Source: Candidatus Omnitrophota bacterium (GTDB taxonomy: Bacteria > Omnitrophota > Gorgyraeia > Zapsychrales > Fredricksoniimonadaceae). Taken from it: DNA of 64,000 bases. The notes below the pieces were generated by a model, which had not been told where the DNA came from, did not search any database, and saw nothing but the letters and a program-made list of their open reading frames with translations. This document shows positions 1-64,000 of this stretch, piece after piece. Position numbers and translations under genes: made by a program. The stretch spans positions 26,273 through 90,272 of the forward strand of contig JAGWOI010000001.1 of the NCBI GenBank assembly GCA_028870995.1, in the 5' to 3' direction. How positions within the stretch are numbered: position 1 is the stretch's first letter; each line of letters starts with the position of its first letter.

Positions 1-498
1 CACGGCTCCATTTATGTGGTCATGAAAACCGAAGGGGAATTCCATGACCGGGCCAGGGGCTGGGTCAAGAATTGCATCATCTTTTTTGTGATCATGTACG
101 TGATTTTGACCATGGCCACCCTTTTATATGTGCCCCACATGGTGGCCAATTTCCAGAAATATCCCGTGCTGTTCTTTATCCCGGTGGCTAATCTCCTATT
201 GATCGCCAATGTACCAAGGGAAATTTATCATAAAAGGGATTTTATGGCTTTCCTATCGTCCTGCGGGGCCATCGTTGTCCTTATGTTCCTTCTTGGTTTC
301 GGCATTTTTCCCAATCTGGTCCTTTCGAACCCGCATCCTGAATTCAGCCTGAATATCTACCAGGATTCATCCTCGCTTAAAACCCTGCAGATCATGCTGG
401 TCATCGCCCTTATAGGCATGCCGGTGGTCCTTGCTTATACGCTGAGCATCTATTGGATCTTCCGCGGCAAGGTCAAGTTGGATGATCACAGTTATTAG
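1..498 (+). CDS. cydB: Cytochrome bd ubiquinol oxidase subunit II, C-terminal fragment (5' end lies outside the window)
   Basis: The open frame runs off the window start. The protein is a polytopic membrane protein whose C-terminal block PVVLAYTLSIYWIFRGKV...HSY matches the conserved CydB tail pattern (LLYT..YW.FRGK). Confidence 0.6.
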   Translation, partial: HGSIYVVMKTEGEFHDRARGWVKNCIIFFVIMYVILTMATLLYVPHMVANFQKYPVLFFIPVANLLLIANVPREIYHKRDFMAFLSSCGAIVVLMFLLGFGIFPNLVLSNPHPEFSLNIYQDSSSLKTLQIMLVIALIGMPVVLAYTLSIYWIFRGKVKLDDHSY

Positions 499-512
499 TA
501 CAAAGAATTTTA

Positions 513-920
513 TTAGATGCTTTGCGGAGGGGCGCAGGGTTTAAGCTGCGTGTCTATCCTGCCGATGTGGTCCACCAGCCAGGTTTCCAGGAAATGGTGC
601 AGTTCGATGATGGGCTCGTCCTTGGTTTCATCACTTTTAATCTTTTCTTCCAAGGTTTTGAATTTTTGGATGAATTTTTCGTGGGCTTCCTTGTTTTTGG
701 TCGCAATAGGGCAGGCAAACCGGTGCATGCAAGTCTCCTCGTGGCCGAAATGGACCTGGATGTATTTTTTTAGGTAGATCAGGGTCTCGTCGATGATTCG
801 GGGTGAGAGGGCATTATCCTCGATGGCCTTGCCCAGTTCGTTGGTGCATTGGAAAAGGGCCTTGTGCTGCTTGTCCAATTCAGCCACACCTGTGGAGTAG
901 GATTCCTGCCAGAGGATCAT
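513..920 (-). CDS. Bacteriohemerythrin (hemerythrin HHE cation-binding domain protein)
   Basis: 135 aa. N-terminal W-x-x-S/Y-S-x-G-v-x-x-D-x-QH-k-x-L and a later HF-x-x-EE-x-x-M motif typical of bacterial hemerythrins. Convergent with cydB. Confidence 0.7.
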   Translation of the reverse strand: MILWQESYSTGVAELDKQHKALFQCTNELGKAIEDNALSPRIIDETLIYLKKYIQVHFGHEETCMHRFACPIATKNKEAHEKFIQKFKTLEEKIKSDETKDEPIIELHHFLETWLVDHIGRIDTQLKPCAPPQSI

Positions 921-1064
921 AATTCACATCATACTCCGGTTGGGGGTGGTTGAAAGCACATTTTTGTTTTTTAAGTAAATTTACGTAGGCGCTTGCGCAG
1001 TTTTAAGCATTGCGCGAGCCAAAAGATGATGTTATCATGACATTTCAAAACGGAGAGGGTTAGC

Positions 1065-1781
1065 ATGAATTTTTTAGTCCTTTCATTAGCGATACTTCTG
1101 TTGACAGGCTGCAGTGGACAACAGCAACCCCGCCACTATACGGAGGTGGTTTCCCAAACACCTCAGGCTCGGACAGTACCTGCTCCTGTTCAAAAACCGG
1201 CGGATAACCCGCATGCCGGACTTAACATGGGGGCTAATCTGACACCGGATGCCCGTGCTAATTTGCAAAAAATGATGGCCGAAGGACAGGACCCGCATTC
1301 GGGCATCGACATGTCCGCCTTTGCGGGCGGCAGCAACGGCCCGGCTGAGCCCAGCCCCTATACATGGTCTATTCCTAAGGGTTGGAAGCAGGGGCCTGCC
1401 AAAATGATGCGCCTGGCCTCATTCTATAAGGAAGGCGACCCTGATGCCGTCGACTGTTCCATTGTGGTCCTGCCCGGCACAGCAGGCGGCGAAGAAGCCA
1501 ATATCAAGCGCTGGATGGGGCAGGTTGGCATTGATCTTTCGGATGCCAATTATCAAAAACTTCTTGGCAGTGCTCAAACCATCCAAACTCAGGGGGGCTT
1601 GCAGGCCAAGGTTTATGATTTGACGGCCCTGTCCGGTGCCGCCGGCAAGTCCATGATCGCTGCGATGATCTCAACCAACGGGACCACTATTTTTGTCAAA
1701 ATGACCGGTGTCGGTCAAGCCGTCAAACAAAACCAGGCACAATTCCTTGAACTATTGAAATCTCTGGCTCCCAAAAACTAG
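1065..1781 (+). CDS. Hypothetical lipoprotein
   Basis: Signal peptide with lipobox LLLTGC (Cys at position 16). No recognisable domain. Sits immediately upstream of ccsB. Confidence 0.55.
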   Translation: MNFLVLSLAILLLTGCSGQQQPRHYTEVVSQTPQARTVPAPVQKPADNPHAGLNMGANLTPDARANLQKMMAEGQDPHSGIDMSAFAGGSNGPAEPSPYTWSIPKGWKQGPAKMMRLASFYKEGDPDAVDCSIVVLPGTAGGEEANIKRWMGQVGIDLSDANYQKLLGSAQTIQTQGGLQAKVYDLTALSGAAGKSMIAAMISTNGTTIFVKMTGVGQAVKQNQAQFLELLKSLAPKN

Positions 1782-1784
1782 ATC

Positions 1785-2885
1785 ATGTTAAAACTTCTTA
1801 GTTCAGTCCGCATCACCGTCGTTTGCCTGTTCCTGCTTTTTGTCCTTACTTTTTGGGGGACCATGGCCCAGGTGCAGCAGGGGTTGTACGCGGCCCAGGA
1901 GCGTTTTTTTGCCTCCTTTTTCTTTTTGGCCGGAGGGTGGTTTCCTTTCCCGGGCGCTCAGCTGGTGCTTTGGATTTTGTTCATCAATCTGGTGGCCGCC
2001 TTAATCACTCATTTTAAGAAACAGAGCGGCTGGGCCTCCATCGGCGGCAAAATCACCCATATTGGACTTATCCTTTATTTTGCCGCAGCCTTCTTTATTT
2101 TCCATCTTTCCAGGGAATCTTATGTGCATTTGGGAGAAGGCGACAGCACCAATGTTTCCACCTCCTATACGGAATGGGAATTAGCGTATTGGCAGGAGCA
2201 GGGCGCTTCCAGGCAGGTCACCGCACTCGACAGCAAAAATTTTAAACCAGGGGACAGGGTGGCGTTCAATAATCCTGACTTCACGCTGCGCGTGGCGCAA
2301 TATTATCCTAACTCTGATGCCTATGACAACGGCAGCAGTCCCAAACCGGCCGGTATCATCAGCCTTGATGCCATCAGCCATATCGCAGGCAAACCCATGG
2401 ATAAAGAAAGAGAAAAGAATATCGCCGGCGGTGTTTTTGATCTGAGCTTCGGCGGCAAGTCCCTCACCCTGCTGCTTTTTGGGGCCGAGACCAACCCGAC
2501 CCGGGTGGCCATCAATGGAAAAAATTATTATTTTATCCTGCGGCATAAAACATTCCCGCTGCCTTTTGCCTTGAAACTGGACCGTTTTAAAGTTGCATTT
2601 CATCCCGGGACCGATATGGCCAAAAGTTATCAAAGCTGGGTCACCATCACCACCGGCTCTCTCACCCGGCAGGTGCGTATTTATATGAACAATCCGTTGC
2701 GTTATAAAGATTACACCTTGTACCAGGCCTCCTACGATACAGATCCCCAAGGCAGGCAATATTCGACGCTGGCCGTGGTCAAAAATTCGGCCCGGCTGCT
2801 GCCGTATATCTCCTGCCTTTTGGTGTTTTTAGGCTTGGCGTTGCATTTTCTTACTCAGGCTATTATCACGAAATTAAGATTATGA
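1785..2885 (+). CDS. ccsB: Cytochrome c biogenesis protein, system II (ResB/CcsB-like)
   Basis: 366 aa. N-terminal TM helices, a periplasmic loop and a C-terminal TM helix. ITHIGLILYF-type helix as in ResB. Followed by ccsA with a 4-nt overlap. Confidence 0.65.
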   Translation: MLKLLSSVRITVVCLFLLFVLTFWGTMAQVQQGLYAAQERFFASFFFLAGGWFPFPGAQLVLWILFINLVAALITHFKKQSGWASIGGKITHIGLILYFAAAFFIFHLSRESYVHLGEGDSTNVSTSYTEWELAYWQEQGASRQVTALDSKNFKPGDRVAFNNPDFTLRVAQYYPNSDAYDNGSSPKPAGIISLDAISHIAGKPMDKEREKNIAGGVFDLSFGGKSLTLLLFGAETNPTRVAINGKNYYFILRHKTFPLPFALKLDRFKVAFHPGTDMAKSYQSWVTITTGSLTRQVRIYMNNPLRYKDYTLYQASYDTDPQGRQYSTLAVVKNSARLLPYISCLLVFLGLALHFLTQAIITKLRL

Positions 2886-4744
2886 AAACCAGATCCATTT
2901 TTTTAAGTTTAATCGTGTGCCTATGCTTGACGCCCACAGCCATGGCCCAGGAGGGCAAATTTTTAGACCATTTTAAGGGCATTCCGGTGCTGCAGGAAGG
3001 CCGCCTTAAACCCCTGGACACCTATGCGCGCAATCTGTTGATCCAGTTCTCTGGAAAGGACAGTTATGATCACGCCCCGGCAGCTGCTTGGCTCGCCAAA
3101 CTTTTGTTCACGCCGTTCCATGCCGCTGATGACAAGGTGTTCTTGATCAATAATCCCGAAATCGCAACGGCCTTGAACATCAAACCCGAAGCCGGGCGCC
3201 GTTACAGTTTCGCTGAATTAAAAGATGCCTTCCCCAAATTAGTGCAGTTAAAAGAGGAAGCCGCCAATATCGATGAACGCCAGCGCACCCTGGTGGAGAA
3301 TGAGATCATCCGGGTGGCCCAGAACGTGGAGCTTTACATTGATTTCTCCGAGGATTTCCTTTGGGCTTATCCTGACCAGGATTTTACCATCACCTCGCCT
3401 GAAATCAAAAAACAGTTGGGGCTTCCCCAGGACCAGAACCAATTCAGTTTTATTGATATGGCTTTTAATGCCGGTAAAATCAAAGATTTAATGCTGGGGC
3501 TTAAAAATAAATCTAAAGAACAGATTTTAGGGCCGCAACTTGAGTTGATGTCCGCGGTCAACAACATGGTCCATTGGACCAAGGATTATCAAAATTTGCC
3601 TTTTGAGGTGATTCCTCCGGCAGAGGGCAATGACTGGTTAAGCCCGTGGGACGCCATATCAGGTGGACTTTCCGAAGGTCAAAGGAAACTTATTGGGCTT
3701 TGGTATCAAATGGCCCAAGCCTATGCCGCAGGGAATTTCATCGATTTCGACATGGCTGCTCAATCTTATTTAGGGGCGGTGAAAGAAAATCTCAAGCCAA
3801 GACAGTTGAATATCATCCGCAAGTTTCCTCTGGAAATGACCTATGAAGCAGCCAAGCCGTTCTTGTGGGCCAGGATTTTCTATATTCTTGCTTTTATATT
3901 TTTTATCATCTCCTTTACCTCATCTAAAAAGGTCTGGTATGTTTTGGGGCTTTTATCCGTAGTGGCAGGTTTTATCCCGCATACTCTTGGGCTTGTGGCG
4001 CGGATTATCATCATGGCCAGGCCGCCGGTCACCAATCTTTATGAGACCTTTATCTTTGTCGGATTTATCAGCGTACTCCTAGGGCTTGGCATCGAGTATT
4101 TTAACCGGCGCTGGCTGGGCCTCGTTACGGCCGCCATTTGCGGCACCATCCTTTTATTCATTGCCGGGAGGTACAGTGCTGAAGGCGATACCCTCAAGAT
4201 GCTGGTGGCGGTCCTGAATTCCAATTTTTGGCTGGCGACCCATGTCACCACCATCACTATGGGTTATGGCGCCACGTGTGTGGCCGGGATATTGGGTCAC
4301 ATTTGGCTTATCCAGGCGAGCTTGGGCAAGAAGCGAGAGGTCCTGGATAATACGTATAAAACCACCTTGGGGATCATGGGGGTGGCGTTGACTCTGACAT
4401 TTTTAGGGACCAACCTGGGCGGCATCTGGGCCGACCAAAGCTGGGGCCGGTTTTGGGGCTGGGACCCCAAGGAAAATGGGGCCCTGATGATCGTGCTTTG
4501 GCTGGCGATCCTGTTCCATGCCAAGTTTGCCATGATGATCGATGATTTCGGCCTGGCCATCGGGTGTGTGATCAGCATGATGGTGGTCATGTGGGCCTGG
4601 TTCGGGGTGAATTTGCTGAGCATCGGCCTTCATTCTTATGGATTTACTTCGGGGATCGCCAATGCCCTGATCATATACGCCGCCGGAGAAATTGCGTTTA
4701 TCATCCTTACCGCTACATTAGTGATCCGCCGCAGATCTACGTAG
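2882..4744 (+). CDS. ccsA: Cytochrome c-type biogenesis protein CcsA/ResC (haem lyase, WWD domain) with a long N-terminal periplasmic extension
   Basis: 620 aa. Signal peptide, about 330 aa periplasmic region, then a polytopic domain with the tryptophan-rich WWD motif WGRFWGWDPKENGALMIVLWLAILFHAKF. Confidence 0.8.
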   Translation: MKTRSIFLSLIVCLCLTPTAMAQEGKFLDHFKGIPVLQEGRLKPLDTYARNLLIQFSGKDSYDHAPAAAWLAKLLFTPFHAADDKVFLINNPEIATALNIKPEAGRRYSFAELKDAFPKLVQLKEEAANIDERQRTLVENEIIRVAQNVELYIDFSEDFLWAYPDQDFTITSPEIKKQLGLPQDQNQFSFIDMAFNAGKIKDLMLGLKNKSKEQILGPQLELMSAVNNMVHWTKDYQNLPFEVIPPAEGNDWLSPWDAISGGLSEGQRKLIGLWYQMAQAYAAGNFIDFDMAAQSYLGAVKENLKPRQLNIIRKFPLEMTYEAAKPFLWARIFYILAFIFFIISFTSSKKVWYVLGLLSVVAGFIPHTLGLVARIIIMARPPVTNLYETFIFVGFISVLLGLGIEYFNRRWLGLVTAAICGTILLFIAGRYSAEGDTLKMLVAVLNSNFWLATHVTTITMGYGATCVAGILGHIWLIQASLGKKREVLDNTYKTTLGIMGVALTLTFLGTNLGGIWADQSWGRFWGWDPKENGALMIVLWLAILFHAKFAMMIDDFGLAIGCVISMMVVMWAWFGVNLLSIGLHSYGFTSGIANALIIYAAGEIAFIILTATLVIRRRST

Positions 4745-4788
4745 AATTTCGTATTTTTATATTTCCTTCCTTCCCCTATACTTTAGAT

Positions 4789-5577
4789 ATGATTAATCCT
4801 TTTAAATTCCTTTATGGTCCCGTGTATTCATGGAGACTGGGAAAATCGTTGGGCATCGACCCATTATCCGGTTCTGGAAAAATTTGCAATATGGATTGTG
4901 TCTATTGCCAGCTGGGGAAAACCAGCCGTTTGACGGAAACCAGGAAAGAATTCGTGCCCACGGCGGATTTGATGGAAGAAGTACGCCGGCTGCCGCTTTT
5001 TTTTGTTGATTATCTGACCTTTTCAGGCCGGGGAGAGCCGACCCTGGCCAGCAATCTGGGCGACATGATCCGCAGTATTAAGAGCTGCCGGCATGAGCAT
5101 GTGGCGGTGATCACCAATTCTTCTTTGCTGTATCAGAAGGACGTGCGGGAAGATCTCCAAAAGGCTGATTTTGTGCTGGCCAAATTGGATGGCGCCAACC
5201 AGCAAACATTTCAGGCCGTGGCCGGGACCCCTTTGGAGCTGGATAAGGTGTTGGGCGGCATTTTTGATTTCCGCCGGGGATTCAAAGGGAAATTCGCCCT
5301 GCAGATCATGCTGATCGATGATAACCTGGACAATGTCCAACAGTTAGCCGCTGTTGCCGCTGAACTTTCCTGCGATGAAGTGCAGCTTAACACCCCATTG
5401 AGGCCCTGCGCCATCCAACCCCTCGAGCGTCCGCAGATCCAAAACGCCAAGAAGTTCTTTCAGGGGCTGCCGGTGGTGACCGTGTGGGACGCCCCGCCGC
5501 AAAGCTACACGCCGTTTAACCACCAAGCCACCGTCAAGCGACACGGCAACTTTGTCAAAACTAGGTATGGTGTTTAA
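4789..5577 (+). CDS. Radical SAM domain protein of unknown specificity
   Basis: CNMDCVYCQ (CxxxCxxC) cluster motif 30 aa from the start used here. Start placed at ATG 4789 (MINPFKFLYGPV...) because the ORF-track start at 4564 overlaps the ccsA 3' end. GRGEPTL glycine-rich SAM motif present. Confidence 0.6.
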   Translation: MINPFKFLYGPVYSWRLGKSLGIDPLSGSGKICNMDCVYCQLGKTSRLTETRKEFVPTADLMEEVRRLPLFFVDYLTFSGRGEPTLASNLGDMIRSIKSCRHEHVAVITNSSLLYQKDVREDLQKADFVLAKLDGANQQTFQAVAGTPLELDKVLGGIFDFRRGFKGKFALQIMLIDDNLDNVQQLAAVAAELSCDEVQLNTPLRPCAIQPLERPQIQNAKKFFQGLPVVTVWDAPPQSYTPFNHQATVKRHGNFVKTRYGV

Positions 5578-5607
5578 AAACGCCGGTGGTATAATTGACC
5601 TTAAATT

Positions 5608-6675
5608 ATGCCGATGCCTGGTTCCTTTTTCCAACGATATGCCTTAGAGAAGACACTCAAGGAGTTGGCGGACATTAAGTTCGCCCTTGATGTGTCTTCG
5701 ATCGTGGCCATTACCGATCAAACGGGAAAGATCGTTTACGCCAACGACAAGTTCTGCGAGATTTCCAAGTACTCCCACGAAGAACTGCTCGGCCAGAATC
5801 ACCGCATCATCAATTCCGGTTATCATCCCAAGGAATTTTTCCGTGACCTGTGGCGGACCATCGCCCAAGGCAAGGTATGGACAGGTGAGATCTGCAACCG
5901 CGCCAAGGACGGATCGATTTATTGGGTGGATACCACGATTGTTCCCTTTCTAAACGATAGGGGCAAGCCGTTCCAATATGTTTCCATCCGCAACGAAATA
6001 ACCCAGCGCAAATTGATGGAAGATGAGATCAAGGCGATCCCCCAGCGCATCATCCAGGCCCAGGAGAGCGAAGCTAACCGCATCGCCAGGGACATCCACG
6101 ATGATTTGGGGCAGTCGCTGGCCACCTTAAAAATACTTATCCAATCCGCATGGATGCCGGATGTAAAGAATTTCCCTCAAGAGAAGAAAGACCATGAGAA
6201 GATCATCAACTATTTGAGCAGCATCATTGAAAAATCCCGCAACCTGGCCATGCGGTTGAGGCCTTCAACGCTCGACACCTTAGGGCTGACGACGGCCCTA
6301 AAGCTCATGTTCACCGAGATCAACCGCTCCAAGTCCTTGAAGGTAGAGTTCAGACATAATAAGATCGATCACTTGAAGTATGATTCTGAAGCCATTAATA
6401 TTTACCGTATCGTCCAGGAGGCTATGGGCAATTGTATCAAGCATGCTTCGGCCAGCCTGGTCAAGATTGATCTGCGTCTTGTCAAGGAGCGGTTAAAGAT
6501 CCGGATTACGGACAACGGCAAGGGTTTTGTCGTAACGGGAAAATCCAGCGGTTTGGGGCTGGTCACCATGAAGGAGAGGGTCATTCTTTTAGGGGGGGAC
6601 ATTAAAATCCAATCAGTGCCTAAAAAAGGCACCACTATTTCCATCAACATTCCAGTGAGGGGTAAAAAATCATGA
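5608..6675 (+). CDS. PAS-domain sensor histidine kinase, HisKA_3 (NarX/DegS) type
   Basis: N-terminal PAS fold. H-box IHDDLGQSLATLKI. C-terminal HATPase_c G-boxes (DNGKGF, GLGL). Confidence 0.8.
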   Translation: MPMPGSFFQRYALEKTLKELADIKFALDVSSIVAITDQTGKIVYANDKFCEISKYSHEELLGQNHRIINSGYHPKEFFRDLWRTIAQGKVWTGEICNRAKDGSIYWVDTTIVPFLNDRGKPFQYVSIRNEITQRKLMEDEIKAIPQRIIQAQESEANRIARDIHDDLGQSLATLKILIQSAWMPDVKNFPQEKKDHEKIINYLSSIIEKSRNLAMRLRPSTLDTLGLTTALKLMFTEINRSKSLKVEFRHNKIDHLKYDSEAINIYRIVQEAMGNCIKHASASLVKIDLRLVKERLKIRITDNGKGFVVTGKSSGLGLVTMKERVILLGGDIKIQSVPKKGTTISINIPVRGKKS

Positions 6676-7316
6676 GCGCTATCCGGGTCATATTGGCCGA
6701 TGATCATGCCATGCTGAGGTCAGGCTTAAGGGGTTTATTGGAGAAAAACCCTGATTTTAAAGTCGTCGGGGAAGCCGGCAACGGTGAGGTCCTGCTGGAC
6801 AAATTAAAAAGCACCAAGGTCGATTGCGTTGTTCTGGATCTGTCCATGCCCCTGATGGACGGTCTGGAAACCCTCAAGGAACTGCGCCAGCGCCACCCCA
6901 AGCTCAAGGTCCTGATACTGACCATGCAAAAAGATATCGACCATTTCAAGTACGCCATGGCCCACGGAGCCAACGGCTATGTCCTTAAAGACGGGGCTTT
7001 TGAACAACTGGTCATGGCCATCAAGATGGTCATGAAGGGCAAAAGTTTTGTGTCACCGGCGATTTCCGAATATATAACGGAGCAGTATGTGCGCTCCATC
7101 GAGGCGAGCGACGTTCCCTCCCTGGAAATCCTTACTAACCGCGAGAAACAGGTTCTAGCCCTTATCGTCAAGGGAGCGGCCAACAAAAACATCGCCTCTT
7201 CCTTGAAAATCAGCATCAGGACCGTCGAAACCCACCGTAGCCGCCTCATCCACAAATTGGGCATCAAGACCGCTGCCGGCCTGGTCAAATACGCCATGGC
7301 CAAGGGTCTGATTTGA
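6672..7316 (+). CDS. NarL/FixJ-family response regulator (receiver + LuxR HTH)
   Basis: RVILADDH...LDLSMP receiver motifs. C-terminal LuxR-type HTH (LTNREKQVLALIVKGAANKNIASSLKISIRTVETHR). ATGA overlap with the kinase gene. Confidence 0.85.
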   Translation: MSAIRVILADDHAMLRSGLRGLLEKNPDFKVVGEAGNGEVLLDKLKSTKVDCVVLDLSMPLMDGLETLKELRQRHPKLKVLILTMQKDIDHFKYAMAHGANGYVLKDGAFEQLVMAIKMVMKGKSFVSPAISEYITEQYVRSIEASDVPSLEILTNREKQVLALIVKGAANKNIASSLKISIRTVETHRSRLIHKLGIKTAAGLVKYAMAKGLI

Positions 7317-7436
7317 CCCCTCCGTCCTTCCTTAAGTGTTACTACGTACGGCCTTAAGTAGTTCACCCCATTCATATTTTCTCCTTTTGAGATTATCCTG
7401 TAAGTAGTTGAAGTGCCGTCTAAAAGGGTAGGATTT

Positions 7437-7814
7437 ATGACCGCTATATTGATCGTGGAAGACCATAAGGAATTCCGCGAGGCCATCAAAAAATTCATCA
7501 TCATGAAAGGCGTCAAGGCCGATATCCTGGAAGCCATGACCGCGGAGGAGGCCATGGGTATCGCCTCCTCCCATCGCCCCAAGGTCGTCATCATCGACAT
7601 CCATTTAACCAAAGGTGTCAGCGGCCTGGAGCTGGCTTCATCCATAAAGGCCAAAGACCCGTCCTGCAGCATCATCCTGTTGACCATGTATACCAACCAG
7701 GACATGAAACATCTGTGCAAGACCAAGGACGTGGAAGACTTTATCGATAAAAGCGACCTGGATGTCCGCCTGGTGCCGGCGATCAACCGTCTTTTAGCCC
7801 TGGAGAGGGCATAG
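7437..7814 (+). CDS. Stand-alone CheY-like receiver domain protein
   Basis: ILIVEDH...VVIIDIHL receiver signature with no output domain. Start taken at ATG 7437, which has an upstream AGGG. The overlapping 297-aa minus-strand ORF 6977..7870 is judged spurious. Confidence 0.65.
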   Translation: MTAILIVEDHKEFREAIKKFIIMKGVKADILEAMTAEEAMGIASSHRPKVVIIDIHLTKGVSGLELASSIKAKDPSCSIILLTMYTNQDMKHLCKTKDVEDFIDKSDLDVRLVPAINRLLALERA

Positions 7815-7829
7815 AGATTTCCCCAAAAA

Positions 7830-8837
7830 ATGAAGCTGGCAAGCTTGCATAACAAGATCCTTTTCAGCATGGTATCTTTGCTGCTGTTGCTGGGCTTTTT
7901 TATATGGCTGGTGACCCAAACTTTTTTGTTATCGCTTAAGACCAGCGTTTTCCAGTCGCTGCATTCGCTGCATTTGCTGATGCTGACGACGACCTTGGGG
8001 TTTGCCTTGCTCGGGATATTCCTGGCCTTTTACCTGTCGGGTCTCATCACCAAACCACTTTCACAGCTGGTCCAGGGGATAGAGGCGATCAAGAAGGGGG
8101 ATTTCTCAGGAAGGATCGATATCCGGACCGAAGACGAGATCGGGGTTCTGGCCGGTGCTTTCAATGAAATGAGTGACCGTTTGAACCTGCTTATCAGCGA
8201 GGTGACGGCCCTTGCCAAGTTCCGCGAGAGGGAGAAGATAGCCCTGGATTTCCATGACGGCTGCGCCCAGGACCTGGTCAGTCTTTTAAAAAGAATTGAA
8301 TTGTGTGAAAAACTGGTTGAGGCCAGATCTCCGGAGGCGCTGGTGGAATTGGGACTTTTGAGGGACTATACCAAGAATATTTTGACCTCCACCCGGAACA
8401 TGATCTGTGATTTGAAATCGAAGGAAGATTTCGAAGTGCCGTTGGTGGAGAAAATCAGCGGTTTCCTGAAGGATTATGAAAGGATCAATGGTTGTAAAGT
8501 CGCTTTCAACGCTTCGGGGCCGGTGACGGCCCTTTCATCGGACCAAAATGAACATTTATTTTATATCATCACGGAGGCCTTGAGCAATATAAGGAAACAC
8601 AGCAGGGCGCAAAAAGTGACGGTAAATATTAAATCCAGTTTGCAACACCTTGAAGTTACGGTGAAGGACAATGGCAAGGGTTTTGATGTGGCCGCAGAAA
8701 ATGCGGATGATCCCCATCGCAGGAAATTCGGCCTGATGGCGATGCGCCATAGGGCCCAGGCGATAGGCGCGCGGTTAAACATCCAGTCGACCATCGGCCG
8801 GGGAAGCGAAGTGGGCTTGGAGCTAGGAGTTAAATAA
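7830..8837 (+). CDS. Membrane sensor histidine kinase (HAMP + HisKA_3 + HATPase_c)
   Basis: Two N-terminal TM helices, a HAMP-like linker, H-box LDFHDGCAQDLVSL and the DNGKGF G-box. Confidence 0.8.
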   Translation: MKLASLHNKILFSMVSLLLLLGFFIWLVTQTFLLSLKTSVFQSLHSLHLLMLTTTLGFALLGIFLAFYLSGLITKPLSQLVQGIEAIKKGDFSGRIDIRTEDEIGVLAGAFNEMSDRLNLLISEVTALAKFREREKIALDFHDGCAQDLVSLLKRIELCEKLVEARSPEALVELGLLRDYTKNILTSTRNMICDLKSKEDFEVPLVEKISGFLKDYERINGCKVAFNASGPVTALSSDQNEHLFYIITEALSNIRKHSRAQKVTVNIKSSLQHLEVTVKDNGKGFDVAAENADDPHRRKFGLMAMRHRAQAIGARLNIQSTIGRGSEVGLELGVK

Positions 8838-9493
8838 TGTCACAAGTACGTGTCTTTTTATGCGATGACCACACCTTGTTCCGTCAAGGTGTCAAGAAGC
8901 TGCTGGATTTGGAAAAGGACATTAAGGTGGTGGGAGAAGCCGGCGATGCCTATCAAATGTTTGAGGCATTAAGGTCACTTGCCGTGGATATTGTACTTTT
9001 GGATATCAATATGCCCAAAATGGACGGGGTGAAGGCCACCTTCAGGATAAGGAAGGAACACCCGCATGTGGCGGTGGTCATTTTGACGGTCCATGAGGAT
9101 GAGCCTTATATTTTTCAGGCGATCAAGGCAGGTGCCATGGGGTATCTCCTTAAGGATGTGTCCATCAAGGAGTTGGCCGAAGCCGTGCGCAAGGTGTCTG
9201 AAGGGGAAGCCCTCCTTCAGCCGATCATTGCTTCAAAGGTTCTAAAAGAATTCGTGATGCTGGATAAAAGGAAGGCCAGGGAAGGCCAAAAGTCTGGCAG
9301 TAATTTAACGGCACGGGAAGAGGAAATCCTGAGGTTTATTGCCATGGGCGATTCAAACAAGGAGATTGCGCAAAAAATCGGGATTACCGAGAAGACCGTC
9401 AAAAACCATGTCAGCAATATCCTTACCTGTCTTCACGTGAACAACCGCACCCAGGCCGCCCTTTATGCTTTGGGTAAAACTCCGGCAACCTGA
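8837..9493 (+). CDS. NarL/FixJ-family response regulator (receiver + LuxR HTH)
   Basis: VFLCDDHTLFRQG...LLDINMP receiver. LuxR HTH LTAREEEILRFIAMGDSNKEIAQKIGITEKTVKNH. Confidence 0.85.
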   Translation: MSQVRVFLCDDHTLFRQGVKKLLDLEKDIKVVGEAGDAYQMFEALRSLAVDIVLLDINMPKMDGVKATFRIRKEHPHVAVVILTVHEDEPYIFQAIKAGAMGYLLKDVSIKELAEAVRKVSEGEALLQPIIASKVLKEFVMLDKRKAREGQKSGSNLTAREEEILRFIAMGDSNKEIAQKIGITEKTVKNHVSNILTCLHVNNRTQAALYALGKTPAT

Positions 9494-9505
9494 GCAAGCA
9501 AAAAC

Positions 9506-9525
9506 TATAGGACTAAAGTCCTATA
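9506..9525 (+). terminator. Inverted repeat tataggac-taaa-gtcctata followed by an A/T-rich tract. Possible terminator of the preceding response-regulator gene or a regulatory hairpin in the hemA leader.
   Basis: Perfect 8-bp arms seen directly in the sequence. The stem is AT-rich, so terminator function is uncertain. Confidence 0.3.
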
Positions 9526-9764
9526 AAAATATAGGTCTTTTTATTTTGAGGCTCTAGGACTTTCAGGACTTCAATTAAAAACGAATTTATAGATAATTTG
9601 TTCAACCCTTTCAGAAACATTAGATTTTAGCCGGTTTATGCGTGTTACTACGTAAACTTGGGGGGGATTCCACTCATTTGTTTCCTACTTGAGAGGACGT
9701 AGACTTAAGACGAGGTACATTTCAAGAAAAATTTTGGGGAAGGCCGATTTTAGGAAGGGACATT

Positions 9765-10811
9765 ATGAACATCCTGGCGGTTGGAATCAATCATAAGACC
9801 TCGTCTATAGATATTAGGGAAAGGTTCTTTTTACAGCCTCTTGAGCGGGAATTGCTTGTAAACGAGCTGCTAAAGGACCCGCGCATCATTGAGGCTTTTG
9901 TCCTGTCAACCTGCAACCGGACGGAAATTTATGCCAATGCGATCGAGGACCAGCCGCAGCTGCTGATGAAGGCGTTGTTTAAAATCAAGAAGGTTCCCTT
10001 AAGTGCCGATCTGGCCGGTCATTTTTATACCCTGTCATCCCGCCAGGCCATTGACCACCTGTTGCGGGTGACCACGGGGTTGGATTCTCTGGTGGTGGGT
10101 GAAAAACAGATTTTAGGCCAGGTTAAGGAGGCTTTTGAATTCTCCAGAAGCAAAGGCGCATTGAGCAAAACTTTTAATGTTCTTTCCAATCTGGTGGTGC
10201 AGACCGGCAAAAAAGCCCGACATGAGACGCAGATCGATTTTGGCGGTTCATCGGTCAGCTGGGCGTCGGTCATGATGGCGCAGGATATTCTGGGTTCATT
10301 GCAGGACAAAGCTGTCTTGATTTTGGGCTCAGGCAAAATGGGCCGCTTGGCTGTGGAGCAGCTGGCTAAAAAGGGTGTGGCCAAGATCTATATCATGAAT
10401 AGGACGATCGAAAAAGCCCAGGAATTGGCCCGCGAAAGCGGCGGGATAGCCGTGGGCATTTGGGACATCAAGGAAATCCTGCAGCAGGTCGATGCCTGCA
10501 TCTGCTCGGCCAGCTGCACGCACCATTTAATAGAGAAGGACCTGGTGGAAGCCGCCATGGCCGCCCGGCCGTCCCGTCCCTTGGTATGCATCGATATCTC
10601 CATGCCCCGCAATATTGCGCCTGAGGTGGCGGAAGTGGGGAATGTACGCCTGGCGACGGTGGATGACTTGGACAGGATCGTGGAGAGCAATATGCAAAAG
10701 CGGATGTCGGCCGTCGCCCTGGTGGAAGGTCTGATCGACCGGAAGATCGATGAATTCTACAAAACTATGGAGAAGATTACCCTAATCAAGGAGGAATTAT
10801 GGAAAGCTTAA
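9765..10811 (+). CDS. hemA: Glutamyl-tRNA reductase
   Basis: MNILAVGINHKTSSIDIRERF...STCNRTEIY, with the conserved catalytic Cys in TCNR, and an NADP-binding GSGKMG Rossmann motif. Confidence 0.9.
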   Translation: MNILAVGINHKTSSIDIRERFFLQPLERELLVNELLKDPRIIEAFVLSTCNRTEIYANAIEDQPQLLMKALFKIKKVPLSADLAGHFYTLSSRQAIDHLLRVTTGLDSLVVGEKQILGQVKEAFEFSRSKGALSKTFNVLSNLVVQTGKKARHETQIDFGGSSVSWASVMMAQDILGSLQDKAVLILGSGKMGRLAVEQLAKKGVAKIYIMNRTIEKAQELARESGGIAVGIWDIKEILQQVDACICSASCTHHLIEKDLVEAAMAARPSRPLVCIDISMPRNIAPEVAEVGNVRLATVDDLDRIVESNMQKRMSAVALVEGLIDRKIDEFYKTMEKITLIKEELWKA

Positions 10812-11077
10812 AAACACTGGTGGTCACGTTGTTCGGATTGGGCCTTGTCTTTTGGGCTGCCTCGAGCCAGGCGGATATTGCTCAGATGAAAGCCTATAAG
10901 GAAGTTTATCCCGATGCCAAGCCCAAATGCATCGATTGTCATGTGGACAAGATGCCCAAGAAGGCGGACGGGGCCCATGATCCTAATGATTACGGCAAGG
11001 CCGTCATCAAAGCGGCCGGTGCGGAAAAGCCGACAGCCGATACCTATAAAAAGGTAGGACCTATTCCTACAAAGTAA
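10799..11077 (+). CDS. Small secreted monohaem c-type cytochrome
   Basis: 92 aa with a signal peptide and a single CIDCH haem-binding motif. Overlaps the hemA stop by 13 nt. Confidence 0.65.
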   Translation: MESLKTLVVTLFGLGLVFWAASSQADIAQMKAYKEVYPDAKPKCIDCHVDKMPKKADGAHDPNDYGKAVIKAAGAEKPTADTYKKVGPIPTK

Positions 11078-11124
11078 AGAAGATTGAGTATAACACCGGG
11101 CCTAAGCCTACAGAAAGGCATTCT

Positions 11125-11892
11125 ATGATCGGACAGAAAAAGTCACTGGTTGTATTCTTGGCGGCACTTGGGTTGTTTTGGGTAACAGGACTATCTTTAT
11201 CCCAAGCGGACCAGAACAAGGTCAATGAGATGTTGTATTTAAAGAAAGCCAAGTATGTAGGTATGGACACCTGCGCAATGTGCCATGAGAAGGAGGTAAA
11301 GGAATACAAGCTCTCAACGCACGCGCGTATCCATATCAAGAACGATACCACCGGTGCCGAGGATTGCGAGGTCTGTCACGGCCCGGGCAGCGTCCATGTG
11401 GATGCTTCCGGCGGTAAAGGTAATATCATCAATCCTTCCAAGGATCCGGAAATATGTTTTAACTGCCATACAGATAAAAAGATGCAATTCCGCCTGCCTT
11501 ATCATCATCCAGTTCTGGAAGGCAAGATGAGCTGCACGGATTGCCACAATCCCCACGGGATCGATGTCCGTCCCTGGACCGCCACTTCTGAGAACGGTAT
11601 CAATGAGGTGTGTTTCAAGTGCCATACGGACAAACGCGGTCCTTATATCTGGCAGCATGATGCTTTGAAAGACGGCTGTACGTCATGCCATCAGGTGCAT
11701 GGTTCGGTTAATGACAAAATGCTGATCGCGAGAGACTATAACCTGTGTTTGCGCTGCCATGCCATGAATAATTTCCCCTATGGCCATGGCCAGAACGGCC
11801 AATACCATGATTTTGTTTATGGGACTTGCTGGAGCGCAGGATGCCATTCAGAACCTCACGGGTCTAATTTTGATCATTATTTTCGTTATTAA
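11125..11892 (+). CDS. Periplasmic multihaem c-type cytochrome with 7 CxxCH motifs plus one CX4CH
   Basis: Signal peptide. Motifs CAMCH, CEVCH, CFNCH, CTDCH, CFKCH, CTSCH, CLRCH and CWSAGCH within 255 aa. The size and haem density resemble periplasmic partners of porin-cytochrome conduits. Confidence 0.8.
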   Translation: MIGQKKSLVVFLAALGLFWVTGLSLSQADQNKVNEMLYLKKAKYVGMDTCAMCHEKEVKEYKLSTHARIHIKNDTTGAEDCEVCHGPGSVHVDASGGKGNIINPSKDPEICFNCHTDKKMQFRLPYHHPVLEGKMSCTDCHNPHGIDVRPWTATSENGINEVCFKCHTDKRGPYIWQHDALKDGCTSCHQVHGSVNDKMLIARDYNLCLRCHAMNNFPYGHGQNGQYHDFVYGTCWSAGCHSEPHGSNFDHYFRY

Positions 11893-11907
11893 CAGAGAGG
11901 ATAAAAC

Positions 11908-14070
11908 ATGAAAATTCTTCGGATTTTACTCTCAATCATGGTGGCATCGTACATGACACAAGTAGGCTATCTGGCATTGGCCCAGGATGTGGGCACTTCG
12001 CCTTTCAGCGTCACTTTCGAGCCGCTGCAGTACGCTTATGTCAAAGGCAATGTGGGAAAATTCCAGGCGCTTAATTGGATGAAGGCCGGTGAGAACCCGG
12101 GAGCCAGTGATATAAGTTTTGTTAAGCAGATCAACAAGGACATTTCCGTGGAAGCCGAGGGGAGCGTGTTTCCCAAAACCGATGACGGTACTGGACATCT
12201 GGTCCTGCAGGACGGGGATCTGGCCTTTTTGCAGGTGGATTATAAGGCCTTTAGAAAATGGTATGACGGTACAGGCGGATTTTATCCAAATAATGTCTAT
12301 ACTCTCAGCACCTATGTTGCGCCGCCGGGTGTTTCCACCTTTACAAATTATGGCACCATCACCGTAAATCAGGGCGCCCAACCTAACAGCCCTGCGCTGC
12401 AGATGGACATCAGTTATTTCAAATTGGAAGCGGGTTTAGGGCCGATCAGCGACCCTTATTTGGACATCGCCTATGAACACAATACCAAGAACGGCGATAA
12501 GTCGCTTCTGGAGTGGACTCCTGTCTATGTACCAGGTCAAACCGCATCAGGTGCCGAGAGGAAAATTGGTCCGGCATGGGGATCATTCAACGATTATGTT
12601 GATACCATCACCTTAAAGGAAAAGAAGGAGATCGCCGGTGTCACTCTCAAAGGAGAGCAAAAGGCAGAAATTGATTACAATAACGATATCAAGTACATGC
12701 AGTATCTGAATGATACCGTTTCCGGACAGCCGAATCAACTGAACACCTTTAATGAATCTCCGGATGCCAAGCTTTTCGGCGCAGGGGTCAGGGCGGAAAA
12801 ATGGATGCTTAATGACAATACCTATGCTGCGTTGGGGTATCATTACAACCATATCCATGACACCGACCTGATGCAGCAGGCTGAGTTTACCTCCACCGAT
12901 GGCGTTGTTTATACTGCCTATGCGGGCGGCACCTCGGGATGGAATTATTCGAAGGCGTCGGAAGATGACCATGTCTGGGTGGGCAACCTTAATTCCAATC
13001 TGACGAAGAATTTGTCCCTGCTTACCGATGTCAGGTATGAACATCAGGGCACGGAGGGAGATTCTACCTATTATGCGACCGGTAGTTCGGGGGTATATGA
13101 CTCCAATATGGCCAACCATGAAGATCAAACAGGGGAGCATATTGGGTTACGTTATTTTGGCATCCCGCATACCAGTCTATATATGGATGGTGAATGGCAA
13201 CAGGACAGAAACTGGGTCGATGAGTCGTATATCGCTCTTTCAGGGTCGACAAGGAATACTTTCTCCAACCTGGAGAGGCTCAATAGGACCCAGAAAGAAT
13301 CATGGACCGTGGGAGGTAGGATTTATCCCAACAGGTTCTTTATTTTTTCAACCCAGGTCAGGGCCCATAATCAATACAGCGGTTATGATACGATTTCGAA
13401 TCCTGACGCAAGCGGTGTTGTTTTAATGAGTTCCCTTAGGGAAAAAGGCGTGGATGAGACCTCCACCCTTACCTGGAAACCGTTTCGATGGATTCAAAAT
13501 TCCTTAAAATATCAGTTTTCTGATACGGTTTATAACCCCCGGTTGGATCCGTCAGCCGGCGGAAGCAGCGACCCCCTGCCTGCATCGGGAAATTACAATA
13601 TCAGTGAAAACCATATGCTGACTTCAGCATTCACGTACGATATCACCGTGCAGCCCATTGATCCTTTGCTGCTGATGTTGTCCTATTCCCACGTGGAGAA
13701 TTATGTCAGAACGATAGGCGCCGCTGACACAGGGACGATTGCGGAGGGTGGCCCTACCTATATCCCTGTTTTCAATTCAGGGGACAACAGCTGGCTTTTT
13801 TCGACCACGTATTGTCCGTCAGATAATTGGGACTGGACCAACACGGTCAGCTATACGATTTCGAATAATTACGTCGATTCCGGCGACGGCGTTCCTTATG
13901 GTTCTGATTTCAAGATGTTCAATTTTACATCGGGCCTGGAATACAAGTACCATCATTGGCTCAAGATCAGTCCCCAGTATGAATATGCCGCTTACAAGGA
14001 TAATCCTGTGGCAGGGGCAGGCAACTATTCGGCCAATATTTTTATCTTGAAGGCAGGATTTGACTGGTAA
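11908..14070 (+). CDS. Putative outer-membrane beta-barrel protein (porin-like, 720 aa), candidate conduit component
   Basis: Signal peptide. Composition rich in Y/G/N/T/S/D with alternating hydrophobic residues. C-terminal strand ends ...ILKAGFDW with a terminal aromatic residue. Sits between cytochrome genes. Confidence 0.55.
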   Translation: MKILRILLSIMVASYMTQVGYLALAQDVGTSPFSVTFEPLQYAYVKGNVGKFQALNWMKAGENPGASDISFVKQINKDISVEAEGSVFPKTDDGTGHLVLQDGDLAFLQVDYKAFRKWYDGTGGFYPNNVYTLSTYVAPPGVSTFTNYGTITVNQGAQPNSPALQMDISYFKLEAGLGPISDPYLDIAYEHNTKNGDKSLLEWTPVYVPGQTASGAERKIGPAWGSFNDYVDTITLKEKKEIAGVTLKGEQKAEIDYNNDIKYMQYLNDTVSGQPNQLNTFNESPDAKLFGAGVRAEKWMLNDNTYAALGYHYNHIHDTDLMQQAEFTSTDGVVYTAYAGGTSGWNYSKASEDDHVWVGNLNSNLTKNLSLLTDVRYEHQGTEGDSTYYATGSSGVYDSNMANHEDQTGEHIGLRYFGIPHTSLYMDGEWQQDRNWVDESYIALSGSTRNTFSNLERLNRTQKESWTVGGRIYPNRFFIFSTQVRAHNQYSGYDTISNPDASGVVLMSSLREKGVDETSTLTWKPFRWIQNSLKYQFSDTVYNPRLDPSAGGSSDPLPASGNYNISENHMLTSAFTYDITVQPIDPLLLMLSYSHVENYVRTIGAADTGTIAEGGPTYIPVFNSGDNSWLFSTTYCPSDNWDWTNTVSYTISNNYVDSGDGVPYGSDFKMFNFTSGLEYKYHHWLKISPQYEYAAYKDNPVAGAGNYSANIFILKAGFDW

Positions 14071-14082
14071 AGGTTATGAACA

Positions 14083-15582
14083 ATGAGCTCAAAACCAGCC
14101 AAACAACGGTTCGACGACAGTTTTTATAACAACATCACCTATATCGGTGTAGTCTTATCGTTGTTTGTGCTGGTTTGCGAGCTCTTTTTGTTCGCCATTG
14201 ATTTTGCCTCTCCGCGGCCCAGCGTTTATCTGGGGCTGATCACGTATTGTTTTCTGCCGCCGCTTTTGATCCTCGGGCTTATCTTAATCCCGACAGGCGC
14301 CCTTCTTAAGCGAAAACACATTCTTCATTCAGGAAAACCGCGGCCGATCCTGATTGATCTTTCCCTGGCGACCCATCAAAATGCCGTGGTGATTTTCATG
14401 ATCGGCACGGTGCTGCTCTTGGTCATGACTGCCATCGGTTCCTACAAGGCTTTCAATTACACGGAATCGACCGGGTTTTGCGGGTTGACCTGCCATCAGA
14501 TCATGAAACCCGAATATACGACACATAGCCATTCCCCCCATGAGCGGGTCAGGTGTGTTGAGTGCCATGTCGGATCAGGAGCGGATTGGTACCTGCGTTA
14601 TAAGATGGCCGGGACCAAGATGGTGGTCAAAACTTTCGACGGCAGGTATCATCGTCCCACCCCGGCGCCTCTCCAGAACCTGCGTCCGGCCAAGGAGATC
14701 TGTGAACAGTGTCATTGGCCGGGTAAATTGTTCAGCGCGGTATTGCTCAATAAGGTTTATTATGCCGATGATCCGACCCAGACCCCGCCATGGAAGATCA
14801 ACCTGCTGATGCGTGTCGGTGCCGGCAAGGTCGGTGGTGCGGGGGTTCACGCCCACATGTATTTTAGCAATGAGATTTTTTACGTGGCTGATGATGCTAA
14901 GCGGCAGAATATCACCTGGGTCAAGACGATCGACAAGGCTGGCAAGGTTACCATCTACACGACCAAGGATTCACCTTATAAAAAAGTCAACCCGCCACAG
15001 GACAAGGTCCGCCGGATGGATTGCATTGACTGCCATAACCGCGCCACGCACCGTTTCGAGGCGCCGGATGTACTCATGAACCGCGCCTTGGCCCAAGGCG
15101 CTATCAGCTCTTCCATTCCCATGATCAAGTCCGAAGGCGTTGAAGTACTGGGCAAGACCTATAGCTCCACTGCCGCCGCGGAAAAACAGATCCGCGAGGG
15201 CTTGATGGATTATTACAGTAAGAAGCAGCCTGGCTATTTCGCCGGCCACCAGGCCGCTGTCGAGAATGCCATTGCCGAGATCATCCGTTTGTACCGCAAG
15301 AATTTCTTTCCGGAAATGAAATCCCGCTGGGACGCCTATCCGGACAACATCGGGCACATGATTTCGTTGGGCTGTTTCCGGTGCCATGACAATGAGCACA
15401 AGTCCGCGGGCGGCCGGGTGATTTCTCGGAAATGCACCCTTTGCCATGTCATCGTGGAACAGGGCAGCGGCACCTCGACCGAGAAGAATCTGGAGGGGCT
15501 GGAATTTAAGCATCCTTTCAACGATCCCGGTGATGACTCATGGAAGACGGCCAATTGCTCAGACTGCCATACCGGAAGTTAG
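14083..15582 (+). CDS. Membrane-anchored heptahaem c-type cytochrome (NapC/NirT-related, ImcH-like architecture)
   Basis: Three N-terminal hydrophobic helices, then CGLTCH (CX3CH), CVECH, CEQCH, CIDCH, CFRCH, CTLCH and CSDCH. Confidence 0.7.
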   Translation: MSSKPAKQRFDDSFYNNITYIGVVLSLFVLVCELFLFAIDFASPRPSVYLGLITYCFLPPLLILGLILIPTGALLKRKHILHSGKPRPILIDLSLATHQNAVVIFMIGTVLLLVMTAIGSYKAFNYTESTGFCGLTCHQIMKPEYTTHSHSPHERVRCVECHVGSGADWYLRYKMAGTKMVVKTFDGRYHRPTPAPLQNLRPAKEICEQCHWPGKLFSAVLLNKVYYADDPTQTPPWKINLLMRVGAGKVGGAGVHAHMYFSNEIFYVADDAKRQNITWVKTIDKAGKVTIYTTKDSPYKKVNPPQDKVRRMDCIDCHNRATHRFEAPDVLMNRALAQGAISSSIPMIKSEGVEVLGKTYSSTAAAEKQIREGLMDYYSKKQPGYFAGHQAAVENAIAEIIRLYRKNFFPEMKSRWDAYPDNIGHMISLGCFRCHDNEHKSAGGRVISRKCTLCHVIVEQGSGTSTEKNLEGLEFKHPFNDPGDDSWKTANCSDCHTGS

Positions 15583-17177
15583 GTCCGGGGGCCTTTTTTT
15601 TATTGTTCCTGACGGCCTTCCCGGCACTGGCCCAGCAGCCGTCCACGGGATCCGTTAAGTTTACCAATCAGGACTGCCTGAGCTGTCATGCCGACGGAGC
15701 CCCCATCGTTGACCAGAAAATTTTTGGCCATTCCGTCCACGGGAAGCTTAATTGCACGGATTGCCACCGTAGCATCACCGACCTTCCACATGCGGAAAAA
15801 CTCCCGAAGGTCGATTGTGCGGTTTGCCATAAGAAGGAGGCCGTGCTTTGGCAGCACAGCGGCCATGCCCAGGCCCTTGGCAACGGTGCCCTGAAAGCTC
15901 CTTCTTGTGAATTTTGTCACGGGACGCATGGTATCACGAAGGCAACTGACAGGCAGTCCCGGTTGTATTGGGCTAATATCCCAGCCATTTGCGGCCAATG
16001 CCACTTCCAAGAGTATAAGGAATACCGTCGAGGTATTCATGGACAGGCCCTGGCCTCCGGCAGCAGGGATGCTCCCGTGTGCACCGATTGCCATGGGGAG
16101 CACGATATCGCTGCTGTTAAGGGAGGAGCTTCCTGGGTTTCCGCGGCCCGTATTCCTCAAACCTGCGGGCAATGCCACTCGGCGGAACGTATCAACAGCA
16201 AGTACAATCTGGCCTCGAACGTTTTAGGAAGCTACATGCAAAGCTATCATGGTCTTGCCATGCAGCAGGGGACCATGACCGCTGCCAACTGCGCTTCCTG
16301 CCATGGGGCGCATGAGATCCTTCCTTCGTCGGACCCGCGCTCCACCATCAATCCCAAGAATTTGGAAAAAACCTGCGGCCGGTGCCATCCCGGCATTGGC
16401 GCCCGGGTGGCCAGCGCCAAAATTCATGAAAGTTTTCAGCCGGGCAATAACCCCCTTAACGATTGGGTAAGCCGTTTTTATATCTTCTTTATCATTTTTG
16501 TCTCAGGTATCCTTTTGCTGCACAATGTCCTGGATTTCTCCAAAAAAGCCCGGGCCCATTACCGGAATTCCATGGGAAAAGGAGCCGAGTATATGGGTTT
16601 TAACGAGCGCTGCCAGCATTTTATCCTGGCCATGACCTTTATCCTTCTGGCGTACACTGGATTTTCCATCAAATTTCCCCAAACTTGGTGGTCATTCATG
16701 TTTTTTGGACACACCGATTGGCTGCGTTGGGGGCACCGCAGTGTTGCCGTCGTCTTTTGCTTGCTGGGCGCCTACCATTTTACCTATTTGTTTTTTACCC
16801 CCAAGGGCCGGTGGCAACTCAAGGCGTTGAGCGTCAGGAAGACGGACTTTGTCCAGTTTTGGCAGAGCTTTCAATATTATTTTGGCCGGCGGGAAGATAA
16901 GCCGCGCAGCAGCGGCATTTACAGTTATGTGCAAAAGCTGGAGTATTGGGCCCTGTTGTGGGGAGGCATGGTGATGGTGCTGACCGGTGCGCTCATGTTC
17001 AACGAAGTCTGGTTTTTCAGCTTATTTCCCAAATGGCTGTATGACGTGGTTAGGACGGTTCACCTGTACGAGGCCATCCTGGCCTGCGTGACCATTGTCA
17101 TCTGGCACGGTTATTTTGTTATTTTCGATCCTGAGATTTACCCCGGCAAAGGGTCATGGCTTCATGGACGGGAGTAG
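15540..17177 (+). CDS. Nonahaem c-type cytochrome fused to a dihaem b-type cytochrome membrane domain (CbcL-like quinol oxidoreductase)
   Basis: Signal peptide. Nine CxxCH motifs (CLSCH, CTDCH, CAVCH, CEFCH, CGQCH, CTDCH, CGQCH, CASCH, CGRCH). A C-terminal domain of about 240 aa with five TM helices carrying conserved His residues, of the HydC/FdnI (Ni/Fe-hydrogenase b-type cytochrome) type. Confidence 0.75.
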   Translation: MEDGQLLRLPYRKLGPGAFFLLFLTAFPALAQQPSTGSVKFTNQDCLSCHADGAPIVDQKIFGHSVHGKLNCTDCHRSITDLPHAEKLPKVDCAVCHKKEAVLWQHSGHAQALGNGALKAPSCEFCHGTHGITKATDRQSRLYWANIPAICGQCHFQEYKEYRRGIHGQALASGSRDAPVCTDCHGEHDIAAVKGGASWVSAARIPQTCGQCHSAERINSKYNLASNVLGSYMQSYHGLAMQQGTMTAANCASCHGAHEILPSSDPRSTINPKNLEKTCGRCHPGIGARVASAKIHESFQPGNNPLNDWVSRFYIFFIIFVSGILLLHNVLDFSKKARAHYRNSMGKGAEYMGFNERCQHFILAMTFILLAYTGFSIKFPQTWWSFMFFGHTDWLRWGHRSVAVVFCLLGAYHFTYLFFTPKGRWQLKALSVRKTDFVQFWQSFQYYFGRREDKPRSSGIYSYVQKLEYWALLWGGMVMVLTGALMFNEVWFFSLFPKWLYDVVRTVHLYEAILACVTIVIWHGYFVIFDPEIYPGKGSWLHGRE

Positions 17178-17179
17178 GT

Positions 17180-19957
17180 ATGCTGGCCGCAATTTTGAAT
17201 ATTATTGTTCTTTTATTTCTGTCAGGAATGCCGGTCTGTGCCCAGACAGCGGGCTCTAACCCGGCCGCCCCCGCCAAGGCCGCGACCGGCAATGATGATT
17301 GCCTGGCCTGCCACGCCGATGCCAGTCAGGCGCCGTTTGTTGATCAGGATAAATTTAAGGCTTCGGTGCATGGCAGGCAGTTGTGCACGGATTGCCACAT
17401 CGATTTAATCGGGAGTGATTTTCCCCATAAAACACCTTTGCCGGTCGATTGCGGCCGCTGCCATGCCGGACAAAAGGCTTTGTTTGCCGCCAGTATCCAC
17501 GGCCAGGCCCTGGCCCATGGGGACAAACTGGCGCCACGGTGCGTTAACTGCCATGGAAATCATTATATCCTTCCGGTTAAGAGCAGAAATTCTCAGGTAG
17601 CGCCGCTGAACATTCCTTTTGTCTGCGGTTCCTGCCATAGCGAGGGCAAGCCGGTTTCAGAGCAGCGGCAGATCCCCGAACATCATATCCTGGAAAATTA
17701 TTCCGAGAGCATGCACGGTGAAGCCCTTCTTAAAAAGGGTTTGAGCGTCACCGCCACCTGCGCCTCCTGCCACCGGGCCCACGAGATCCTGCCTCCCGCG
17801 GACCCGCGTTCTTCCATCGCCCGCGGCAATATCGTCAAGACCTGCTTGCAATGCCACAGCCAGATCGAGAAGGTGCACCGTAAGATCATCAAAGGCGAGT
17901 TGTGGGAAAAAAGCCCGCAGAGCATTCCGGTCTGTGTGGACTGCCATCAGCCTCATAAGATACGCAAGGTTTATTATGCAGCCGGGGAGGCCGACAAGGA
18001 TTGTTTGACCTGTCACGGCAAGAAGGATATTGTTTCTTCCAAGGATCACCGTTCGCTTTATGTCGATGAGAACCAGCTCAGTAATTCCATCCATGCCAAG
18101 GTGGCCTGCGCCCAGTGCCATGCCCAGGTTTCAGTTTCTCATGCAAGGCCTTGCGAAACCATCACCAAAAAAGTGGATTGCTCGATCTGCCATAGCCAGC
18201 AGGTCGAACTTTACCAGCAGGGGATCCATGGCAAATTGTTCAATGCCGGCAATCCCAATGCGCCTTCGTGTGCGGAGTGTCACGGCACCCACGGCATCCT
18301 GTCGCATAAAAATATTAATGCGCCCACCTATCCGACCCATATTCCCGGTCTTTGCGGCCGCTGCCACCGCGAGGGCAAGCAGGCCGCCGTGCTCTACAAA
18401 GGGACCGAACATAATATTCCTAAAAATTATGTGGAAAGCATTCATGGCAAGGGCCTGCTGCAAAGCGGGCTGGTGGTGACCGCGACCTGCGTCAGCTGCC
18501 ATACGGCCCACAAGCAGCTTCCTGCCTCTGATCCCGGCTCCACGGTGAACCGCAACAATATCGCATTGACTTGTTCAGCCTGCCACCAGGGCGTCTATGA
18601 GCAATACGTCAAGAGCGTGCATGCCGTGGACGGCGGCAAGAATTCCGGCAAGCTGCCCGTGTGTAATGACTGTCACACGGCACATACCATCAAAAGGACG
18701 GACCAGAACGCCTTTAAATTCGGGATCATGAACACCTGCGGTAAGTGCCATCGGGCCATTGCCGAGACGTACTTCCAGACGGTGCATGGGAAAATTTCCA
18801 AGTTGGGCTACACGAAGGCCGCCAAATGCCAGGATTGTCACGGTTCCCACCAGATTTACCGGGTGACCGATCCGCGCTCAACGTTGAGCCGTCAGAACAT
18901 CGTGCATACCTGCCGGCAATGCCATCAAGGCGCCACCCGACGTTTTGCCGGTTACCTGACCCATGCCACCCACCATGACCCCAAGAAATACCCTTGGATA
19001 TTCTGGACCTTCTGGTGCATGACCGCCTTGCTGGTGGGCACTTTCAGTGTCAGCCTGTTGCACACCTTGTTGTGGCTGCCCAAATCTCTGGAAATGCGAA
19101 GGCTTTATCCGCAAAAGCACATTGTTTCCAAGGAAAAGCAGTATGTGCGTTTCCCGGTGTTCTACCGCATCCTGCACATCATCATGATCATCAGTTTTAT
19201 GACGCTGACCACCACCGGCATGACACTGAAATTTTCTTATGCACATTGGGCGCAGTTTGTTTCAAGGGTCCTGGGCGGTTTCGCGGTCACCGGTTTTCTG
19301 CACCGCTGCGCGGCGGTGGCGTTGTTGGGCATTTTTGCGGCCCATATCTGGCAGGTGTTCAATCAAAAACGTACCGAAAACAAGAGCCTGAAGCAAATTC
19401 TTTTCGGTCCTGACAGCATTCTCTTTGCCAGGAAGGATTGGCGTGAATTTTTGGCCACCGTAAAGTGGTATGCCGGCAAAGGTCCGTACCCGCAATACGG
19501 CAAGTGGACCTACTGGGAAAAATTTGATTATTTTGCCGTTCTGTGGGGGATCATGGTCATAGGCACCTCGGGGCTGATGCTGTGGTTTCCCGAGGGCTTC
19601 ACCCATTTCCTGCCGGGATGGGTCATCAATGTCGCCACCATCATTCATAGCGACGAAGCCTTGCTGGCCGCGGGTTTTATTTTTACCGTGCATTTCTTCA
19701 ACACCCATTTCAGGCCGGAGAAATTCCCCATGGACACGGTGATCTTCACCGGGCGTATGTCCGTCGAGGACCTGAAGCGCGAGCGGCCCAAGGAATACGA
19801 GGCCCTGATGGCCAACGGAGAGCTTGAAAAGAACCTGGCCGAGCCGCTGTCACCGGCAAGGATCCTGGCCATCCGCATCTTCGGCTGGACCGCGCTTTCC
19901 ATCGGATTGGTGCTGGTTATGTGCATCATCTACACCATGATCTTCGGTTACAGGTAA
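17180..19957 (+). CDS. 19-haem c-type cytochrome fused to a dihaem b-type cytochrome membrane domain (extended CbcL-like protein)
   Basis: Start placed at ATG 17180, which follows a GGGAG motif. The ORF-track start at 17156 overlaps the upstream stop. 19 CxxCH motifs counted from CLACH to CRQCH. C-terminal 5-TM His-containing b-type domain from about 18983. Confidence 0.75.
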   Translation: MLAAILNIIVLLFLSGMPVCAQTAGSNPAAPAKAATGNDDCLACHADASQAPFVDQDKFKASVHGRQLCTDCHIDLIGSDFPHKTPLPVDCGRCHAGQKALFAASIHGQALAHGDKLAPRCVNCHGNHYILPVKSRNSQVAPLNIPFVCGSCHSEGKPVSEQRQIPEHHILENYSESMHGEALLKKGLSVTATCASCHRAHEILPPADPRSSIARGNIVKTCLQCHSQIEKVHRKIIKGELWEKSPQSIPVCVDCHQPHKIRKVYYAAGEADKDCLTCHGKKDIVSSKDHRSLYVDENQLSNSIHAKVACAQCHAQVSVSHARPCETITKKVDCSICHSQQVELYQQGIHGKLFNAGNPNAPSCAECHGTHGILSHKNINAPTYPTHIPGLCGRCHREGKQAAVLYKGTEHNIPKNYVESIHGKGLLQSGLVVTATCVSCHTAHKQLPASDPGSTVNRNNIALTCSACHQGVYEQYVKSVHAVDGGKNSGKLPVCNDCHTAHTIKRTDQNAFKFGIMNTCGKCHRAIAETYFQTVHGKISKLGYTKAAKCQDCHGSHQIYRVTDPRSTLSRQNIVHTCRQCHQGATRRFAGYLTHATHHDPKKYPWIFWTFWCMTALLVGTFSVSLLHTLLWLPKSLEMRRLYPQKHIVSKEKQYVRFPVFYRILHIIMIISFMTLTTTGMTLKFSYAHWAQFVSRVLGGFAVTGFLHRCAAVALLGIFAAHIWQVFNQKRTENKSLKQILFGPDSILFARKDWREFLATVKWYAGKGPYPQYGKWTYWEKFDYFAVLWGIMVIGTSGLMLWFPEGFTHFLPGWVINVATIIHSDEALLAAGFIFTVHFFNTHFRPEKFPMDTVIFTGRMSVEDLKRERPKEYEALMANGELEKNLAEPLSPARILAIRIFGWTALSIGLVLVMCIIYTMIFGYR

Positions 19958-20095
19958 GCCCCTACGTAGTTTTGTACGTAGTAGTACTGATTTACCAGGG
20001 CAGGGAGAGGGATTAAGATTAACCACAATATGTAGTGGTAGTTCCTTCTCCTGTTATCAACAGGTAGTGTTTTAAAAACGAAAGGAGAAAGGGTC

Positions 20096-20329
20096 ATGAA
20101 GGTCATTGACAAGCGGGTCAAAAAAATCATCGAAGCCCCCAAGCAAAAACGCCTCTCCGGGCATTCCATCCCTAATTTTGAGAACTACATCAAAAGGATC
20201 GAGAAGAAAGCCTATGAGCTTTATGAGAAGCGCGGGTGTTGCCATGGACATGACCAGGAAGACTGGCTGGAGGCCAAAAGACTCGTTGAAGATGAATTGT
20301 GTAAGGGAACAGCGGTTTTTGATATATAA
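20096..20329 (+). CDS. DUF2934-family small protein
   Basis: 77 aa. C-terminal A-Y-E-L-Y-E-K-R-G...DW-L-E-A-K motif characteristic of DUF2934. Confidence 0.5.
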   Translation: MKVIDKRVKKIIEAPKQKRLSGHSIPNFENYIKRIEKKAYELYEKRGCCHGHDQEDWLEAKRLVEDELCKGTAVFDI

Positions 20330-20366
20330 ACAAGGGTGAACCCCAAATCCTTAAGGAGGGCACGGC

Positions 20367-22469
20367 ATGGCTGTCAGCTTATTCACTACCATCGTCAAGC
20401 GTAATGGAAAGAAAGAGGACTTTAATCCCCAGAAGATCGTCGGGGCCATTGCTAAAGCCGGCCAGGCCACGGGTGAATTCAATGAGGAAGTCGCCCGAAA
20501 ATTGGCGGTTCGGGTGGTCAATATCGCCCAGCAGATGTTTCCCAATGAACCGACGGTGGAAGGTATCCAGGATATTGTGGAAGATGTCCTTATTTCTTCG
20601 CCCTACCGCAAGACGACCAAGGCCTATATCCTTTACCGCCAGCAGCATGCCGAGATGCGCTCCATTGCCTCCAAGTTCAATACGGACCTGGTGGACCAAT
20701 ACTTGGGACAAAATGACTGGCGCGTCAATGAGAACAGCAACATGGCCTATTCCCTCCAGGGCTTAAACCACTATATATCGTCGGAAGTCAGCAAAATTTA
20801 TTGGCTGAACAAAATTTATCCCGTTTCCATCAAAGAAGCGCACCAGAACGGTGATTTTCACGTCCATGACCTGGGGCTTTTGAGCGTGTATTGTGTGGGT
20901 TGGGATTTGCAAGACCTGTTGGCTCAAGGATTCAAGGGTGTTTCCGGAAAAATGGAAAGCCGTCCGGCCAAGCACCTGCGCACCGCGCTCGGGCAGATCA
21001 TCAATTTCTTTTACACCCTGCAAGGGGAGGCGGCCGGTGCCCAGGCCTTTTCGAATTTCGATACCCTGCTGGCGCCCTTTATCCGCTACGACGGGCTGAC
21101 CTATGAGGCTGTCAAGCAGGTGCTGCAGGAGTTTGTTTTTAACATCAACGTGCCCACGCGTGTCGGGTTTCAAACACCCTTTACCAATATCACCATGGAC
21201 TTGACTGTACCCAGTTATTTCGCCAATCAGGGGGTCATTATCGGCGGGGAAGTCCAAAAGGAGACCTATGGAGAGTTCCAGAAGGAACTCGACATGTTCA
21301 ACAAGGCCTTCCTTGAAGTCATGCTGGCCGGCGACGCTAAAGGCCGGGTGTTCACCTTCCCGATACCGACCTACAATATGACCAAGGATTTTGATTGGGA
21401 TAATCCGAACCTGACCCTGCTTTGGGAAATGACCGCCAAGTACGGCATTCCTTATTTCTCCAATTTCATCAATTCGGACATGAATCCCGAGGATGCGCGC
21501 AGCATGTGCTGCCGCCTGCGCCTGGACAACCGTGAACTGCGCAGCCGCGGCGGCGGGCTGTTCGGCGCCTCTCCATTGACGGGTTCCATCGGGGTCGTGA
21601 CCATCAACCTGCCCCGCATCGGTTATGTGGCTAGGGACGAAGCTGAGTTCTTCGCCATCCTCGAGGACAAAATGAAACTGGCCAAGGAAAGCCTGGAGAT
21701 CAAGCGCAAGGTGCTTGAGCAGTTTACCGAGGGGAACCTGTACCCGTATATCAAGTTTTACCTGCGCAATATCAAAAAACGTTTCAATCAATACTGGAAA
21801 AACCACTTCTCCACCATCGGCCTGTTGGGCATGAACGAAGCCTGCTTGAATTTGCTGGGCCAGCCCATCGCCAGCCCCCAGGGGAAGGACTTTGCCGTGC
21901 GGGTGCTGAGCTTCATGAGGGACAAGTTAATGGACTTCCAGCAGGAGACCGGAAATATTTACAATCTGGAGGCCACTCCGGCCGAGGGCACCTCCTACAG
22001 CCTGGCCAGGATGGACAAGACCATGTATCCCGACATCATCTGTGCCAATGAAGAGCGCTATGCAAAGGGTTTCGAGCCTTTTTATTCCAATTCCAGCCAT
22101 CTGCCCGTGCAGCATACGGAAGATATTTTTGAGGCCCTCGACCATCAGGACGATCTGCAGACGCTTTATACAGGCGGGACGGTCCTGCACGGTTTCGTGG
22201 GCGAGCGCATCGGCGATCCGACGGCCTTAAAGAGCCTGGTGCGCTGCATTTGCTATAAATACCGCCTGCCGTACTTTACCATCACCCCAACTTTCAGCGT
22301 TTGCCCCAGCTGCGGGTATCTGGCGGGTGAACACCAGGTGTGCGATTCATGCGGTAATGAATGCGAAGTTTATTCACGGGTGGTCGGCTACTTAAGACCC
22401 GTCAAACAATGGAACAAGGGTAAGAAGGAGGAGTTCAAGAAACGCCGAACCTATCATGTATGCGCATAG
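20367..22469 (+). CDS. nrdD: Anaerobic ribonucleoside-triphosphate reductase (class III RNR)
   Basis: N-terminal ATP-cone (VKRNGKKEDFNPQKIVGAI). C-terminal CPSCG...CDSCG zinc ribbon. Glycyl-radical region RVVGYLRPV near the C-terminus. Confidence 0.9.
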   Translation: MAVSLFTTIVKRNGKKEDFNPQKIVGAIAKAGQATGEFNEEVARKLAVRVVNIAQQMFPNEPTVEGIQDIVEDVLISSPYRKTTKAYILYRQQHAEMRSIASKFNTDLVDQYLGQNDWRVNENSNMAYSLQGLNHYISSEVSKIYWLNKIYPVSIKEAHQNGDFHVHDLGLLSVYCVGWDLQDLLAQGFKGVSGKMESRPAKHLRTALGQIINFFYTLQGEAAGAQAFSNFDTLLAPFIRYDGLTYEAVKQVLQEFVFNINVPTRVGFQTPFTNITMDLTVPSYFANQGVIIGGEVQKETYGEFQKELDMFNKAFLEVMLAGDAKGRVFTFPIPTYNMTKDFDWDNPNLTLLWEMTAKYGIPYFSNFINSDMNPEDARSMCCRLRLDNRELRSRGGGLFGASPLTGSIGVVTINLPRIGYVARDEAEFFAILEDKMKLAKESLEIKRKVLEQFTEGNLYPYIKFYLRNIKKRFNQYWKNHFSTIGLLGMNEACLNLLGQPIASPQGKDFAVRVLSFMRDKLMDFQQETGNIYNLEATPAEGTSYSLARMDKTMYPDIICANEERYAKGFEPFYSNSSHLPVQHTEDIFEALDHQDDLQTLYTGGTVLHGFVGERIGDPTALKSLVRCICYKYRLPYFTITPTFSVCPSCGYLAGEHQVCDSCGNECEVYSRVVGYLRPVKQWNKGKKEEFKKRRTYHVCA

Positions 22470-23134
22470 GCGGGTTCCAGCAGTTTTCTCTGATCGATTA
22501 TCCGGGGAAGATGGCCGCCATTGTGTTTACTCAAGGGTGTAATTTCCGCTGCGGCTACTGCTATAACCCGCGGCTGGTCTGTCCCAAGCAGTTCGAAGCG
22601 CCCCTGGATGAGGCGGCCATCTTCGAGTTTTTGGAAATGCGCCGGGGAAAGCTGGAAGGGGTGGTGGTCACCGGCGGGGAGCCCACCATCCAATCAGGAT
22701 TGGTGGATTTTTTAGGCAAATTAAAAGCCATGAACTACGCCGTGAAGCTGGACACCAACGGCAGCAACCCGGACGTCCTGGCGGGTGTTATCGATTTGAA
22801 GCTGGTGGATTTTATCGCCATGGACATCAAGACGTCCATGGCCAAGTATGAAAAGGTCATCGGTGTCAAACCCGACCTTGAACGCATCAAACAAAGCATC
22901 AACCTGATCCTTAACAGCGGGGTGCGCTGCCAGTTCAGGACGACCTTGCTTAAACCCCACTGCACCGAAGAAGATTTAAAGGAAATCCAGAAGATGATCG
23001 GTGATTCGAGGCAATACGTGCTTCAGTTATTTATGCCTTCCTCTAGTATTATCGACAAAAGCCTCTTAGAGCAGGAACACTATACCCGCAATGAAGTGCA
23101 GCGTTTAAGGCTGTTGTTTCAAAGAGGTTTTTAA
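22460..23134 (+). CDS. nrdG: Anaerobic ribonucleotide reductase activating protein (radical SAM)
   Basis: CNFRCGYC cluster motif near the N-terminus. Immediately downstream of nrdD, overlapping it by 10 nt. Confidence 0.85.
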   Translation: MRIGGFQQFSLIDYPGKMAAIVFTQGCNFRCGYCYNPRLVCPKQFEAPLDEAAIFEFLEMRRGKLEGVVVTGGEPTIQSGLVDFLGKLKAMNYAVKLDTNGSNPDVLAGVIDLKLVDFIAMDIKTSMAKYEKVIGVKPDLERIKQSINLILNSGVRCQFRTTLLKPHCTEEDLKEIQKMIGDSRQYVLQLFMPSSSIIDKSLLEQEHYTRNEVQRLRLLFQRGF

Positions 23135-23171
23135 GTCCTGCCGCACGCTCGGTCCGGTTCTAAAAGAAAAC

Positions 23172-23199
23172 TTGAGTATATTGATAAATATATTATAAT
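23172..23199 (+). promoter_or_regulatory. Sigma70-type promoter (TTGAGT, 16-nt spacer, TATAAT) upstream of tRNA-Val
   Basis: Near-consensus -35/-10 hexamers with 16-nt spacing about 25 nt upstream of the tRNA 5' end. Confidence 0.5.
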
Positions 23200-23224
23200 G
23201 GACAGCTTAGCCTGAGAAAATTTA

Positions 23225-23302
23225 AGGACTCATGGCTCAGCTGGTTAGAGCGTCGCCCTCACATGGCGAAGGTCGAAGGTTCGAGTCCTTCTGAGTCCAC
23301 CA
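23225..23302 (+). tRNA. tRNA-Val (anticodon CAC) with encoded CCA end
   Basis: Cloverleaf structure. 7-bp acceptor stem ggactca/tgagtcc. D-loop AGCTGGTTAGAGC. Anticodon loop cTCACAt. T-arm GGTTCGAGTCC. 3' ACCA. Confidence 0.85.
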
Positions 23303-23320
23303 TCTATTATTGAGGTAACT

Positions 23321-24052
23321 ATGGCGGTGGCCGGCCAAAATCTGAAAGACCAATTAAAAAAACTGGTTGAATTGCAGGTCATAGACGAAGAGATTTTTCG
23401 TTATAAGCGCGAATTGCGCGAGAAGCCGGCCGAAGTCGAGACGCTTAAGGCCCAATTTGAAGCCAAGAAAGCAAGGCTAAAGCAGCTGGAAGAGAAGCTG
23501 AAGGTCATTCAAGTGTCGCAAAAGGAGATGGAATTGGATCTCAAGGCCAAGGAAGAAGGGATCGCCAAGGCCGATGGTTCCCTGAGCCTTTTGAAGACCA
23601 ATAAGGAATACCAGGCCCGGCTGCTTGAAATTGAAAACCAGAAGGCCGATAAATCACAGGTCGAGGAAAAGATCCTGTTGGGCTATGATGAGTTGGAGGC
23701 GGCCCGCAAGGCCCTGGAGGCTGAAAAGGCGGTGGTAGCCCAATACGAAAAAGATTTCAATGCCGCCAAGAAAAAACTAGACGATGAAGTGGCGGTGATC
23801 AACGACCAGCTGAAGGTCAAGGAATCGCAGCGCATCCGCGTCGCCCCCGAGGTCAGGCCTGATTTTTTAAGCCGTTATGAGCGCATTTTGAACAATAAGG
23901 ACGGCTTGGGGATCGTCAAGATCGTTGACCATACCTGCGGCGGCTGTTTCATGCATGTGACCGAGCAGGTCATCAATGAACTTAAGAAATACGAGGAGCT
24001 GGTGAGCTGCGACCAGTGCGCCAGGATCCTGTACCTGGCCGACGAGCTATGA
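23321..24052 (+). CDS. Coiled-coil zinc-ribbon domain protein (COG1579 family)
   Basis: About 200 aa of heptad-rich coiled coil, then CGGCFMHV...CDQCARIL C-terminal zinc ribbon. This family commonly lies upstream of rnhA and rnpB. Confidence 0.65.
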   Translation: MAVAGQNLKDQLKKLVELQVIDEEIFRYKRELREKPAEVETLKAQFEAKKARLKQLEEKLKVIQVSQKEMELDLKAKEEGIAKADGSLSLLKTNKEYQARLLEIENQKADKSQVEEKILLGYDELEAARKALEAEKAVVAQYEKDFNAAKKKLDDEVAVINDQLKVKESQRIRVAPEVRPDFLSRYERILNNKDGLGIVKIVDHTCGGCFMHVTEQVINELKKYEELVSCDQCARILYLADEL

Positions 24053-24504
24053 GGCTGGAGATCTTCACCGACGGAGGTTCTTCGGGAAATCCCGGACCGT
24101 CGGCCGTTGGGGTGGTCATTAAAGAAGGCCCCGACACCATAAAAACCTTGTCCCGTTTCATCGGCCAAGGCACCAACAATATCGCTGAATACACGGCACT
24201 GATTTACGGGCTGCAGGAAGCCCTGATCTTAAAAGCGGACGAGGTCAGCGTCAAAACCGACAGCGAACTGATGTATAAGCAGCTGCGCGGCCTCTATGCG
24301 GTTAAGCATGCGCATATCAAACCGCTTTTTGACCAGGTCCAGCGTTTAATCGCGGGGTTTAAGTTGTTTCAGATCGCGCATGTGCCCCGCGAACAGAATA
24401 AAGAGGCGGACGCGCTGGTCCGTCAGGCCTTGAAAAAAGCACGTCAGGATGGCCGCTGCGATGCCAACGGCGTTGCAGAGGAAAGTCCGAGCTCCAAAGG
24501 ATGA
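24049..24504 (+). CDS. rnhA: Ribonuclease H I
   Basis: MRLEIFTDGGSSGNPGP...TNNIAEYTALIYGL RNase H fold with DEDD residues. Start at ATG 24049 (ATGA overlap with the upstream gene) rather than the ORF-track 24016. Confidence 0.8.
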   Translation: MRLEIFTDGGSSGNPGPSAVGVVIKEGPDTIKTLSRFIGQGTNNIAEYTALIYGLQEALILKADEVSVKTDSELMYKQLRGLYAVKHAHIKPLFDQVQRLIAGFKLFQIAHVPREQNKEADALVRQALKKARQDGRCDANGVAEESPSSKG

Positions 24505-24778
24505 TGCATCCCGGTAATGCGGGACCGTTCGCCGCAAGGCGGATGAGGATCAGAGCTACAGTGACGATGCCCCCGCCACGAAGTATGGCGGGGGAGTGAA
24601 ACGAGCAATCTCTGCATGGAGCAATGCCAAATAGGAGGGGAAACCGCAAGGTACGGGGCGATCCGTCCCGTCATAACCCTCGGGTAGGCTGCCAGATATC
24701 CGCCAGAGGCGGATGTTAGTCAAATGGCCATCGCCCCTGCAAAGGGGTTACAGAACTCGGCTTATTGAGGTGCTTTTT
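24434..24778 (+). ncRNA. rnpB: RNase P RNA (bacterial type A)
   Basis: Conserved GAGGAAAGUCCGAGCUCC (P4 5' strand) at about 24479 and ACAGAACUCGGCUUA (P4 3' strand) at about 24749. The P1 helix pairs aaaagcac (24436-24443) with gugcuuuu (24769-24776). Total length about 345 nt. Confidence 0.75.
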
Positions 24779-24825
24779 AGTTTAATAATAAACGTACGAC
24801 AAGCAAGAAATAGGGGGTATTTGTA

Positions 24826-25584
24826 ATGTCAGGTCATTCAAAATGGGCAAAGATCAAACATAAAAAAGGCGCGGAAGACGCCAAGCGCGGTGCATTGTTC
24901 ACCAAGCTCAGCAAGGAAATTACAGCTGCGGCCAAGGAAAAGGGCGGCAATATGGACACCAATTTCCGCCTGCGCGCGGCGGTGGCCCGTGCCCGTGAAT
25001 ATAACATGCCCCAAAACAACGTTGAGAACGCCATCAAGAAGGGAACCGGCGAAATCCCGGGTATTGTTTTTGAAAACGTGGCTTTCGACGTCCGCATGGG
25101 CATCGTGGCCATTCTCATTGACGGCCTGACCGACAATAAAAACCGCACCACGGCGGAAATCCGCAATCTTTTAAATAAAAAGGGCGCCTCCCTGGCTGCG
25201 GTCGGTTCTTCAGCACGCTTGTTCAGCAAAAAGGGCTATCTGGCGGTCGACAAGTCCAAGATCGGCGAAGATGCTCTTATTGAAGCCGCCCTTGATGCCG
25301 GTGCCGAGGATGTCAAGACCGAAGGCGAAGCCTACGAGATTTATTGCGACCCAACCCAGCTGGAAGCGGTCAAGAATGCGCTGACAGCCAAGAATATCGA
25401 GACCACTTCCGCCGAAGTGACCATGGTGCCTGATCCCAATATGGTCGTCAAGGTTGAAGGCAATGACGCCAAAAGCGTCCTGGGCCTGATTGAGGCGCTG
25501 GAAGAGCACGAAGATATCCAGAACGTGTACGCTAATTTTGATATTTCTGACGAGGAAATGGCCAAGATTTCTGCTGAAGAATAA
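24826..25584 (+). CDS. yebC: YebC/PmpR-family transcriptional regulator
   Basis: MSGHSKWAKIKHKKGAEDAKRG N-terminus diagnostic of the YebC family. Confidence 0.9.
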   Translation: MSGHSKWAKIKHKKGAEDAKRGALFTKLSKEITAAAKEKGGNMDTNFRLRAAVARAREYNMPQNNVENAIKKGTGEIPGIVFENVAFDVRMGIVAILIDGLTDNKNRTTAEIRNLLNKKGASLAAVGSSARLFSKKGYLAVDKSKIGEDALIEAALDAGAEDVKTEGEAYEIYCDPTQLEAVKNALTAKNIETTSAEVTMVPDPNMVVKVEGNDAKSVLGLIEALEEHEDIQNVYANFDISDEEMAKISAEE

Positions 25585-25587
25585 TCT

Positions 25588-26073
25588 ATGCGCATTTTAG
25601 GCATTGATCCCGGCCTTGTCACCACGGGCTACGGCGTCGTCGCCCTTGAAGGCGGCGGCGTCAAGATCCTGGAGGCCGGCACCATCGAGCCTGATCCCAA
25701 GGAACTTCTTGAAAACAGGCTCTTGAGGCTGCATGGCCACATCACGACCGTCCTTAAAGACTATCAGCCGGATGTGGTGGTTCTCGAAAAACTGTATGCT
25801 CATTACAAACACCCCGCCACGGCGCCGGTTTTAGGCCACGTGCGCGGGGTGATTTGTTTAAGCGTCGCCCAGCAGAAGATCAAGCTGGTTGAGCAAAGCC
25901 CGAAACGCATCCGCAAGGCGCTCATGGGCAACGGCAACGCCACCAAGGTGCAGGTCCAGGAATTTGTCAAAAGGGTGTTGAATATCAAATCCCCGGCGTT
26001 TAAATTAGATGCGAGCGATGCCTTAGGCCTTGCCCTGGGGCAGGCGCACATGATGCGGTATAAATTGATATGA
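25588..26073 (+). CDS. ruvC: Holliday junction resolvase RuvC
   Basis: MRILGIDPGLVTTGYGV start and correct length. Followed by ruvA. Confidence 0.9.
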   Translation: MRILGIDPGLVTTGYGVVALEGGGVKILEAGTIEPDPKELLENRLLRLHGHITTVLKDYQPDVVVLEKLYAHYKHPATAPVLGHVRGVICLSVAQQKIKLVEQSPKRIRKALMGNGNATKVQVQEFVKRVLNIKSPAFKLDASDALGLALGQAHMMRYKLI

Positions 26074-26699
26074 TCATAGCGATTACGGGCAGGATCACGC
26101 GTCAAGGGACAACCTCCATCACCATCGAAACCAATGGCCTGGGCTACGAGGTGCTTACCCCCATTTCCGTGCTGCAGCGGGTCAAAGAAAATCAAGATAG
26201 CGATGGCAATGTTCATTTAATCACGTATCATTATTATCAGATGACCCCTTCCACCGGCGTGCCCGTACTGGTGGGGTTTTTAAACGAAATCGAACGGGAT
26301 TTTTTCCTGGAATTCATCAAGGTCTCCGGTGTGGGCCCGAAGGCCGCGGTCAAGGCCTTAAACCGCGCCATCGGTGAGATCGCCCAGGCCATGGACCGCG
26401 GCGATACCAAATATCTGAAGACCCTGCCCGGCATCGGTGAGCAGAAGGCGCGCGAAATCGTGGCCAAGCTGCAGGGTAAGATGGGCAAGTTCACCCTGAT
26501 GCAGGACCGGGTCGTTACCGAAGCGCCGAAGGCCGGTTTGCGTGATATCGAGGAAGAAGCCCTGCATATTTTATTGCAGCTTCAATACAAGAGAGCGGAG
26601 GCGCAGGAAATGATCAAAAAGGCCCTGGAGCGTTGTCCGCAACTGGCAAGCTCCGAGGATCTTTTGAGCGAAATTTATAAGCAAAGGAAGACCGTCTAA
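26070..26699 (+). CDS. ruvA: Holliday junction branch migration protein RuvA
   Basis: MIIAITGRI...LGYEV N-terminal OB domain. HhH motifs GVGPKAA and LPGIGEQKA. Confidence 0.9.
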   Translation: MIIAITGRITRQGTTSITIETNGLGYEVLTPISVLQRVKENQDSDGNVHLITYHYYQMTPSTGVPVLVGFLNEIERDFFLEFIKVSGVGPKAAVKALNRAIGEIAQAMDRGDTKYLKTLPGIGEQKAREIVAKLQGKMGKFTLMQDRVVTEAPKAGLRDIEEEALHILLQLQYKRAEAQEMIKKALERCPQLASSEDLLSEIYKQRKTV

Positions 26700-27385
26700 T
26701 GGAAGAGCACAAAAATTATAAAACGGCTGTTGAAGCGCTGCTGTTTGTCAGTGAAAAGCCGGTCCTGCTGGATCAGCTCAAAGAGGTGTTCCCCGAGTTG
26801 AAAGGCCCGCAGATCCAGGAGTTGATCAAACAGCTCCAGGAAGAATATGTCAACCGCGAGGCCGGCATGGTGATCGTCGAGATCGCCGGCGGCTATCAAA
26901 TGCTGTCCAACAGCCATGCGGCATCCTGTATCCGCGAATTTTATAAAACCAAGACCAAGGAAAAACTTTCCAAGCCGGCGCTTGAAAGCCTGGCCATCAT
27001 TGCCTATAAGCAGCCCGTGGGCCGTGCCGAAGTGGAGATCATCCGCGGCGTCAATTCCGACGGCACCATTGCCCATTTGCTCAATAAGGGGCTGATTAAG
27101 ATCGTGGGCCGCAAGGAAGTGCCCGGGCGCCCGTTTTTGTTCGGTACGACCAAGGAATTCCTGGAATATTTCGGTTTGAAATCCCTGGAAGACCTGCCTA
27201 AGATCGAGGAGTTCACCCAGTTGGGGATCGACGCACCGAAGGCGGAGAATGCTGTGGTCGAACCTGAACCGGCTGTCGAGCAGCCTATATCGGCTGAAGA
27301 AGAGACCGTTGCGCAAGAGGGCAGCGGCCAATCACGGGTGGCGGCAGAGATTTCCATCCAATCCGCCGAAGAACAGGCTTCTTAA
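26699..27385 (+). CDS. scpB: Segregation and condensation protein B
   Basis: AVEALLFVSEKPV...IAYKQPVGRAEVEIIRGV winged-helix repeats typical of ScpB. Acidic C-terminal tail. Confidence 0.8.
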   Translation: MEEHKNYKTAVEALLFVSEKPVLLDQLKEVFPELKGPQIQELIKQLQEEYVNREAGMVIVEIAGGYQMLSNSHAASCIREFYKTKTKEKLSKPALESLAIIAYKQPVGRAEVEIIRGVNSDGTIAHLLNKGLIKIVGRKEVPGRPFLFGTTKEFLEYFGLKSLEDLPKIEEFTQLGIDAPKAENAVVEPEPAVEQPISAEEETVAQEGSGQSRVAAEISIQSAEEQAS

Positions 27386-27387
27386 CT

Positions 27388-28446
27388 ATGGACTTAAGTC
27401 ACCTGCGCAAAAAAATAGACGCCTTGGACACGAAGATCATTACGCTTCTCAATGACCGTGCGGCCATCACGCTGTCCATCGGCGAAGAAAAGATCAAGAA
27501 CGGCAAGCATATTTATGCGCCGGACCGCGAGCAGGACGTACTTAAGCGCTTAAAGGCTTTGAACAGGGGGCCCATTAAAAATGAGGCGGTGGAGGCCATC
27601 TACCGCGAGATCATGTCCGCGGCCCTGGACCTGGAAAAGCCTTTGCGCATCGCCTACATGGGGCCGGAGGCCACTTTCTCTCATTTGGCTTCTTTAAAGA
27701 AATTCGGCTCTTCCGTCGAGCATGTGGCCTGTACCAATGTGGCCGAGGTCTTCGGCAAGGTCGAAAGCAACGACTGCGATTATGGGGTCGTGCCCATCGA
27801 GAACTCCATCGAAGGGGTGGTCACCCATACCATGGATTTGCTGGCGGATTCAGACCTTAAAATCTGCTCGCAGGTTTTGCTGGATGTGACGCATCACTTA
27901 ATGTCTAAAGGCAGCCTTGCCCAGATCAAGGAGATTTATTCCCACCCGCAGGTTCTGGGCCAATGCCGGCAGTGGCTGATGCAGAACATGCCCAAGGCGC
28001 AGCTTATTCCGGTGGTGTCAACCACCAGGGCGGCCCAGATGGTGGCCAAAAAGAAGAACGCCGCCTGCATTGCCTCCCAGGTGGCGGCGTCACTGTACGG
28101 CTTGACCATCTTGAAGAAAAATATCCAGGACAGTACGCATAACATCACCCGCTTTCTTGTTATTTCCACCATGGATGTGCCGCCGACAGGCAAGGACCGC
28201 ACTTCCCTGGTTTTTTCCATCAAGGACAGGGTGGGGGCTTTGCATGCCATGCTCACCCCTTTCATGAAGCACAAGATCAATCTCACCAAGATCGAGTCCC
28301 GGCCTTCCAAGAGAAAAGCCTGGGATTACTATTTCTTCGTTGACTGCGAAGGCCACCAGCAGGAACCCCGCGTGGCCCGGGCGCTCGCCCAGCTTGAGGG
28401 GATGTGCAAGTTCCTTAAGATACTGGGTTCCTATCCTGACGCGTAA
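27388..28446 (+). CDS. pheA: Bifunctional chorismate mutase / prephenate dehydratase (P-protein)
   Basis: N-terminal chorismate mutase helix (LRKKIDALDTKIITLLNDRA). PDT domain and C-terminal ACT domain (ESRPS). Confidence 0.85.
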   Translation: MDLSHLRKKIDALDTKIITLLNDRAAITLSIGEEKIKNGKHIYAPDREQDVLKRLKALNRGPIKNEAVEAIYREIMSAALDLEKPLRIAYMGPEATFSHLASLKKFGSSVEHVACTNVAEVFGKVESNDCDYGVVPIENSIEGVVTHTMDLLADSDLKICSQVLLDVTHHLMSKGSLAQIKEIYSHPQVLGQCRQWLMQNMPKAQLIPVVSTTRAAQMVAKKKNAACIASQVAASLYGLTILKKNIQDSTHNITRFLVISTMDVPPTGKDRTSLVFSIKDRVGALHAMLTPFMKHKINLTKIESRPSKRKAWDYYFFVDCEGHQQEPRVARALAQLEGMCKFLKILGSYPDA

Positions 28447-28501
28447 TTAAAATACGGATTTTTTATTGACAAAAAGGGGTTTTTCATTAAAAATACTAAA
28501 A

Positions 28502-28516
28502 ATACTAGAATAGTAT
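28502..28516 (+). promoter_or_regulatory. Inverted repeat atacta-gaa-tagtat, candidate TetR operator
   Basis: 6-bp arms with a 3-bp spacer. Lies 12 nt upstream of the TetR-family gene start and just downstream of a TTGACA hexamer at 28466. Confidence 0.35.
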
Positions 28517-28527
28517 CATATGAATAT

Positions 28528-29121
28528 ATGCAGATACATGATTCATTAAGAGAAAAAATCCTCAACATTGCGGAAAAACGAATGATTAAGTTTGGATTCC
28601 GTAAGGTAACAATGGATGAGATTGCTGCAGACTTGCATATGAGCAAGAATACCATTTATAAAATCTTTACCGGCAAGGATGAAATTGCCTCAGCTTTGGT
28701 CAAGCGCCTTGAGGATCAATTAGATTCAGGACTGGCTAATATAGAGAAGGCCCATGAATCCCCTTTGAAGGTATTTTCAGAAAGTATTCTGTTGCTGCGC
28801 AATCGTTTGGGCCCGTGGTTTGGGCATTTTTTCAGAGAGACCCCTACCGAATTGCCGGGCTTGTGGGAAGAGTTTCTTCACTTTAGGAATGAGAAAATTT
28901 TAAAGATACGGCTGTTGGTGGAGCAAGGGAGCTGCAGCGGCGTTTTCCGCCGTGTTCATCCTGCCATCGCCACCGAGGCCTACCTTGGGGCGGTCAAGGC
29001 AGTCACGAACCCCAGGTTTTTGGAGCAGGAGAACCTGACCTTTGAGCAGGCTCTTGATACGGTCCTGGACATATGGTCCAATGGGCTGGTGGATATAAGC
29101 GACAGCCATGTTGCCATCTAA
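28528..29121 (+). CDS. TetR/AcrR-family transcriptional regulator
   Basis: N-terminal HTH RKVTMDEIAADLHMSKNTIYKIF. Confidence 0.85.
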   Translation: MQIHDSLREKILNIAEKRMIKFGFRKVTMDEIAADLHMSKNTIYKIFTGKDEIASALVKRLEDQLDSGLANIEKAHESPLKVFSESILLLRNRLGPWFGHFFRETPTELPGLWEEFLHFRNEKILKIRLLVEQGSCSGVFRRVHPAIATEAYLGAVKAVTNPRFLEQENLTFEQALDTVLDIWSNGLVDISDSHVAI

Positions 29122-29284
29122 TATCAAACGCATTAAAGAGATTTTGAAGGATCTCAAGAAAATTAAATACGGTTCCATTGAGATCCTTGTGCATGACGGG
29201 GCCATTGTTCAGATAGAGAAAAAGGAAAAAATCCGTCTTGATAAACAAAGCAGATAAACTGCATGACATGATACCTATCAGCTA
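29108..29284 (+). CDS. YezD/DUF2292-like small protein (58 aa), overlapping the TetR gene stop in another frame
   Basis: Core YGSIEILVHDGAIVQIEK resembles the DUF2292 signature. Below the 60-aa cutoff of the ORF track. The C-terminal reading depends on a run of A residues and should be re-checked. Confidence 0.4.
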
Positions 29285-29353
29285 AATCCCTCCGGACAGA
29301 CCGGAAGTTCACGCTAGAAGACCCACGCTTCAAGAGGAAAAAAGGAGTAAAGC

Positions 29354-30670
29354 ATGAGGATTTTTTATCAAATCCTGGCTGCATTGCTGGCTGTGGGCCC
29401 GTTGTCGGTGCCCGCCTTGGCGTTGGCGAATAACAGCAGCGGCCAATACCTGCACTGGGATTACAAGATCGGCGGTGAAGAGAGGCTACGTTACGAGTAC
29501 AGGGACAATTTTGATTTCAATGAGAGTAAAAAGGACAACGCAACTCATTTTCTGAACCGTCTTAAGATCAATGCGGCGGCCGATCTGGAAGATGAATATT
29601 TAAAGAAAGTCGCCGAGGTTTTCGTGGAGGGGCTGGATGCCAGGGATTGGCCTTACTTGACCAAGGCCACTGCCGGCCAGACCGATAGCATGGATCTGCA
29701 TCAGGCGTTTGTGGGCCTCTACAATGTCGGCGGATCCGGCATTGACGTCAAATTAGGGCGACAAGAAATGAATTATGGCGCCAAGCGTTTGATCGCTTCT
29801 CCAACCTGGTTGAATGCGGTGCGCTCCTGGGATGGTGCGGTGGTGCACTATCACAAGAATGGATTGTATTCGGATCTTATTTATGGCCAGAACGTCCAAT
29901 ATCAGGATAAGGAATTCAATGTTTCCGATGGCCATGAGATCCTCTCCGGAATCTACAGTGGATGGCAGAAAAATCATGTTTCTCCGTTGGTCGAATGGTA
30001 TTTTCTTAACCAGGATGATACCAGGGGCATTAATGATATCCACCGTGATACAGCCGGGGCGCGAGTCAAGTTGAAAATAGCGTCCGGCACCGTCCTTGAT
30101 GTGGAGGCGCCTTACCAATGGGGCCGGACAGGGACCACCACTGCGGGCACCAAACCCATCAGGGCCTATGCCTTCCACGCCAATGTTGAGAAATATCTTA
30201 ATGACTGGACTTGGCGGCCAAGAATCAATCTCTCCTACGATGAGGCTTCCGGGAATAAAAATCCTAACGGTAATGTTAACAATACCTTTGTGCCCCTTTA
30301 CCAGACCGTGCACGCACCTTATGGGGAAATGGATTTTTTTCGCTGGGAGAACATGCGTAACCCGGAATTAAATGTCCAATTTTCTCCCATTAAAAAGTTT
30401 CGTTTTACTCCCCAAGTTGATTTTTTCTGGCTGCAAAGCAAGAATGATTCCTGGTATAATTCCTCCGGCACGGCCGTAAGGACAAAAACCAGCGGGAAGC
30501 GCAGTTACTATGTGGGATCAGAGGCGTCATTGAGGTTTTACTATGACTTTACCAAAAATCTGAAATTTGAGACCGGTTATGCGCATTTCTTTTGCGGCGG
30601 ATTTGTCAGGGATACCGGACCCAACGACGATGCCGACTGGATTTACTCTCAAATGGTGTTCAAATTTTAA
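29354..30670 (+). CDS. Outer-membrane porin-like beta-barrel protein (alginate-export/OprO-like class), gene leads the mod operon
   Basis: Signal peptide ending ALALAN. C-terminal strand ...YSQMVFKF with a terminal Phe. Abundant Y/G/N/D alternation. Confidence 0.6.
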   Translation: MRIFYQILAALLAVGPLSVPALALANNSSGQYLHWDYKIGGEERLRYEYRDNFDFNESKKDNATHFLNRLKINAAADLEDEYLKKVAEVFVEGLDARDWPYLTKATAGQTDSMDLHQAFVGLYNVGGSGIDVKLGRQEMNYGAKRLIASPTWLNAVRSWDGAVVHYHKNGLYSDLIYGQNVQYQDKEFNVSDGHEILSGIYSGWQKNHVSPLVEWYFLNQDDTRGINDIHRDTAGARVKLKIASGTVLDVEAPYQWGRTGTTTAGTKPIRAYAFHANVEKYLNDWTWRPRINLSYDEASGNKNPNGNVNNTFVPLYQTVHAPYGEMDFFRWENMRNPELNVQFSPIKKFRFTPQVDFFWLQSKNDSWYNSSGTAVRTKTSGKRSYYVGSEASLRFYYDFTKNLKFETGYAHFFCGGFVRDTGPNDDADWIYSQMVFKF

Positions 30671-30703
30671 TGGGAAGGCCGCTTTTCTAATTAAGGAAGG
30701 GAA

Positions 30704-31474
30704 TTGACTATGAAGAAAATGAGACAAATCCTGTTGATTTTGGTATGCTTATGCCTTCTGGCGCTATCGGCCAAGGCGGCAGAAATCACCGTGGCTGCTG
30801 CCGCCAACCTGCAATTTCCCCTGAAGGAATTGCAGGCCGAGTTTACCAGGGAAACCGGGACCTCTGTCAAGATTGCCATCGGCTCCTCCGGGAGCTTGAC
30901 GACGCAGATCGAAAACGGTGCCCCATTCGATGTTTTTCTGTCGGCAGACATGAAGTACCCTGAAGCGATTTATAAGGAAGGACTTTCTTCCCGGCCGCCG
31001 CAGGTGTATGCCTATGGTGTCCTTGTTCTTTGGACGATGGAGGATTTGGATATGTCCAAAGGCCTGGGGCTGCTGGCGGACAAGGAAGTAAAAAAAATCG
31101 CCTTGGCTGATCCGCTGCTGGCGCCATACGGCCGCCAAGCCGTGAACGCCATGAAGTTTGCCCGTCTTTATCCGGGCATCTCGCCTAAATTGATTTATGG
31201 GGAAAGCATAGCCCAGACAAATGTCTTTATTACAACTGGGGCGGCCGATGTCGGTTTTACCGCTGAATCGGTAGTTTTAGCGCCCAATATGAAAAAGAAG
31301 GGGAAATGGACCAAGGTGGACCCGCAAAGCTACAAACCTATCGCCCAGGGCATGGTTGTGTTAAAATATGGTGAAAAAGTACATCCACGCCAGGCACAGG
31401 CATTCTATAATTTCCTGCTTTCGGACCCGGCACGTAAAATACTTAGGAAATACGGTTACTGCTTGACCCCATGA
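30704..31474 (+). CDS. modA: Molybdate ABC transporter substrate-binding protein
   Basis: Signal peptide, then ITVAAAANL...SVKIAIGSSGSL...APFDVFLSAD ModA motifs. Confidence 0.85.
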   Translation: MTMKKMRQILLILVCLCLLALSAKAAEITVAAAANLQFPLKELQAEFTRETGTSVKIAIGSSGSLTTQIENGAPFDVFLSADMKYPEAIYKEGLSSRPPQVYAYGVLVLWTMEDLDMSKGLGLLADKEVKKIALADPLLAPYGRQAVNAMKFARLYPGISPKLIYGESIAQTNVFITTGAADVGFTAESVVLAPNMKKKGKWTKVDPQSYKPIAQGMVVLKYGEKVHPRQAQAFYNFLLSDPARKILRKYGYCLTP

Positions 31475-31875
31475 ATAAATTGACCGGCAAGATCGTTGCC
31501 CTTGAAACATCCCCGCACATGTCGATGGTGGACGTCGATGTCGACGGGGATGTTTTTTGTTCCATTGTCCTGGAGACACCTGCCAGCGCAGCTTACCTTA
31601 AACAAGGCCAGCCGGTTACCTTGCTGTTTAAGGAGGCCGAGGTCTCCATTGGCAAGAATCTCTCGGGTCTTATCAGTTTGCGCAACAGGTTCAAAGGCAC
31701 GGTCAAGCAGCTGGAAAAATCGCCGATCCTGACCAAGGTGTTCCTGGAGTATAAAAAAGGCCAAGTGGTTTCCATTATTTCCACCCGTTCCGCCCAGAAA
31801 CTGGCCCTGGCTCCCGGCGATGAAGTGGAGTGGCTGGTCAAGACCAACGAAGTTTCGCTGCTTAACGAGGTTTAA
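31471..31875 (+). CDS. Molybdenum-pterin-binding (Mop) protein with tandem TOBE domains
   Basis: Two repeats of the NKLTGKI/NRFKGTV...SIGKN TOBE pattern in 134 aa. Confidence 0.7.
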   Translation: MNKLTGKIVALETSPHMSMVDVDVDGDVFCSIVLETPASAAYLKQGQPVTLLFKEAEVSIGKNLSGLISLRNRFKGTVKQLEKSPILTKVFLEYKKGQVVSIISTRSAQKLALAPGDEVEWLVKTNEVSLLNEV

Positions 31876-31876
31876 A

Positions 31877-32548
31877 ATGAATTACGATTGGCAGCCCCTA
31901 TTATTGACCTTCCAACTGGCCTTGATTGTCACCCTTATTCTTTTGGTCATCGGCATTCCCATCGCCTATTGGATCGCTTTCTCAAACAACCGGTTTAAAT
32001 ATGTTTTCGAAACCCTGGTCAGCATGCCGCTGGTCCTGCCGCCGACGGTGATAGGGTTTTACCTGTTGATCGCCTTCAGCCCGCAGTATGCCATGGGGCA
32101 TTTCTTGGAGTCGGCCCTGGGGCTTAAGGTTGTTTTTACATTTACAGGCCTGGTCATCGCTTCCGTTCTCTTCAGCCTTCCGTTTATGGTGAATCCCATC
32201 AAGGCCGGTTTTCAGAATTTCCCCACGGCGCTCATTGAGGCGTCCTATTGCCTGGGCAAAGGCTCCTGGGAGACTTTGTGGCGGGTGATCCTGCCTAATA
32301 TCAAACCGGCCTTGTTGACAGGCGTCGTCATGGCTTTTGCCCACACCATCGGCGAATTTGGGGTGGTCTTGATGATCGGCGGCAACATTCCCGGCCGGAC
32401 TCAGCTTGCCTCCATTGCCATTTACAATGAAGTGGAAGCTTTGAATTATCAGACCGCGGGCGTGTATGCGCTGGTCTTGGTCGTCGTTTCTTTTATCGTT
32501 TTGTTTTTGTTTTATTATTTAAACCGTCGGGTTTTAAGAATTTTTTAG
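31877..32548 (+). CDS. modB: Molybdate ABC transporter permease
   Basis: Start at ATG 31877 (MNYDWQPLLLT...). The ORF-track start at 31820 overlaps mop. EAS...G ABC permease signature (IEASYCLGKG). Confidence 0.8.
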   Translation: MNYDWQPLLLTFQLALIVTLILLVIGIPIAYWIAFSNNRFKYVFETLVSMPLVLPPTVIGFYLLIAFSPQYAMGHFLESALGLKVVFTFTGLVIASVLFSLPFMVNPIKAGFQNFPTALIEASYCLGKGSWETLWRVILPNIKPALLTGVVMAFAHTIGEFGVVLMIGGNIPGRTQLASIAIYNEVEALNYQTAGVYALVLVVVSFIVLFLFYYLNRRVLRIF

Positions 32549-32550
32549 GT

Positions 32551-33420
32551 ATGATCAACCTGCGTTTAAAAAGACAGATGCAGACCTCCAGAGGCCCGGA
32601 ATGGATCGACCTGGATCTTTCCATGGCGAGCGGGGGATTCGTGTCGCTTTTTGGAAAATCAGGGGCCGGCAAAACCACGGTATTGCGGATGCTGGCAGGG
32701 CTCATCCCGCCCCAGGAAGGGCGTATCGAGGTCGATGGAGATGTGTGGTTCGACAGCGGGCGGAAAATCAATAAGCCCATCCAGCAAAGAAAGGTGGGAT
32801 TTGTTTTTCAGGATAATTGCCTTTTCCCCCATATGACGGTCCGTGAAAATTTGGCGTACGCCTGTCTTCCCGGCCATCACGACGGCATCCAAGAATGGAT
32901 TGGCCTCATGGGCTTAAGCGGCCTGGAAGGCCGCAAGCCCCATCAACTTTCCGGAGGGCAAAAACAGCGGGCGGCTCTGGCGAGGGCTTTGGTGGGCCGG
33001 CCCCGGATGCTGTTGTTGGACGAACCTTTTTCCAACCTTGACCGGCAGGCCCGACTGGAACTGCAGGACGAGATCATGCGCGTCTATCGCAAAACAAGGA
33101 TCACGATGGTTTTGGTCAGTCATGATCTCTGGGAAACGTTCCGGATGTCAGAGATGATTTTTGTCATTGACCGGGGCAGGATCACCAAAAACGGCAGCCC
33201 CGATGAGGTGTTTGTCAATAACGACCTTAGCGGGAAATTTCAGTTTACAGGGGAGGTTCTCGATATCTGCAAGGAAGGCGTTGTTAATATCCTGACCCTT
33301 GGCATCGGCCATCAGATAACAAAGGTGGTGGCTGGTGATGAAGAGATTTCGGATTTAAAGGTGGGCAGCATGGTCATCGTGGCTGCCAAGGCCTTTAATC
33401 CGCTTCTTTTTAAGATCTGA
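32551..33420 (+). CDS. modC: Molybdate ABC transporter ATP-binding protein with C-terminal TOBE domain
   Basis: Walker A GKSGAGKTT. LSGGQKQR signature. Walker B LLLDEPFS. C-terminal TOBE-like region. Confidence 0.85.
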   Translation: MINLRLKRQMQTSRGPEWIDLDLSMASGGFVSLFGKSGAGKTTVLRMLAGLIPPQEGRIEVDGDVWFDSGRKINKPIQQRKVGFVFQDNCLFPHMTVRENLAYACLPGHHDGIQEWIGLMGLSGLEGRKPHQLSGGQKQRAALARALVGRPRMLLLDEPFSNLDRQARLELQDEIMRVYRKTRITMVLVSHDLWETFRMSEMIFVIDRGRITKNGSPDEVFVNNDLSGKFQFTGEVLDICKEGVVNILTLGIGHQITKVVAGDEEISDLKVGSMVIVAAKAFNPLLFKI

Positions 33421-33426
33421 TCGCCT

Positions 33427-35043
33427 ATGAAAAAAAACACCGGCAAGATCGTGCTTTGGACTGCGGGAGGGATTCTTCTGTCCGGCTTGCTTCTAGCCGC
33501 GGGCCTCTTTTGGGCAATGAAGATGGGGCATCATGATGATTTTGACAGCCCTTATATTTTATTGAAAGGCTATGACCAGGGCACAACTCTTGTTTCAAAG
33601 GCTGCCTTCACTGAAAAGTTTGCCAATGGCCAGGAAATCTTTGACTGGCTGCAGCGCAATGATTTCTTCGAGGAGAAGGAAGGGGAGGCAGGTCATCCGC
33701 GCTTCATCTCGTCCGATGCTAAAACCAGTTTAACGGCGAGGTATCCTCATGAGGCGGGAAGAATTTTAGATATTCTGCAACAGGCACAGTCTTCGAGGCA
33801 TGCATTTCTCATCAAAAGTGCGCAGATTTCATCCGAGCTTGCTCAGCGTGCCGTTGAGGACCTCAAGCGCAAAGATTTTAAGAAGGCCATTGATGACTGC
33901 AGGCTTTCGATCGATGTTTTTCCTCTTGATGCCAAACCATACATCCTTTTGACCAAGCTTTACCTGATGACCGGCCAGGAACTGAAGATGTACCAGACCC
34001 TGACACTGGCCGGACGGTCCTACCCGAACTTTAATAACATTGTCGCTGTGATCGATGACCAGGACCTGGATAATATTCCCCTGGATGAACCCGCGGCCAA
34101 CATTTACCTGGCCAATTTTCCGGAAAACAAGAAGGCCGCCATCTCTTTTTTGTTCGATGACGGGGAAAAGAACGTGTATGTCAGCGGCCTGCCCCTATTT
34201 GAAAAATATGGCTTCAAGGCCACTATTCCCGTGATCGCCGGGTTCGTTCCCGAGAAAAGGAACGACCTTTTTTGGGGCAGCTGGCAAGAGTGGCGGGATG
34301 CGGCCGATCACGGTTTTGAAATTGCCAACCACTCCATGTATCACCGCGATTCCCAGACACTGCATGGCAGGGATTTTGATATAGCCATAGATCAGGCCAA
34401 GGATGTGATTGAACAGCATACCGGCCGCAAGGTCACATCCTTTGTTTTTCCCTATGACAGTTATAATGACGAAGCCATGGCCAGGGCCTTAAGAAGGCAT
34501 GAAGTCATTCGCAGTTGGGAATTTTTGCAGTCTTTCTACCCCAAGACGGTGGGCATTACTTACGGCGGTCCTAATTTTTCCGTTGAAACGGCCAACCGCC
34601 TGGTGGATATCAGCATTAAACGCGGGCTATGGCTTATGGCCAATTGTCATGGGGTGACAACCAAGTACGGCCTTTTGTCCTTTAAATCCATAACTCCTTC
34701 TTTTTTGGAAAAACACCTTGCTTACATTCATTCCAAATCAGACGACGTTTGGGTGGACACCTTTTCCCATGTTTTTGAATATATGGCCGCCCGGGCCCAC
34801 ACGACCATCGAAGTCAAAAATTTTGATGTCAACACCATTGATCTTATCCTTCATAGCAATCGTCTACGGGCTTCCTTGCCCTTGCCATTGACCGTCATTG
34901 TCAAAACCAAGGATACGACCGGTGTTAAATCCGTGATCCAGAACGGGCAGGCGCTTAAATCTTGGGCTTGTGCTGCTGACAGGCTGTGTTTTGATGCCGC
35001 GGCCTATGACAGCGATATCCGCGTAACTTGGGGCCAGCCATAG
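33427..35043 (+). CDS. Membrane-anchored polysaccharide deacetylase family protein (NodB domain)
   Basis: N-terminal TM helix. C-terminal NodB-like region (FLFDDGEKNVYVSGLPLFEKYGFKATIPV...ANHSMYH). Confidence 0.65.
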   Translation: MKKNTGKIVLWTAGGILLSGLLLAAGLFWAMKMGHHDDFDSPYILLKGYDQGTTLVSKAAFTEKFANGQEIFDWLQRNDFFEEKEGEAGHPRFISSDAKTSLTARYPHEAGRILDILQQAQSSRHAFLIKSAQISSELAQRAVEDLKRKDFKKAIDDCRLSIDVFPLDAKPYILLTKLYLMTGQELKMYQTLTLAGRSYPNFNNIVAVIDDQDLDNIPLDEPAANIYLANFPENKKAAISFLFDDGEKNVYVSGLPLFEKYGFKATIPVIAGFVPEKRNDLFWGSWQEWRDAADHGFEIANHSMYHRDSQTLHGRDFDIAIDQAKDVIEQHTGRKVTSFVFPYDSYNDEAMARALRRHEVIRSWEFLQSFYPKTVGITYGGPNFSVETANRLVDISIKRGLWLMANCHGVTTKYGLLSFKSITPSFLEKHLAYIHSKSDDVWVDTFSHVFEYMAARAHTTIEVKNFDVNTIDLILHSNRLRASLPLPLTVIVKTKDTTGVKSVIQNGQALKSWACAADRLCFDAAAYDSDIRVTWGQP

Positions 35044-35059
35044 AAACATTTTCTATGGC
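35037..35059. terminator. Bidirectional terminator hairpin gccatagaa-acatt-ttctatggc between two convergent genes
   Basis: Perfect 9-bp stem located in the 18-nt gap between the deacetylase stop (35043, +) and the pilT stop (35062, -). Confidence 0.45.
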
Positions 35060-35061
35060 CG

Positions 35062-36114
35062 CTACGACAGATAACTGGGGAATTTGGTGAATTCCCTGGC
35101 GTATTCCTTGGTGATGATGCCGTTTTTGATTAACCCGGAGAGGCATTGTTCAAAAGTGTACATGCCCTCATCACCGGCGGTCATTTGCCCCCGGAGCTCA
35201 AGAAAAGCCCCCCGGCGGATGATATTGCGCACCGACAGGGTGGGGATTAGGACTTCCGTGGCCAAAACCCTGGCTTCTTTGCCAGGCAAGGGGATCAAGA
35301 TTTGGCCGACAACAGCGATGAGATTTTCCGCCATCTGGACACGGATCTGGTCCTGCTTGCCCGGCGGATAAACGTCCAGGATGCGGTTGAGGGATTCCAC
35401 GGCGTCCGGCGCGTGCAGGGTGGTCAATACCAGATGGCCGGTCTCAGCGGTCGTCAGGGCCATGGAAATGGATTCCGCATCACGGATCTCACCGACGACC
35501 ACCACATCGGGGTCCTGGCGCAGGGCCGACTTCAAGGCGCTGGCAAAGGAACTTGTATTGGTGCCCACCTCGCGTTGGATGATCAGGCTCTTGTGAGAAT
35601 CGTGCACGTATTCTATGGGGTCTTCGATCATGACGATTTTAAACGGCCTGGCCCGGTTGATCCAGTCCACCATGAAATTCAATGTGGTGGTTTTTCCGCT
35701 GCCGGCGGAGCCGCAAATAATGATAAACCCTTTGCGCCGGTGCGCCAGTTTTTCGATGACCGGCGGCAGGCCCAGTTGCCTGGCCGTGGGGATAACGGTG
35801 GGAAGGATACGGATATTGGCCGCGGGCCGCCCCTTTTCAAAATGGGCGTTAACGCGGAAATTAAAATCTTTGACGCCGATATAAGAAAGGTCCATGTCCT
35901 GGACCTCCATAAACATCTTGCGCTGGCTGTCGGTCATCATATCGAACAGGAGGTTCATGATATCTTCAGATTTTAACGGCGGCAGTTCGGAGGGGCGCAA
36001 TTCGCCGTGAATCCGGAATACGGGGCAACGGCCGGCCACCAGGTGGATATCGGACGCCTGGCGTTCAATGGCTTTTTGCAGCAGGGGTACAATCTTGGTG
36101 TAATCCATAGCCAT
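35062..36114 (-). CDS. pilT: Type IV pilus retraction ATPase PilT
   Basis: Walker A GSAGSGKTTTLN. PilT/PilU family length and Asp/His boxes. Confidence 0.85.
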   Translation of the reverse strand: MAMDYTKIVPLLQKAIERQASDIHLVAGRCPVFRIHGELRPSELPPLKSEDIMNLLFDMMTDSQRKMFMEVQDMDLSYIGVKDFNFRVNAHFEKGRPAANIRILPTVIPTARQLGLPPVIEKLAHRRKGFIIICGSAGSGKTTTLNFMVDWINRARPFKIVMIEDPIEYVHDSHKSLIIQREVGTNTSSFASALKSALRQDPDVVVVGEIRDAESISMALTTAETGHLVLTTLHAPDAVESLNRILDVYPPGKQDQIRVQMAENLIAVVGQILIPLPGKEARVLATEVLIPTLSVRNIIRRGAFLELRGQMTAGDEGMYTFEQCLSGLIKNGIITKEYAREFTKFPSYLS

Positions 36115-36186
36115 AAGTTTACCATATAAATAAGGTTAAATACCATAAAGACGGGGTTAAGAGATGGTTAAGGCTAAAGCCTCTGG

Positions 36187-36215
36187 TTGACATTCCACAA
36201 AGCTGCCTTTATAAT
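36187..36215 (+). promoter_or_regulatory. Consensus sigma70 promoter (TTGACA, 17-nt spacer, TATAAT) upstream of hisC
   Basis: Exact consensus hexamers with 17-nt spacing about 38 nt upstream of the hisC ATG. Confidence 0.55.
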
Positions 36216-36252
36216 GCTCTGTCTTATTTTAATCTAGAATAAAGGTAGCGTC

Positions 36253-37335
36253 ATGCAGGTAGTTCATCCATATATTTTTAAGACCAAACCGTATGTGCCG
36301 GGCAAACCCATTGATGAAGTCAAGCGGGAGCTTGGCCTTAAAAACGTTATTAAGCTGGCCTCCAACGAGAATCCCTATCCGCCGTCCCCTAAGGTTTTGG
36401 CAGCATTAAATCAGGCGGCCCGGGAAGTCAACCGTTATCCGGACGGAGGCTGTTTTAATTTGCGCCGCAGCCTGGCCAAGAAACTTAAGGTGGATGAGGA
36501 TCAGTTGATCTTTGGCAACGGCTCGGATGAAATCATTTGCCTGGCTGTTAAAGCCTTTGCTGCCAAAGGTTATGATATTATCATCGCCAGGCCCTCGTTC
36601 TTGGTTTATGAAATCGCCTCGACCCTGGCAGGGGCGCGGGTGCACCAGGTTCCCCTTAAAGGTTTCCGGTATGACTTGGAAGCTATGAGGGCCAAGGTCA
36701 ATGGCCGCACCAAAATCATCTTTATCGGCAATCCGGATAACCCGGCCGGGACTTACATTAACCAGACCCAGGCCGAAGCATTCATGCGGTCGGTGCCTAA
36801 GGATGTACTGGTTTTCTTTGATGAGGCTTATTTTGAATACGTCCAGGCCAGGGATTATCCTGATACCTTGAGTTTGATGAATAAGCATTCCAATCTGATG
36901 GTGTCCAGGACCTTTTCCAAAATGTATGGATTGGCCGGATTGCGTATCGGTTATGGGATCGCCCATCCGGAGATCATTGATATTTTAAACCGCCTGCGCG
37001 AACCATTTAACGTCAACAGCCTGGCCCAGGCCGCGGCGACGGCGGTATTGGCCGACGGCACCTATTACCGTAACATCGCCAGGGAAATCAGCAGTCAGCG
37101 TGCCTTTCTTTACCGCAGCCTTGACCGTTTGAATATCCCTTATGAACAAAGTTTTACCAATTTTATTCTGGTGAATGTAGGAGCAGACAGCAGTCATGTG
37201 GCCGGCGCTCTTCTTAAGAAGGGCATTATCGTCCGTGACATGGCGGTGTGGGGGCTCCAAGGCTACATTCGGGTTTCGATCGGAAGCCCTGCAGAAAATA
37301 AACGTTTTATTAAAACCTTAGGAGAAATCGTATGA
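36253..37335 (+). CDS. hisC: Histidinol-phosphate aminotransferase
   Basis: Class II aminotransferase. PLP lysine region [16 protein letters not shown]-terminal ...[10 protein letters not shown]. Confidence 0.85.
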
Positions 37336-38348
37336 TCGTGATTTTACGCTCGGACGCCACTGAGGAGAACGTCCAGCATATCGTTGAGCGCGCCGGCAAG
37401 CTGGGATTGAAGGCGAATATTTCGCGGGGCGTGGAGCGCACCGTGATCGGTTTTATCGGGCCTGAAGATGCCTTACGGGTCATTCCCTTGGAAGTTTTTC
37501 CGGGAGTTGAGCAGGTCATGCAGGTGCTGGCCCCTTACAAACTGGTCTCCCGGGAGTTCAAGAAAGAAAATACGGTCATCAAACTTCCCTATAATATTTC
37601 CGTCGGGGACAAAAAGATCGCGGTGATGGCCGGGCCTTGCTCCATCGAAGGTTATGAAGGCCTGTTGTCCATTGCCAAGCTGGTCAAAGTCCTGGGGGCT
37701 AATATCCTGCGCGGAGGTGCCTTTAAACCGCGGACGTCGCCCTACGATTTCCAGGGCCTGGGTGAAGAGGGCCTGAAAATACTTCAGGCGGTGGGCAAGG
37801 AGGTTGGTATCTGCACGATTTCGGAGGTGATGGATACCCGCCAGGTGGATTTGGTTGCCAAATACGTCGATGTGCTGCAGATCGGCGCCCGCAATATGCA
37901 GAACTTTTCGTTATTGAAAGAAGTCGGATTGACCAAGAAGCCGGTGATGCTCAAGCGCGGAATGAGCGGCACCATCAAAGAGTGGCTGATGTCCGCCGAA
38001 TACCTGCTGGCCAACGGCAATTTTGATGTCATGCTTTGCGAGCGCGGCATCCGCACCTTTGAGACCGCCACCCGCAACACCCTCGACATCAATGCCGTGC
38101 CCGTGGCCAAGCGCCTGACGCATTTGCCCGTGGTGGTTGATCCCAGCCACGGCACCGGATCGTGGGAATATGTGGCCGCGGGAGCCCGTGCCGGTATTGC
38201 TGCCGGCTGCGACGCCTTGATGGTGGAGGTGCATGATAATCCCGAAGAAGCCCTGTCCGACGGAGCGCAATCGCTGATGCCGGATAAGTTTTCGGAGTTG
38301 ATGGAAGGATGCAAGCGGGTAGCCAAGGCCGTGGACAGAGACCTTTAA
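37332..38348 (+). CDS. aroF: 3-deoxy-7-phosphoheptulonate (DAHP) synthase, type I-beta with N-terminal regulatory domain
   Basis: Core [12 protein letters not shown]...[11 protein letters not shown]...[10 protein letters not shown] of the DAHPS/KDO8PS family. About 70-aa N-terminal ferredoxin-like extension. Confidence 0.75.
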
Positions 38349-38358
38349 GGATAATCTT

Positions 38359-39213
38359 ATGTTTAATCGCAAAGAGCTTTTTAGAAGGGTTGCCATTGTA
38401 GGGGTGGGTTTCATGGGAGCTTCCTTGGGGCTGGCCGTTAAAAAGAAAGGCCTGGCCCGGGAAGTGATCGGCGTCGGCCGCCACGAGGCGGCGCTCAAAC
38501 AGGCCAAGGATCTGGGCGCCATCGACGAGTGGACCCTGGATTTTACCAAGGGGATCATCGGTGCCGATCTGATCATCCTGGCCACGCCGGTCAATACCAT
38601 CCTGGATTTCATCGAAATATTAGGCAAGCAGCACCGGCGAAACTGCATTATCACGGATTTGGGCTCGACCAAAAGCACCATCGTCGAGCGGGCTGAGAAG
38701 GTGCTGCATCACTCGGTGTTGTTTGTGGGTTCGCACCCGCTGGTCGGTTCGGAGAAAAAAGGGCCTGCCCATGCCAATGCCCAGCTTTATGAGGGCGGCG
38801 TGTGCGTAATGACACCAACGGACAAGACCAACCGCCTGGCCCGTGAAAAGATCAGGCAATTTTGGGTGCAATTGGGTTCGAACGTCAAATTGATGAAGCC
38901 CCAGGAGCATGATGAGGTCCTGGCCTACATCAGCCACCTGCCCCATTTGCTGGCCTTTGCCCTGATGAAGGCCATGCCGGACAATTTTTTGGAGTATGCC
39001 CCCCAGGGGCTTAAGGACACCACCCGGGTCGCGGCCTCGGACCCGGACATGTGGCGGGATATCGCCCTGACCAATCACAAGCCTATCCTCAAGGCCCTTG
39101 ATGATACCGTTAAGATATTGGCAGCGATGCGCAAAGCCATCGTGGGCCGCGACGCGGAGGTTTTGACGGACATTCTTAAAACAGCAAAGGACAAACGCAG
39201 ACGTTTGGATTAA
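38359..39213 (+). CDS. tyrA: Prephenate dehydrogenase
   Basis: N-terminal Rossmann VAIVGVGFMGASLG. TyrA family length. Confidence 0.8.
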   Translation: MFNRKELFRRVAIVGVGFMGASLGLAVKKKGLAREVIGVGRHEAALKQAKDLGAIDEWTLDFTKGIIGADLIILATPVNTILDFIEILGKQHRRNCIITDLGSTKSTIVERAEKVLHHSVLFVGSHPLVGSEKKGPAHANAQLYEGGVCVMTPTDKTNRLAREKIRQFWVQLGSNVKLMKPQEHDEVLAYISHLPHLLAFALMKAMPDNFLEYAPQGLKDTTRVAASDPDMWRDIALTNHKPILKALDDTVKILAAMRKAIVGRDAEVLTDILKTAKDKRRRLD

Positions 39214-39216
39214 ATT

Positions 39217-39888
39217 ATGCCCGTTAAACATTTGGTGATCACTTTAGACGGACCTGCCGGCGCAGGGAAAAGCACGGTGGCCAAGGCCCTGGCCAAGCGT
39301 TTGGGGATTTCTTACTTGGACACCGGCGCCATGTACCGCGCCCTGACCCTCAAGGCCCTGCGGCTGAACATGGACCTTTCCGACGAAGAGGCCCTGACGG
39401 AACTTGCCCGCCGGACAAGGATCGATTTTAAGGAAATGCCCGACGGTTCTTTGAATGTCACCCTGGACGGCGAGGACGTCTCCATGGAAATCCGCACGAT
39501 CGAGGTGACCAACAACACGCACTATGCCGCCAAAACTCCGGGAGTCAGAAGCCTGATGGTGGCCTGGCAGAGGGCCATAGGTCTGGCCCGTTCGGTGGTG
39601 ACCGACGGCCGCGACCAGGGCACGGTGGTCTTTACCGACGCCAGGTATAAGTTTTATGTCGACGCCGATGTTGAGGAGCGCGTTGGGCGCCGCTACCGGG
39701 AATTGATTGCCGCCGGCAAGCAGGTTGATCTGGAACAATTACGGGCCGACATGAAGGACCGTGACCAGAAGGATTTTAACCGCGCCGTAGGCCCTTTAAA
39801 AAAAGCCCCTGATGCCGTCACTGTTGACTCCACCGGTTTGACAGTCGAGGGCACGGTTGACAAGATCATGCGGTTGATTCAGCTTTGA
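39217..39888 (+). CDS. cmk: Cytidylate kinase
   Basis: ITLDGPAGAGKSTVAKALAKRLGISYLDTGAMYRA. Confidence 0.9.
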   Translation: MPVKHLVITLDGPAGAGKSTVAKALAKRLGISYLDTGAMYRALTLKALRLNMDLSDEEALTELARRTRIDFKEMPDGSLNVTLDGEDVSMEIRTIEVTNNTHYAAKTPGVRSLMVAWQRAIGLARSVVTDGRDQGTVVFTDARYKFYVDADVEERVGRRYRELIAAGKQVDLEQLRADMKDRDQKDFNRAVGPLKKAPDAVTVDSTGLTVEGTVDKIMRLIQL

Positions 39889-40004
39889 GCCGTGAGCGGT
39901 TTTTGGAAACAAAATTTCCCTGTCATTCATGAAGAACATCCATAATTTTTCCATCAATATTCCCTATTTCTTGCTTGTCGAAAGGGTGCTTTAAAGCGAA
40001 CGGT

Positions 40005-41789
40005 ATGAAAAATATCAGGAATTTCTCCATAATAGCACATATTGATCATGGCAAGTCCACCCTAGCGGACAGGTTTCTGCTCTTTGCCGGCGCCATCGAC
40101 GAGCGTAAGTTCCACAACCAGATGCTGGACGATATGGACCTTGAACGTGAGCGCGGGATCACCATTAAAGCCTCGGCGGTGCGTCTGAATTATAAGGCCA
40201 AGGACGGGCAGGACTACATTTTTAACCTCATCGACACGCCGGGGCATGTGGATTTTTCCTATGAAGTGGAAAAGTCCCTGCGCGCCTGTGAAGGCGCGCT
40301 GCTTTTGATCGACGTCACCCAGGGGGTCGAGTCGCAGACCATTGCCAATTACTACCTGGCCATCGACAATAACCTGGAAATCCTCCCGGTCATCAACAAG
40401 ATCGACATCGCCAATGCCGACATTGACGAAGCCAGGCGGCAGTTTGTCGAGATCCTGAAGTTCAAAGCCGACGACATCCAGATGGTTTCGGCCAAGGAAG
40501 GCATCAATATCGACGGGCTTTTTGAGAAGATCGTGAAATTCATCCCGGCTCCGGAAGGCGATCCCAAGGCGCCCTTGAAGGCCCTGATCTTCGACATGAA
40601 ATATGACATTTACAAGGGCATCATCATCTATATCCGCGTTCTTGACGGTACCATTTCCCCCGGCGTGCGCATCCGTTTCATGAACGTGGCCAAAGAGTTC
40701 GATGTGCAGGAGACGGGCATTTTTGCCCCAGCGATCCAGCCGGGCAAGGGGCTCTCTGCCGGTGAAGTCGGGTATATCACCTGCAACCTGCATGACCCCA
40801 AGGAAGTGCGCGTCGGCGACACCATCACCGAGGTGGCCAGGCCGACGGCCCACCCGCTGGAAGGTTACCGCCAGTTAAAGCCTTTGGTTTTTTGCGGCGT
40901 CTATCCGGTCAACGCGTCGGATTACGCGGGGCTGCGCGAAGCCATCGATAAATTACGTCTTTCCGATCCCAGCTTTGTTTATGAACATGAAAATTCTCAG
41001 TCTTTTGGCTATGGATTCCGCTGCGGTTTCTTGGGGCTTTTGCACATGGAGATCGTCCAGGAGCGTCTGGAACGCGAATACGATTTGAATCTGATCCTCA
41101 CCACCCCCAATGTCGGCTATAAGGTGGTCAAGCGCGACGGCTCGGTCATGGAACTGGAGAACCCTTCAGACCTGCCCAACGGTTCCGAAATTTCCCGTAT
41201 GGAAGAACCAGTCCTGGCCGTTTCCATCTTTACGCCTGTCACCACCATGGATGCCGTTATGGAACTGGCCAAACGCAAACGGGGGGTCTTCCAAAAAAGT
41301 GAATTTGTCGGCGACCGCATGAAGATCATTTTTGATATCCCGCTCTCCGAGGTTATTGTGGATTTCAATGACATGATCAAATCCGCCACCCGCGGGTACG
41401 GTTCCATTGATTATGAATTCAAGGAGTATGTGCAGGCCTCCATCACCCGCCTGGACATCCTGATCAACGACGAGGCCTGCGACGCATTTTCCTGTATGGT
41501 GCACAAGGAACGTGCCTATGAAAAGGGACTGGCCCTGGTTACCAAGCTTAAAGAGCTTATCCCCCAGCAGCTCTTCGAGGTGCGCATCCAGGCCCAGGCT
41601 GACGGCAGGATCATTTCATCGGCCCGCGTCAAGCCGGCCGGCAAGAATGTCACCGCCAAATGTTACGGCGGCGACATCACCCGTAAACGCAAATTATGGG
41701 AAAAACAGAAGGAAGGTAAGAAAAAACTCAAGCAAATCGGCAGGGTGGAAGTGCCTCAGGAGGCCTTCTTAGCCGCGCTGAAAATCTAA
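40005..41789 (+). CDS. lepA: Elongation factor 4 (LepA)
   Basis: IRNFSIIAHIDHGKSTLADR G1 motif, DTPGHVDF G3 and NKIDI G4. The internal Met at 40005 is preferred over the ORF-track start. Confidence 0.9.
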   Translation: MKNIRNFSIIAHIDHGKSTLADRFLLFAGAIDERKFHNQMLDDMDLERERGITIKASAVRLNYKAKDGQDYIFNLIDTPGHVDFSYEVEKSLRACEGALLLIDVTQGVESQTIANYYLAIDNNLEILPVINKIDIANADIDEARRQFVEILKFKADDIQMVSAKEGINIDGLFEKIVKFIPAPEGDPKAPLKALIFDMKYDIYKGIIIYIRVLDGTISPGVRIRFMNVAKEFDVQETGIFAPAIQPGKGLSAGEVGYITCNLHDPKEVRVGDTITEVARPTAHPLEGYRQLKPLVFCGVYPVNASDYAGLREAIDKLRLSDPSFVYEHENSQSFGYGFRCGFLGLLHMEIVQERLEREYDLNLILTTPNVGYKVVKRDGSVMELENPSDLPNGSEISRMEEPVLAVSIFTPVTTMDAVMELAKRKRGVFQKSEFVGDRMKIIFDIPLSEVIVDFNDMIKSATRGYGSIDYEFKEYVQASITRLDILINDEACDAFSCMVHKERAYEKGLALVTKLKELIPQQLFEVRIQAQADGRIISSARVKPAGKNVTAKCYGGDITRKRKLWEKQKEGKKKLKQIGRVEVPQEAFLAALKI

Positions 41790-41804
41790 GGACAGAAAAG
41801 ATCT

Positions 41805-42467
41805 ATGCCTAAAAACAAAAAGCCGAAATCAGCCGTACGCGAGTGGGTGGAATCCATCCTTATTGCTTTTGTATTGGCCGTGTTCATCCGCAGCTACTTT
41901 CTTCAACCCTTTAAAATCCCCAGCGGTTCCATGATCCCCACCCTTATTGTGGGGGACCATCTATTTGTGGACAAATGGACCTATGGGCCGCAGATCCTGC
42001 CGCCCATGTATTGGGACATCGGCGGACAGAACGGCCAGCCGCCGCTGTTGTCCATCCGCTGGCCCCAGAAACTGTTATCCTTGACCAAGCAGCGCCTGCC
42101 CGGCTTCAGGAAACCGCAGACGGGGGACATCATCGTTTTTGTTTATCCCCTTGATCCCACCAAGGACTTTATCAAGCGATTGATCGCGGTAGGCGGTGAG
42201 ACCGTTGAAATCAGGGACGGAAGTGTCTATATCAACGGCAAGAAGGTAACGGACCCGAGGATCACCAAGACCCATTATTTGAACCGGGGCGATTACGGAG
42301 CCGAAGGGGAAGTGGTGCGCGTGCCTCCCGGATATGTGTTCGTGATGGGGGACAATACCGCCTCCAGCTATGACAGCCGTTATTGGGGTTTTGTCCCCGA
42401 GGCCAATATTATCGGCAAGGCGGACGTTCTTTTCTGGCCCCTGAACCGCATCGGGATATTACGATGA
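41805..42467 (+). CDS. lepB: Signal peptidase I
   Basis: SGSMIPTL catalytic Ser box, K-box and GDNTASSYDSRYWG box E. Confidence 0.85.
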   Translation: MPKNKKPKSAVREWVESILIAFVLAVFIRSYFLQPFKIPSGSMIPTLIVGDHLFVDKWTYGPQILPPMYWDIGGQNGQPPLLSIRWPQKLLSLTKQRLPGFRKPQTGDIIVFVYPLDPTKDFIKRLIAVGGETVEIRDGSVYINGKKVTDPRITKTHYLNRGDYGAEGEVVRVPPGYVFVMGDNTASSYDSRYWGFVPEANIIGKADVLFWPLNRIGILR

Positions 42468-42811
42468 GAAAGAAGTATTTATTGGCGCCGGGTCTTGTTG
42501 TCCTGGCCGCCGCTCTGGCCGGCTGCCAGACAGCGCCGCGTAAGGCCGCGGCAGCGCCCCGTGAGGAGACCGTATCGGCCTTGACCACCGTGACTGAGGG
42601 GTTGACCAATCAGCCCGTGACCCAGGCGCAGTTTAAAAATCTGGCCCGACAGGTGGCCAAGGATCCCCAGGCGCGGTCGGCCTTGCGTTCCATCAATTCA
42701 GCTCTGGCTCCCGAGCACACCGTCAAGTATTGCCCGGAAGATGGGAAACGTTTCAGCCCGGACATGATCTGGTGCCCGGACCATAAAGTCAAACTCGAAT
42801 GGGTGGAGTAG
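42464..42811 (+). CDS. Small lipoprotein of unknown function
   Basis: Start at ATG 42464 (ATGA overlap with lepB). Lipobox LAGC. No known domain. Confidence 0.5.
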   Translation: MRKKYLLAPGLVVLAAALAGCQTAPRKAAAAPREETVSALTTVTEGLTNQPVTQAQFKNLARQVAKDPQARSALRSINSALAPEHTVKYCPEDGKRFSPDMIWCPDHKVKLEWVE

Positions 42812-42824
42812 GTGTTCTGGTAAA

Positions 42825-43394
42825 ATGGCCCTGACCTTTGCCAACAAAGTTACCGTAGGCCGGATCCTGATCGTCCCGTTTTTCATCGCCACGGTCATGT
42901 ACATTTCTCCCCGGCACGCATCGTTGCGCTGGTTGGCCCTGGGGCTGTTTCTGGTGGCCGTCATTTCCGATATCATCGACGGCTATATCGCCCGGACCCA
43001 CGGGCAGAAAACCCGTGCCGGCGCCATCCTCGATCCTTTGGCGGACAAGATGCTGCTGATCAGCGCTTTCATCTGCCTGTATATCAGGAGGGGGTATTTT
43101 ACCGATATCCATTTTCCTTTATGGTTTGTGGTGGGCATTATCAGCCGCGATGTGATACTATTGCTTGGCTCCATGATCATTCAGCTTGTCACCGGTAAAT
43201 TGGAGATCGAGGCCAATCAGGCCGGCAAGTTTACGGCGTTTTTGCAGATCGTCTGCATCCTTGGCGTCCTGCTGCAATTGAAATTCACCTTTGTATTCTG
43301 GTACGTGGCCCTGGTGGCCACCGTTGTTTCCGGCGTTATCTATATTAAGGAAGGGATCAAAGCCATCAATGAATCCGCTGTTTCTGGTCATTAG
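42825..43394 (+). CDS. pgsA: CDP-diacylglycerol--glycerol-3-phosphate 3-phosphatidyltransferase
   Basis: CDP-alcohol phosphatidyltransferase motif DIIDGYIARTHGQKTRAGAILDPLADK. Confidence 0.8.
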   Translation: MALTFANKVTVGRILIVPFFIATVMYISPRHASLRWLALGLFLVAVISDIIDGYIARTHGQKTRAGAILDPLADKMLLISAFICLYIRRGYFTDIHFPLWFVVGIISRDVILLLGSMIIQLVTGKLEIEANQAGKFTAFLQIVCILGVLLQLKFTFVFWYVALVATVVSGVIYIKEGIKAINESAVSGH

Positions 43395-44004
43395 TGCCGT
43401 ACTTGCCTATTGTATAGGCTCAATTCCGGTGGCCTACATTTTCGGCCGCCTGCTCAAGAATATCGACATCCGCGAGCACGGTTCCGGGAATATGGGGGCC
43501 ACCAATGCCTTCCGGGTTTTAGGCAAAGGTCCGGGAACGGCCGTCCTGGTGCTTGATATCATCAAAGGCATTGTCCCGGTAACTGTTTTGGCCAGCGCCT
43601 TTGGTTTAAGCGACCCTTTATCACTGGTTATTATTGCCGTGGCCGCGGTGGCCGGGCATAACTGGACCATGTTCCTGGGATTTAAGGGCGGCAAGGGCAT
43701 GGCCACAAGCCTGGGAGTTTTGATCGGTCTGGCCGTTCAATTGCCCGGCCTCAGGATCATTTTGGGAGCAGCCACCCTGGTGTGGCTGGTGTTGTTCCTG
43801 GCCACCGGTTTTGTCTCCCTGGCTTCGATCGCTGCGGCTGTTTCCTTACCTATTCTTATGGTGGTTTATGAAGCGCCCTTTGCCATGAAGGTCATGGCCA
43901 TCGTCTTGTGTATTGTCATCGTTTTCCGCCACCGCCCCAACATCAAGAGACTCGCCAAAGGCCAGGAAAACCGTGTCCAGATTTTCCGCAAACGCTCTTT
44001 CTAG
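43369..44004 (+). CDS. plsY: Glycerol-3-phosphate acyltransferase PlsY
   Basis: MNPLFLVISAVLAYCIGSIP...HGSGNMGATN...GGKG PlsY motifs. Internal Met start overlapping the pgsA 3' end. Confidence 0.8.
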   Translation: MNPLFLVISAVLAYCIGSIPVAYIFGRLLKNIDIREHGSGNMGATNAFRVLGKGPGTAVLVLDIIKGIVPVTVLASAFGLSDPLSLVIIAVAAVAGHNWTMFLGFKGGKGMATSLGVLIGLAVQLPGLRIILGAATLVWLVLFLATGFVSLASIAAAVSLPILMVVYEAPFAMKVMAIVLCIVIVFRHRPNIKRLAKGQENRVQIFRKRSF

Positions 44005-44195
44005 CATCCTTTCTGTTATTCCATTTTCTTAAAAATCTCACAGACCAGCAAACACCCCTCGTTACCTCCCGACGGGAACACCTTCAGAAAGCGCTTTCTC
44101 AAAAGCCTTCCGGTGACCTTGTTTTCATAAGGGTGCGTGGTACACTTCAATTAAGAGGCCATAGCAGGTTGGAAACAGGAGAGGGAGAATTTCAA

Positions 44196-44588
44196 ATGGA
44201 TTTTGACGATATGATGTTAACAGGCAAGGAATCGCCTATGCGCGACATTACCCATAAACAGACCGCAATCTTGGATGGCCGGGGCAAGGTGATCACCTTG
44301 CGCGAACATACCGATGAAAAAGAGTGCGTCACGGACGTGCGTAAGAATTTCATTTATGTGGCTGCTGAAGTGCCTATGGAAGAAAGGCCGGCGGCGCCGA
44401 AGGTGTATATCAAGAAATCTTTCGACAGTGTCACCCGCGATGAGAAGTTTTTCTTCCGGGTCAAAGGCATCCTGTATGTCAATCATTGCCGGCGCGTCAT
44501 GCAGGTGGCGTATTGTCATACGCTCAGGATCAATTTGCACTGGAAAGTCAAGACATCGACTCCCAAGAAGACCGTGACTATGGCCTAG
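44196..44588 (+). CDS. Hypothetical protein (130 aa)
   Basis: Strong RBS GGAGAGGGAG 8 nt upstream of ATG 44196. No recognised domain. Convergent with the GT2 gene. Confidence 0.45.
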   Translation: MDFDDMMLTGKESPMRDITHKQTAILDGRGKVITLREHTDEKECVTDVRKNFIYVAAEVPMEERPAAPKVYIKKSFDSVTRDEKFFFRVKGILYVNHCRRVMQVAYCHTLRINLHWKVKTSTPKKTVTMA

Positions 44589-46270
44589 GAACCTTCGCGA
44601 TCTTCCTTCCGAAAGACCCTGCTATCTTTAGGCGGGGTTCTTTTTTTGTCCGTCACCCAGAATTCCAGGTATTGGCCCAGCATCAGGCGTGTTTGGGCGT
44701 GCAGGGCCGGCATGGCGCTGAAAAAGACCAGGATGAAAGGCACGGTCAGCCATTCAAAGGCATGGCCTATCTTGACCAGCCATCTGTAACGGATTTTTGT
44801 TTTCGGCAACAGGGACAGGGAAAGGATGATGCTTACGCAAACGGCCAGAAAGGCCAGGGAGAAAATGGTATTGGCGATATCGGGCACATTGTAATAGGCC
44901 ACCGACGAGGCGAACTCCTGGCGCGCGGATATGAGCGGCATCCAGCCGATGATCGAAAGGATGAAGCCGGAGGTGGACCAGGACCAATGACCCTCAAAGA
45001 GTTTGAAGCCGAGCCGCAGTTTGTCGTACAAGGGTATTCTTTTGGACCTTAAGAAGGCTCTCATCACGATGGGGAAATTTTCGACGCCCCATGCCCAGCG
45101 CTGTTTTTGTTTATAAACGCTTTGAAAGGTTTTCCACCAATTGTCCGAGGAGGCCACATCCATGGACAAGGTCACGTACATGGGGATGACCCGGTATTGA
45201 CCGTTGTAGTGGATATAGGCTTTCCAGAAAATGGCCGAATCGTCGGAGATCATGTCCACCGGCCAATAATCTACGTCCACAAGGGCCATAAAGCTCATGC
45301 TGTGCGAGGAGAAGGTGACCAGCTTTTCGGGATTGGTGCACTCGATGAGTTGATAAAAGGAGGAGCCTGTCTCCACCACGCGCGCAAAGCCGGGCACGTT
45401 CCATATATTGTTATGGTAAACCGGGATGGGCTGGAAACTGGCCTGCAGGCGTTGGGGGCAAACCATATAGTGATAGGTCAGGCAGAGAAAATAATTGGGG
45501 CTTACCACGGTGTCGGCATCGAAACAGGAGACGATCACCGCCTCGAAGGGGATGTGGTGCTCCTGGAAAAGTCTGGCCGCGTATTTGGCGGCATGAGTGA
45601 TATTGGCCCCCTTGACCCTGGCCTCGCCGGGCACAGCCGCCGGATGCAGGACGGTCACGCATTCCATAAAAACATTTTTGTATTTCTTTTCCAAGGCATA
45701 AACAGCATCCTGGATGGCAGGCTGCGCGCGTTCTTCCAGTGCAAAGACAACCACCAGTTGTTTAAGAGGGAAACGCTGGCGGCTGATGGCGTCAATGGCC
45801 GGTTCCAGGATATCGAGGCCTTCTTTTATGACGGGGAAGATGACCAGATGGTAGATGTCCTTGGACTTCGGCGGCAGGTTGCGGCTGGCCAGTAAATCAT
45901 CTAAATGGCGCAGGTGGATTTGATGAGAAAGGCGCTGGCGCCAGTGGCGGCCGAATTTTTTCATGGCGATGTCCCTTAAATAATGGGGAAGGTCATCAAT
46001 GCCGCGGATGCGCCGCATCCAGTCGGTGTTTTTTTCGATATTAAGCAGGGTGTAGGAAATGATCAGGAAAATGGTGGAATAGAGGATCCGCATGATCCAG
46101 GACAGGTAAAACGCGACTATCAGCACGGCGGCGATAAAGGGATAGAAAATGGACAAAAAGACCAGCCCCAGCAGGGTCATCCAGCTGACGGCCCCGGGCA
46201 GAATCTCCAGGAACCGCTGCAGCCTGGCCTGGCGGGGTTTCAGATTTTCCTTGGAATAGTGGAATTTCAT
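44585..46270 (-). CDS. Processive family-2 glycosyltransferase (cellulose-synthase-like exopolysaccharide synthase)
   Basis: Multi-TM protein with CFDADT (DxD), TED-like region and QKQRW (QxxRW) motifs characteristic of processive GT2 synthases. Confidence 0.75.
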   Translation of the reverse strand: MKFHYSKENLKPRQARLQRFLEILPGAVSWMTLLGLVFLSIFYPFIAAVLIVAFYLSWIMRILYSTIFLIISYTLLNIEKNTDWMRRIRGIDDLPHYLRDIAMKKFGRHWRQRLSHQIHLRHLDDLLASRNLPPKSKDIYHLVIFPVIKEGLDILEPAIDAISRQRFPLKQLVVVFALEERAQPAIQDAVYALEKKYKNVFMECVTVLHPAAVPGEARVKGANITHAAKYAARLFQEHHIPFEAVIVSCFDADTVVSPNYFLCLTYHYMVCPQRLQASFQPIPVYHNNIWNVPGFARVVETGSSFYQLIECTNPEKLVTFSSHSMSFMALVDVDYWPVDMISDDSAIFWKAYIHYNGQYRVIPMYVTLSMDVASSDNWWKTFQSVYKQKQRWAWGVENFPIVMRAFLRSKRIPLYDKLRLGFKLFEGHWSWSTSGFILSIIGWMPLISARQEFASSVAYYNVPDIANTIFSLAFLAVCVSIILSLSLLPKTKIRYRWLVKIGHAFEWLTVPFILVFFSAMPALHAQTRLMLGQYLEFWVTDKKRTPPKDSRVFRKEDREGS

Positions 46271-47349
46271 GGGTTTGTCCGTATGTCCGCCTTTAAAGCG
46301 TCAGGCACCGGGATGTTCAATAGGGGATGATAGGCCAAAAGCTGAACGGCGCACAGCCTCCCGTCATTATTCAAATAAAAAAGTTCTCCTGTTTTGGGGG
46401 AAAAATACATATTTGCCGATGGGTCGGATTGGGCTATATCGTACATCCGCGGTCCGCCGAAATTCTCCCGGGGATAAAGACGGATACGTCCCTCCTGACG
46501 GATGATCCAGTCATGGCCGTCGTTGATAAGGAATTTGTCGGGGTTATTTTTAACCCGTGTCCTGATGGTCCCGGGCAGGACTTCCCCCGGATAAATCGCT
46601 TTGTCATGGATATTGATGCGGTAAATGCGGGTCGGATAAATCGCGAAGATGTTGTTGTCTGTGTTGTCCCACTCAACCGAGGACGGAACCTCAGGGAAAA
46701 GGTCGCTGATATCTTCGATGACAGGAGGTTTTCCGTTCAGGTTGACCCATAGGAATTTTGTTTTATCTTTAAGCGCCGCCTGCAGCAAGATAAAGGGGCT
46801 GGACGGTTCGTAATACAGGTGTGTCAGCCGCCCCTGGGCGTAAATGGAATTGGCCACCAACAGCGGCGCTGGTCCGGTCTCCTGGCCCATGGAAATAACG
46901 TCTGTATCCGCAAGCAGGGGATTGGCGGCGATCAGGGTGTCCTGACCGGCCCGGAAGATGTTGGCATAGGTTTTGACGGCAATGACCTTTATGGGCCATT
47001 CCTGAGGTATCAGCAGGGCGTTGGCCACCGTGGCTTTATTGGCTTCAACCGGAATGTAGCGTTCCCAGTCCGTATAGCCGTTGAGCTCAATGCGGATGAA
47101 ATGGCTGCCGGGTGTCAGGTCCCTCAACACTGCCGGTGTTTTGGAACGGCTCAAACGGCCGTCGACATAGACTGCCGCGTCCGGCGGGTTGGTGGCGATG
47201 AAGATCAGCCCTGTCCTCACCAGACGCTGGGTCAGCGGATTGACGGCAAACCCCAGCATGTGCGCCACGATCAAGGGGCATAGAATAAGGTAGATAAGGG
47301 CAAAGAGATAAAAGACAAGCTTTCTAAGCCGGGGCATGAACCAAATCAT
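46267..47349 (-). CDS. Membrane-anchored PEGA domain protein, co-transcribed partner of the GT2 synthase
   Basis: N-terminal TM helix, PEGA-like segment (ATNPPDAAVYVDGRLSRSKTPAVLRDLTPGSHFIRIELNGY), then an uncharacterised domain of about 230 aa. ATGA overlap with the GT2 gene. Confidence 0.6.
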   Translation of the reverse strand: MIWFMPRLRKLVFYLFALIYLILCPLIVAHMLGFAVNPLTQRLVRTGLIFIATNPPDAAVYVDGRLSRSKTPAVLRDLTPGSHFIRIELNGYTDWERYIPVEANKATVANALLIPQEWPIKVIAVKTYANIFRAGQDTLIAANPLLADTDVISMGQETGPAPLLVANSIYAQGRLTHLYYEPSSPFILLQAALKDKTKFLWVNLNGKPPVIEDISDLFPEVPSSVEWDNTDNNIFAIYPTRIYRINIHDKAIYPGEVLPGTIRTRVKNNPDKFLINDGHDWIIRQEGRIRLYPRENFGGPRMYDIAQSDPSANMYFSPKTGELFYLNNDGRLCAVQLLAYHPLLNIPVPDALKADIRTNP

Positions 47350-47476
47350 AGCTCAGCTTTGCCCTTCAGGCAACGGATAAATTATAACGCGCTGGACAAT
47401 TAGCGACGAAAAGGTTATACTCTACTGATTCCCAAATAAGAGATATTTAATAGTACTGAAGCGGCGCTTTCCCTCT

Positions 47477-50272
47477 ATGTTTAAGACAGAAGATGCCCAA
47501 GCCGGTTCGAGACTTGTTCCCATCAAAATCATCTTCCCTTATGCGGTCTTATCACTAATATGGATCTATCTCTCCGATGAAATTACCGCCCTCCTTTTCA
47601 GGCACGCCCAGGACCTGAAATATGCCATCGATCTGAAGGCCACTTTTTATGTCTCGGTGACCTCCATTATCCTGTATGCCTTGTTTCGTGGCGCGACGTA
47701 CCGGCTCAGGGACAGCGAACGCAAATACCGCTATCTTTTCGAGAATTCCGCCATTTCTATTTTGGAAGAGGATTTTTCAGAGATCAGGAAATTCATCGAC
47801 CGGCAGCGGGCCCTGGGGATCCGGGATTGGCGGGAGTACTTTCAGAACAATCCCCAAACGGTACGAGAATGTGCCTCGTGGGTGAGGATCATGGATTCGA
47901 ACCAGGAAGGTTTGCGGCTGGCGGGCGTTGCCGAATCCAAAGATATGGTGGGCAAGACCCTCGATTATTATTTTACCGAGGATTCCTACGCGGACTTTAA
48001 AGAGCAGCTTATTGCCTTGGCCGAAGGCGCCACTCAATGGAATGGTGAGCGGTCCGCCCGCGCCAGCGAAGGCGGGACCAAGGCGTACATCTACCGGATG
48101 TCGGTGATGCCGGGGCATGAAAAAGACCTTTCCCGGGTTTTGGTCTCCCTGGTGGATGTCACGGCCAACAAGAGTAATGTCAAAACCATTGAACTTAAAG
48201 AACAGCGGCTAAGGCAGATCATCGATCTTGTCCCGCATTTCATTTTTGCCAAGGACATCGAAGGACGTTTTGTTCTGGTCAATAAAGCCATCGCGAACGC
48301 CTATGGGACGACGGTTGAGAACCTTACCGGGAAAAAAGACGAAGACTTCATCAAATCACGCGCCCAGGTCAGGCATTTTCTTAAGGATGATCTGGAGGTG
48401 ATGCAGTCGGGTAAATCCAAATTCATCCCGCTGGAGCCCATCACCAATGCCCAGGGCCAGACCAGGTTTTTGGCAACGACCAAAATACCCTTTACAGCTT
48501 CAGGCATCGATTCGCCCTGTGTCCTGGGCGTTGCCATCGACATTACCGAATACAAGCAGGCGGAAGAGGCCTTGGCCCAAGGCCAGCATTTTATCGAGAG
48601 CGTGTTGAACGCCACCCCCAATCTGATTTATGTTTACGATTTGATCTCCAAGAGTAACGTTTACTTCAACCGCGGCCTGCACGACCTGTTGGGTTACACC
48701 GAGCAGCAGATAGAAGCCATGGGGGGAGAGCTTTTTAACATGATCCTGCATCCCGACGATCATGCCTCCGTCAGGGAACACCATCAGATGCTAATACAGG
48801 ACGGCAAGGTGAGGGAAATCGAGTGCCGCATGAAGGATGCGGGAGGCCAATGGCGCTGGATGAGAAGCCGGGATGTGGTTTTCGCGCGTACGCCCCAGGG
48901 GGAAGCCTGGCAGATCTTAGGCTCGGCTGAGGATGTTACCGAGCATAAATTGCTTGAAAATAAATATTGGACACTTTCCTATTATGATGCGGTGACCACC
49001 TTCCCCAACCGCACCTTGTTTTACGAACGGGCCAACCTGGGGCTCTCCCACGCCAAGCGCAGCAACATCGCCTGCGCCGTCCTGTTCATTGACCTGGACC
49101 ACTTTAAAAACGTCAACGACACCCTGGGCCATACGCTGGGCGATGAGCTGCTTAAGGACACGGCGGTCAAACTTTCCGAATGTGTCCGTGAAATAGACAC
49201 CATTGCCCGCCTGGGGTCGGATAAATTCATTGTTTTTTTAAACGGCCTTGAAGACGCTCAGAGCGCCCAGCACATCGCCGAGCGTATCCGCGAGAAGTTG
49301 AATACCACCCGCACCATCTGCAGCCAGGAGCTTTTTGTCACCGCCACCATCGGGATCGCCACCTTTCCCAATGACGGCAGCACCCTGGAGGAGCTTCTGA
49401 AGAACGCGGACACAGCCATGAATGCGGCCAAGGACGCGGGCCGCAATGCCTTTTGTTTTTTTAACGGCACCATGAACGAGAAGGCCGTCACCCGCATGCA
49501 GATTGAAAAGGGTTTAAGGGGGGCGCTGGCCAAAAACGAGTTCAAGCTATATTACCAGCCGATCATCGGCGTGGCGGACGGAGGCGTGCGGGGCTTTGAA
49601 GTCCTGCTGCGCTGGTTTAAGGCCGACGGTACGCTGGTTTATCCTAATGATTTCATCGGAATCGCGGAAGAAACCGGGCTCATCATCGGTATCGGCGAAT
49701 GGGTGTTGAAAGAGGCATGCCGCATGGGGAAGAAATGGCATGACATGGGGTTTGATGAGCTGGTCATGTCCGTCAATATTTCCGTCGTTCAGTTGAGGAC
49801 CCCGGCCATCATGGGAGCCATTAAAAAAGCCTTGGAAGAGACCGGGTTTCCGGCCCATTTCCTTGAAATTGAGGTCACGGAAAGCATTTTTATCAGCGCC
49901 TTCGACGCTTCCATCGGGGTGCTCCAAAAAATCCGCGATATGGGGGTACGGGTGGCGCTGGATGATTTCGGGACGGGCTATTCCTCGTTAAGCCATTTGC
50001 AGCGCCTGCCGATCACCACCCTGAAGATCGACCGGTTTTTCATCAAGGAGCTGATGAACGAAGGCATCGAAATGGCCATGACCGCCACCATCATCGAACT
50101 GGCCCACAACCTCAATCTCGGCGTTGTTGCCGAGGGCGTCGAGCACCAACAGCAGCTCAAGAGCCTGGCCAAGGAGAATTGCGATTATTTCCAAGGCTTT
50201 CTTTTCGGCAAACCCATGCCCGAGGACCAGGCCATGGCCTTCCTTAAGGATAACAGCAGCCCTTCCGTTTAA
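47477..50272 (+). CDS. Membrane PAS/PAC sensor with degenerate GGDEF (GSDKF) and EAL domains, probable c-di-GMP phosphodiesterase
   Basis: N-terminal TM segments and several PAS folds. GGDEF-domain motif RLGSDKF (non-canonical). EAL-domain motifs EVLLRW, DDFGTGYSSL, KIDRFF, EGVE and QGFLFGKP. Confidence 0.8.
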   Translation: MFKTEDAQAGSRLVPIKIIFPYAVLSLIWIYLSDEITALLFRHAQDLKYAIDLKATFYVSVTSIILYALFRGATYRLRDSERKYRYLFENSAISILEEDFSEIRKFIDRQRALGIRDWREYFQNNPQTVRECASWVRIMDSNQEGLRLAGVAESKDMVGKTLDYYFTEDSYADFKEQLIALAEGATQWNGERSARASEGGTKAYIYRMSVMPGHEKDLSRVLVSLVDVTANKSNVKTIELKEQRLRQIIDLVPHFIFAKDIEGRFVLVNKAIANAYGTTVENLTGKKDEDFIKSRAQVRHFLKDDLEVMQSGKSKFIPLEPITNAQGQTRFLATTKIPFTASGIDSPCVLGVAIDITEYKQAEEALAQGQHFIESVLNATPNLIYVYDLISKSNVYFNRGLHDLLGYTEQQIEAMGGELFNMILHPDDHASVREHHQMLIQDGKVREIECRMKDAGGQWRWMRSRDVVFARTPQGEAWQILGSAEDVTEHKLLENKYWTLSYYDAVTTFPNRTLFYERANLGLSHAKRSNIACAVLFIDLDHFKNVNDTLGHTLGDELLKDTAVKLSECVREIDTIARLGSDKFIVFLNGLEDAQSAQHIAERIREKLNTTRTICSQELFVTATIGIATFPNDGSTLEELLKNADTAMNAAKDAGRNAFCFFNGTMNEKAVTRMQIEKGLRGALAKNEFKLYYQPIIGVADGGVRGFEVLLRWFKADGTLVYPNDFIGIAEETGLIIGIGEWVLKEACRMGKKWHDMGFDELVMSVNISVVQLRTPAIMGAIKKALEETGFPAHFLEIEVTESIFISAFDASIGVLQKIRDMGVRVALDDFGTGYSSLSHLQRLPITTLKIDRFFIKELMNEGIEMAMTATIIELAHNLNLGVVAEGVEHQQQLKSLAKENCDYFQGFLFGKPMPEDQAMAFLKDNSSPSV

Positions 50273-50349
50273 CTCCAGCGCCTTACCGGTATCCGGGAAA
50301 AAGACGCGAGCCAATTGAATTATAAGCTGTGAAGTATTAGAATAAAAAA

Positions 50350-51675
50350 ATGAGTAAAGGGCGTATTTTAATTGGGGTTATTTTATTCGGGTGTTTTACC
50401 GGCCGGGCCATGGCGCAGGGGAATGATTTGACTCCGGTACGCCTGACGCTTAAAGAGGCCTTACACAGTGTCAGCACGGAGAACCTGCAAGTGCTGATGG
50501 CCAATGCCCGCCTGCAGCAAGCCATTGCCCGTATAGGCCAGGCACAGTCCAGTTTATTGCCTCATTTGGAGGGTGAAGTCAGCGGCGGCCGCCAGACCGT
50601 TGACCTGCGCTCTGAAGGCTTAACGCTGCCCGGCATCAGTCCGCATGAGGGTCCCTTTAATAATTTTGATGCCAGGCCGCGGGTGACCATGGCGATCTTT
50701 GACCTGTCTTCTTTGGCCAGATTTCAGGCTGCCCAAAAAGGCGAGAAACTTTCCGAAGCTCAGTTGCAGAAGACCCGGGAAGATGTGCTGGCCCTGGTGG
50801 CGGACCTCTTCGTTGATGCCCAGCGCAAGCAGCAGACGGTCAAGCTGCTACACACCCTGTTGGAAAAGGACCGGATGGCCTATCAGTTAAGCCGTGACAA
50901 TCTTAATCAGGGTACCGGCACGCTGTTGGATTCGAGCAAATACAAATCCGATTTGGACCAGACGCGGTATTTACTGGCCCAGGCCGAACTTCAGGCTGAG
51001 TCTGCCGATATGGACCTGGAGGCGGCGCTGCAATTGCCTTTGGGCAAACCCTTGGCCCTTGTCGATGACGATGGTTTTCTGCACATTTTGGAAAAAAGCG
51101 CCGAGGGTCATTTTAAAGGCGGGTCCAATGCCGACGTGGACATGGCTTCCTCGCAATTGGAGGCCAGCAAGGCCGACCAAAAAAGCGCCATGGCGGATTT
51201 CCTGCCGAGAATATCAGGCAGCGCGGATTACGGGCGTTCCGGCGCCTCTCCCCAGCACGGCAGCAATACGTATTTCGTCGGCGTGAAGGCGACGGTCCCC
51301 ATTTGGGAAGGCGGGGCGAACCAGGCCCAGTTGAAGGAAGCCAAGGGCCGGGTGTCGGAGGCCAGGGAAAATCTCCGGGATTCCCTCCAGCAGCAGGAAG
51401 TCAATGTCAGGAAGGCCCGGCTCGAAATTAAAGAAGCGGACAATTTAAGACGGGCCAAACGTCAGCAGCGCCGGACCGCCCAGCGCGGCCTTTTGGTGGC
51501 GCTTCATGCCCAGCAGGTGGGCAGCGGCACGGTTTTAGCCGTGATGGAGGCCAAGGCTCAGTTGGCCCTGGCGGAAGATGGGTACAACGAGGCCCAGGCC
51601 ACCTGGGTCATGGCGCATATCGGCCTTCTTCATGCCCAAGGCCGGCTGAGGGATTTAATCAGACAGGAAAAATAA
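50350..51675 (+). CDS. TolC-like outer membrane efflux protein
   Basis: Signal peptide. Two repeats of coiled-coil-rich OEP pattern. Length 441 aa. Confidence 0.7.
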   Translation: MSKGRILIGVILFGCFTGRAMAQGNDLTPVRLTLKEALHSVSTENLQVLMANARLQQAIARIGQAQSSLLPHLEGEVSGGRQTVDLRSEGLTLPGISPHEGPFNNFDARPRVTMAIFDLSSLARFQAAQKGEKLSEAQLQKTREDVLALVADLFVDAQRKQQTVKLLHTLLEKDRMAYQLSRDNLNQGTGTLLDSSKYKSDLDQTRYLLAQAELQAESADMDLEAALQLPLGKPLALVDDDGFLHILEKSAEGHFKGGSNADVDMASSQLEASKADQKSAMADFLPRISGSADYGRSGASPQHGSNTYFVGVKATVPIWEGGANQAQLKEAKGRVSEARENLRDSLQQQEVNVRKARLEIKEADNLRRAKRQQRRTAQRGLLVALHAQQVGSGTVLAVMEAKAQLALAEDGYNEAQATWVMAHIGLLHAQGRLRDLIRQEK

Positions 51676-52346
51676 TGCGACTTTTGATCGGCATATTCGC
51701 CGCCTTGTTGATCGCAGGCTGCTCCCAACCAAAAGGTATTACGGAGATGACGTTCTCGGGCACCATGGAGCTGACCGAGCACGTCCTGGGTGCCAAGGTG
51801 GCGGGACGCCTTACGACCCTGAGCGTTGATGAAGGAGACCATGTCAGCAAGGGGCAGCTTTTGGCGACGCTGGACCGTTTTGAGCAGGATAAAAAGGATT
51901 ACGAACGCCTCCGGGTCCTTTATCAAAGCGGAGGCGCTGACCAGCAATCCCTGGAACATGCCCGCCTGAAGATGGAGGACCAGGAGATCGTCTCGCCCTT
52001 GGACGGGGTGGTGCTGGTCAAGGATGTTGAGACAGGCGAAACCCTTCCTGAAGGCGGGGGGGTGGTTGTCATCGGCGATATCAAGGACCAATGGATCAAG
52101 GTCTACGTGTCCGAAAATCTCGTCCATCAGTTGACTCTCGGGCAGCCGGCGGACATCAAGGTGGACGGCGCCTTGAAGCCTTACAGGGGCCGCATCACCT
52201 TTATCGCCGCCAAAGCCGAATTCACCCCGCGCAACGTGCAGACACCTGAGGAACGCGCCACCCAAACCATCGCCGTCAAGATTACGGTCGATCATCCCGA
52301 TGAAAATCTTCATGCCGGTGTTTCGGCTGACGTGAAATTCTTATGA
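51675..52346 (+). CDS. Short HlyD-family membrane-fusion lipoprotein
   Basis: Lipobox LIAGC. Biotin-lipoyl-like and beta-barrel segments typical of periplasmic adaptor subunits, but only 223 aa with no long coiled-coil hairpin. Confidence 0.6.
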   Translation: MRLLIGIFAALLIAGCSQPKGITEMTFSGTMELTEHVLGAKVAGRLTTLSVDEGDHVSKGQLLATLDRFEQDKKDYERLRVLYQSGGADQQSLEHARLKMEDQEIVSPLDGVVLVKDVETGETLPEGGGVVVIGDIKDQWIKVYVSENLVHQLTLGQPADIKVDGALKPYRGRITFIAAKAEFTPRNVQTPEERATQTIAVKITVDHPDENLHAGVSADVKFL

Positions 52347-52359
52347 TGAGGTAGGCGCC

Positions 52360-53301
52360 ATGCCGGACATCGCCATCAGCACAGATCATCTGACCAGGAG
52401 ATTCGGAAAGTTCACGGCGGTTGACGGCATTTCTTTCGAAATCCCCTACGGTTCCATTTTCGGGTTTTTAGGAGCCAACGGCGCCGGTAAGAGCACCACC
52501 ATCCGCATGCTGTGCGGTATCCTGGCGCCTACCAGCGGCGAGGGAAAGGTGGGCGGCTTTGACGTGCAAACACAGCCGGAACAGATCAAGACCGTGATCG
52601 GTTACGTGTCGCAGCGTTTCAGCCTTTACGCGGATTTAAATGTCGCCGAGAACCTTAACTTTTACGGCCGCATCTACGGACTTGAAGGCAGCGCCCTGGC
52701 CGGCCGCATTAAAGAAGTTTTGACCCTCACGGGCTTGGCCCCATTCCAAAGACGCCTGGCCGGCGATCTTTCCGGCGGCATGAAGCAAAAACTGGCGGTG
52801 GCCAACGCCATCCTGCATAAGCCCAAGATTATTTTCCTTGATGAACCGACCGCCGGGCTCGATCCCTTGTCCCGCCGGGGAATATGGGAGCTGTTGTACC
52901 AGTTGGCGGAATCCGGAACGTCCTTATTCGTGACCACCCATTATATGGAAGAGGCGGAACGCTGCAACACCATTGCCTTTATCAGCCAAGGGAGAATTTT
53001 GAAGATCGGCCGTCCAGCCGAGCTGAAGGAGGAACTTAAGGGGCAGATCCTGGAGGTGGCGGCCCGGCCTTTGATGAAGGCGTCCCATGTTTTTTCAGAG
53101 GTGGAGGGGGTGCATGGTGTCACCGTCTACGGTACCACGTTGAATTTAAACGCGGCGGATCCCAAGGCCGTCGAGGAACGCGTCAGGCAGGCCGCGGCCA
53201 GGGAAGGCATTCAAGTGGCTTCCATTAAACCCATCGCGGCCTCGCTGGAAGATGTGTTTTCCGATCTGGATCTAAAGAAGGTCAAGAATGCGCAACATTA
53301 A
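52360..53301 (+). CDS. ABC transporter ATP-binding protein (ABC-2 type)
   Basis: Walker A GANGAGKST. Signature LSGGMKQK. Walker B IIFLDEPT. Confidence 0.85.
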   Translation: MPDIAISTDHLTRRFGKFTAVDGISFEIPYGSIFGFLGANGAGKSTTIRMLCGILAPTSGEGKVGGFDVQTQPEQIKTVIGYVSQRFSLYADLNVAENLNFYGRIYGLEGSALAGRIKEVLTLTGLAPFQRRLAGDLSGGMKQKLAVANAILHKPKIIFLDEPTAGLDPLSRRGIWELLYQLAESGTSLFVTTHYMEEAERCNTIAFISQGRILKIGRPAELKEELKGQILEVAARPLMKASHVFSEVEGVHGVTVYGTTLNLNAADPKAVEERVRQAAAREGIQVASIKPIAASLEDVFSDLDLKKVKNAQH

Positions 53302-54391
53302 GGCCATTGCTTTTAAAGAATTCATCCATATCCTGCGCGACCGCCGGACCCTGATGCTCATCATCCTTATGCCCATGATGCAGCTGATGATCTACGGTTA
53401 CGGCATCAATACCGATGTCAAACACTTGTCCACCTATGTCTATGATCAGGACCGCACCTATTTAAGCCGCCGCCTGGTGGACGCCTTCACTCAAAGCCAG
53501 TATTTTAACGTCACTTTTCATGCCGATTCCCTTCAGGAAACCTACAAGGCCCTGGACAAAGGGCTGGCCAAGGCCGTACTGGTCATCCCGCCAAACTTCA
53601 CCGGCGACCTGTTGAAGAAAAAGGGTGCGCAATTGCAGATGATCATCGACGGCACGGACTCCACCCCGGCCACCGTGGCGCTTAATTCCAGCCAGGCCAT
53701 CGTCAATGCCTTTATGCAAAACGAGCATCTGATCCCTGTGGCGGTGCTGCCCATCGATTTCCGGCCCAGGCTCTGGTACAACCCTGATCTTAAAAGCACC
53801 TACTTCATGCTTCCGGGGCTGGTGGGATTGGTGCTGCAGTTTTTAGTGCCCATGATCACGGCCTCGGCCATCGTGCGCGAGAAGGAAAGGGGCAATATTG
53901 AGCAATTATTGGTCACCCCTATCAAACCCTATGAATTGATCCTGGGGAAAATCCTTCCCTACATCGCCATTGGCGTTATCATCGCCGCCAGCATCATCAC
54001 GGTCATGCATCTGTTGTTCGTCGTACCCATTCACGGCAGTGTGGTGACCTTGTTTTTGATGACCTTGATCTTCCTGACGGTGTGTTTGGGGATAGGATTG
54101 TGGGCCTCAACGGTGGCGGAAAACCAGCAGCAGGCGGCCCAGATCGTCATGTTCTTTGCCATGCCTTCGATCCTGCTGTCGGGTTTCATCTTTCCCAGGG
54201 AAGCGATGCCCTTATGGGTGCACCATATCGGTTATTTTATCCCCATGACCTATTTTTTGATCATCGTGCGGGGCATCATCCTAAAAGGCCTGGGGTTTGT
54301 CGATTTGATCGGCCAGGTCTGGCCGATGCTGCTGATGGCCGTTCTGGTCCTCGTATTCAGCATCAAGCGGTTTGCCAAGAGAATGACCTAA
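53288..54391 (+). CDS. ABC-2 family transporter permease
   Basis: N-terminal TM helix, large periplasmic loop and a C-terminal 5-TM bundle, the usual ABC-2 topology. Overlaps the ATPase gene by 14 nt. Confidence 0.75.
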   Translation: MRNIKAIAFKEFIHILRDRRTLMLIILMPMMQLMIYGYGINTDVKHLSTYVYDQDRTYLSRRLVDAFTQSQYFNVTFHADSLQETYKALDKGLAKAVLVIPPNFTGDLLKKKGAQLQMIIDGTDSTPATVALNSSQAIVNAFMQNEHLIPVAVLPIDFRPRLWYNPDLKSTYFMLPGLVGLVLQFLVPMITASAIVREKERGNIEQLLVTPIKPYELILGKILPYIAIGVIIAASIITVMHLLFVVPIHGSVVTLFLMTLIFLTVCLGIGLWASTVAENQQQAAQIVMFFAMPSILLSGFIFPREAMPLWVHHIGYFIPMTYFLIIVRGIILKGLGFVDLIGQVWPMLLMAVLVLVFSIKRFAKRMT

Positions 54392-54404
54392 TCAAGGGGG
54401 GGCT

Positions 54405-54596
54405 ATGCCTGAAGACAAGAAAGACGAGAGTTGTTCGACGAAAAAAGGCTGCGGCTGCTGCGGCGGTGCCAAATTGCTGGCTGCACTGATCGTGGGGGCC
54501 TTTATTTTTGCCGCCGGCATGTGGTTCGCCAGGGCCCATTGCCAGGGCTTGGGCTATCATGCTTTTTGCCCTCTTAGCGCCCCTGCGGCGAAGTAG
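54405..54596 (+). CDS. Small Cys-rich membrane protein (63 aa), possible metal-binding peptide
   Basis: Strong RBS AAGGGGGGG 6 nt upstream. N-terminal CSTKKGCGCCGG cluster, then one TM helix and HCQG...FC. 3' end overlaps the convergent CDF gene by 23 nt. Confidence 0.45.
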   Translation: MPEDKKDESCSTKKGCGCCGGAKLLAALIVGAFIFAAGMWFARAHCQGLGYHAFCPLSAPAAK

Positions 54597-55491
54597 TTTT
54601 GGCGGCGGGTTCGATATGGACCAGCACATCGGCGATCCCCAGCGGTGACGCGATGAGCGCATCCTTGACATCGTGGCTGATGGCATGGGCGCGGTGCACC
54701 GGCATACTGCCGTCGACCTCCACGTGAATGTCGACGAATAATTCAATGCCGCTTTTGCGAACCTTGCATTTTTCGATGGCCACCACACCCGCCACCTTGC
54801 CGGCTAGCCCACGGATGGCTTCTTCGGTTTGAGGCGCCGGCGCGTGGTCCATGATTTCCTTCACCGCGCTTCTTAACATGTGAATGCCGTTAAACATGAT
54901 GATGCCGCTGGCCGCCAGGGCGGCCCAGGCGTCCGCGCTTTGGTATTTGGGGCCGCCTATGATGGCGATGGAAATGCCGGTAAAGGCAGCCAGGGAAGTC
55001 ATGGCATCGGAACGGTGGTGAAAGGCGTCCGCTTTAACGGAAAGGCTGTTGACGGATTCCCCGACGGCAAAGACAAATCTGAACAGCGTTTCCTTGACAA
55101 GGATGGCGATCACCAGGACAACAAGGGTAAAGGCTGCCGGCGTGTGATGGGGCTGCATGATATCAAGGACGCTTTTGACCGCGATGCTCAAACCCACCAG
55201 GACAAGGATGAGCGACACAGTCATGGCGGCCAGGGATTCGGCCCGGCCATGGCCGTAAGGATGGTCCTCATCCGCAGGGATCTCGGAGATCTTGATGCCG
55301 CCCAAAACCACCATGGATGAAAATATGTCCAGGGTGGACTCGATGCCGTCGGCAACAAGGGCATAGGAACTGCCCACGAGACCGGCGATGATTTTAACGG
55401 CCGCAAGGAATACATTGAAGGAAAGTCCGATTAAAACCGTGCTTAAGCTGCGGTCAAAACGGCTTGGGACTTTGGGGCTTTGAAAAACCAT
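54574..55491 (-). CDS. Cation diffusion facilitator family metal efflux transporter
   Basis: Six-TM CDF core with conserved Asp/His pairs in TM2 and TM5 (ALVADGIES...HHRSDA). C-terminal cytoplasmic domain. Confidence 0.8.
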   Translation of the reverse strand: MVFQSPKVPSRFDRSLSTVLIGLSFNVFLAAVKIIAGLVGSSYALVADGIESTLDIFSSMVVLGGIKISEIPADEDHPYGHGRAESLAAMTVSLILVLVGLSIAVKSVLDIMQPHHTPAAFTLVVLVIAILVKETLFRFVFAVGESVNSLSVKADAFHHRSDAMTSLAAFTGISIAIIGGPKYQSADAWAALAASGIIMFNGIHMLRSAVKEIMDHAPAPQTEEAIRGLAGKVAGVVAIEKCKVRKSGIELFVDIHVEVDGSMPVHRAHAISHDVKDALIASPLGIADVLVHIEPAAKTTSPQGR

Positions 55492-55548
55492 TGCCTCATC
55501 TTAAAACATCGCTTGCCATCATGCAAGAGAAGGTTATAATGGTTCACA

Positions 55549-56019
55549 ATGCAAAACGAAGTGATCTCTTTTGACTATGTATTGACAGCTAAATCGGGCC
55601 AGGTGATCGATGCCTCAGCCAAGGGCAGGCCTTTGATTTTTATTTCAGGCCTTGGGCAGATCATTCCAGGCCTGGAATTGATTTTGCAGCAAATGCAACC
55701 CAGTGAAAAGAAGACGGTGACCATTGCCGCCAAGGAGGCCTACGGTCTTCGCGATGAAAGCCTCGTGCATAAGGTCGACCGTTCCCGCCTGCCGAACCAG
55801 GAGATCAAGGTCGGCGACATGTTTGAAGTTGGGCAGGGCCAGGATTTCACTCCCGTTACCATTACCGCCATCAACGGCGATGAGATCACCCTGGACGGCA
55901 ATCATCCATTGGCCGGGGAGGACCTCACCTTTGCCGTGGAAGTCGTCAGCAAGCGGCTTGCCACCCCCGAGGAATTGGCTCACGGCCATGTGCATGGGGC
56001 CGGCGGCTGCCATCATTAA
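55549..56019 (+). CDS. slyD: FKBP-type peptidyl-prolyl isomerase SlyD-like with His/Cys-rich metal-binding tail
   Basis: FKBP fold with an inserted IF-like flap. C-terminal HGHVHGAGGCHH. Confidence 0.7.
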   Translation: MQNEVISFDYVLTAKSGQVIDASAKGRPLIFISGLGQIIPGLELILQQMQPSEKKTVTIAAKEAYGLRDESLVHKVDRSRLPNQEIKVGDMFEVGQGQDFTPVTITAINGDEITLDGNHPLAGEDLTFAVEVVSKRLATPEELAHGHVHGAGGCHH

Positions 56020-56125
56020 AAATATCCTAAAGTCTTGCAGCACGAAAGCTTTTGACCCTCATTCCAGCCCGGCTATTTAAAATCCATTGTAATATCAGCA
56101 GGATTTGTTATAATCAATCTTCCTT

Positions 56126-56146
56126 ATGTTACCCTTTGCGTAACAT
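56126..56146 (+). promoter_or_regulatory. Inverted repeat atgttac-N7-gtaacat just downstream of a TATAAT box (56109..56114), candidate operator of the alpha-glucan cluster
   Basis: Perfect 7-bp arms seen in the sequence, 27 nt upstream of the GT4 gene start. Confidence 0.35.
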
Positions 56147-56172
56147 AGGGTTAGATATGAGAAAGGCTCTAT

Positions 56173-57330
56173 ATGAGGGTTGCGCTTTTTTCCTGGGAGG
56201 CCGTTCATTCGGTGTTTGTCGGTGGCATTGGTTTGCATGTCACCGAACTGGCCTGCGCCCTGGAACGCAAAGGGCATGAAGTCCATGTCTTCACCCGCAT
56301 GGCACGGCCCGATCATCCTCATTACGAATGCATCCACGGCGTTCATTATCACCGCTGCCCCTTTGCTCCCCATCCTGATTTCATTGAAGAAGTAACTAAT
56401 ATGTGCCGTTCCTTCGTGGACAGTTTTCTGGCCACTGAAAACCATATCGGCCATTTCGATGTGATCCACGGGCATGACTGGCTCACCGCCCAGGCCCTGG
56501 AATGGATCAATAAGGCCAGACGCCATAAAACTATTTATACCATCCACTCGACCGAATACGGGCGGTGCGGCAATAATTTTTTTGAAGGCAACTCCAAGCG
56601 CGTCCGGCATTTGGAGTGGCTGGGCTCCTATTGCGCGGACAGGGTCATCACCGTTTCCAATGCCCTGAAGAATGAGGTCAAGTGGATCTACAATATCCCG
56701 GAAGATAAGACGGACGTGGTTTATAACGGTATCCGCTGTTCTGATTTCGACAGCTGGGTCGATCCGGGGGATGTCCGGCGCCGCTACGGCATCGGTCCCA
56801 TGGATCCCATGGTGCTGATCGTGGGACGCATGGTTTATCAGAAGGGGCCGGACCTGTTGGTTGCCGCCATTCCGTATGTATTGCAGTACTATCCGCATGC
56901 CAAATTTGTCTTTGCCGGTGACGGCGAAATGCGGGGCGAGATCGAGGGGCTTGCCGGCAGGTTGCATGTATCTCATGCCACCCGCTTCCTGGGCAAGCAG
57001 GGCGGTTTGGCGCTGAGGGACCTTTTTAAATCCACGGATTGCGTCTGCGTGCCCAGCCGCAACGAGCCTTTCGGCATCGTGATCCTTGAGGCCTGGAGCG
57101 CCGGCAAACCCGTGGTGGCCACTGTCAACGGCGGCCCTAATGAAATCATCTGGCATGATGTCAACGGCCTTAAAATCCGGGATAATCCGGAATCCATTGC
57201 TTGGGGTATCGGCACCCTTTTCCATGATTTTGACCATGCCAGGTGGATGGGGAATAACGGCCGCATGACCGTCGAGACTGCTTTCTCCTGGGATGTCATC
57301 GCCGATGAGACCTTGCAGGTATATTATTAA
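56173..57330 (+). CDS. GT-B (GT4-like, group 1) glycosyltransferase, probable alpha-glucan/glycogen synthase by context
   Basis: N-terminal MRVALFSWEAVHSVFVGGIGLHVTELA typical of GT4/GT5 glucosyltransferases. C-terminal E-x7-E-like region (EPFGIVILEA). Confidence 0.65.
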   Translation: MRVALFSWEAVHSVFVGGIGLHVTELACALERKGHEVHVFTRMARPDHPHYECIHGVHYHRCPFAPHPDFIEEVTNMCRSFVDSFLATENHIGHFDVIHGHDWLTAQALEWINKARRHKTIYTIHSTEYGRCGNNFFEGNSKRVRHLEWLGSYCADRVITVSNALKNEVKWIYNIPEDKTDVVYNGIRCSDFDSWVDPGDVRRRYGIGPMDPMVLIVGRMVYQKGPDLLVAAIPYVLQYYPHAKFVFAGDGEMRGEIEGLAGRLHVSHATRFLGKQGGLALRDLFKSTDCVCVPSRNEPFGIVILEAWSAGKPVVATVNGGPNEIIWHDVNGLKIRDNPESIAWGIGTLFHDFDHARWMGNNGRMTVETAFSWDVIADETLQVYY

Positions 57331-57364
57331 CCCGAAATGGAATGCGGAGGCTTAGAACGCCTTT

Positions 57365-58495
57365 ATGTCACCTGTCATTGACTCAACCGAGCTTCCGGCC
57401 TTAAGACGCCGCACCCGTTGCATCCTTGTCTCAAGGGACCCTAATACCCTTTGGGCTTATTGGGACCATACCCCGTCAGATAGGCAACAACGGACGTCGC
57501 GCCTCCAATCCCAATCGAAAAATATACGGTTTCTCCTGCGTGTTTATGATGTGACCCAGGTGAAATTCAACGGGGCCAACGCCAACCATGTTTGGGACAT
57601 GGAGGTGGGGCCTGGTGCAAAAAGCGCCTATATCAATGTATGGCAGGACAACGCGGATTATTGCGTGGAATACGGCCTGACCACCGGTAAAAAACATTTT
57701 ATGGCCCTGGCCCGTTCCAATATCGTGCGCGCACCGTCCAGGACCCCTTCGAAGAGGGATGACTTGATATGGCAGGACATCAAATTCCCCAAAAAATCGC
57801 CGGCCTACATTCAGGAAGATTTAAAGAAAGATATTAAGAGCCATTATCATGGCCTGATACAGCAGCAAAGTAAAGGAAGCTTCACTTCCGAAGGCCAGGC
57901 GCACGTTGAACGGCTAATAAAAGAGAAATATTCCCCCCAAGGCGAAGGGTTGCAAGCCAAATCAGGCCGGCGGCCCAGGGTTTATCATTTAACCGCCCAG
58001 GACATCCGGACTTATTATTTGAGATTTTTTCACCGCAAATCACGGCATCCCCGCGGCCTAAGGAGCCTTGTGGCAGGAATTCCCATTGGCATTTCCTGGC
58101 AAAAGGTCAGGCCGTTGATCAGTACTGTTGAATTGATAAAACACCTTCATCCGGCGGGCGCCTCCGAAAAACAAGCGCCGGGGGCCAGTGAAAACTTCGG
58201 AGGTGTCCAAGGCAGCGAAGGCCGTTTGAAGCAAAGAAAGTTTTTCTTTGAGATCTGGACCGAACTGATCGTCCATGGCCGCACCGAACCTGATGCCGCC
58301 GTGTGGCTGAACCAGAAAGGGGTTAAATTGAATCCCGATGGGACCTTCACGCTGCACTATGCCTTGCCTGACGGAGAGATTCCTTTGAAATTCGTTGCCC
58401 AATCAGCCGATGGGGTGGAGCAGCGTCATATCTATACGCGGGTAGAAAGGGAAAACACGGTTTATTTCCCCAAGATATTGAAAGCCTATGAATAA
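57365..58495 (+). CDS. DUF4912-like protein
   Basis: N-terminal CILVSRDPNTLWAYWD resembles the DUF4912 signature. This family often accompanies GH57 genes. Confidence 0.45.
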   Translation: MSPVIDSTELPALRRRTRCILVSRDPNTLWAYWDHTPSDRQQRTSRLQSQSKNIRFLLRVYDVTQVKFNGANANHVWDMEVGPGAKSAYINVWQDNADYCVEYGLTTGKKHFMALARSNIVRAPSRTPSKRDDLIWQDIKFPKKSPAYIQEDLKKDIKSHYHGLIQQQSKGSFTSEGQAHVERLIKEKYSPQGEGLQAKSGRRPRVYHLTAQDIRTYYLRFFHRKSRHPRGLRSLVAGIPIGISWQKVRPLISTVELIKHLHPAGASEKQAPGASENFGGVQGSEGRLKQRKFFFEIWTELIVHGRTEPDAAVWLNQKGVKLNPDGTFTLHYALPDGEIPLKFVAQSADGVEQRHIYTRVERENTVYFPKILKAYE

Positions 58496-60248
58496 AAATC
58501 CGAAAGGCTATTTGAGCCTTGTCCTTCACGCGCACCTGCCGTTTGTCCGGCATCCCGAGGAGAATTATTTCCTCGAGGAAAACTGGCTGTTCGAGGCCAT
58601 CACCGAGACCTATATTCCTTTGTTAAGGGTCTTCGAGGGGCTGGTGCGCGACGGGGTGGACTTCAACATCACCATGTCCGTGAGCCCGACGCTGGCGGCC
58701 ATGTTTACGGACCGCCTGCTGCAGGACCGTTATGTGCGCCATATCAATAAGCTCATTGAGCTGGCTGAAAAGGAACTCGACCGCACCGCCTATGATCCGC
58801 AGTTCCACGGGCTGGCGCTTATGTATTATCACCGTTTTCTCGATGCCCGCGATATCTTCGTCAACCAATACCAGAAGAACCTTATTAATGCATTCAAGAA
58901 ATTCCAGGAAGCTGGGTGTCTGGAGATCATTACCTGTTGCGCCACCCATGGCTTTTTGCCCAATTTGAATATAAGCGAATCCGCGGTTCGGTCCCAGATC
59001 GACATCGGGGTGGACCAGTACCGCCATCATTTCGGGGTGGATCCCAAGGGGATATGGCTTCCCGAGTGCGGCTTTTATCCGGGGCTGGACCGCTGGCTCA
59101 AGAAAGCAGGGATCAGCTATTTCTTTTGCGATTCACACGGGATCATGAATGCCGATCCGCAGCCGCAATACGGTGTCATGGCCCCGGTATATTGCCCCAG
59201 CGGGGTGGCGGCTTTTGGCCGTGATTGGGAAAGCTCCAAGCAGGTTTGGAGTTCCAAGGAGGGCTATCCCGGCGATCCTGATTACCGGGAATATTACCGC
59301 GATATCGGCTTTACGCTGGATTTTGAATACATTAAGCCTTATATCCATCCCATGGGGATCCGTCATAATACCGGGTTCAAATATTGGCGCATCACCGGCG
59401 ACACTGAGGCCAAGGCGCCGTATCAGCCGGATTGGGCTAGGAACAAGGCGGCTGTCCATGCCGGGAACTTCATGTTCAACCGCCAGAAACAGATCGAACA
59501 CCATTTTTTTCAAATGGACCGCAAGCCCATTGTCGTGGCCCCGTATGATGCCGAATTGTTCGGCCATTGGTGGTTTGAGGGCCCGCAATGGATCGATTTT
59601 TTATGCCGTAAGATCTTTTATGACCAGGACACCATCCAGATGACAACACCCTCCCAATATTTAAGGGAGTACACCACCAACCAGGTGGCCATGCCCAGCC
59701 AGTCGAGCTGGGGGTATAAAGGTTTTGGCGAATTCTGGCTTGAAGGCTGCAATGATTGGATCTATCCTTATCTTCATGAGGCCGCGGAGTTGATGGAAGA
59801 ACTGGCCAGGGAGAATGCGTCCTTGATCCAGGGAAACTTCGGCCGGAACCCCTTGAAGGCGGCCTTGCGCTACCGCGCCCTTAACCAGGCCGCGCGCGAG
59901 CTGCTGCTGGCCCAAGCCAGCGACTGGCCCTTTATCATGAAGGCCGGGACGATGGTGGCTTACGCCGAGAAAAGGGTCAAAACGCATATCAACCGTTTCT
60001 GGCGCCTGTACAACAGTTTGAAAGAGGATGCCATCGATGAGCCCTGGCTTAAGGAAATCGAATCCAGGGACAATATTTTTGGGGACACGAATTGCGTCCA
60101 GTATTATTTGGAAACGCGCAAAGCGGCGCGCAAGCCTGTGAAAACGTCCCAACCCCGAAAGCTCTTGAAGCAGGCCGCTCATTTGAAAAATGAGGTAGCG
60201 GCACGAAAGGAGGTCAATCATGAACGACATCATCGACAATTTGCCTAA
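58488..60248 (+). CDS. GH57-family 1,4-alpha-glucan branching enzyme / AmyC-like
   Basis: LSLVLHAHLPFVRHPEENYFLEENWLFEAITETYIPLL matches the N-terminus of GH57 branching enzymes. About 586 aa. Confidence 0.8.
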   Translation: MNKNPKGYLSLVLHAHLPFVRHPEENYFLEENWLFEAITETYIPLLRVFEGLVRDGVDFNITMSVSPTLAAMFTDRLLQDRYVRHINKLIELAEKELDRTAYDPQFHGLALMYYHRFLDARDIFVNQYQKNLINAFKKFQEAGCLEIITCCATHGFLPNLNISESAVRSQIDIGVDQYRHHFGVDPKGIWLPECGFYPGLDRWLKKAGISYFFCDSHGIMNADPQPQYGVMAPVYCPSGVAAFGRDWESSKQVWSSKEGYPGDPDYREYYRDIGFTLDFEYIKPYIHPMGIRHNTGFKYWRITGDTEAKAPYQPDWARNKAAVHAGNFMFNRQKQIEHHFFQMDRKPIVVAPYDAELFGHWWFEGPQWIDFLCRKIFYDQDTIQMTTPSQYLREYTTNQVAMPSQSSWGYKGFGEFWLEGCNDWIYPYLHEAAELMEELARENASLIQGNFGRNPLKAALRYRALNQAARELLLAQASDWPFIMKAGTMVAYAEKRVKTHINRFWRLYNSLKEDAIDEPWLKEIESRDNIFGDTNCVQYYLETRKAARKPVKTSQPRKLLKQAAHLKNEVAARKEVNHERHHRQFA

Positions 60249-61872
60249 CATTTTTTTCCAAACCAACGGGTTTGCGGCCCCTAAAAAAAGGAAGCTGTAC
60301 AGCCCGTGTTCCAATATCGACTTTAAAAAAGTAAGGTCTTCTTTTGGTATCGCCCTTCACATGCATCAGCCCACGATACCGGCCGGCGGCCAGGACCTGC
60401 ATACCGCGGCCCTTATTTCCAATCTTCAGCATATGTTCGACAACCCCGGTATCGGGGACAATCACAACGCCTCCGTGTTTTTCTGGTGTTATCAGCGCAT
60501 GGCGGAGTTCGTCCCTAAACTCGTCAGCGAGGGCAAAAGTCCCCGGATCATGCTGGATTATTCCGGGAACCTGCTGTGGGGATTAGGGCAAATGAACAAC
60601 GGGGTGGCGCTGGACAATTTGAAGAAGATCACCTGCGACAAGTCATATTATCCTTATGTGGAGTGGCTGGGCACCATGTGGTCGCATTCGGTGGTGACAT
60701 CCACACCCATCCCTGATATCAAACTGCACCTGATGGCCTTCCGCCATCATTTTGCCTCCATTTTCGGCAAGGAAGCGGAAGAGCGCATCAAGGGATTCTC
60801 CGCGCCGGAGATGCATCTGCCCATTCACCCGGATGTCTGCTATGAGTATGTCAAAGCGCTTAAAGAGTGCGGCTACGAGTGGCTGATGGTGCAGGAACAT
60901 ACCATTGAGAATTTCAACGGCCGCGGCATCAGTGATCCGTATGTCCCGCACAAGCTGGTGGCCAAGAATTCCTTGGGGCAGATCCAGGAAATCACTGTAC
61001 TCGTCAAGACCCAGGGTTCGGACACCAAATTGGTGGCCCAGATGCAGCCCTTGTTCGAGGCACGCGGGCTGTCCCGGCAGGAATACGCTGGACAAATGAT
61101 CCCGCCTTTTGTATGCCAGATCGGTGACGGCGAAAACGGCGGAGTGATGATGAATGAATTTCCGCCCATGTATAACCAGTGCATCCAGGGCCTTTCCACG
61201 GAAGGGACCGTGGCGCTCAACGGTTCGGAATACCTGGAGTTTTTGGAGGGTATGGGTGTCGATCCCAAGGATTTTACGGCTGTCCAGCCCATTGCCCAGC
61301 ACCGCATTTGGGAGAAGGTCAAAAAATTCGAGCCGCAGGCCGCCAACAAGGCCATCGAGGAGCTGCAGCGCCAGGACAAATCCTTCAACCTTGACCGCGG
61401 CTCATGGACCAGCGACCGGGACTGGGTCAAGGGGTATGAACAGGTGCTTGATCCCATCAATGCCTTGAGTGTGGCCTTCCATAATAAATTCGACGGCAAG
61501 AACATCGACAGGAATTCCAAGTCCTACAAGGAAGCGCTACTGTACCTGTTGCTGTCACAGACCAGCTGTTTCCGTTATTGGGGACAGGGCATTTGGACGG
61601 ATTACGCCAAGGAACTTTGCCGGCGGGGGATGGAGATCATCAATAAAGGAAAGACCTTCGCCATGGCCCAGACCTCCGCTTCCAAGAACATTGCCAGGTC
61701 CCAGGCGGTCAGCGCCTTAAACCAGGACATATTCAACAACCCCGATGTGGCTAAGGAAATCGAAAAGCACAAATGGTGTGAAAGCGAAAAAGCCGGCCGT
61801 GATGTAGGTTATGAATGGGCCAAGGAGGACTGGCTTAAACGATACGGAGAACTATGGGTACAGACTCATTGA
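60220..61872 (+). CDS. GH57-like glycoside hydrolase family protein (second copy, divergent)
   Basis: FGIALHMHQPTIP (HxHQP) motif typical of GH57 amylases/glucanotransferases. Otherwise divergent. Confidence 0.5.
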   Translation: MNDIIDNLPNIFFQTNGFAAPKKRKLYSPCSNIDFKKVRSSFGIALHMHQPTIPAGGQDLHTAALISNLQHMFDNPGIGDNHNASVFFWCYQRMAEFVPKLVSEGKSPRIMLDYSGNLLWGLGQMNNGVALDNLKKITCDKSYYPYVEWLGTMWSHSVVTSTPIPDIKLHLMAFRHHFASIFGKEAEERIKGFSAPEMHLPIHPDVCYEYVKALKECGYEWLMVQEHTIENFNGRGISDPYVPHKLVAKNSLGQIQEITVLVKTQGSDTKLVAQMQPLFEARGLSRQEYAGQMIPPFVCQIGDGENGGVMMNEFPPMYNQCIQGLSTEGTVALNGSEYLEFLEGMGVDPKDFTAVQPIAQHRIWEKVKKFEPQAANKAIEELQRQDKSFNLDRGSWTSDRDWVKGYEQVLDPINALSVAFHNKFDGKNIDRNSKSYKEALLYLLLSQTSCFRYWGQGIWTDYAKELCRRGMEIINKGKTFAMAQTSASKNIARSQAVSALNQDIFNNPDVAKEIEKHKWCESEKAGRDVGYEWAKEDWLKRYGELWVQTH

Positions 61873-63782
61873 TGCAGCCTTTTATCACGGATCACGACAT
61901 TTATCTTTTTAAAGAGGGCAACCACTTTAAGCTTTATGAAAAACTGGGCGCCCATCCCATGGTCATGGACGGGCAGCCGGGCGTGTATTTTGCCGTCTGG
62001 GCTCCCAATGCCAAGAGCGTTTCGGTCATCGGTAATTTCAACCAATGGCAGCGCGACAGCCATCCTTTAAAATCACGCTGGGACTCTTCCGGCATATGGG
62101 AAGTTTTTATCCCAGGCCTGGCCAAGGGGGAATTGTATAAGTATTTTATTACCTCCCGGGACGGCTACCAGGTGGAAAAATCCGATCCCTTTGCCTTTTA
62201 TAACGAGGTGGCGCCGAATTTCGGTTCCATTGTCTGGGACCATGAGTACCAATGGCAGGACAGCCAATGGATGAAGGAGCGCTACCGCCACAACAGCCTG
62301 GAGGCGCCGATTTCCATTTACGAGCTGCACATCGGCTCCTGGAAGAGGGTGGTGGAAGAGGAGCACAGGCCCTTGACCTACAGGGAATTGGCCTTGCAGC
62401 TGCCCGATTATTTGGAATACATGGGTTATACCCATGTCGAGTTTCTGCCGGTCATGGAATATCCGTTCTACGGTTCCTGGGGGTATCAGACCCTGGGCTA
62501 TTTTTCGCCCACCAGCCGTTTCGGCACGCCGCAGGATTTCATGTATTTGGTGGATTGCCTGCACCAGCGGGGGATCGGTGTCATCTTAGACTGGGTGCCG
62601 TCGCATTTCCCCACTGACGAGCACGGGCTGGTCTACTTTGACGGCACACACCTTTTTGAACACGCAGACACCAGGAGAGGCTACCATCCGGACTGGAAGA
62701 GCGCCATTTTCAATTACGGCCGTAACGAGATCAGGGAATTTTTGATCTCCTCGGCCATGTTCTGGATGGAAAAATTCCACGCGGACGGCCTGCGGGTGGA
62801 TGCGGTTGCTTCCATGCTTTATCTGGATTATTCCAGGGGCGATGCCTGGATCCCCAACGAACATGGCGGCCGGGAAAACCTTGAGGCCATTTATTTCCTG
62901 CGCCGGCTCAATGAGGTGATCTACGGCAATTTTCCTGATGTCCAGATGATCGCCGAGGAATCCACCGCCTGGAGCGGGGTATCCCGTCCCACCTTTGTGG
63001 GCGGCCTGGGTTTCGGCATGAAATGGAACATGGGCTGGATGCATGACACCCTGGTGTATATCACCAAGGACCCCATTTACCGTAAATATCACCACAATGA
63101 CCTGACCTTCTCGTTCTTGTACGCCTTTTCCGAGAATTTCATGCTGTCGCTTTCCCACGATGAGGTCACCCATGGCAAAGGGGCTTTGGCCGGCAAGATG
63201 CCGGGGGATCACTGGCAGCAGATGGCTAATTTACGTTTATTGCTGGGGTATATGTTTGCCCATCCAGGTAAAAAACTGCATTTTATGGGTGCCGAGTTCG
63301 CCCAGTGGGCAGAATGGAACCACGAGCATAGTATTGAGTGGCATTTGTTGCAGCATGAACCGCACAAAGGTGTCCAGCAATGGGTGCGGGACCTGAACCA
63401 TTTTTACCGCAGTGAGCCGGCTTTGTATGAAAAGGATTTTACGCCGGAAGGCTTTGAGTTCATCGATTTCAGCGATTATCAAAACAGCATCATCAGTTTC
63501 ATCCGCAAATCCGCCGACGGGAAATCCCAGGTGCTGGCGGTATGCAATTTTACGCCGCAGACCTGGAAGAATTACCGCGTGGGCGTGTCGCAGGGCGGGT
63601 TCTGGAAGGAAGCGCTCAACTCCGATGCCAAGATCTATTGGGGCAGCAATCAGGGCAATTCCGGCGGCCTGCAGGCCGAGGCTTGCCCCACGCACGGCAA
63701 ACCGTTCTCGCTGGATTTGACCATACCGCCTTTAGGGATTTTATTCATGAAGCATTTGGCCGATGAGGGGAATAAATCCTGA
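61854..63782 (+). CDS. glgB: 1,4-alpha-glucan branching enzyme GlgB (GH13)
   Basis: ITDHDIYLFKEGNHFKLYEKLGAHP N-terminus. GH13 regions GVILDWVPSHF, GLRVDAV and EESTAW. Confidence 0.9.
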   Translation: MGTDSLMQPFITDHDIYLFKEGNHFKLYEKLGAHPMVMDGQPGVYFAVWAPNAKSVSVIGNFNQWQRDSHPLKSRWDSSGIWEVFIPGLAKGELYKYFITSRDGYQVEKSDPFAFYNEVAPNFGSIVWDHEYQWQDSQWMKERYRHNSLEAPISIYELHIGSWKRVVEEEHRPLTYRELALQLPDYLEYMGYTHVEFLPVMEYPFYGSWGYQTLGYFSPTSRFGTPQDFMYLVDCLHQRGIGVILDWVPSHFPTDEHGLVYFDGTHLFEHADTRRGYHPDWKSAIFNYGRNEIREFLISSAMFWMEKFHADGLRVDAVASMLYLDYSRGDAWIPNEHGGRENLEAIYFLRRLNEVIYGNFPDVQMIAEESTAWSGVSRPTFVGGLGFGMKWNMGWMHDTLVYITKDPIYRKYHHNDLTFSFLYAFSENFMLSLSHDEVTHGKGALAGKMPGDHWQQMANLRLLLGYMFAHPGKKLHFMGAEFAQWAEWNHEHSIEWHLLQHEPHKGVQQWVRDLNHFYRSEPALYEKDFTPEGFEFIDFSDYQNSIISFIRKSADGKSQVLAVCNFTPQTWKNYRVGVSQGGFWKEALNSDAKIYWGSNQGNSGGLQAEACPTHGKPFSLDLTIPPLGILFMKHLADEGNKS

Positions 63783-63794
63783 TGCAGGAGGATA

Positions 63795-64000
63795 TGGTGT
63801 ACAAAGTCAAGGCGGATTTTTTAAGGTGTTTAGGTCATCCGGTCCGCCTGAAACTCATCGAAGAGCTCAAGACCGGCGAGAAAAGCGTCGGCTATTTGGT
63901 CGATAAATTCAAGATCGGCCAATCCAGCATTTCCCGCCATCTTTTGGCCCTGCGTAATGCCGGGATCCTTTCGTCCCGGCAGCAAAGGACCACGGTATAC
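63795..64000 (+). CDS. ArsR/SmtB-family transcriptional regulator (3' end lies outside the window)
   Basis: LGHPVRLKLIEELKTGEKSVGYLVDKFKIGQSSISRHL winged-helix motif. Runs off the end of the window. Confidence 0.7.

Follow-up and report, generated by a model that had tools for sequence, protein, structure and literature searches.

Sideroxydans lithotrophicus ES-1 carries an Mto cluster (MtoD-MtoA-MtoB-CymA/ImoA) which combines a small periplasmic monohaem cytochrome, a multihaem cytochrome of the MtrA family, a large barrel in the outer membrane and a quinone-linked cytochrome in the inner membrane. The same four roles are clustered in a Candidatus Omnitrophota MAG, and both clusters are devoid of an outer-surface cytochrome. 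Here, however, hemA belongs to the unit, the host is an Omnitrophota bacterium and not a member of the Betaproteobacteria, and the inner-membrane partner is of the 7-haem, 3-TM ImcH type rather than a 4-haem CymA/ImoA. In some species the mtoAB cluster also contains a CbcL-type MtoC, and Rhodoferax ferrireducens (cymA, mtrH, mtrABC) has several quinol oxidases clustered with its conduit (PMC6295460). Versions of the Mto cluster that contain MtoC are those of Gallionella and Dechloromonas.

In Geobacter, ImcH and CbcL are encoded at separate loci, away from the Pcc/Ext conduits, whereas here their counterparts are adjacent to each other and to the conduit. This contrast, which an earlier note on this DNA had stressed, is true but less special than it seemed, since CbcL/MtoC-type genes adjoin mtoAB/mtrAB in Betaproteobacteria (PMC6295460) and in Desulfuromonas acetexigens the accession numbers of the ImcH and CbcL homologues are consecutive (PMC12133095). 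The Geobacter Pcc (OmaB-OmbB-OmcB; Ext clusters) includes an outer-membrane 12-haem cytochrome, absent here. No earlier description of an ImcH gene beside an Mtr-like pair and led by hemA was found, a 2018 survey included. According to the available part of Seymour et al. (2023, PMC10066038), metal-reducing cytochromes (FeGenie-type calls), reported as homologues of Desulfovibrio ferrophilus periplasmic cytochromes, are flagged in 10 of 23 Omnitrophia species. These flagged cytochromes come from the same phylum and are probably the same gene set; that part of the source gives a presence/absence call and does not describe the barrel, the linkage to ImcH and hemA or the modular architecture.

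Based on the ORF list, seven plus-strand genes with overlapping or near-abutting junctions occupy positions 9765-19957 of the window, i.e. the whole 64-kb stretch of DNA that was analysed. Together they look like a cluster for extracellular electron transfer (EET) of the porin-cytochrome type, from an Omnitrophota bacterium that has not been cultured. The features are as follows.

1785-2885, plus strand: System II cytochrome c maturation gene, ResB-like (PF05140 ResB, 58 bits)
2882-4744, plus strand: System II cytochrome c maturation gene, CcsA/CcsB-like (PF01578 Cytochrom_C_asm, 73.7 bits)
5608-6675 and 6672-7316, plus strand: two-component system, PAS histidine kinase and NarL-type regulator (Pfam)
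7830-8837 and 8837-9493, plus strand: two-component system, HAMP histidine kinase and NarL-type regulator (Pfam)
9494-9764, no strand: intergenic region 5' of hemA (271 bp)
9765-10811, plus strand: hemA, glutamyl-tRNA reductase (348 aa, short form)
10799-11077, plus strand: c1, secreted monohaem cytochrome c (92 aa, one CIDCH, signal-like N-terminal helix)
11125-11892, plus strand: c8, octahaem cytochrome, periplasmic/trans-outer-membrane (255 aa, seven CxxCH and one CX4CH)
11908-14070, plus strand: outer-membrane beta-barrel, candidate sheath of c8 and analogue of MtrB/MtoB (720 aa, no haem motif)
14083-15582, plus strand: ImcH-like inner-membrane heptahaem cytochrome (499 aa, one CX3CH and six CxxCH, NapC/NirT-type region)
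15540-17177, plus strand: CbcL/MtoC-like protein, 9-haem c domain fused to an FdnI-type di-haem b domain (545 aa, nine CxxCH, 5 TM)
17156-19957, plus strand: CbcL-like protein, duplicated 19-haem c domain fused to an FdnI-type di-haem b domain (933 aa, 19 CxxCH)
20050-20064, plus strand: candidate terminator-like hairpin, CCTGTTATCAACAGG and then a T-rich tail (consensus scan)

The sizes, haem counts and coordinates claimed for this packed run of seven genes were all reproduced. Six of them had been called cytochrome genes; five are, while the sixth encodes the 720-aa barrel. The cluster holds 44 c-type haem motifs, while every other ORF of the 64-kb window has one CxxCH at most; composition therefore does not explain the clustering. 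The GC content of the cluster (0.48-0.54) is within the window's normal range. Moreover, the same arrangement recurs in many independent genomes, and chance therefore cannot account for it. The junctions measure, in order, -13, +47, +15, +12, -43 and -22 nt, a gene spacing that would fit a single transcript. The hairpin, 93 nt past the last stop codon of the cluster, is a weak candidate for the end of the transcription unit, with terminator-like sites being modestly enriched in the consensus scan (22 found, compared to 13 +/- 3.9 in shuffles).

As judged from sequence, c8 is homologous to MtrA/DmsE/MtoA, matching MtrA of the solved Mtr complex (6r2q_A) with an E-value of 2.9e-36 (phmmer). The eight motifs counted, with a terminal CX4CH that is conserved among orthologues, agree with the 7-8-haem periplasmic cytochrome that had been claimed. 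Its Mto counterpart has ten haems; c8, with eight, stays under both curated decahaem cut-offs (162 bits for TIGR03508, 174 bits for NF041028). It resembles MtrA/DmsE more than any Geobacter family passing its cut-off, and scores 174 bits against the GSU2203 family (cut-off 325). The 720-aa protein is predicted as a large, all-beta outer-membrane barrel with moderate confidence (pLDDT 69), and its best global Foldseek match is MtrB (6r2q_B; TM 0.57/0.62), in line with the putative barrel of the earlier note. Profile searches, however, gave no match of this protein to MtrB/PioB or other curated families and no detectable similarity to MtrB models, which sets it apart from the Mto barrel and from MtrB of Shewanella MtrCAB (6R2Q), and the Pfam search found no plug or TonB-box domain. 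The two genes are 15 nt apart, and the barrel gene lies directly 3' of the c8 orthologue in every locus with both, including one Syntrophales-labelled and one Lentisphaeria-labelled MAG. Distant members of the barrel family have a monohaem domain at the N-terminus. Together, c8 and the 720-aa protein look like an MtrAB-like cytochrome-in-barrel pair. Unlike MtrCAB, which has the extracellular decahaem MtrC, neither the cluster nor the rest of the 64-kb window encodes an outer-surface multihaem cytochrome of the MtrC/OmcB type, and the conduit thus resembles the two-component MtoAB/PioAB type. Hence, the 'complete menaquinol-to-cell-surface wire' of the earlier note can be followed to the barrel's outer face and no further, as in MtoAB/PioAB.

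At the inner membrane, the 499-aa protein passes the NapC/NirT profile PF03264 (33.2 bits, gathering score 24.1) and has three N-terminal hydrophobic (TM) helices. Its haem motifs at 133 (CX3CH), 158, 207, 314, 431, 451 and 492 are spaced almost identically to those of ImcH of Geobacter sulfurreducens (GSU3259; 507 aa, three TM helices, CX3CH and six CxxCH), at 132, 156, 205, 311, 428, 448 and 486. The likeness is one of architecture, as had been claimed, and of spacing, and Omnitrophica proteins of the same motif layout have already been catalogued as ImcH homologues; the protein is a candidate quinol oxidase. The 9-haem fusion passes PF01292 (52.9 bits, gathering score 30.1), which supports the proposed CbcL-like 9-haem c/dihaem b architecture; CbcL itself (GSU0274) has nine CxxCH and an FdnI/HydC-type b domain as well, but six TM helices compared to five here. 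The second fusion, with its duplicated 19-haem domain, sets the cluster further apart from Geobacter. It is paralogous to the first over the whole length (BLASTP 2e-54), with a signal/anchor, 5-6 TM helices and six invariant His in the membrane domain; 19-20-haem relatives are already catalogued in Omnitrophica and Acidobacteria. The AF2 model of its C-terminal domain (pLDDT 90) has FdnI as the only significant PDB match (1kqf_C, TMt 0.75), supporting the dihaem b part of the claim. All the computational tests suggested in the earlier note were run, and none refuted its reading.

The small cytochrome c1 is preceded by the ribosome-binding site AAGGAGG, and its orthologues conserve K.YK..[YF]P...K.C..CH...PKK..G.H..N.YG. 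In these, the second His is invariant and a conserved Met is absent, which suggests bis-His ligation of the haem, as described for monohaem MtoD (PMC4412085). No Pfam family and no PDB relative by sequence were found for c1, MtoD included. It is a candidate periplasmic electron shuttle, and in locus L025 the orthologues of c1 and c8 form one fused protein.

HemA scores 336.7 bits against TIGR01035 (equivalog cut-off 209.55), confirming its identity, with positions 1-337 of the 416 model positions aligned. PF05201 and PF01488 were matched in the Pfam search, GlutR_dimer was not, and the C-terminal dimerisation domain is absent; the sequence contains GSGKMG and the catalytic-Cys motif STCNRTE. 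Glutamyl-tRNA reductase is the first committed enzyme of the C5 pathway. The last 13 nt of hemA are shared with the c1 gene. Upstream, the System II maturation genes (1785-4744; the CcsA/CcsB-like protein scores 129.5 bits against TIGR03144 CcsB, under the cut-off) form an associated context, while the two two-component systems (5608-9493) are candidate regulators that probably control expression of the cluster. In relatives, too, the place immediately 5' of hemA is taken by genes for a histidine kinase, for a response regulator and/or for a protein with REC only. The intergenic region (9494-9764) may hold a promoter/operator as well as the terminator of the gene before it. Sequence inspection revealed a perfect 9-bp palindrome at 9505-9526 (CTATAGGAC-TAA-GTCCTATAG) and further TAGGACT/AGGACT copies in the region; TAGGACT occurs five times in the window, three times within 9508-9561. 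A generic sigma-70 scan showed no enrichment over shuffles.

At least 15 distinct Omnitrophota-type loci have all five core genes in the order hemA, c1, c8, barrel and imcH-like. Their barrel identities range from 80% down to 28%, and gene order and sequence indicate that the core is conserved across the phylum Omnitrophota. The third module varies among relatives: CbcL-type genes, a 9-haem cytochrome with a Rieske/cytochrome b complex, a tetrahaem cytochrome, or none. Both identified alternatives are quinol:cytochrome oxidoreductases, which fits a shared task between the quinone pool and the conduit. The evolutionarily conserved unit is therefore hemA-c1-c8-barrel-imcH, without the two CbcL-like genes, which are exchangeable accessories.

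Whether hemA leads this unit functionally can be disputed, since it may be the tail of a haem-biosynthesis/cytochrome-maturation neighbourhood, i.e. a housekeeping glutamyl-tRNA reductase that merely abuts the cytochromes. We hold this to be possible, but lean against it. System II maturation genes occur directly 5' of hemA in relatives: locus L002 has a contiguous resB-ccsA-radical SAM-hemA and, like L007, a contiguous run of hemE, a hemY-like oxidase, resB, ccsA, radical SAM and hemA. Most relatives, like the window, have resB-ccsA-radical SAM a few kb 5' of hemA, and no second hemA is present in the window. Against this, c1 adjoins hemA in every full-core locus, including those in which two-component or NrdDG genes lie between resB/ccsA and hemA, and the hemA stop overlaps the c1 start in the window and at least five relatives. 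One relative has a second hemA outside the cluster, so its cluster copy could be dedicated. This question only concerns the words 'led by hemA' and is compatible with both directions of electron flow.

As for direction, the same hardware might run inward, as in Mto/Pio-type electron uptake or Fe(II) oxidation, with Fe(II), reduced humics, a mineral or a partner cell feeding the octahaem-in-barrel, and with c1 passing electrons to the ImcH-like, CbcL-like or Rieske/cytochrome b proteins, which would reduce quinone or feed an oxidase. The core set of a monohaem cytochrome, an MtrA-like protein, a barrel and a NapC/NirT-type cytochrome mirrors MtoD, MtoA, MtoB and CymA/ImoA of S. lithotrophicus (PMC4412085; 10.1101/2022.01.10.475773), c1 is apparently bis-His like MtoD, and MtoAB and PioAB, which also have no MtrC/OmcB-type cytochrome, serve uptake. 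CbcL/MtoC homologues are present in Fe(II) oxidisers, a Rieske/cytochrome b complex is inserted in the cluster of several relatives, the window has a bd oxidase gene and some close relatives are magnetotactic Omnitrophota of iron-cycling peat. Nevertheless, we regard inward flow as unlikely: ImcH homologues are so far known only from Fe(III) reducers, with quinol oxidation as the one function they have been linked to (PMC6295460), no sequence relationship of c1 to MtoD or any other solved cytochrome was detectable, and carbon-fixation or cytochrome c oxidase genes were not seen in the window. By analogy with ImcH, outward flow is favoured, and also by the neighbouring anaerobic ribonucleotide reductase (NrdDG) and bd oxidase genes and by the FeGenie-type calls in Omnitrophia (PMC10066038). 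Very improbable is a respiratory chain confined to the periplasm and serving a soluble acceptor (such as nitrite, sulfur compounds or metalloids) beside an ordinary diffusion/uptake barrel that is adjacent by chance. The barrel's lack of a match to a cytochrome-associated curated family would fit such a chain, as would partial NrfH/NrfB-type matches, these families also serving periplasmic reductases. But the cluster has no catalytic reductase gene, c8 is a specific MtrA homologue, and the barrel, which has no plug or TonB-box match and MtrB as its best structural match, adjoins c8 in every locus, across several labelled phyla, with distant homologues fused to a cytochrome domain.

The preferred reading, which we consider probable, is an outward EET wire from quinol via the ImcH-/CbcL-like proteins and c1 to c8 in the barrel and the outside, even though the missing MtrC/OmcB-type cytochrome, the moderate model of an unclassified barrel and the octahaem nature of c8 count against it. 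Inner-membrane quinol would be oxidised by the ImcH-like heptahaem cytochrome and, in this genome, also by the two CbcL-like proteins, in which electrons would pass from the FdnI-type di-haem b bundle to 9 or 19 periplasmic c-haems. Since hemA overlaps the first cytochrome gene, haem supply may rise with the gene set, which takes 44 c-haems per copy, together with about 4 b-haems. The periplasm would be crossed via c1, or directly along the 19-haem chain, to the MtrA-like c8 threaded through the barrel. At the outer face, electrons would exit to soluble or surface-contacting acceptors, with chelated Fe(III), humic/quinone moieties and mineral surfaces being plausible ones.

The seven-gene cluster described in an earlier note on this DNA agrees exactly with the ORF list and translations:

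9765-10811, + strand: hemA, 348 aa
10799-11077, + strand: c1, monohaem cytochrome, 92 aa, one CxxCH
11125-11892, + strand: c8, octahaem cytochrome, 255 aa, seven CxxCH and one CX4CH
11908-14070, + strand: barrel, putative outer-membrane protein, 720 aa, haem motif absent
14083-15582, + strand: imcH-like, heptahaem cytochrome, 499 aa, one CX3CH and six CxxCH
15540-17177, + strand: cbcL9, c/b fusion, 545 aa, nine CxxCH
17156-19957, + strand: cbcL19, c/b fusion, 933 aa, nineteen CxxCH

From hemA to cbcL19, the successive junctions measure -13, +47, +15, +12, -43 and -22 nt. Outside the cluster, no ORF with two or more CxxCH motifs was found across the 64-kb window. An intergenic region of 271 bp precedes hemA, and the 409-bp region downstream of cbcL19 holds a small DUF2934 ORF and a terminator-like hairpin. 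Based on the spacing (-13 to +47 nt), the conserved order and this weak hairpin, all seven genes, hemA through cbcL19, are considered a putative single operon. The DUF2934 ORF (77 aa, 20096-20329) lies between cbcL19 and nrdD, and a DUF2934 gene is also located near the cluster in the related loci L003/L004.

A promoter scan returned promoter-like sites no more often than in shuffled sequence, and terminator-like sites showed only a modest enrichment over shuffled sequence. At 15572-15594, seven Ts in a row come after a weak hairpin; this element is positioned at the imcH stop codon, within the signal-peptide codons of cbcL9, exactly where the accessory CbcL genes take over from the conserved core, and may act in transcription attenuation. 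A perfect 9-bp palindrome (CTATAGGAC TAA GTCCTATAG) occurs right after the stop codon of a NarL-type regulator, within 9505-9570. Two further TAGGACT/AGGACT copies lie close by, and of the window's five TAGGACT copies, three fall within 60 bp there. This region could serve the adjacent regulator as an operator, or else be a terminator. The idea of an operator conserved in front of hemA was rejected, as the TAGGACT repeats are window-specific and absent from relatives.

A scan with one genome per species gave 32 related loci, for which gene order was derived from tblastn and ORF maps. The order hemA-c1-c8-barrel-imcH is complete in at least 15 distinct loci, with partial versions in further, contig-truncated loci. 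Identity to the window protein across the loci runs from 80% down to 28% for the barrel, 54-82% for c8, 40-81% for the imcH-like protein and 50-74% for HemA. All seven genes are indeed packed together here, as the earlier note had it, but it is the five-gene core that is conserved as a unit, and the CbcL-like pair is variable. Of the loci, only the window, L013 and L015 have the CbcL-type genes after imcH; a single CbcL-type gene is found in L011, L017, L019 and L025. A 9-haem cytochrome with a Rieske/cytochrome b is present in L002/L007, L016, L025 and L033, a tetrahaem cytochrome in L005, L008 and L011, and no additional unit in L003, L018, L022 and L030. In L002 (12253-15454), and also in L016, L025 and L033, the membrane-anchored 9-haem cytochrome, Rieske and cytochrome b genes are situated between barrel and imcH, replacing the CbcL-type genes; L002 has an extra c1 copy and L016 an added tetrahaem. 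The barrel gene adjoins the c8 gene in every locus holding both, and the c8-barrel pair occurs alone in L031 and L036, from MAGs labelled Syntrophales and Lentisphaeria. In the relatives, the upstream region repeatedly holds System II cytochrome c maturation genes (resB, ccsA), together with a radical SAM gene and two-component systems. Horizontal acquisition of the cluster was rejected, as its GC content is unremarkable and synteny tracks divergence within the phylum.

Four of the related loci belong to nDJH MAGs, from a study of magnetotactic bacteria in acidic peat. No magnetosome genes were found within the window. A lone cation-diffusion-facilitator (CDF) transporter is encoded at 54574-55491 on the - strand; MamB/MamM are of this family, but with the neighbourhood free of other magnetosome-type genes, its probable role is general metal export. 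Elsewhere in the window, a gene for subunit II of a cytochrome bd oxidase is truncated at the window edge, leaving its C-terminal part (16-498); it points to a quinol oxidase in the organism. The ORFs at 1065-1781 (238 aa) and 60220-61872 (550 aa) gave no Pfam match; the former, directly upstream of resB, also has no NCBIfam match. A stand-alone RNase H/RVT_3-type ORF (24016-24504) shares 37 nt with the end of the zinc-ribbon/coiled-coil gene before it.

HemA passes the TIGR01035 equivalog model as a whole protein (336.7 bits, cut-off 209.55), matches PF05201 and PF01488, each above gathering score, and carries the catalytic-Cys motif STCNRTE and the NADPH-binding GSGKMG. Its alignment covers the TIGR01035 model only as far as position 337 of 416, and a GlutR_dimer match was not found. 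All hemA orthologues are about 350 aa, and this is therefore a lineage-wide short form, not a truncation artefact. The overlap between hemA and the first cytochrome gene is seen in the window and at least five relatives. Because of this overlap, haem supply would be expected to track a gene set demanding 44 c-haems and about 4 b-haems per copy. In nDJH6bin18 (L002/L007), a MAG from the magnetotactic study, a second short hemA (19378-20436), 49% identical, is located beside moeA, mobA and ATP synthase genes; hemE, a hemY-like oxidase gene, resB, ccsA and a radical SAM gene (1-7371) are directly upstream of the cluster hemA.

The octahaem protein c8 is, on its sequence, clearly a divergent relative of MtrA. 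A phmmer comparison with MtrA of the solved Shewanella Mtr complex (6r2q_A) gives an E-value of 2.9e-36, with the six C-terminal haem motifs collinear. It scores below the curated decahaem family cut-offs, reaching 162 bits against the 192.2 required by the MtrA/DmsE/MtoA decahaem model TIGR03508, and has eight haem motifs (seven CxxCH and a CX4CH), not ten; this count and the terminal CX4CH are kept in all orthologues. The monohaem c1 has a signal-like N-terminus and one haem motif, and no family match was found for it. Kinship of c1 to MtoD or any solved cytochrome was considered, and sequence comparison found nothing. Its orthologues keep a second His and no conserved Met, which suggests bis-His ligation. 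In L025 (8843-9982), c1 and the c8 orthologue form one protein of 379 aa with 9 haem motifs, c1 being the N-terminal part, a Rosetta-stone sign that hints at a c1-c8 interaction.

No Pfam or NCBIfam family matched the 720-aa barrel protein at E <= 0.01. Ten diverse members of its family likewise matched no MtrB/PioB or other porin-cytochrome model in Pfam and NCBIfam; their sole matches were weak, to hydrazine-synthase and PEP-CTERM outer-membrane models (E about 0.003-0.009). Membership of MtrB/PioB at the sequence level was therefore rejected, as the curated models miss both the query and these ten proteins. The AlphaFold2 model (34-sequence alignment, pLDDT 69) is all-beta with about 26-28 long strands, as in a large (about 26-strand), plug-less outer-membrane beta-barrel. 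In a Foldseek search of the PDB, MtrB (6r2q_B) ranks on top with TM-scores of 0.57/0.62, all others being at or below 0.44. Given this all-beta model and the Foldseek ranking, the predicted barrel fold, already proposed in the earlier note, is secure; a specific likeness to MtrB is supported, not unanimously. The protein is thus modelled as a structural analogue of MtrB outside every curated family.

An identical "hypothetical protein" is annotated in a Candidatus Omnitrophica MAG, and close homologues of the barrel protein come almost all from Omnitrophota MAGs. A profile search recovered 734 representatives of the family (50% identity). Six distant members of about 800 aa (P0236, P0251, P0253, P0258, P0269 and P0291) carry an N-terminal monohaem domain with the motif D..RDI.PI....C..CHG, the fusion forming a single-chain porin-cytochrome; this motif resembles the planctomycete PSCyt1 type. 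Judged from the barrel-monohaem and c1-c8 fusions, both the barrel and c1 appear functionally tied to cytochromes. The barrel family would be a new outer-membrane sheath family, one that would escape the MtrB/PioB models and FeGenie-type screens now in use.

The inner-membrane cytochromes belong to catalogued families, ImcH and CbcL/MtrH/MtoC. The ImcH family was taken as in Levar 2014 and Zhong and Shi 2018, with motif positions compared via published tables. ImcH homologues are defined by a length of 495-519 aa, three TM helices and a membrane-adjacent CX3CH followed by six CxxCH (PMC6295460). The imcH-like protein fits this definition, with 499 aa, hydrophobic helices at about 14-32, 51-69 and 89-107, and haem motifs at 133 (CX3CH), 158, 207, 314, 431, 451 and 492. 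These positions are within 1-6 residues of those tabulated for Geobacter ImcH, GSU3259 (132, 156, 205, 311, 428, 448, 486), bearing out the architecture first read from the sequence. It scores 33.2 bits against the NapC/NirT N-terminal family PF03264 (gathering score 24.1) and matches NrfH 2j7a_C at E 0.0011. In the homologue search, the best 120 of 6750 are all Omnitrophota-type, and Geobacter ImcH is not among these. By architecture, the 499-aa protein is assigned to the ImcH family as a putative quinol oxidase.

The fusion cbcL9 combines nine CxxCH with PF01292 at 52.9 bits (gathering score 30.1); in the profile searches proposed in the earlier note, HemA, the imcH-like protein and cbcL9 scored above their cut-offs. 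It shares the CbcL pattern but has five TM helices, not six, the last hydrophobic segment being absent; five-TM members of the CbcL/MtrH/MtoC family are on record (PMC6295460). Its collinear paralogue cbcL19, with a duplicated haem domain, has six hydrophobic segments, the C-terminal one included. At 23.1 bits cbcL19 is below the PF01292 gathering score, and its homologues carry PF01292. Six membrane-domain His are invariant in 42 sequences, cbcL9 and cbcL19 among them. The AlphaFold2 model of the cbcL19 b domain (pLDDT 90) has FdnI 1kqf_C as its sole significant PDB match (E 1.9e-5, TMt 0.75); a PDB search for ImcH/CbcL relatives returned only weak NrfH, NrfB and FdnI matches. With PF01292 in cbcL9 and the FdnI-like model of cbcL19, the b-type fold expected in both C-terminal domains was recovered, and both proteins are predicted to be a multihaem c domain fused to a di-haem b domain of the FdnI/HydC type. 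Fusions bearing 19-20 haems have been listed before for Omnitrophica and Acidobacteria (PMC6295460).

Most likely, the cluster encodes an envelope-spanning electron path from quinol to the cell surface. Quinol would be oxidised at the inner membrane by the ImcH-like and, in this genome, the CbcL-like proteins; electrons would then cross the periplasm via c1 or the 19-haem chain, pass the outer membrane via c8 sheathed in the barrel, and exit at the cell surface. The analysis shows the homologies, folds, gene order and conservation behind this scheme; haem loading, a c8-barrel complex, quinol coupling, co-transcription, substrate and direction are the parts that we infer. The complete wire proposed earlier is supported as a reading, except that the wire ends at the barrel, with no outer-surface cytochrome in the cluster or the 64-kb window. 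Outward flow is favoured because ImcH has so far been implicated only in quinol oxidation, because metal-reducing cytochromes are flagged in the class Omnitrophia, in the accessible part of that survey (Seymour et al. 2023; PMC10066038) as presence/absence only, and because the neighbouring genes are anaerobic (NrdDG). Inward or reversible flow, which we regard as unlikely, is nevertheless a serious rival, because an outer-surface cytochrome is lacking and because the Fe(II)-oxidiser Mto cluster (MtoD, MtoA, MtoB and CymA/ImoA) shares the four-role core.

It is likewise doubtful, if conceivable, that the five-gene module is an ancestral, vertically inherited envelope redox system of respiratory, including magnetotactic, Omnitrophota, running inward or both ways, with either Fe(II)/Fe(III) or redox-active organics as its electron-exchange partner, and maybe feeding or poising iron for magnetite. 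If true, ImcH would act on a two-component conduit of Mto-like build, as a quinone reductase or reversibly, contradicting the view of ImcH as confined to Fe(III) reducers, and a haem-synthesis gene would be hard-wired into an EET operon.

Clustering of CymA or MtoC/MtrH with MtoAB or MtrAB(C) is known in Betaproteobacteria, and the same 2018 survey reported no mtrAB/mtoAB next to imcH, while its tables contain Omnitrophica ImcH homologues with the motif layout of the protein described here (PMC6295460). The imcH-like gene of this cluster would be the first documented ImcH gene beside an Mtr-like conduit; we suspect that the unrecognisable barrel concealed this linkage from the survey. According to Nobu et al. 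(2020), Omnitrophota express multihaem cytochromes. The literature search found no description of the five-gene module, its hemA linkage or the exchangeable third unit. The parts are familiar; what merits follow-up is their combination, its phylum-wide conservation in an uncultured and poorly understood lineage, the hitherto unrecognised family of barrels and the coupling to hemA.

Omnitrophota are widespread and uncultured, and most accounts treat them as ultra-small fermenters, acetogens or predators. Part of the interest lies in a precursor-supply gene, hemA, overlapping the first cytochrome gene, and part in modular swapping, with ImcH constant and CbcL-type, Rieske-cytochrome b or tetrahaem units variable behind one conduit. 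The presence of the module in magnetotactic Omnitrophota MAGs provides a link to iron-cycling organisms. For respiratory Omnitrophota lineages of peat, boreal lakes and groundwater, a conserved, complete-looking envelope-spanning cytochrome path would put metal or humic respiration, or else electron uptake, on a concrete footing that can be tested.

Follow-up and report, generated by a model that had tools for sequence, protein, structure and literature searches.

A putative two-component Mtr-type outer-membrane conduit with an octahaem cytochrome and a divergent 26-strand barrel in an uncultured Omnitrophota bacterium

The window, that is, the whole 64-kb stretch of DNA analysed in this study, originates from an uncultured Omnitrophota bacterium and contains a multihaem cytochrome gene followed by the gene of a large outer-membrane barrel, a pair that carries no annotation in public records. 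The six plausible haem-motif open reading frames (ORFs) of the window, the only ones in the 64 kb, lie on the same strand and form a cluster at 10.8–20.0 kb. The features of the locus are as follows:

1785..4744, + strand: System II cytochrome c maturation genes (ResB-like at 1785–2885, PF05140; CcsA-like at 2882–4744, PF01578, Cytochrom_C_asm)
9765..10811, + strand: glutamyl-tRNA reductase HemA (haem biosynthesis), GlutR_N/Shikimate_DH in syntenic position; context only
10799..11077, + strand: small secreted monohaem c-type cytochrome, 92 aa, with a signal peptide and one CX2CH (CIDCH)
11125..11892, + strand: MtrA-like octahaem cytochrome, 255 aa, with 7 CX2CH and a terminal CX4CH; predicted haem wire inside the barrel
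11893..11907, + strand: 15-nt spacer between the cytochrome and barrel genes, with a Shine-Dalgarno sequence (GAGAGGA, read directly) for the barrel gene
11908..14070, + strand: MtrB-like 26-strand outer-membrane barrel, 720 aa; divergent family outside PF11854 and TIGR03509
14083..15582, + strand: candidate ImcH-like inner-membrane heptahaem cytochrome, 499 aa; NapC/NirT N-terminal region, NrfH-like
15540..17177, + strand: CbcL/MtoC-like fusion of 9 CX2CH haem c sites with a membrane dihaem b domain (PF01292)
17156..19957, + strand: large CbcL-like fusion, 933 aa, with 19 CX2CH and a C-terminal cytochrome b membrane domain

The cytochrome ORF terminates with a TAA stop read from the sequence, and by their arrangement the cytochrome and barrel genes are coupled across the 15-nt spacer in the manner of an operon. 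The coordinates, gene order and gap given in the original prediction were exact. Its remark that the cluster encodes no outer-surface lipoprotein cytochrome was also borne out, as none of the six haem-motif ORFs carries a lipobox (0/6), and no ORF for a surface cytochrome (MtrC-like or outer lipoprotein) was found anywhere in the 64-kb window.

The 255-aa cytochrome possesses an N-terminal signal peptide (...SLSQA/DQ), 16 cysteines and seven CX2CH motifs, followed at residue 235 by the CX4CH motif CWSAGCH; the ten CX2CH motifs of a decahaem protein were not found in it. A count of eight haems presupposes haem binding at the CX4CH site, as is predicted here, and with this proviso the earlier description of an 8-haem protein stands; strictly, the protein has seven CX2CH sites and one CX4CH site. 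In a phmmer search of the PDB, the cytochrome matched MtrA (6R2Q_A) with an E-value of 2.9e-36 over two colinear stretches, in which window haems 1–4 align with MtrA haems 1–4 and window haems 3–8 with MtrA haems 5–10, so that one internal haem pair is absent from the window protein and its CX4CH site falls on the tenth haem motif of MtrA. By sequence comparison, the window cytochrome is thus a true MtrA homologue. Curated models place it below their cut-offs: TIGR03508 (DmsE/MtrA decahaem family) gave 162 bits (E 1.8e-47; cut-off 192.2 bits) and NF041028 gave 174 bits (cut-off 325). The closest NCBIfam model is named 'DmsE family decahaem', and the NCBI label of the protein is 'hypothetical'. 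Homologues were found in 1862 database clusters at E ≤ 1e-10, and the pattern of seven CX2CH and one CX4CH is common to 114 of the 116 full-length homologues, with a terminal consensus of C[WF]S[AG]GCH. It has been stated that 'All identified MtrA/MtoA/PioA possess 10 hemes' (PMC4245776).

The barrel protein has a signal peptide (...LALA/QD), a G/S/T/Y/N-rich composition, a single cysteine and the C-terminus ...LKAGFDW, in agreement with the earlier description of a signal-peptide barrel with a terminal aromatic residue. No Pfam or NCBIfam model matched it at E ≤ 0.1, and a profile of its family found no match among PDB sequences, MtrB included. Profile–profile comparison using hhalign, the remote-homology check that had been suggested, matched the family profile to the Shewanella MtrB (PF11854) alignment with 97.3% probability (E 2.7e-11), the two ending in register at both C-termini; a relaxed alignment was colinear over 606 columns, and the single 6R2Q_B sequence was matched at 94.4%. 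Ten distant barrel relatives were scanned, and they yielded one sub-threshold PF11854/TIGR03509 match (16.5 bits), which was out of register. The AlphaFold2 model (106-sequence alignment; mean pLDDT 87.9, pTM 0.83) is all-beta, with 26 strands of at least 10 residues between residues 33 and 719 and with short turns alternating with longer loops; a conduit barrel had been expected to have no fewer than about 16 strands. The best Foldseek match of this model in the whole PDB was MtrB (6R2Q_B; E 2.1e-10, TM 0.59/0.64), and the length of 720 aa is, as anticipated, close to that of MtrB (695 aa). The N-terminal CxxC (C42, C45), which is invariant in the Shewanella MtrB alignment and may not define the wider MtoB/PioB group, is absent from the window barrel. 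Judged by profile comparison and predicted structure, the barrel is a remote MtrB homologue that the curated MtrB_PioB models do not detect. Together with the MtrA homology of the cytochrome, these results uphold the original idea of an MtrAB-type pair.

The pairing is conserved across genomes. In all independent genome loci with preserved upstream DNA (29 of 29), the barrel gene is immediately preceded by the 7+1-haem gene, and this adjacency argues that the pairing is not due to chance. These loci come from Omnitrophota and from one MAG each of Syntrophales and Lentisphaeria, with barrel identity down to 22–24%. The gap between the two genes is 3–58 nt where both ORFs are delimited, and the called ORFs overlap in one locus (L005). 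The barrel family comprises 734 representatives at 50% identity (E ≤ 1e-3). In one subgroup, one or two N-terminal monohaem PSCyt1 domains are fused to a barrel that is still of 26-strand size, and an octahaem partner gene is located upstream in the one locus of this subfamily that was examined (L038). The recurrent neighbours, in neighbourhoods of up to 10 kb on each side, are cytochromes, haem-synthesis genes and, at some loci, regulators; hemA precedes the module in most related loci, and ResB/CcsA-like neighbours, which are context genes for the supply of covalently attached haem, also occur in L001–L003. An anaerobic ribonucleotide reductase gene follows the cytochrome cluster in the window.

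The genes flanking the pair encode candidate redox partners. The 92-aa monohaem cytochrome, in which a distal histidine is conserved in 'DGxH[DE]', is a candidate periplasmic electron shuttle; in most related loci the octahaem gene is closely preceded by a homologue of it, or at times by two tandem copies. It belongs to no Pfam family and has no relative in the PDB (hence none to MtoD, if an MtoD structure is among the PDB entries), and its similarity to the PSCyt1 domains of the fused barrels is weak (hhalign 48%). The ORF at 14083..15582, labelled 'NapC/NirT family cytochrome c' by NCBI, has three N-terminal TM helices (hydrophobic segments read from the sequence), a CX3CH motif (CGLTCH) at residue 133 beside the membrane domain and six CX2CH motifs. 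ImcH proteins have been characterised by approximately 495–519 aa, three N-terminal TM helices, one CX3CH near the membrane and about six CX2CH (PMC6295460), and on these features the ORF is assigned as ImcH-like and is a candidate quinol oxidase. Among 32 genome loci, 22 carry an ImcH-like gene downstream of the barrel gene, and in 16 it follows the barrel gene directly; a Rieske/cytochrome b complex lies between the two in L001 and L006. The following ORF (15540..17177) matched PF01292 (Ni_hydr_CYTB; 5.2e-14) and TIGR01583 (1.3e-12, formate dehydrogenase gamma-like) and shows the CbcL architecture, in which a nine-haem c domain is fused to a HydC/FdnI-type dihaem cytochrome b (PMC6295460). 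Since the start at 15540 overlaps the previous gene by 43 nt, translation probably begins further downstream. Orthologues of the large fusion share 75–80% identity in loci L010, L012 and L014.

Compared with Shewanella MtrAB (6R2Q), the window pair has a homologous cytochrome and a homologous barrel with 26 strands, the same cytochrome-then-barrel order with tight coupling, and presumably the same barrel-insulated haem wire. It differs from MtrAB in having eight haem sites instead of ten, with CX4CH instead of CX2CH as the last site, and in a barrel that escapes the curated MtrB/PioB HMMs and has no N-terminal CxxC. Moreover, unlike MtrCAB, the window lacks MtrC/OmcA and has ImcH-like and CbcL-like partners in place of CymA, and the host belongs to Omnitrophota rather than Proteobacteria. 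The Geobacter porin-cytochrome systems (Pcc; OmaB-OmbB-OmcB and ExtABCD) share with the window an eight-haem periplasmic cytochrome plus barrel, inner-membrane entry via ImcH/CbcL and an identical functional logic. However, Pcc barrels have 18–22 predicted strands and are much smaller (PMC4245776) than the 26-strand, 720-aa window barrel, as the original prediction had noted of their size, and an outer lipoprotein cytochrome, normally part of Pcc clusters, is missing from the 64-kb window. Pcc proteins are reported to be phylogenetically unrelated to Mtr, and the window proteins are set apart from them by their Mtr homology and by the published descriptions of Pcc (PMC4245776). The 'Mtr-like' EET2–EET4 clusters of peat Acidobacteriota and Verrucomicrobiota likewise belong to uncultured non-proteobacterial bog lineages, including PVC relatives, and consist of a syntenic porin and an MtrA-like cytochrome with 8–13 haems and low identity to model systems; unlike the window, they include extracellular cytochromes, and the comparison is by description with a study that contains no Omnitrophota (bioRxiv 10.64898/2026.05.27.727921).

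We propose, with a probability of roughly 0.75, that the pair is a two-component Mtr-type trans-outer-membrane conduit forming the outer end of a quinol-to-exterior chain with outward electron flow. In this proposal, quinol would be oxidised at the inner membrane by the ImcH-like heptahaem cytochrome and the two CbcL-like c/b fusions, and electrons would cross the periplasm, probably via the 92-aa monohaem cytochrome, to the octahaem wire and leave the cell. The MtrB-like barrel would sheathe the MtrA-like chain of eight c-type haems, an insertion that is suggested by homology to the MtrAB pair, with the innermost haems facing the periplasm and the last haem (CX4CH, equivalent to MtrA haem 10) facing the cell exterior. 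The terminal haem itself may touch the acceptor because no MtrC-like surface cytochrome is encoded nearby; likely acceptors would be Fe(III)/Mn in soluble or chelated form, organic matter of humic or particulate kind, or a partner cell. The outward, respiratory direction is favoured: ImcH homologues have been described solely from Fe(III) reducers and are regarded as quinol oxidases (PMC6295460), and 'metal-reducing cytochromes' were flagged by Seymour et al. in 10 of 23 Omnitrophia species (PMC10066038). The anaerobic ribonucleotide reductase gene behind the cluster and the nearby genes for making haem and maturing cytochrome c are also in keeping with the proposal. Members of the little-known phylum Omnitrophota thus probably exchange electrons with substrates outside the cell.

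The same components could also serve electron uptake as in MtoAB/PioAB, whereby extracellular Fe(II), another reduced solid or a partner cell would be oxidised, electrons would run inward to the quinone pool, and the monohaem cytochrome would pass them to the inner-membrane cytochromes in an MtoD-like role. The window resembles MtoAB(-MtoD-CymA/MtoC) of Sideroxydans/Gallionella and PioAB of Rhodopseudomonas in being two-component, with no surface decahaem cytochrome in the 64 kb, and in combining a small monohaem gene with an inner-membrane multihaem quinone-pool enzyme and with CbcL/MtoC-type c and b fusions. In Sideroxydans, the gene order is mtoD-mtoA-mtoB-cymA, which the order of monohaem c, MtrA-like, barrel and inner-membrane NapC-type genes resembles. 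The Rieske/cytochrome b complex in L001/L006 would also fit uptake, as would the occurrence of CbcL/MtoC-type proteins in both reducers and oxidisers (PMC6295460). Nevertheless, MtoA and PioA are decahaem (PMC4245776), and MtoB and PioB are recognised by PF11854, unlike the window proteins. The Mto/Pio hosts are aerobic or phototrophic iron oxidisers, whereas the window has an ImcH-like partner, of a type described from reducers alone. Furthermore, the 64-kb window was found to contain no genes for a terminal oxidase, nitrate reductase or carbon fixation, the 92-aa cytochrome has no detectable similarity to any solved structure, and the accessible text on Omnitrophia reports diverse respiratory pathways and 'metal-reducing cytochromes' with no mention of iron oxidation (PMC10066038). 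Uptake is therefore considered unlikely, yet deserving of some weight.

A DmsEF-like module, in which the conduit would not itself reduce minerals but would pass electrons to a distinct terminal reductase on or outside the cell surface, in the way that Shewanella DmsEF supplies the DMSO reductase, is suggested by the DmsE name of the closest NCBIfam model and by an Mtr-type pair that lacks MtrC. It is very unlikely, since no molybdoenzyme or reductase gene lies beside the pair, either in the window or in the related contexts with listed genes, where the recurrent neighbours are those described above. Still less probable is a common large transporter or porin of the outer membrane, such as a TonB-dependent-like protein or a substrate channel, that happens to lie beside cytochrome genes: the modelled barrel has no plug domain and begins directly after the signal peptide, the protein has no TonB box or TBDT Pfam domain, and its adjacency to an MtrA homologue is invariant over deep divergence. 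The hhalign controls gave 1.3% for LptD (also 26 strands), 0.5% for FhuA and 0.5–0.6% for reversed profiles against 97.3% for MtrB, and whole-chain Foldseek TM scores were 0.29–0.44 for TonB-dependent receptors against 0.59–0.64 for MtrB. The missing Pfam/NCBIfam match, the missing plug and the FhuA score leave no confident homology to a TonB-dependent receptor, with its plug domain and 22-strand barrel, or to an autotransporter, with a passenger domain and a 12-strand barrel, the alternatives raised in the original prediction.

Within the favoured reading of an outward Mtr-type conduit, the new elements are the octahaem cytochrome, whose terminal CX4CH is conserved, a barrel that falls outside PF11854, the linkage to ImcH and the occurrence in Omnitrophota. 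That the pair represents a distinct and widespread Mtr-type lineage, defined by the octahaem cytochrome, terminal CX4CH and non-PF11854 barrel, is a tentative suggestion which we regard as possible but doubtful. If it holds, the conduit would operate with no surface cytochrome, and catalysis on soluble or humic acceptors would take place at the outermost CX4CH haem itself; the contact could instead be a partner cell, giving direct interspecies electron exchange in small-celled Omnitrophota, for which host-dependent traits were inferred by Seymour et al. (PMC10066038). The PSCyt1 fusions would then mark the periplasmic docking site of the small cytochrome that is a separate gene product in the window. 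These fusions resemble Cyc2, the fused monohaem cytochrome-porin of Fe(II) oxidisers, by analogy only. The Cyc2 barrel is small, at about 16 strands, and lacks an MtrA-like partner, whereas the fused relatives keep the 26-strand-size barrel, L038 has an octahaem partner, and the window barrel is unfused.

Omnitrophota form an uncultured phylum of global distribution, whose energy metabolism is known largely by inference. Earlier surveys had noted only homologues of 'metal-reducing cytochromes' (PMC10066038) and isolated ImcH/CbcL homologues (PMC6295460); according to the latter study, imcH is not adjoined by mtrAB genes. The locus would supply the missing outer-membrane step and complete a co-linear quinol-to-surface chain, indicating that a Shewanella-type outer conduit can couple to Geobacter-type inner-membrane modules. 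Mtr-type conduits would thereby reach well beyond Proteobacteria, in a form unseen by Pfam and NCBIfam/PGAP HMMs, and surveys with curated models likely under-count conduit capacity because these models miss the divergent form. The rule that MtrA is always decahaem would have a large natural exception, which informs the minimal wire length across the outer membrane. A profile of the barrel family would serve at once as a marker when metagenomes from bogs, lakes and groundwater are surveyed. Bog metagenomes are also the source of several homologues of the window barrel.

The best-supported reading of the gene pair is a two-component conduit of the Mtr type, formed by the 255-aa cytochrome and the 720-aa barrel protein.

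Cytochrome cluster in the window
10799-11077: 92-aa monohaem cytochrome; family also found in the related loci L001, L011 and L014, motif KPKCIDCHVDKMPKK...DGxH[DE]xN[DS]YGK
11125-11892, + strand: 255-aa secreted cytochrome, from its open reading frame (ORF), Sec signal peptide and haem motifs
11908-14070, + strand: 720-aa barrel protein, from its ORF, signal peptide and composition
14083-15582: ImcH-like cytochrome, 499 aa, with three N-terminal hydrophobic helices, an adjoining CX3CH (CGLTCH) and six CX2CH
15540-17177: protein of CbcL/MtoC architecture, with nine CX2CH and a PF01292 cytochrome b domain
17156-19957: CbcL-like protein, 933 aa, with 19 CX2CH fused to a cytochrome b membrane domain

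The original prediction placed a cytochrome gene ahead of a signal-peptide barrel gene at a distance of 15 nt, and the ORF coordinates gave exactly this spacer, in which a GAGAGGA ribosome-binding site was read directly. Of the haem motifs in the 255-aa cytochrome, seven are CX2CH and one, CWSAGCH at residue 235, is CX4CH; the protein has 16 cysteines in all. The eight predicted haems therefore stand as eight sites, at the last of which a haem would be bound through CX4CH, as in Desulfovibrio cytochrome c3. Twelve histidines were counted beyond the haem motifs, enough to give all eight haems bis-His ligation. The barrel protein contains a single cysteine, is rich in Gly, Ser, Thr, Tyr and Asn, and ends in ...LKAGFDW, thereby carrying the predicted aromatic terminal residue. 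It is 100% identical to NCBI MDE2221481.1 (KGK03_00225), and the window belongs to a Candidatus Omnitrophota MAG; the barrel and the cytochromes of 92 and 255 aa all carry the NCBI label 'hypothetical protein'. Apart from the six genes of the cluster, the 64-kb window contains no plausible gene for a c-type cytochrome, and none of the six has a lipobox, in agreement with the predicted lack of a surface lipoprotein cytochrome gene in the cluster. Promoter-like sites (12 vs 11.5 expected from shuffling) and terminator-like sites (21 vs 12.4 ± 4.4 shuffled, a modest excess) were uninformative for the cluster.

Among all PDB sequences, the 255-aa cytochrome matched solely chain A (MtrA) of 6R2Q, the solved Mtr complex, at E 2.9e-36. 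It scored 174 bits against NF041028 and 162 bits against TIGR03508 (the DmsE/MtrA decahaem family), under the cut-off of 192.2 bits. The HMMER alignment to MtrA consisted of two stretches: the first pairs haems 1-4 of the window cytochrome with haems 1-4 of MtrA, and the second pairs its haems 3-8 with MtrA haems 5-10. Therefore, one internal haem pair is absent from the window cytochrome. Its CX4CH site was aligned with the tenth motif of MtrA; in the 6R2Q structure, haem 10 lies at the end of MtrA that faces the cell exterior. The pattern of seven CX2CH and one CX4CH (7+1) was detected in 114 of 116 full-length database homologues, with the consensus C[WF]S[AG]GCH, and the complete upstream partners in related loci all carried seven or eight CX2CH plus one CX4CH. 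The CX4CH-ending pattern is a trait of the cytochrome family, which comprises 1862 clusters at E≤1e-10 and whose members are nearly all unnamed in public databases. These alignments identify the 255-aa cytochrome as a homologue of MtrA that has eight haem sites.

The window barrel returned nothing at E≤0.1 against Pfam and NCBIfam models, PF11854 and TIGR03509 included, and the profiles of its family gave zero matches to PDB sequences, including MtrB (6R2Q chain B). Homology to MtrB was visible only by profile-profile comparison, after direct HMM searches had given nothing. The MtrB query sequence was validated against 6R2Q_B at 1399 bits; the S. baltica chain sequence was taken from the 6R2Q_B alignment, and the PF11854 members retrieved with it were aligned as A3.

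Profile-profile comparison of A2, the alignment of the window barrel family; the A3 profile consists of Shewanella sequences only
A2 vs Shewanella MtrB family (A3): probability 97.3%, E 2.7e-11
A2 vs single MtrB sequence (6R2Q_B): probability 94.4%, E 9.3e-8
A2 vs E. coli LptD (26 strands): probability 1.3%, E 0.039
A2 vs E. coli FhuA: probability 0.5%, E 0.11
A2/A3 with reversed profiles on either side: probability 0.5-0.6%, E about 0.1

The A2-A3 match spanned window residues 455-719 and MtrB residues 390-694 with both C-termini in register, and it was colinear across 606 columns at a relaxed alignment threshold. The low LptD, FhuA and reversed-profile scores show that the match is not generic beta-barrel periodicity. 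In the AlphaFold2 model (106-sequence alignment; pLDDT 87.9, pTM 0.83), the barrel starts straight after the signal peptide, a plug is absent, and turns of 2-7 residues alternate with longer loops between 26 strands, each at least 10 residues long; the same number of strands is cited for the solved MtrB in PMC12133095. On this evidence, the 720-aa barrel protein is assigned as a remote homologue of MtrB. The original prediction had likened the pair to MtrAB and the barrel in size to the MtrB class without asserting homology, which can now be asserted for both proteins. The remote-homology search against MtrB that it suggested was positive, and the contrary outcomes it named, fewer than about 16 strands or kinship with a TonB receptor or autotransporter, disagree with the modelled strand number, the absence of a plug and of Pfam matches, and the FhuA score. 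The barrel family, by exhaustive profile search, comprised 734 representatives (50% identity) at E≤1e-3 and 274 at E≤1e-30, most members being 660-720 aa in length.

When a single genome from each species was scanned with the closer barrel alignment as the query, 32 loci with a barrel homologue were revealed, the majority from Omnitrophota, with one Syntrophales MAG and one Lentisphaeria MAG. Several loci named 'uncultured Planctomycetales' were organised alike. Such titles (TPA binchicken MAGs; L005, L007, L008, L014, L017-L019 and others) accompanied unchanged gene order and 50-60% identity to the Omnitrophota proteins, and they probably reflect taxonomic labelling, not real spread into Planctomycetales. 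A 7+1-haem gene lay directly upstream of the barrel gene in all 29 loci with upstream DNA, even at 22-24% barrel identity; L016, L026 and L028, where the sequence begins at the barrel start, were left out of this count. The cytochrome (40-82% identity across loci) was far better conserved than the barrel (22-80%). One or two copies of the 92-aa monohaem cytochrome plus hemA were located upstream of the pair in most loci. The gene after the barrel was interchangeable and, where it carried haem motifs, could encode an ImcH-like protein of 500 aa (downstream in 22 of the 32 loci, immediately next in 16), a 4-haem NrfH-like membrane anchor (162-177 aa; L004, L007 and L010) or a secreted 9-haem cytochrome (406-412 aa; L001 and L015), next to which, downstream, L001 carries a Rieske/cytochrome b complex. 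This exchange suggests modular rewiring at the inner-membrane end of the conduit. Some MAGs with related loci were named like those of magnetotactic-bacteria surveys; a Pfam scan of 26 window ORFs gave no match to magnetosome families. Lipobox-like signals (LLAC, FVAC and IISC) were observed on the octahaem cytochrome in the most distant loci, of Syntrophales, Lentisphaeria and fused-barrel type (L030:7093-7914, L035:7159-7974 and L038:1024-1857); therefore, the cytochrome may be a lipoprotein there, in contrast to the window protein. Such a motif was rare among the close homologues (6 of 116).

The features of the ImcH-like ORF agree with the signature published for ImcH (PMC6295460). Taken from its first in-frame start, the next ORF overlaps it by 43 nt (15540-15582), and the exact protein sequence from this start was absent from the protein collection; the start at 17156 overlaps the preceding ORF by 22 nt. 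The true starts of both ORFs probably lie further downstream. The 933-aa protein is a candidate for a very large CbcL-like quinol-pool enzyme, with 75-80% identity in L010, L012 and L014. The well-conserved 92-aa cytochrome family was matched by no Pfam model and had no PDB relative; it occurs in tandem duplicate in some loci, and L001, L004 and L007 carry an extra copy ahead of the ImcH-like gene. The cluster is preceded by genes for System II cytochrome c maturation, by a radical-SAM gene, by two two-component systems and by hemA, and it is followed by genes for anaerobic ribonucleotide reductase and, beyond these, by housekeeping genes.

In the proposed mechanism, the 26-strand barrel would insulate the octahaem wire, the CX4CH haem would be displayed at the cell surface, and the quinol pool would be joined to the wire through the ImcH-like and CbcL-like enzymes, with the 92-aa cytochrome as the probable carrier across the periplasm. 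Such a wire would be shorter than that of ten-haem MtrA; since OmaB, a periplasmic cytochrome of Geobacter, is likewise octahaem (PMC4245776), eight haems may plausibly be long enough to cross the outer membrane. The main rival concerns direction: inward electron uptake as in MtoAB/PioAB would agree with the absence of MtrC and with the gene order monohaem c, MtrA-like, barrel and NapC-type cytochrome, and we consider it unlikely. Outward, respiratory flow is favoured because Fe(III) reducers were the only organisms in which ImcH homologues were found (PMC6295460), because the organism encodes anaerobic ribonucleotide reductase, and because metal-reduction cytochrome homologues are reported in Omnitrophia (PMC10066038). 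Several homologues derive from bog metagenomes, which makes humic or particulate organic matter as plausible an acceptor as iron.

Seymour et al. suggested a connection with cytochrome clusters of Desulfovibrio ferrophilus; it was rejected because those clusters lack a porin, and their authors noted no apparent porin-cytochrome conduit. The window pair is not a Geobacter Pcc, described as 18-22-strand barrels with an outer lipoprotein cytochrome (PMC4245776). MtrAB, MtoAB and PioAB appear homologous to the window pair, which would work likewise; however, the cytochrome has eight sites instead of the ten of the curated Mtr-type families, and the CxxC motif of Shewanella MtrB is missing from the barrel. 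The mtrAB/mtoAB genes were reported not to be adjacent to imcH in any case (PMC6295460), whereas the Mtr-type pair in the window adjoins an ImcH-like gene. Mtr-like conduits of divergent sequence were described for Acidobacteriota and Verrucomicrobiota from peat in a preprint of May 2026 (bioRxiv 10.64898/2026.05.27.727921), so the general idea is emerging; Omnitrophota lie outside the coverage of that preprint. A literature search found no published description of this Omnitrophota pair.

At 5608-9493, between the cytochrome maturation genes and hemA, the window encodes an orphan receiver and two pairs of histidine kinase and LuxR-type response regulator, one with PAS and one with HAMP. The syntenic position in L002 and L003 holds one such pair and an orphan receiver, so these genes may regulate the cytochrome cluster. 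Another outer-membrane barrel, a member of the Alginate_exp family (PF13372, E 6e-64), is encoded at 29354-30670; genes for polysaccharide deacetylase and glycosyltransferase follow a few kb downstream of it, and it is not connected with the cytochrome pair. In a subgroup of the barrel family (P0116, P0131, P0139, P0150 and about 25 other representatives, 770-914 aa; locus L038:1024-4613), one or two monohaem domains of PF07635, 'Planctomycete cytochrome c' (PSCyt1), are N-terminally fused to the MtrB-like barrel. A 277-aa 7+1-haem ORF, overlooked by the gene caller, lies directly upstream of the fused barrel in L038. This fusion of cytochrome and barrel resembles that of Cyc2, whereas the fused barrel is Mtr-sized and the octahaem partner gene is retained in L038. 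The 92-aa cytochrome, which might correspond to the PSCyt1 domain of the fused barrels, resembled it weakly, at 48% probability over 33 columns around the haem motif.

Follow-up and report, generated by a model that had tools for sequence, protein, structure and literature searches.

An ImcH-family heptahaem cytochrome encoded beside MtrA-like, MtrB-like and CbcL-family genes in an Omnitrophota bacterium

Results

The gene array

The window, by which we mean the whole 64,000-nt stretch of DNA that was analysed, comes from an uncultured Omnitrophota bacterium (GCA_028870995.1, JAGWOI010000001.1, positions 26,273 to 90,272, forward strand). It carries seven same-strand genes in an array (Table 1), namely hemA, a monohaem cytochrome, an MtrA-like cytochrome, an MtrB-like barrel, imcH and two CbcL-family bc cytochromes. 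The intergenic distances from hemA onward are -13, 47, 15, 12, -43 and -22 nt, so that imcH overlaps the 545-aa gene by 43 nt and the latter overlaps the 933-aa gene by 22 nt. A weak hairpin at 15572-15594 sits within the coding overlap, where its T-run encodes signal peptide. A scan for promoters and terminators was uninformative, with promoter-like sites at the level expected from shuffling.

Table 1. Genes of the array and of its 5' flank, in window coordinates
Feature	Position	Strand	Basis and remarks
ResB-like + CcsA (System II cytochrome c maturation)	1785..4744	+	Pfam ResB 1e-15, Cytochrom_C_asm 2e-20
Two NarL-type two-component systems (PAS-HisKA_3 + RR-GerE; HAMP-HisKA_3 + RR-GerE)	5608..9493	+	Pfam
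hemA (glutamyl-tRNA reductase)	9765..10811	+	Pfam GlutR_N 1e-42, Shikimate_DH 1e-37; first gene of array
Small secreted monohaem c-type cytochrome, 92 aa	10799..11077	+	one CIDCH; N-terminal hydrophobic signal-like segment
MtrA/DmsE-family periplasmic multihaem cytochrome, 255 aa	11125..11892	+	7 CXXCH + one CX4CH candidate
MtrB-like outer-membrane beta-barrel, 720 aa	11908..14070	+	fold match; signal-like N-terminus, C-terminal ...GFDW
ImcH-family heptahaem inner-membrane cytochrome	14083..15582	+	ATG start, 499 aa
CbcL-family bc cytochrome, short 5-helix subtype, 545 aa	15540..17177	+	9 CXXCH; dihaem-b-type domain
CbcL-family bc cytochrome, long 6-helix subtype, 933 aa	17156..19957	+	19 CXXCH + b domain

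Comparative statements below draw on 168 imcH loci (cited by L number), a non-random sample made up of the best-scoring matches of genome and metagenome scans; neighbourhood counts use the 102 loci with adequate flank, from at least 10 phyla as judged by record title, among the best-scoring matches listed. Among the matches listed, the metagenome scan with the window ImcH gave mostly distant relatives (best 52% identity), and it served adjacency statistics, not close synteny. The Geobacter cluster was absent from the best 150 hits of a homology search of 50%-identity representatives, and a Deltaproteobacteria homologue was used as seed for the genome scan which, with a third homology search, supplied the Geobacter sequences. 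Genes for ResB and CcsA also adjoin the cluster in L003 and L004, as does CcsA in L167, and a PAS-HisKA_3 kinase with a GerE response regulator lies 5' of hemA also in L002 and L167.

The ImcH-family protein

The earlier note on this DNA had described three N-terminal transmembrane helices and seven haem sites, the first of CX3CH type, and hydropathy, an AlphaFold2 (AF2) model and the motif count all bear this out. Hydrophobic segments at ~16-45, 46-76 and 95-124 match long helices at 17-42, 48-81 and 96-127 in the model, and may be compared with the transmembrane helices of GSU3259, the ImcH of Geobacter sulfurreducens (13-35, 45-67 and 100-122). As read from the sequence, the charges obey the positive-inside rule, which would place the haem domain in the periplasm. 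The first haem site (C133-GLT-C137-H138) follows directly on helix 3 and is preceded by F132; six CXXCH sites follow at 158, 207, 314, 431, 451 and 492, giving motif spacings of 25/49/107/117/20/41 against 25/49/106/117/20/38 in G. sulfurreducens ImcH. Cys and His of the first three motifs are invariant across 213 aligned homologues, as is the FCxxxCH column, and the 56-sequence alignment A3 shows all seven motifs without variation; the seven-haem pattern is thus not a product of chance.

The identification as ImcH-like stood up to full-length pairwise alignment with the characterised protein of G. sulfurreducens PCA. Against GSU3259 (P0452 = AAR36650.1, named ImcH), identity is 36% with 55% positives over 491 aa (E 3e-122) and all seven haem motifs line up; the same alignment result was obtained with an ImcH orthologue from Geobacter sp. 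whose residue numbering is identical to that of GSU3259. This 36% falls inside the range of 31.5-49% published for ImcH homologues from outside Geobacter (PMC6295460). The conserved residues E127, H137, K173 and Y188 (Pimenta et al. 2023) are found in the window protein with a constant offset of +1, in invariant or near-invariant columns: among the 213 homologues, E128 stands in a column with E 175 and D 30, K174 in one with K in all 213, and Y189 in one with Y 177 and F 26. By these alignments, the window protein belongs to the ImcH family within the NapC/NirT superfamily.

Resemblance to NrfH and NapC exists but is local. Pfam places a NapC/NirT N-terminal region at residues 101-190, and NrfH (E 1e-3) is the sole PDB sequence match with E <0.01, its structure (PDB 2J7A chain C) being to our knowledge the only one solved in the NapC/NirT family; the similarity is nevertheless limited to helix 3 and the first haems. 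Best homology to NrfH or NapC, which the earlier note had named as the finding that would tell against its assignment, did not emerge, as the family scores lie far under cut-off (NrfH TIGR03153 48.7 bits against 134.2; TorC 17.6 against 478.2), and the NapC and CymA family models gave no match to this protein. Quinol dehydrogenases of the NrfH, NapC, TorC and CymA kinds have about 160-390 aa, one helix and 4-5 haems, and NrfH-type proteins in particular about 160-200 aa, one helix and four haems, against the 499 aa, three helices and seven haems seen here. Among the cluster and flanking genes there is no nrfA, napA/napAB, torA, dorA or dmsA.

The distal ligand of ImcH haem 1 is predicted, from modelling and not from a structure, to be a Gln (Q179, GSU3259 numbering) that is reported as conserved in homologues. 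In the window protein it aligns with M180, which the AF2 model places together with K174 on a helix at 169-186. Across the 213 homologues the column reads Q 156, M 45, R 6, E 5 and K 1; Met occurs solely in the clade of the window protein, whose members are 53-80% identical to it, and homologues that depart from Gln also occur outside this Met class, with R, E or K. Met in place of Gln at this predicted ligand could alter potential or reactivity, and the clade-specific substitution offers a naturally occurring means of studying how potential is set by the quinol-site haem. In Geobacter ImcH the potential range is -350 to -150 mV.

Genes upstream of imcH

The MtrA-like protein matches the MtrA chain of the Mtr complex (PDB 6r2q_A) at E 2.9e-36 and Pfam Paired_CXXCH_1 at 1.4e-26, and scores 162 bits with the DmsE-family model TIGR03508, under its cut-off of 192.2; it has 8 haem sites, not 10. 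For the barrel there was no match in Pfam or NCBIfam, none of its 39 homologues carries a Pfam domain, every name given to them is 'hypothetical protein', and the named NCBI records among them are Candidatus Omnitrophica MAGs. It represents an unannotated family, so far seen only in Omnitrophota-type loci. Its AF2 model, of moderate confidence (pLDDT 69), has about 28 long strands, and Foldseek places MtrB (6r2q_B) first, at E 2.7e-10 and TM 0.57/0.62, with TonB-dependent receptors at about 0.36 TM. The 92-aa cytochrome has neither a Pfam family nor a PDB relative; its three weak PDB matches do not include MtoD, and an MtoD-like identity was accordingly set aside after comparison with solved structures. 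A gene of ~90-105 aa holds the same position in related loci, and the product may act as a periplasmic carrier.

The order hemA, small cytochrome, MtrA-like, barrel, imcH is kept in L001-L004, L165, L167 and L168, and MtrA-like and barrel genes also lie beside imcH in L085, L086 and L088; in total, the pair is found directly upstream of imcH in 11 of the 12 Omnitrophota-type loci. These MtrA-like and MtrB-like genes, which the earlier note had overlooked, are the neighbours that imcH keeps most consistently in Omnitrophota.

The CbcL-family genes and their adjacency to imcH

That two CbcL-like genes directly follow imcH, as had been proposed, was confirmed by their architecture and by five conserved transmembrane His, whose columns are kept in all 10 aligned CbcL-family sequences, both window proteins included. 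For comparison with CbcL we used orthologues from Geobacter-group MAGs with haem positions matching GSU0274, not GSU0274 itself. The 545-aa protein matches Ni_hydr_CYTB (5e-14) and the FdnI-type model TIGR01583 (1e-12), is 29% identical to a Geobacter-group CbcL orthologue over 534 aa (E 7e-57), and has its five His at 328, 360, 399, 508 and 523. It ends after helix 5, as its relatives elsewhere do, and the apparent truncation relative to a 613-aa orthologue was dismissed, the haem domain being shorter and the C-terminus intact. This short subtype, only 27-29% identical to CbcL or to the 933-aa paralogue, is the CbcL-like form that usually adjoins imcH in other phyla. The 933-aa protein is 38% identical to the CbcL orthologue in L006 over 594 aa (E 2e-119), and 44-45% in the b domain; its Ni_hydr_CYTB score of 23.1 bits lies under the 30.1 cut-off, and it has in common with CbcL a C-terminal sixth helix and an LFGPDS insert. 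Judged by these features, it is the closer Geobacter CbcL relative of the two. The CbcL/MtrH/MtoC family already includes proteins of 910-931 aa that have 19-20 haem motifs (PMC6295460 Table S2); most of its members have six helices, and Zhong and Shi give a few with five (PMC6295460).

Among the best-scoring matches listed, 79 of the 102 well-flanked loci have a CbcL-like gene no further than 10 kb from imcH, and in 63 the two are adjacent; such loci span Acidobacteriota, Bacteroidota, Ignavibacteriota, Zixibacteria, Latescibacterota, Dadabacteria, Binatia and others; both paralogue types occur in 11 of the first 84 loci. In G. sulfurreducens, imcH has no cytochrome gene within 10 kb on either side, in agreement with the earlier statement that Geobacter encodes ImcH apart from CbcL. 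The further suggestion that contiguity is a special feature of this window did not hold: an ImcH-CbcL neighbourhood is common, and G. sulfurreducens with its isolated imcH is the exception. Among the Omnitrophota-type loci, CbcL-like genes are variably present. Two CbcL-like genes are present in the window and L001, one in L003, L088 and L165, and a divergent one in L166, while 6 of the 12 Omnitrophota-type loci (L002, L004, L085, L086, L167 and L168) have none within 10 kb. CbcL-like genes are dispensable accessories of imcH in this phylum.

Discussion

The arrangement of the array suggests that imcH probably encodes the component that draws on quinol at the inner membrane for an electron conduit which spans the envelope and is encoded in one operon, a reading that we favour with some reserve, the function being judged from 36% identity to a single characterised protein. 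When purified, the Geobacter protein oxidises menaquinol with release of protons on the P side, and it reduces PpcA (bioRxiv 10.1101/2023.05.03.539133). By extension, the window ImcH would be held in the inner membrane by its three helices and would oxidise menaquinol at a P-side pocket beside haem 1, after helix 3, lined by E128, K174 and Y189 and placed as modelled in Geobacter ImcH and as seen in NrfH; with protons going to the periplasm, the quinol step would be electroneutral. Electrons would then pass from haem to haem as far as the seventh, which would be exposed to solvent, from there to a periplasmic carrier (the 92-aa cytochrome) or directly onward, and finally through the MtrA-like cytochrome threaded in the MtrB-like barrel to an acceptor outside the cell or at its outer surface, for example Fe(III), Mn(IV) or humics. 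Both CbcL-family proteins would represent parallel membrane-integral quinol/quinone modules, co-transcribed as optional accessories and not part of the core of the system. The ResB/CcsA genes are possibly associated with this electron-export cluster, and the NarL-type two-component systems are candidate regulators of it. The 64-kb window holds no gene for an MtrC/OmcA-type surface cytochrome, the only ORFs with at least two CXXCH being four genes of the cluster; this is also the layout of the MtoAB and PioAB electron-uptake systems, so that flow through the conduit may go either way.

Whether ImcH and the two CbcL-like proteins might instead be alternative quinol oxidases, each serving its own window of acceptor potential and co-expressed as a potential-tuned set, must be weighed by analogy with Geobacter, and we regard this as possible although doubtful. 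G. sulfurreducens requires ImcH above about -0.1 V and CbcL below (PMC5322298); both are expressed at any potential, unlike cbcBA, and CbcL is seemingly gated at the protein level (10.1101/2022.08.31.506072), such that co-transcription would be compatible with post-translational selection. Overlapping coding regions link imcH and the two CbcL-like genes in sequence in the window, and all three kinds of gene occur together in other phyla as well (for example in L077, L018, L024, L040 and L070). The short subtype, however, is distant from both CbcL and the long paralogue and lacks the sixth helix, half of the Omnitrophota-type loci have imcH and no CbcL-like gene, and a potential-tuned set leaves the MtrAB-like partners of imcH unexplained.

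The conduit might also run inward, in the manner of Mto/Pio-like uptake for the oxidation of Fe(II) or minerals, with ImcH and/or the CbcL/MtoC-like proteins reducing the quinone pool. An MtrA-like/MtrB-like pair that has no MtrC-like partner and is joined by monohaem-cytochrome and CbcL/MtoC genes mirrors the mtoA-mtoB-mtoC-mtoD of Fe(II) oxidisers (PMC6295460), CbcL/MtrH/MtoC homologues are known from Fe(III) reducers and Fe(II) oxidisers alike, the Gln-to-Met change might raise the potential of haem 1, and the window opens on a fragment of cytochrome bd oxidase subunit II. We nevertheless consider inward flow unlikely: the sole role so far ascribed to ImcH homologues is the oxidation of quinol by Fe(III) reducers (PMC6295460), the 92-aa cytochrome has no similarity to MtoD, the 64-kb window contains no Cyc2, nitrate reductase or other marker of Fe(II) oxidation, and menaquinone reduction by Fe(II) is uphill.

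More improbable again is an obligate pairing of ImcH with a CbcL-type protein, either as a physical complex or as a redox loop with P-side and N-side quinol sites. Adjacency in numerous phyla, where the two genes frequently overlap or are separated by very little DNA, speaks for it, and in L002 and L166 a cytochrome, 4Fe-4S and NrfD module stands beside imcH in place of CbcL, which suggests that a second module interacting with quinones is needed time and again. Yet imcH is monocistronic in G. sulfurreducens and ImcH and CbcL each suffice within their own potential range (PMC5322298); purified ImcH alone oxidises menaquinol and reduces PpcA; and L004, L167 and L168 encode ImcH with neither a CbcL-like gene nor an NrfD module nearby. 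A quinol dehydrogenase of NrfH/NapC/CymA type that anchors or feeds a soluble periplasmic reductase was rejected as extremely improbable, given scores far below the family cut-offs and an unlike architecture.

The operon is small enough for testing as a minimal transplantable electron conduit. ImcH is the entry to high-potential extracellular respiration in Geobacter, and knowledge of its partners outside that genus would aid the prediction of this trait from sequence (Levar et al. 2014); the MtrA/MtrB-like pair tied to imcH in Omnitrophota provides candidate downstream partners. The Omnitrophota loci contradict the published generalisation that imcH never adjoins mtrAB/mtoAB (PMC6295460), and, since imcH/cbcL-like adjacency is common across phyla, the separated genes of Geobacter may be an atypical model. 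A literature search, in which subscription titles were thinly covered, found no work that links Omnitrophota with Mtr-like genes or states imcH-cbcL adjacency. It is conceivable, although we hold this only tentatively and rather doubt it, that ImcH with a CbcL-type protein is an ancient, conserved unit from which the Geobacter state is derived, that Omnitrophota joined it within one operon to an MtrAB-type outer-membrane conduit not recognised before, so that 6-7 genes would provide a compact and self-contained path to the cell surface from the quinol pool, and that the Gln-to-Met change in the clade of the window protein re-tunes haem potential or direction. Each part nonetheless comes from a known family, so that the finding is undramatic, a modest variant of a known system.

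Comparison with known systems

The closest counterpart of the window protein is ImcH of G. sulfurreducens, which has the same three helices, a CX3CH after helix 3 and six CXXCH at near-identical spacing; in both, the NapC/NirT-like region is confined to helix 3 and the first haems. They differ in that the Geobacter protein has Gln179 where the window has Met180, that its gene is monocistronic and isolated whereas the window imcH is operonic with mtrAB-like and cbcL-like genes, and that the host phylum here is Omnitrophota. Omnitrophica homologues OGX39360.1, OGX46065.1 and OGX49280.1 (505 aa) likewise have 3 transmembrane segments and 7 haem sites at equivalent positions (PMC6295460). The 2018 survey by Zhong and Shi did not find mtrAB/mtoAB genes next to imcH (PMC6295460); in the window and related loci, by contrast, an MtrA homologue and an MtrB-like barrel are encoded directly upstream of it. 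NrfH, with one helix, four haems and a dedicated NrfA partner, differs from the three-helix, seven-haem window protein, which is accompanied by no such reductase gene.

Both downstream proteins share with the CbcL (GSU0274) family a periplasmic multihaem c domain fused to a HydC/FdnI-type cytochrome b domain, the 933-aa protein differing from CbcL by 10 extra N-terminal haems. The MtrCAB, MtoAB and PioAB systems likewise have an MtrA-family gene followed by a gene for a ~700-aa barrel, with genes for inner-membrane quinol oxidoreductases in the cluster, and MtoAB and PioAB further resemble the window cluster in having no surface MtrC. By sequence the window barrel does not match the Pfam family of MtrB/PioB, its likeness to MtrB being one of fold alone, and its MtrA-like partner has 8 haem sites where the MtrCAB/MtoAB cytochrome has 10 haems. 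Finally, the NapC/NirT-type partner in the inner membrane is CymA in MtrCAB/MtoAB-type clusters and ImcH in the cluster described here.

Identity of the heptahaem cytochrome

Hydropathy, motif positions and an AlphaFold2 model (56 homologues, mean pLDDT 77) agree with the earlier note's description of the 499-aa window protein, with three N-terminal hydrophobic segments, modelled as long helices at 17-42, 48-81 and 96-127, followed by seven haem sites, the first of the CX3CH type. Basic residues at the N-terminus and in the loop joining helices 2 and 3 put the haem domain on the periplasmic side. Three transmembrane segments, an atypical CX3CH beside the membrane domain and six CXXCH motifs define the ImcH family (Zhong and Shi 2018, PMC6295460), and the sequence places the window protein within it. 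A BLASTP alignment with P0452 (AAR36650.1 of G. sulfurreducens PCA, UniRef name 'Cytochrome c-type protein ImcH') covers 491 aa at 36% identity (55% positives, 11 gaps, E 3e-122) and pairs all seven haem motifs; the identity lies within the 31.5-49% published for non-Geobacter ImcH homologues (PMC6295460). The closest homologues are proteins of about 500 aa from Candidatus Omnitrophica/Omnitrophota MAGs. They belong to a very large family, for which one search found over 6,750 proteins and another 602 clusters at 50% identity (E up to 1e-30).

Pfam recognises only the NapC/NirT N-terminal region (residues 101-190). Best homology to NrfH or NapC, the counter-case posed by the earlier note, was not what was found: an enzyme of that type is ruled out because the NCBIfam scores lie far under their cut-offs (NrfH, 48.7 against 134.2; TorC, 17.6 against 478.2) and the sole PDB sequence match with E < 0.01, to NrfH, spans residues 111-226 (E 1e-3). 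The ImcH assignment is sound, and it was already anticipated for Omnitrophota in the literature, where three Omnitrophica homologues are catalogued (Zhong and Shi 2018, PMC6295460).

Features of the window and of comparison loci
Feature	Location	Strand	Remarks
Cytochrome bd oxidase subunit II, C-terminal part	16-498	+	Pfam Cyt_bd_oxida_II 2e-26
Same-strand genes before hemA	1065-9493	+	238-aa protein, ResB-like, CcsA, radical SAM, two NarL-type systems
System II cytochrome c maturation (ResB-like, CcsA)	1785-4744	+	
Two NarL-type two-component systems	5608-9493	+	
hemA	9765-10811	+	
Monohaem cytochrome	10799-11077	+	92 aa
MtrA-like protein	11125-11892	+	255 aa, eight candidate haem sites; 6r2q_A E 2.9e-36
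MtrB-like barrel	11908-14070	+	720 aa; predicted fold
imcH-like gene	14083..15582	+	499 aa
CX3CH site of window protein	C133-GLT-C137-H138		
Six CXXCH sites of window protein	residues 158, 207, 314, 431, 451, 492		
Short CbcL-like gene	15540..17177	+	545 aa, 9 CXXCH, Ni_hydr_CYTB domain
Long CbcL-like gene	17156..19957	+	933 aa, 19 CXXCH, cytochrome b domain
Zixibacteria locus	L077:5143-11485		634-aa short type with 11 haems, 927-aa long type with 19 haems, imcH, in that order
Further CbcL-imcH loci	L018:4790-11458; L024:4772-11476		Examples among L005-L164
Geobacter-group cbcL near imcH	L006:3220-5064; L010:5869-7749; L011:3215-5065		Haem positions match GSU0274
Cytochrome/4Fe-4S/NrfD module	L002:7111-9924; L166:2342-4914		imcH has no adjoining CbcL-like gene on its strand

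A putative MtrAB-like conduit upstream of imcH

Four genes directly upstream of imcH, separated by gaps of 12-47 nt or overlapping, had been passed over by the earlier note. The 255-aa product is a homologue of the MtrA chain in the Mtr complex structure and scores 162 bits with the DmsE-family model. Chain A of 6r2q (333 aa) we take to be the MtrA cytochrome, with which the entry title is consistent; the PDB listing labels it 'Cystathionine beta-synthase' though the entry is the Mtr complex, and filtering by name would therefore overlook this match. The 720-aa product, 100% identical to a Candidatus Omnitrophica MAG protein at NCBI (locus tag KGK03_00225), has no match in Pfam or NCBIfam, and a search yielded only 39 homologues, all lacking Pfam domains. 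Wherever these carry a name it is 'hypothetical protein', and those with named NCBI records come from Candidatus Omnitrophica MAGs. AF2 models the 720-aa protein (pLDDT 69) as a barrel with about 28 strands, and among PDB folds the top match is MtrB (6r2q_B, E 2.7e-10, TM 0.57/0.62), with TonB-dependent receptors well behind at a TM of about 0.36. The modelled fold thus suggests an MtrB homologue.

The order hemA, small cytochrome, MtrA-like gene, barrel, imcH is kept in seven other loci (L001-L004, L165, L167, L168) spanning 48-80% ImcH identity, and L085, L086 and L088 likewise have imcH together with MtrA-like and barrel genes. No mtrAB or mtoAB genes were found adjacent to imcH by Zhong and Shi (PMC6295460); the Omnitrophota loci are counter-examples to that statement, and the link was probably missed because the barrel lacks sequence-level annotation. 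That ImcH and an MtrAB-like conduit are apparently encoded in one operon is new relative to the literature found.

The CbcL-like genes beside Omnitrophota imcH are variable: two in the window and in L001, one in L003, L088 and L165, only a divergently oriented long one in L166, and none in L002, L004, L085, L086, L167 and L168. Next to imcH or the barrel gene, both L002 and L166 have genes for a small cytochrome, a 4Fe-4S protein and an NrfD-type membrane protein, a different quinone-interacting module that appears to take the CbcL-like neighbourhood.

CbcL-like paralogues and their adjacency to imcH

The two CbcL-like paralogues claimed downstream of imcH are borne out by architecture, which assigns both proteins to the CbcL family, and by five transmembrane histidine columns that they share with CbcL orthologues; both genes lie on the imcH strand, each overlapping its upstream neighbour. 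The CbcL references were orthologues in Geobacter-group MAGs (L006, L011), identified by their haem positions, which nearly coincide with those of GSU0274, the G. sulfurreducens CbcL. Of the two products, the one of 933 aa is nearer to CbcL by alignment: identity is 38% over 594 aa (E 2e-119) and 44-45% in the b domain, and it shares the sixth helix of CbcL, with ten extra haems at the N-terminus. Identity of the 545-aa protein to CbcL, and to its 933-aa paralogue, is 27-29%; it stops after the fifth helix, whereas CbcL has a sixth, and belongs to a distinct subtype. Its 613-aa orthologue in the nearest, 80%-identity relative (L001:5463-7304) has a longer haem domain but no longer C-terminus, with 11 haems against nine and about 68 haem-domain residues that are missing in the window; the membrane domains are 76% identical. 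Haem number in this short paralogue changes quickly. Its start is ambiguous between ATG 15540 and TTG 15555, the latter giving a cleaner signal peptide, and either overlaps the ImcH stop codon (15580-15582); a weak hairpin with a T-run at 15572-15594, within the overlap of the two genes, is probably coincidental.

Contiguity of imcH with CbcL-like genes, which the earlier note took as a possible sign of something special, is ordinary once viewed beyond Geobacter. At 168 ImcH loci, neighbours were scored in BLASTP comparisons against the cytochrome b domain of each CbcL-like window gene. The loci come from 80 species genomes, obtained by scanning with a Deltaproteobacteria homologue as seed, 80 metagenome contigs and 8 Omnitrophota contigs, and are best-scoring subsets of scans and not a random sample. 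Among the 102 loci of these subsets with at least 2.5 kb on each side, a CbcL-like gene lies within 10 kb of imcH in 79 and is adjacent on the same strand in 63. Across all 168 loci the adjacent gene is upstream in 76 and downstream in 6, so that the window order is the minority arrangement; both paralogue types lie beside imcH in 11 of the first 84. Adjacency extends, under the names in the sequence records, to Acidobacteriota, Bacteroidota, Ignavibacteriota, Zixibacteria, Latescibacterota, Dadabacteria, Binatia and Thermoanaerobaculia. At some loci two separate proteins make up the long type, one multihaem and the other a cytochrome b of about 300 aa, 55-62% identical to the b domain of the 933-aa protein. 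No statement of the adjacency was found in the literature searched, against which its breadth is new.

The related claim that the two genes are encoded apart in Geobacter holds for G. sulfurreducens (L169), where imcH is described as monocistronic (Levar et al. 2014) and no cytochrome gene lies within 10 kb on either side. It does not hold for the whole group, since some Geobacter-group MAGs (L006, L010, L011) carry cbcL on the imcH strand only 2-5 kb upstream, with opposite-strand genes between.

A clade-specific residue at haem 1

Residues singled out around haem 1 of Geobacter ImcH, namely E127, H137, K173 and Y188 (Pimenta et al., bioRxiv 10.1101/2023.05.03.539133), correspond at a constant +1 offset to E128, H138, K174 and Y189 of the window protein, in columns invariant or near-invariant across a 213-sequence alignment. 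Gln179, the predicted distal ligand of haem 1 and reported as conserved (same preprint), is replaced by Met180 (codon 14620-14622), by alignment position a candidate haem 1 iron ligand. In the 213 homologues this column holds Q 156, M 45, R 6, E 5 and K 1 times; the 44 Met-bearing matches are all 53-80% identical to the query, every match of at least 58% identity carries Met, and none of 94 diverse cluster representatives does. The Gln-to-Met substitution at the quinol-site haem is specific to the query's own clade, a variant new relative to the literature found. In Tables S2/S3 of PMC6295460, haem-motif positions are apparently 0-based and the CX3CH site is entered like CX2CH; read as 1-based, they fall one residue off the sequences and off Pimenta et al.'s H137.

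Wider genomic context

The remainder of the window is housekeeping, apart from maturation genes, two-component systems and a cytochrome bd fragment. The 238-aa protein upstream of hemA has no Pfam match. NarL-type systems also precede hemA in L002 and L167, and a similar kinase/regulator pair and ResB/CcsA recur beside the cluster among L002, L003, L004 and L167. The cytochrome bd fragment, the 3' end of a subunit II gene whose reading frame extends past the window start, indicates that the organism has a quinol oxidase for oxygen, encoded near the genes for cytochrome maturation and the conduit. Barrel and ImcH genes are likewise present in Omnitrophica MAGs represented by P0311, P0315, P0319 and P0325 (locus tags HQL12-HQL15) and by L166 (GCA_015233335.1), presumably from a survey of magnetotactic bacteria. 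The conduit may be tied to iron handling in magnetotactic Omnitrophota; the window holds no magnetosome genes.

Electron flow and comparison with known systems

With an ImcH, an MtrA homologue and a barrel of predicted MtrB fold packed tightly on one strand here and in related genomes, a route can be proposed from Geobacter ImcH biochemistry and the Mtr structure. Menaquinol would give up its electrons at a P-side site close to haem 1 and its protons to the periplasm, which would make this step electroneutral. Electrons would traverse the seven ImcH haems to periplasmic carriers, and then the MtrA-like cytochrome within the barrel to the cell surface, with the CbcL-type proteins acting as parallel membrane-integral quinol/quinone modules.

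By analogy, flow could instead be inward, as electron uptake of the MtoAB or PioAB kind. Against this, ImcH has so far been linked to quinol oxidation only (PMC6295460), and the 64-kb window holds no Fe(II)-oxidation marker. A CXXCH scan of its ORFs found no MtrC-type surface cytochrome, since the four cluster genes are the only ORFs with at least two such motifs. In having no such cytochrome the window resembles the MtoAB and PioAB uptake systems, and MtoC is itself a CbcL-family protein (PMC6295460).
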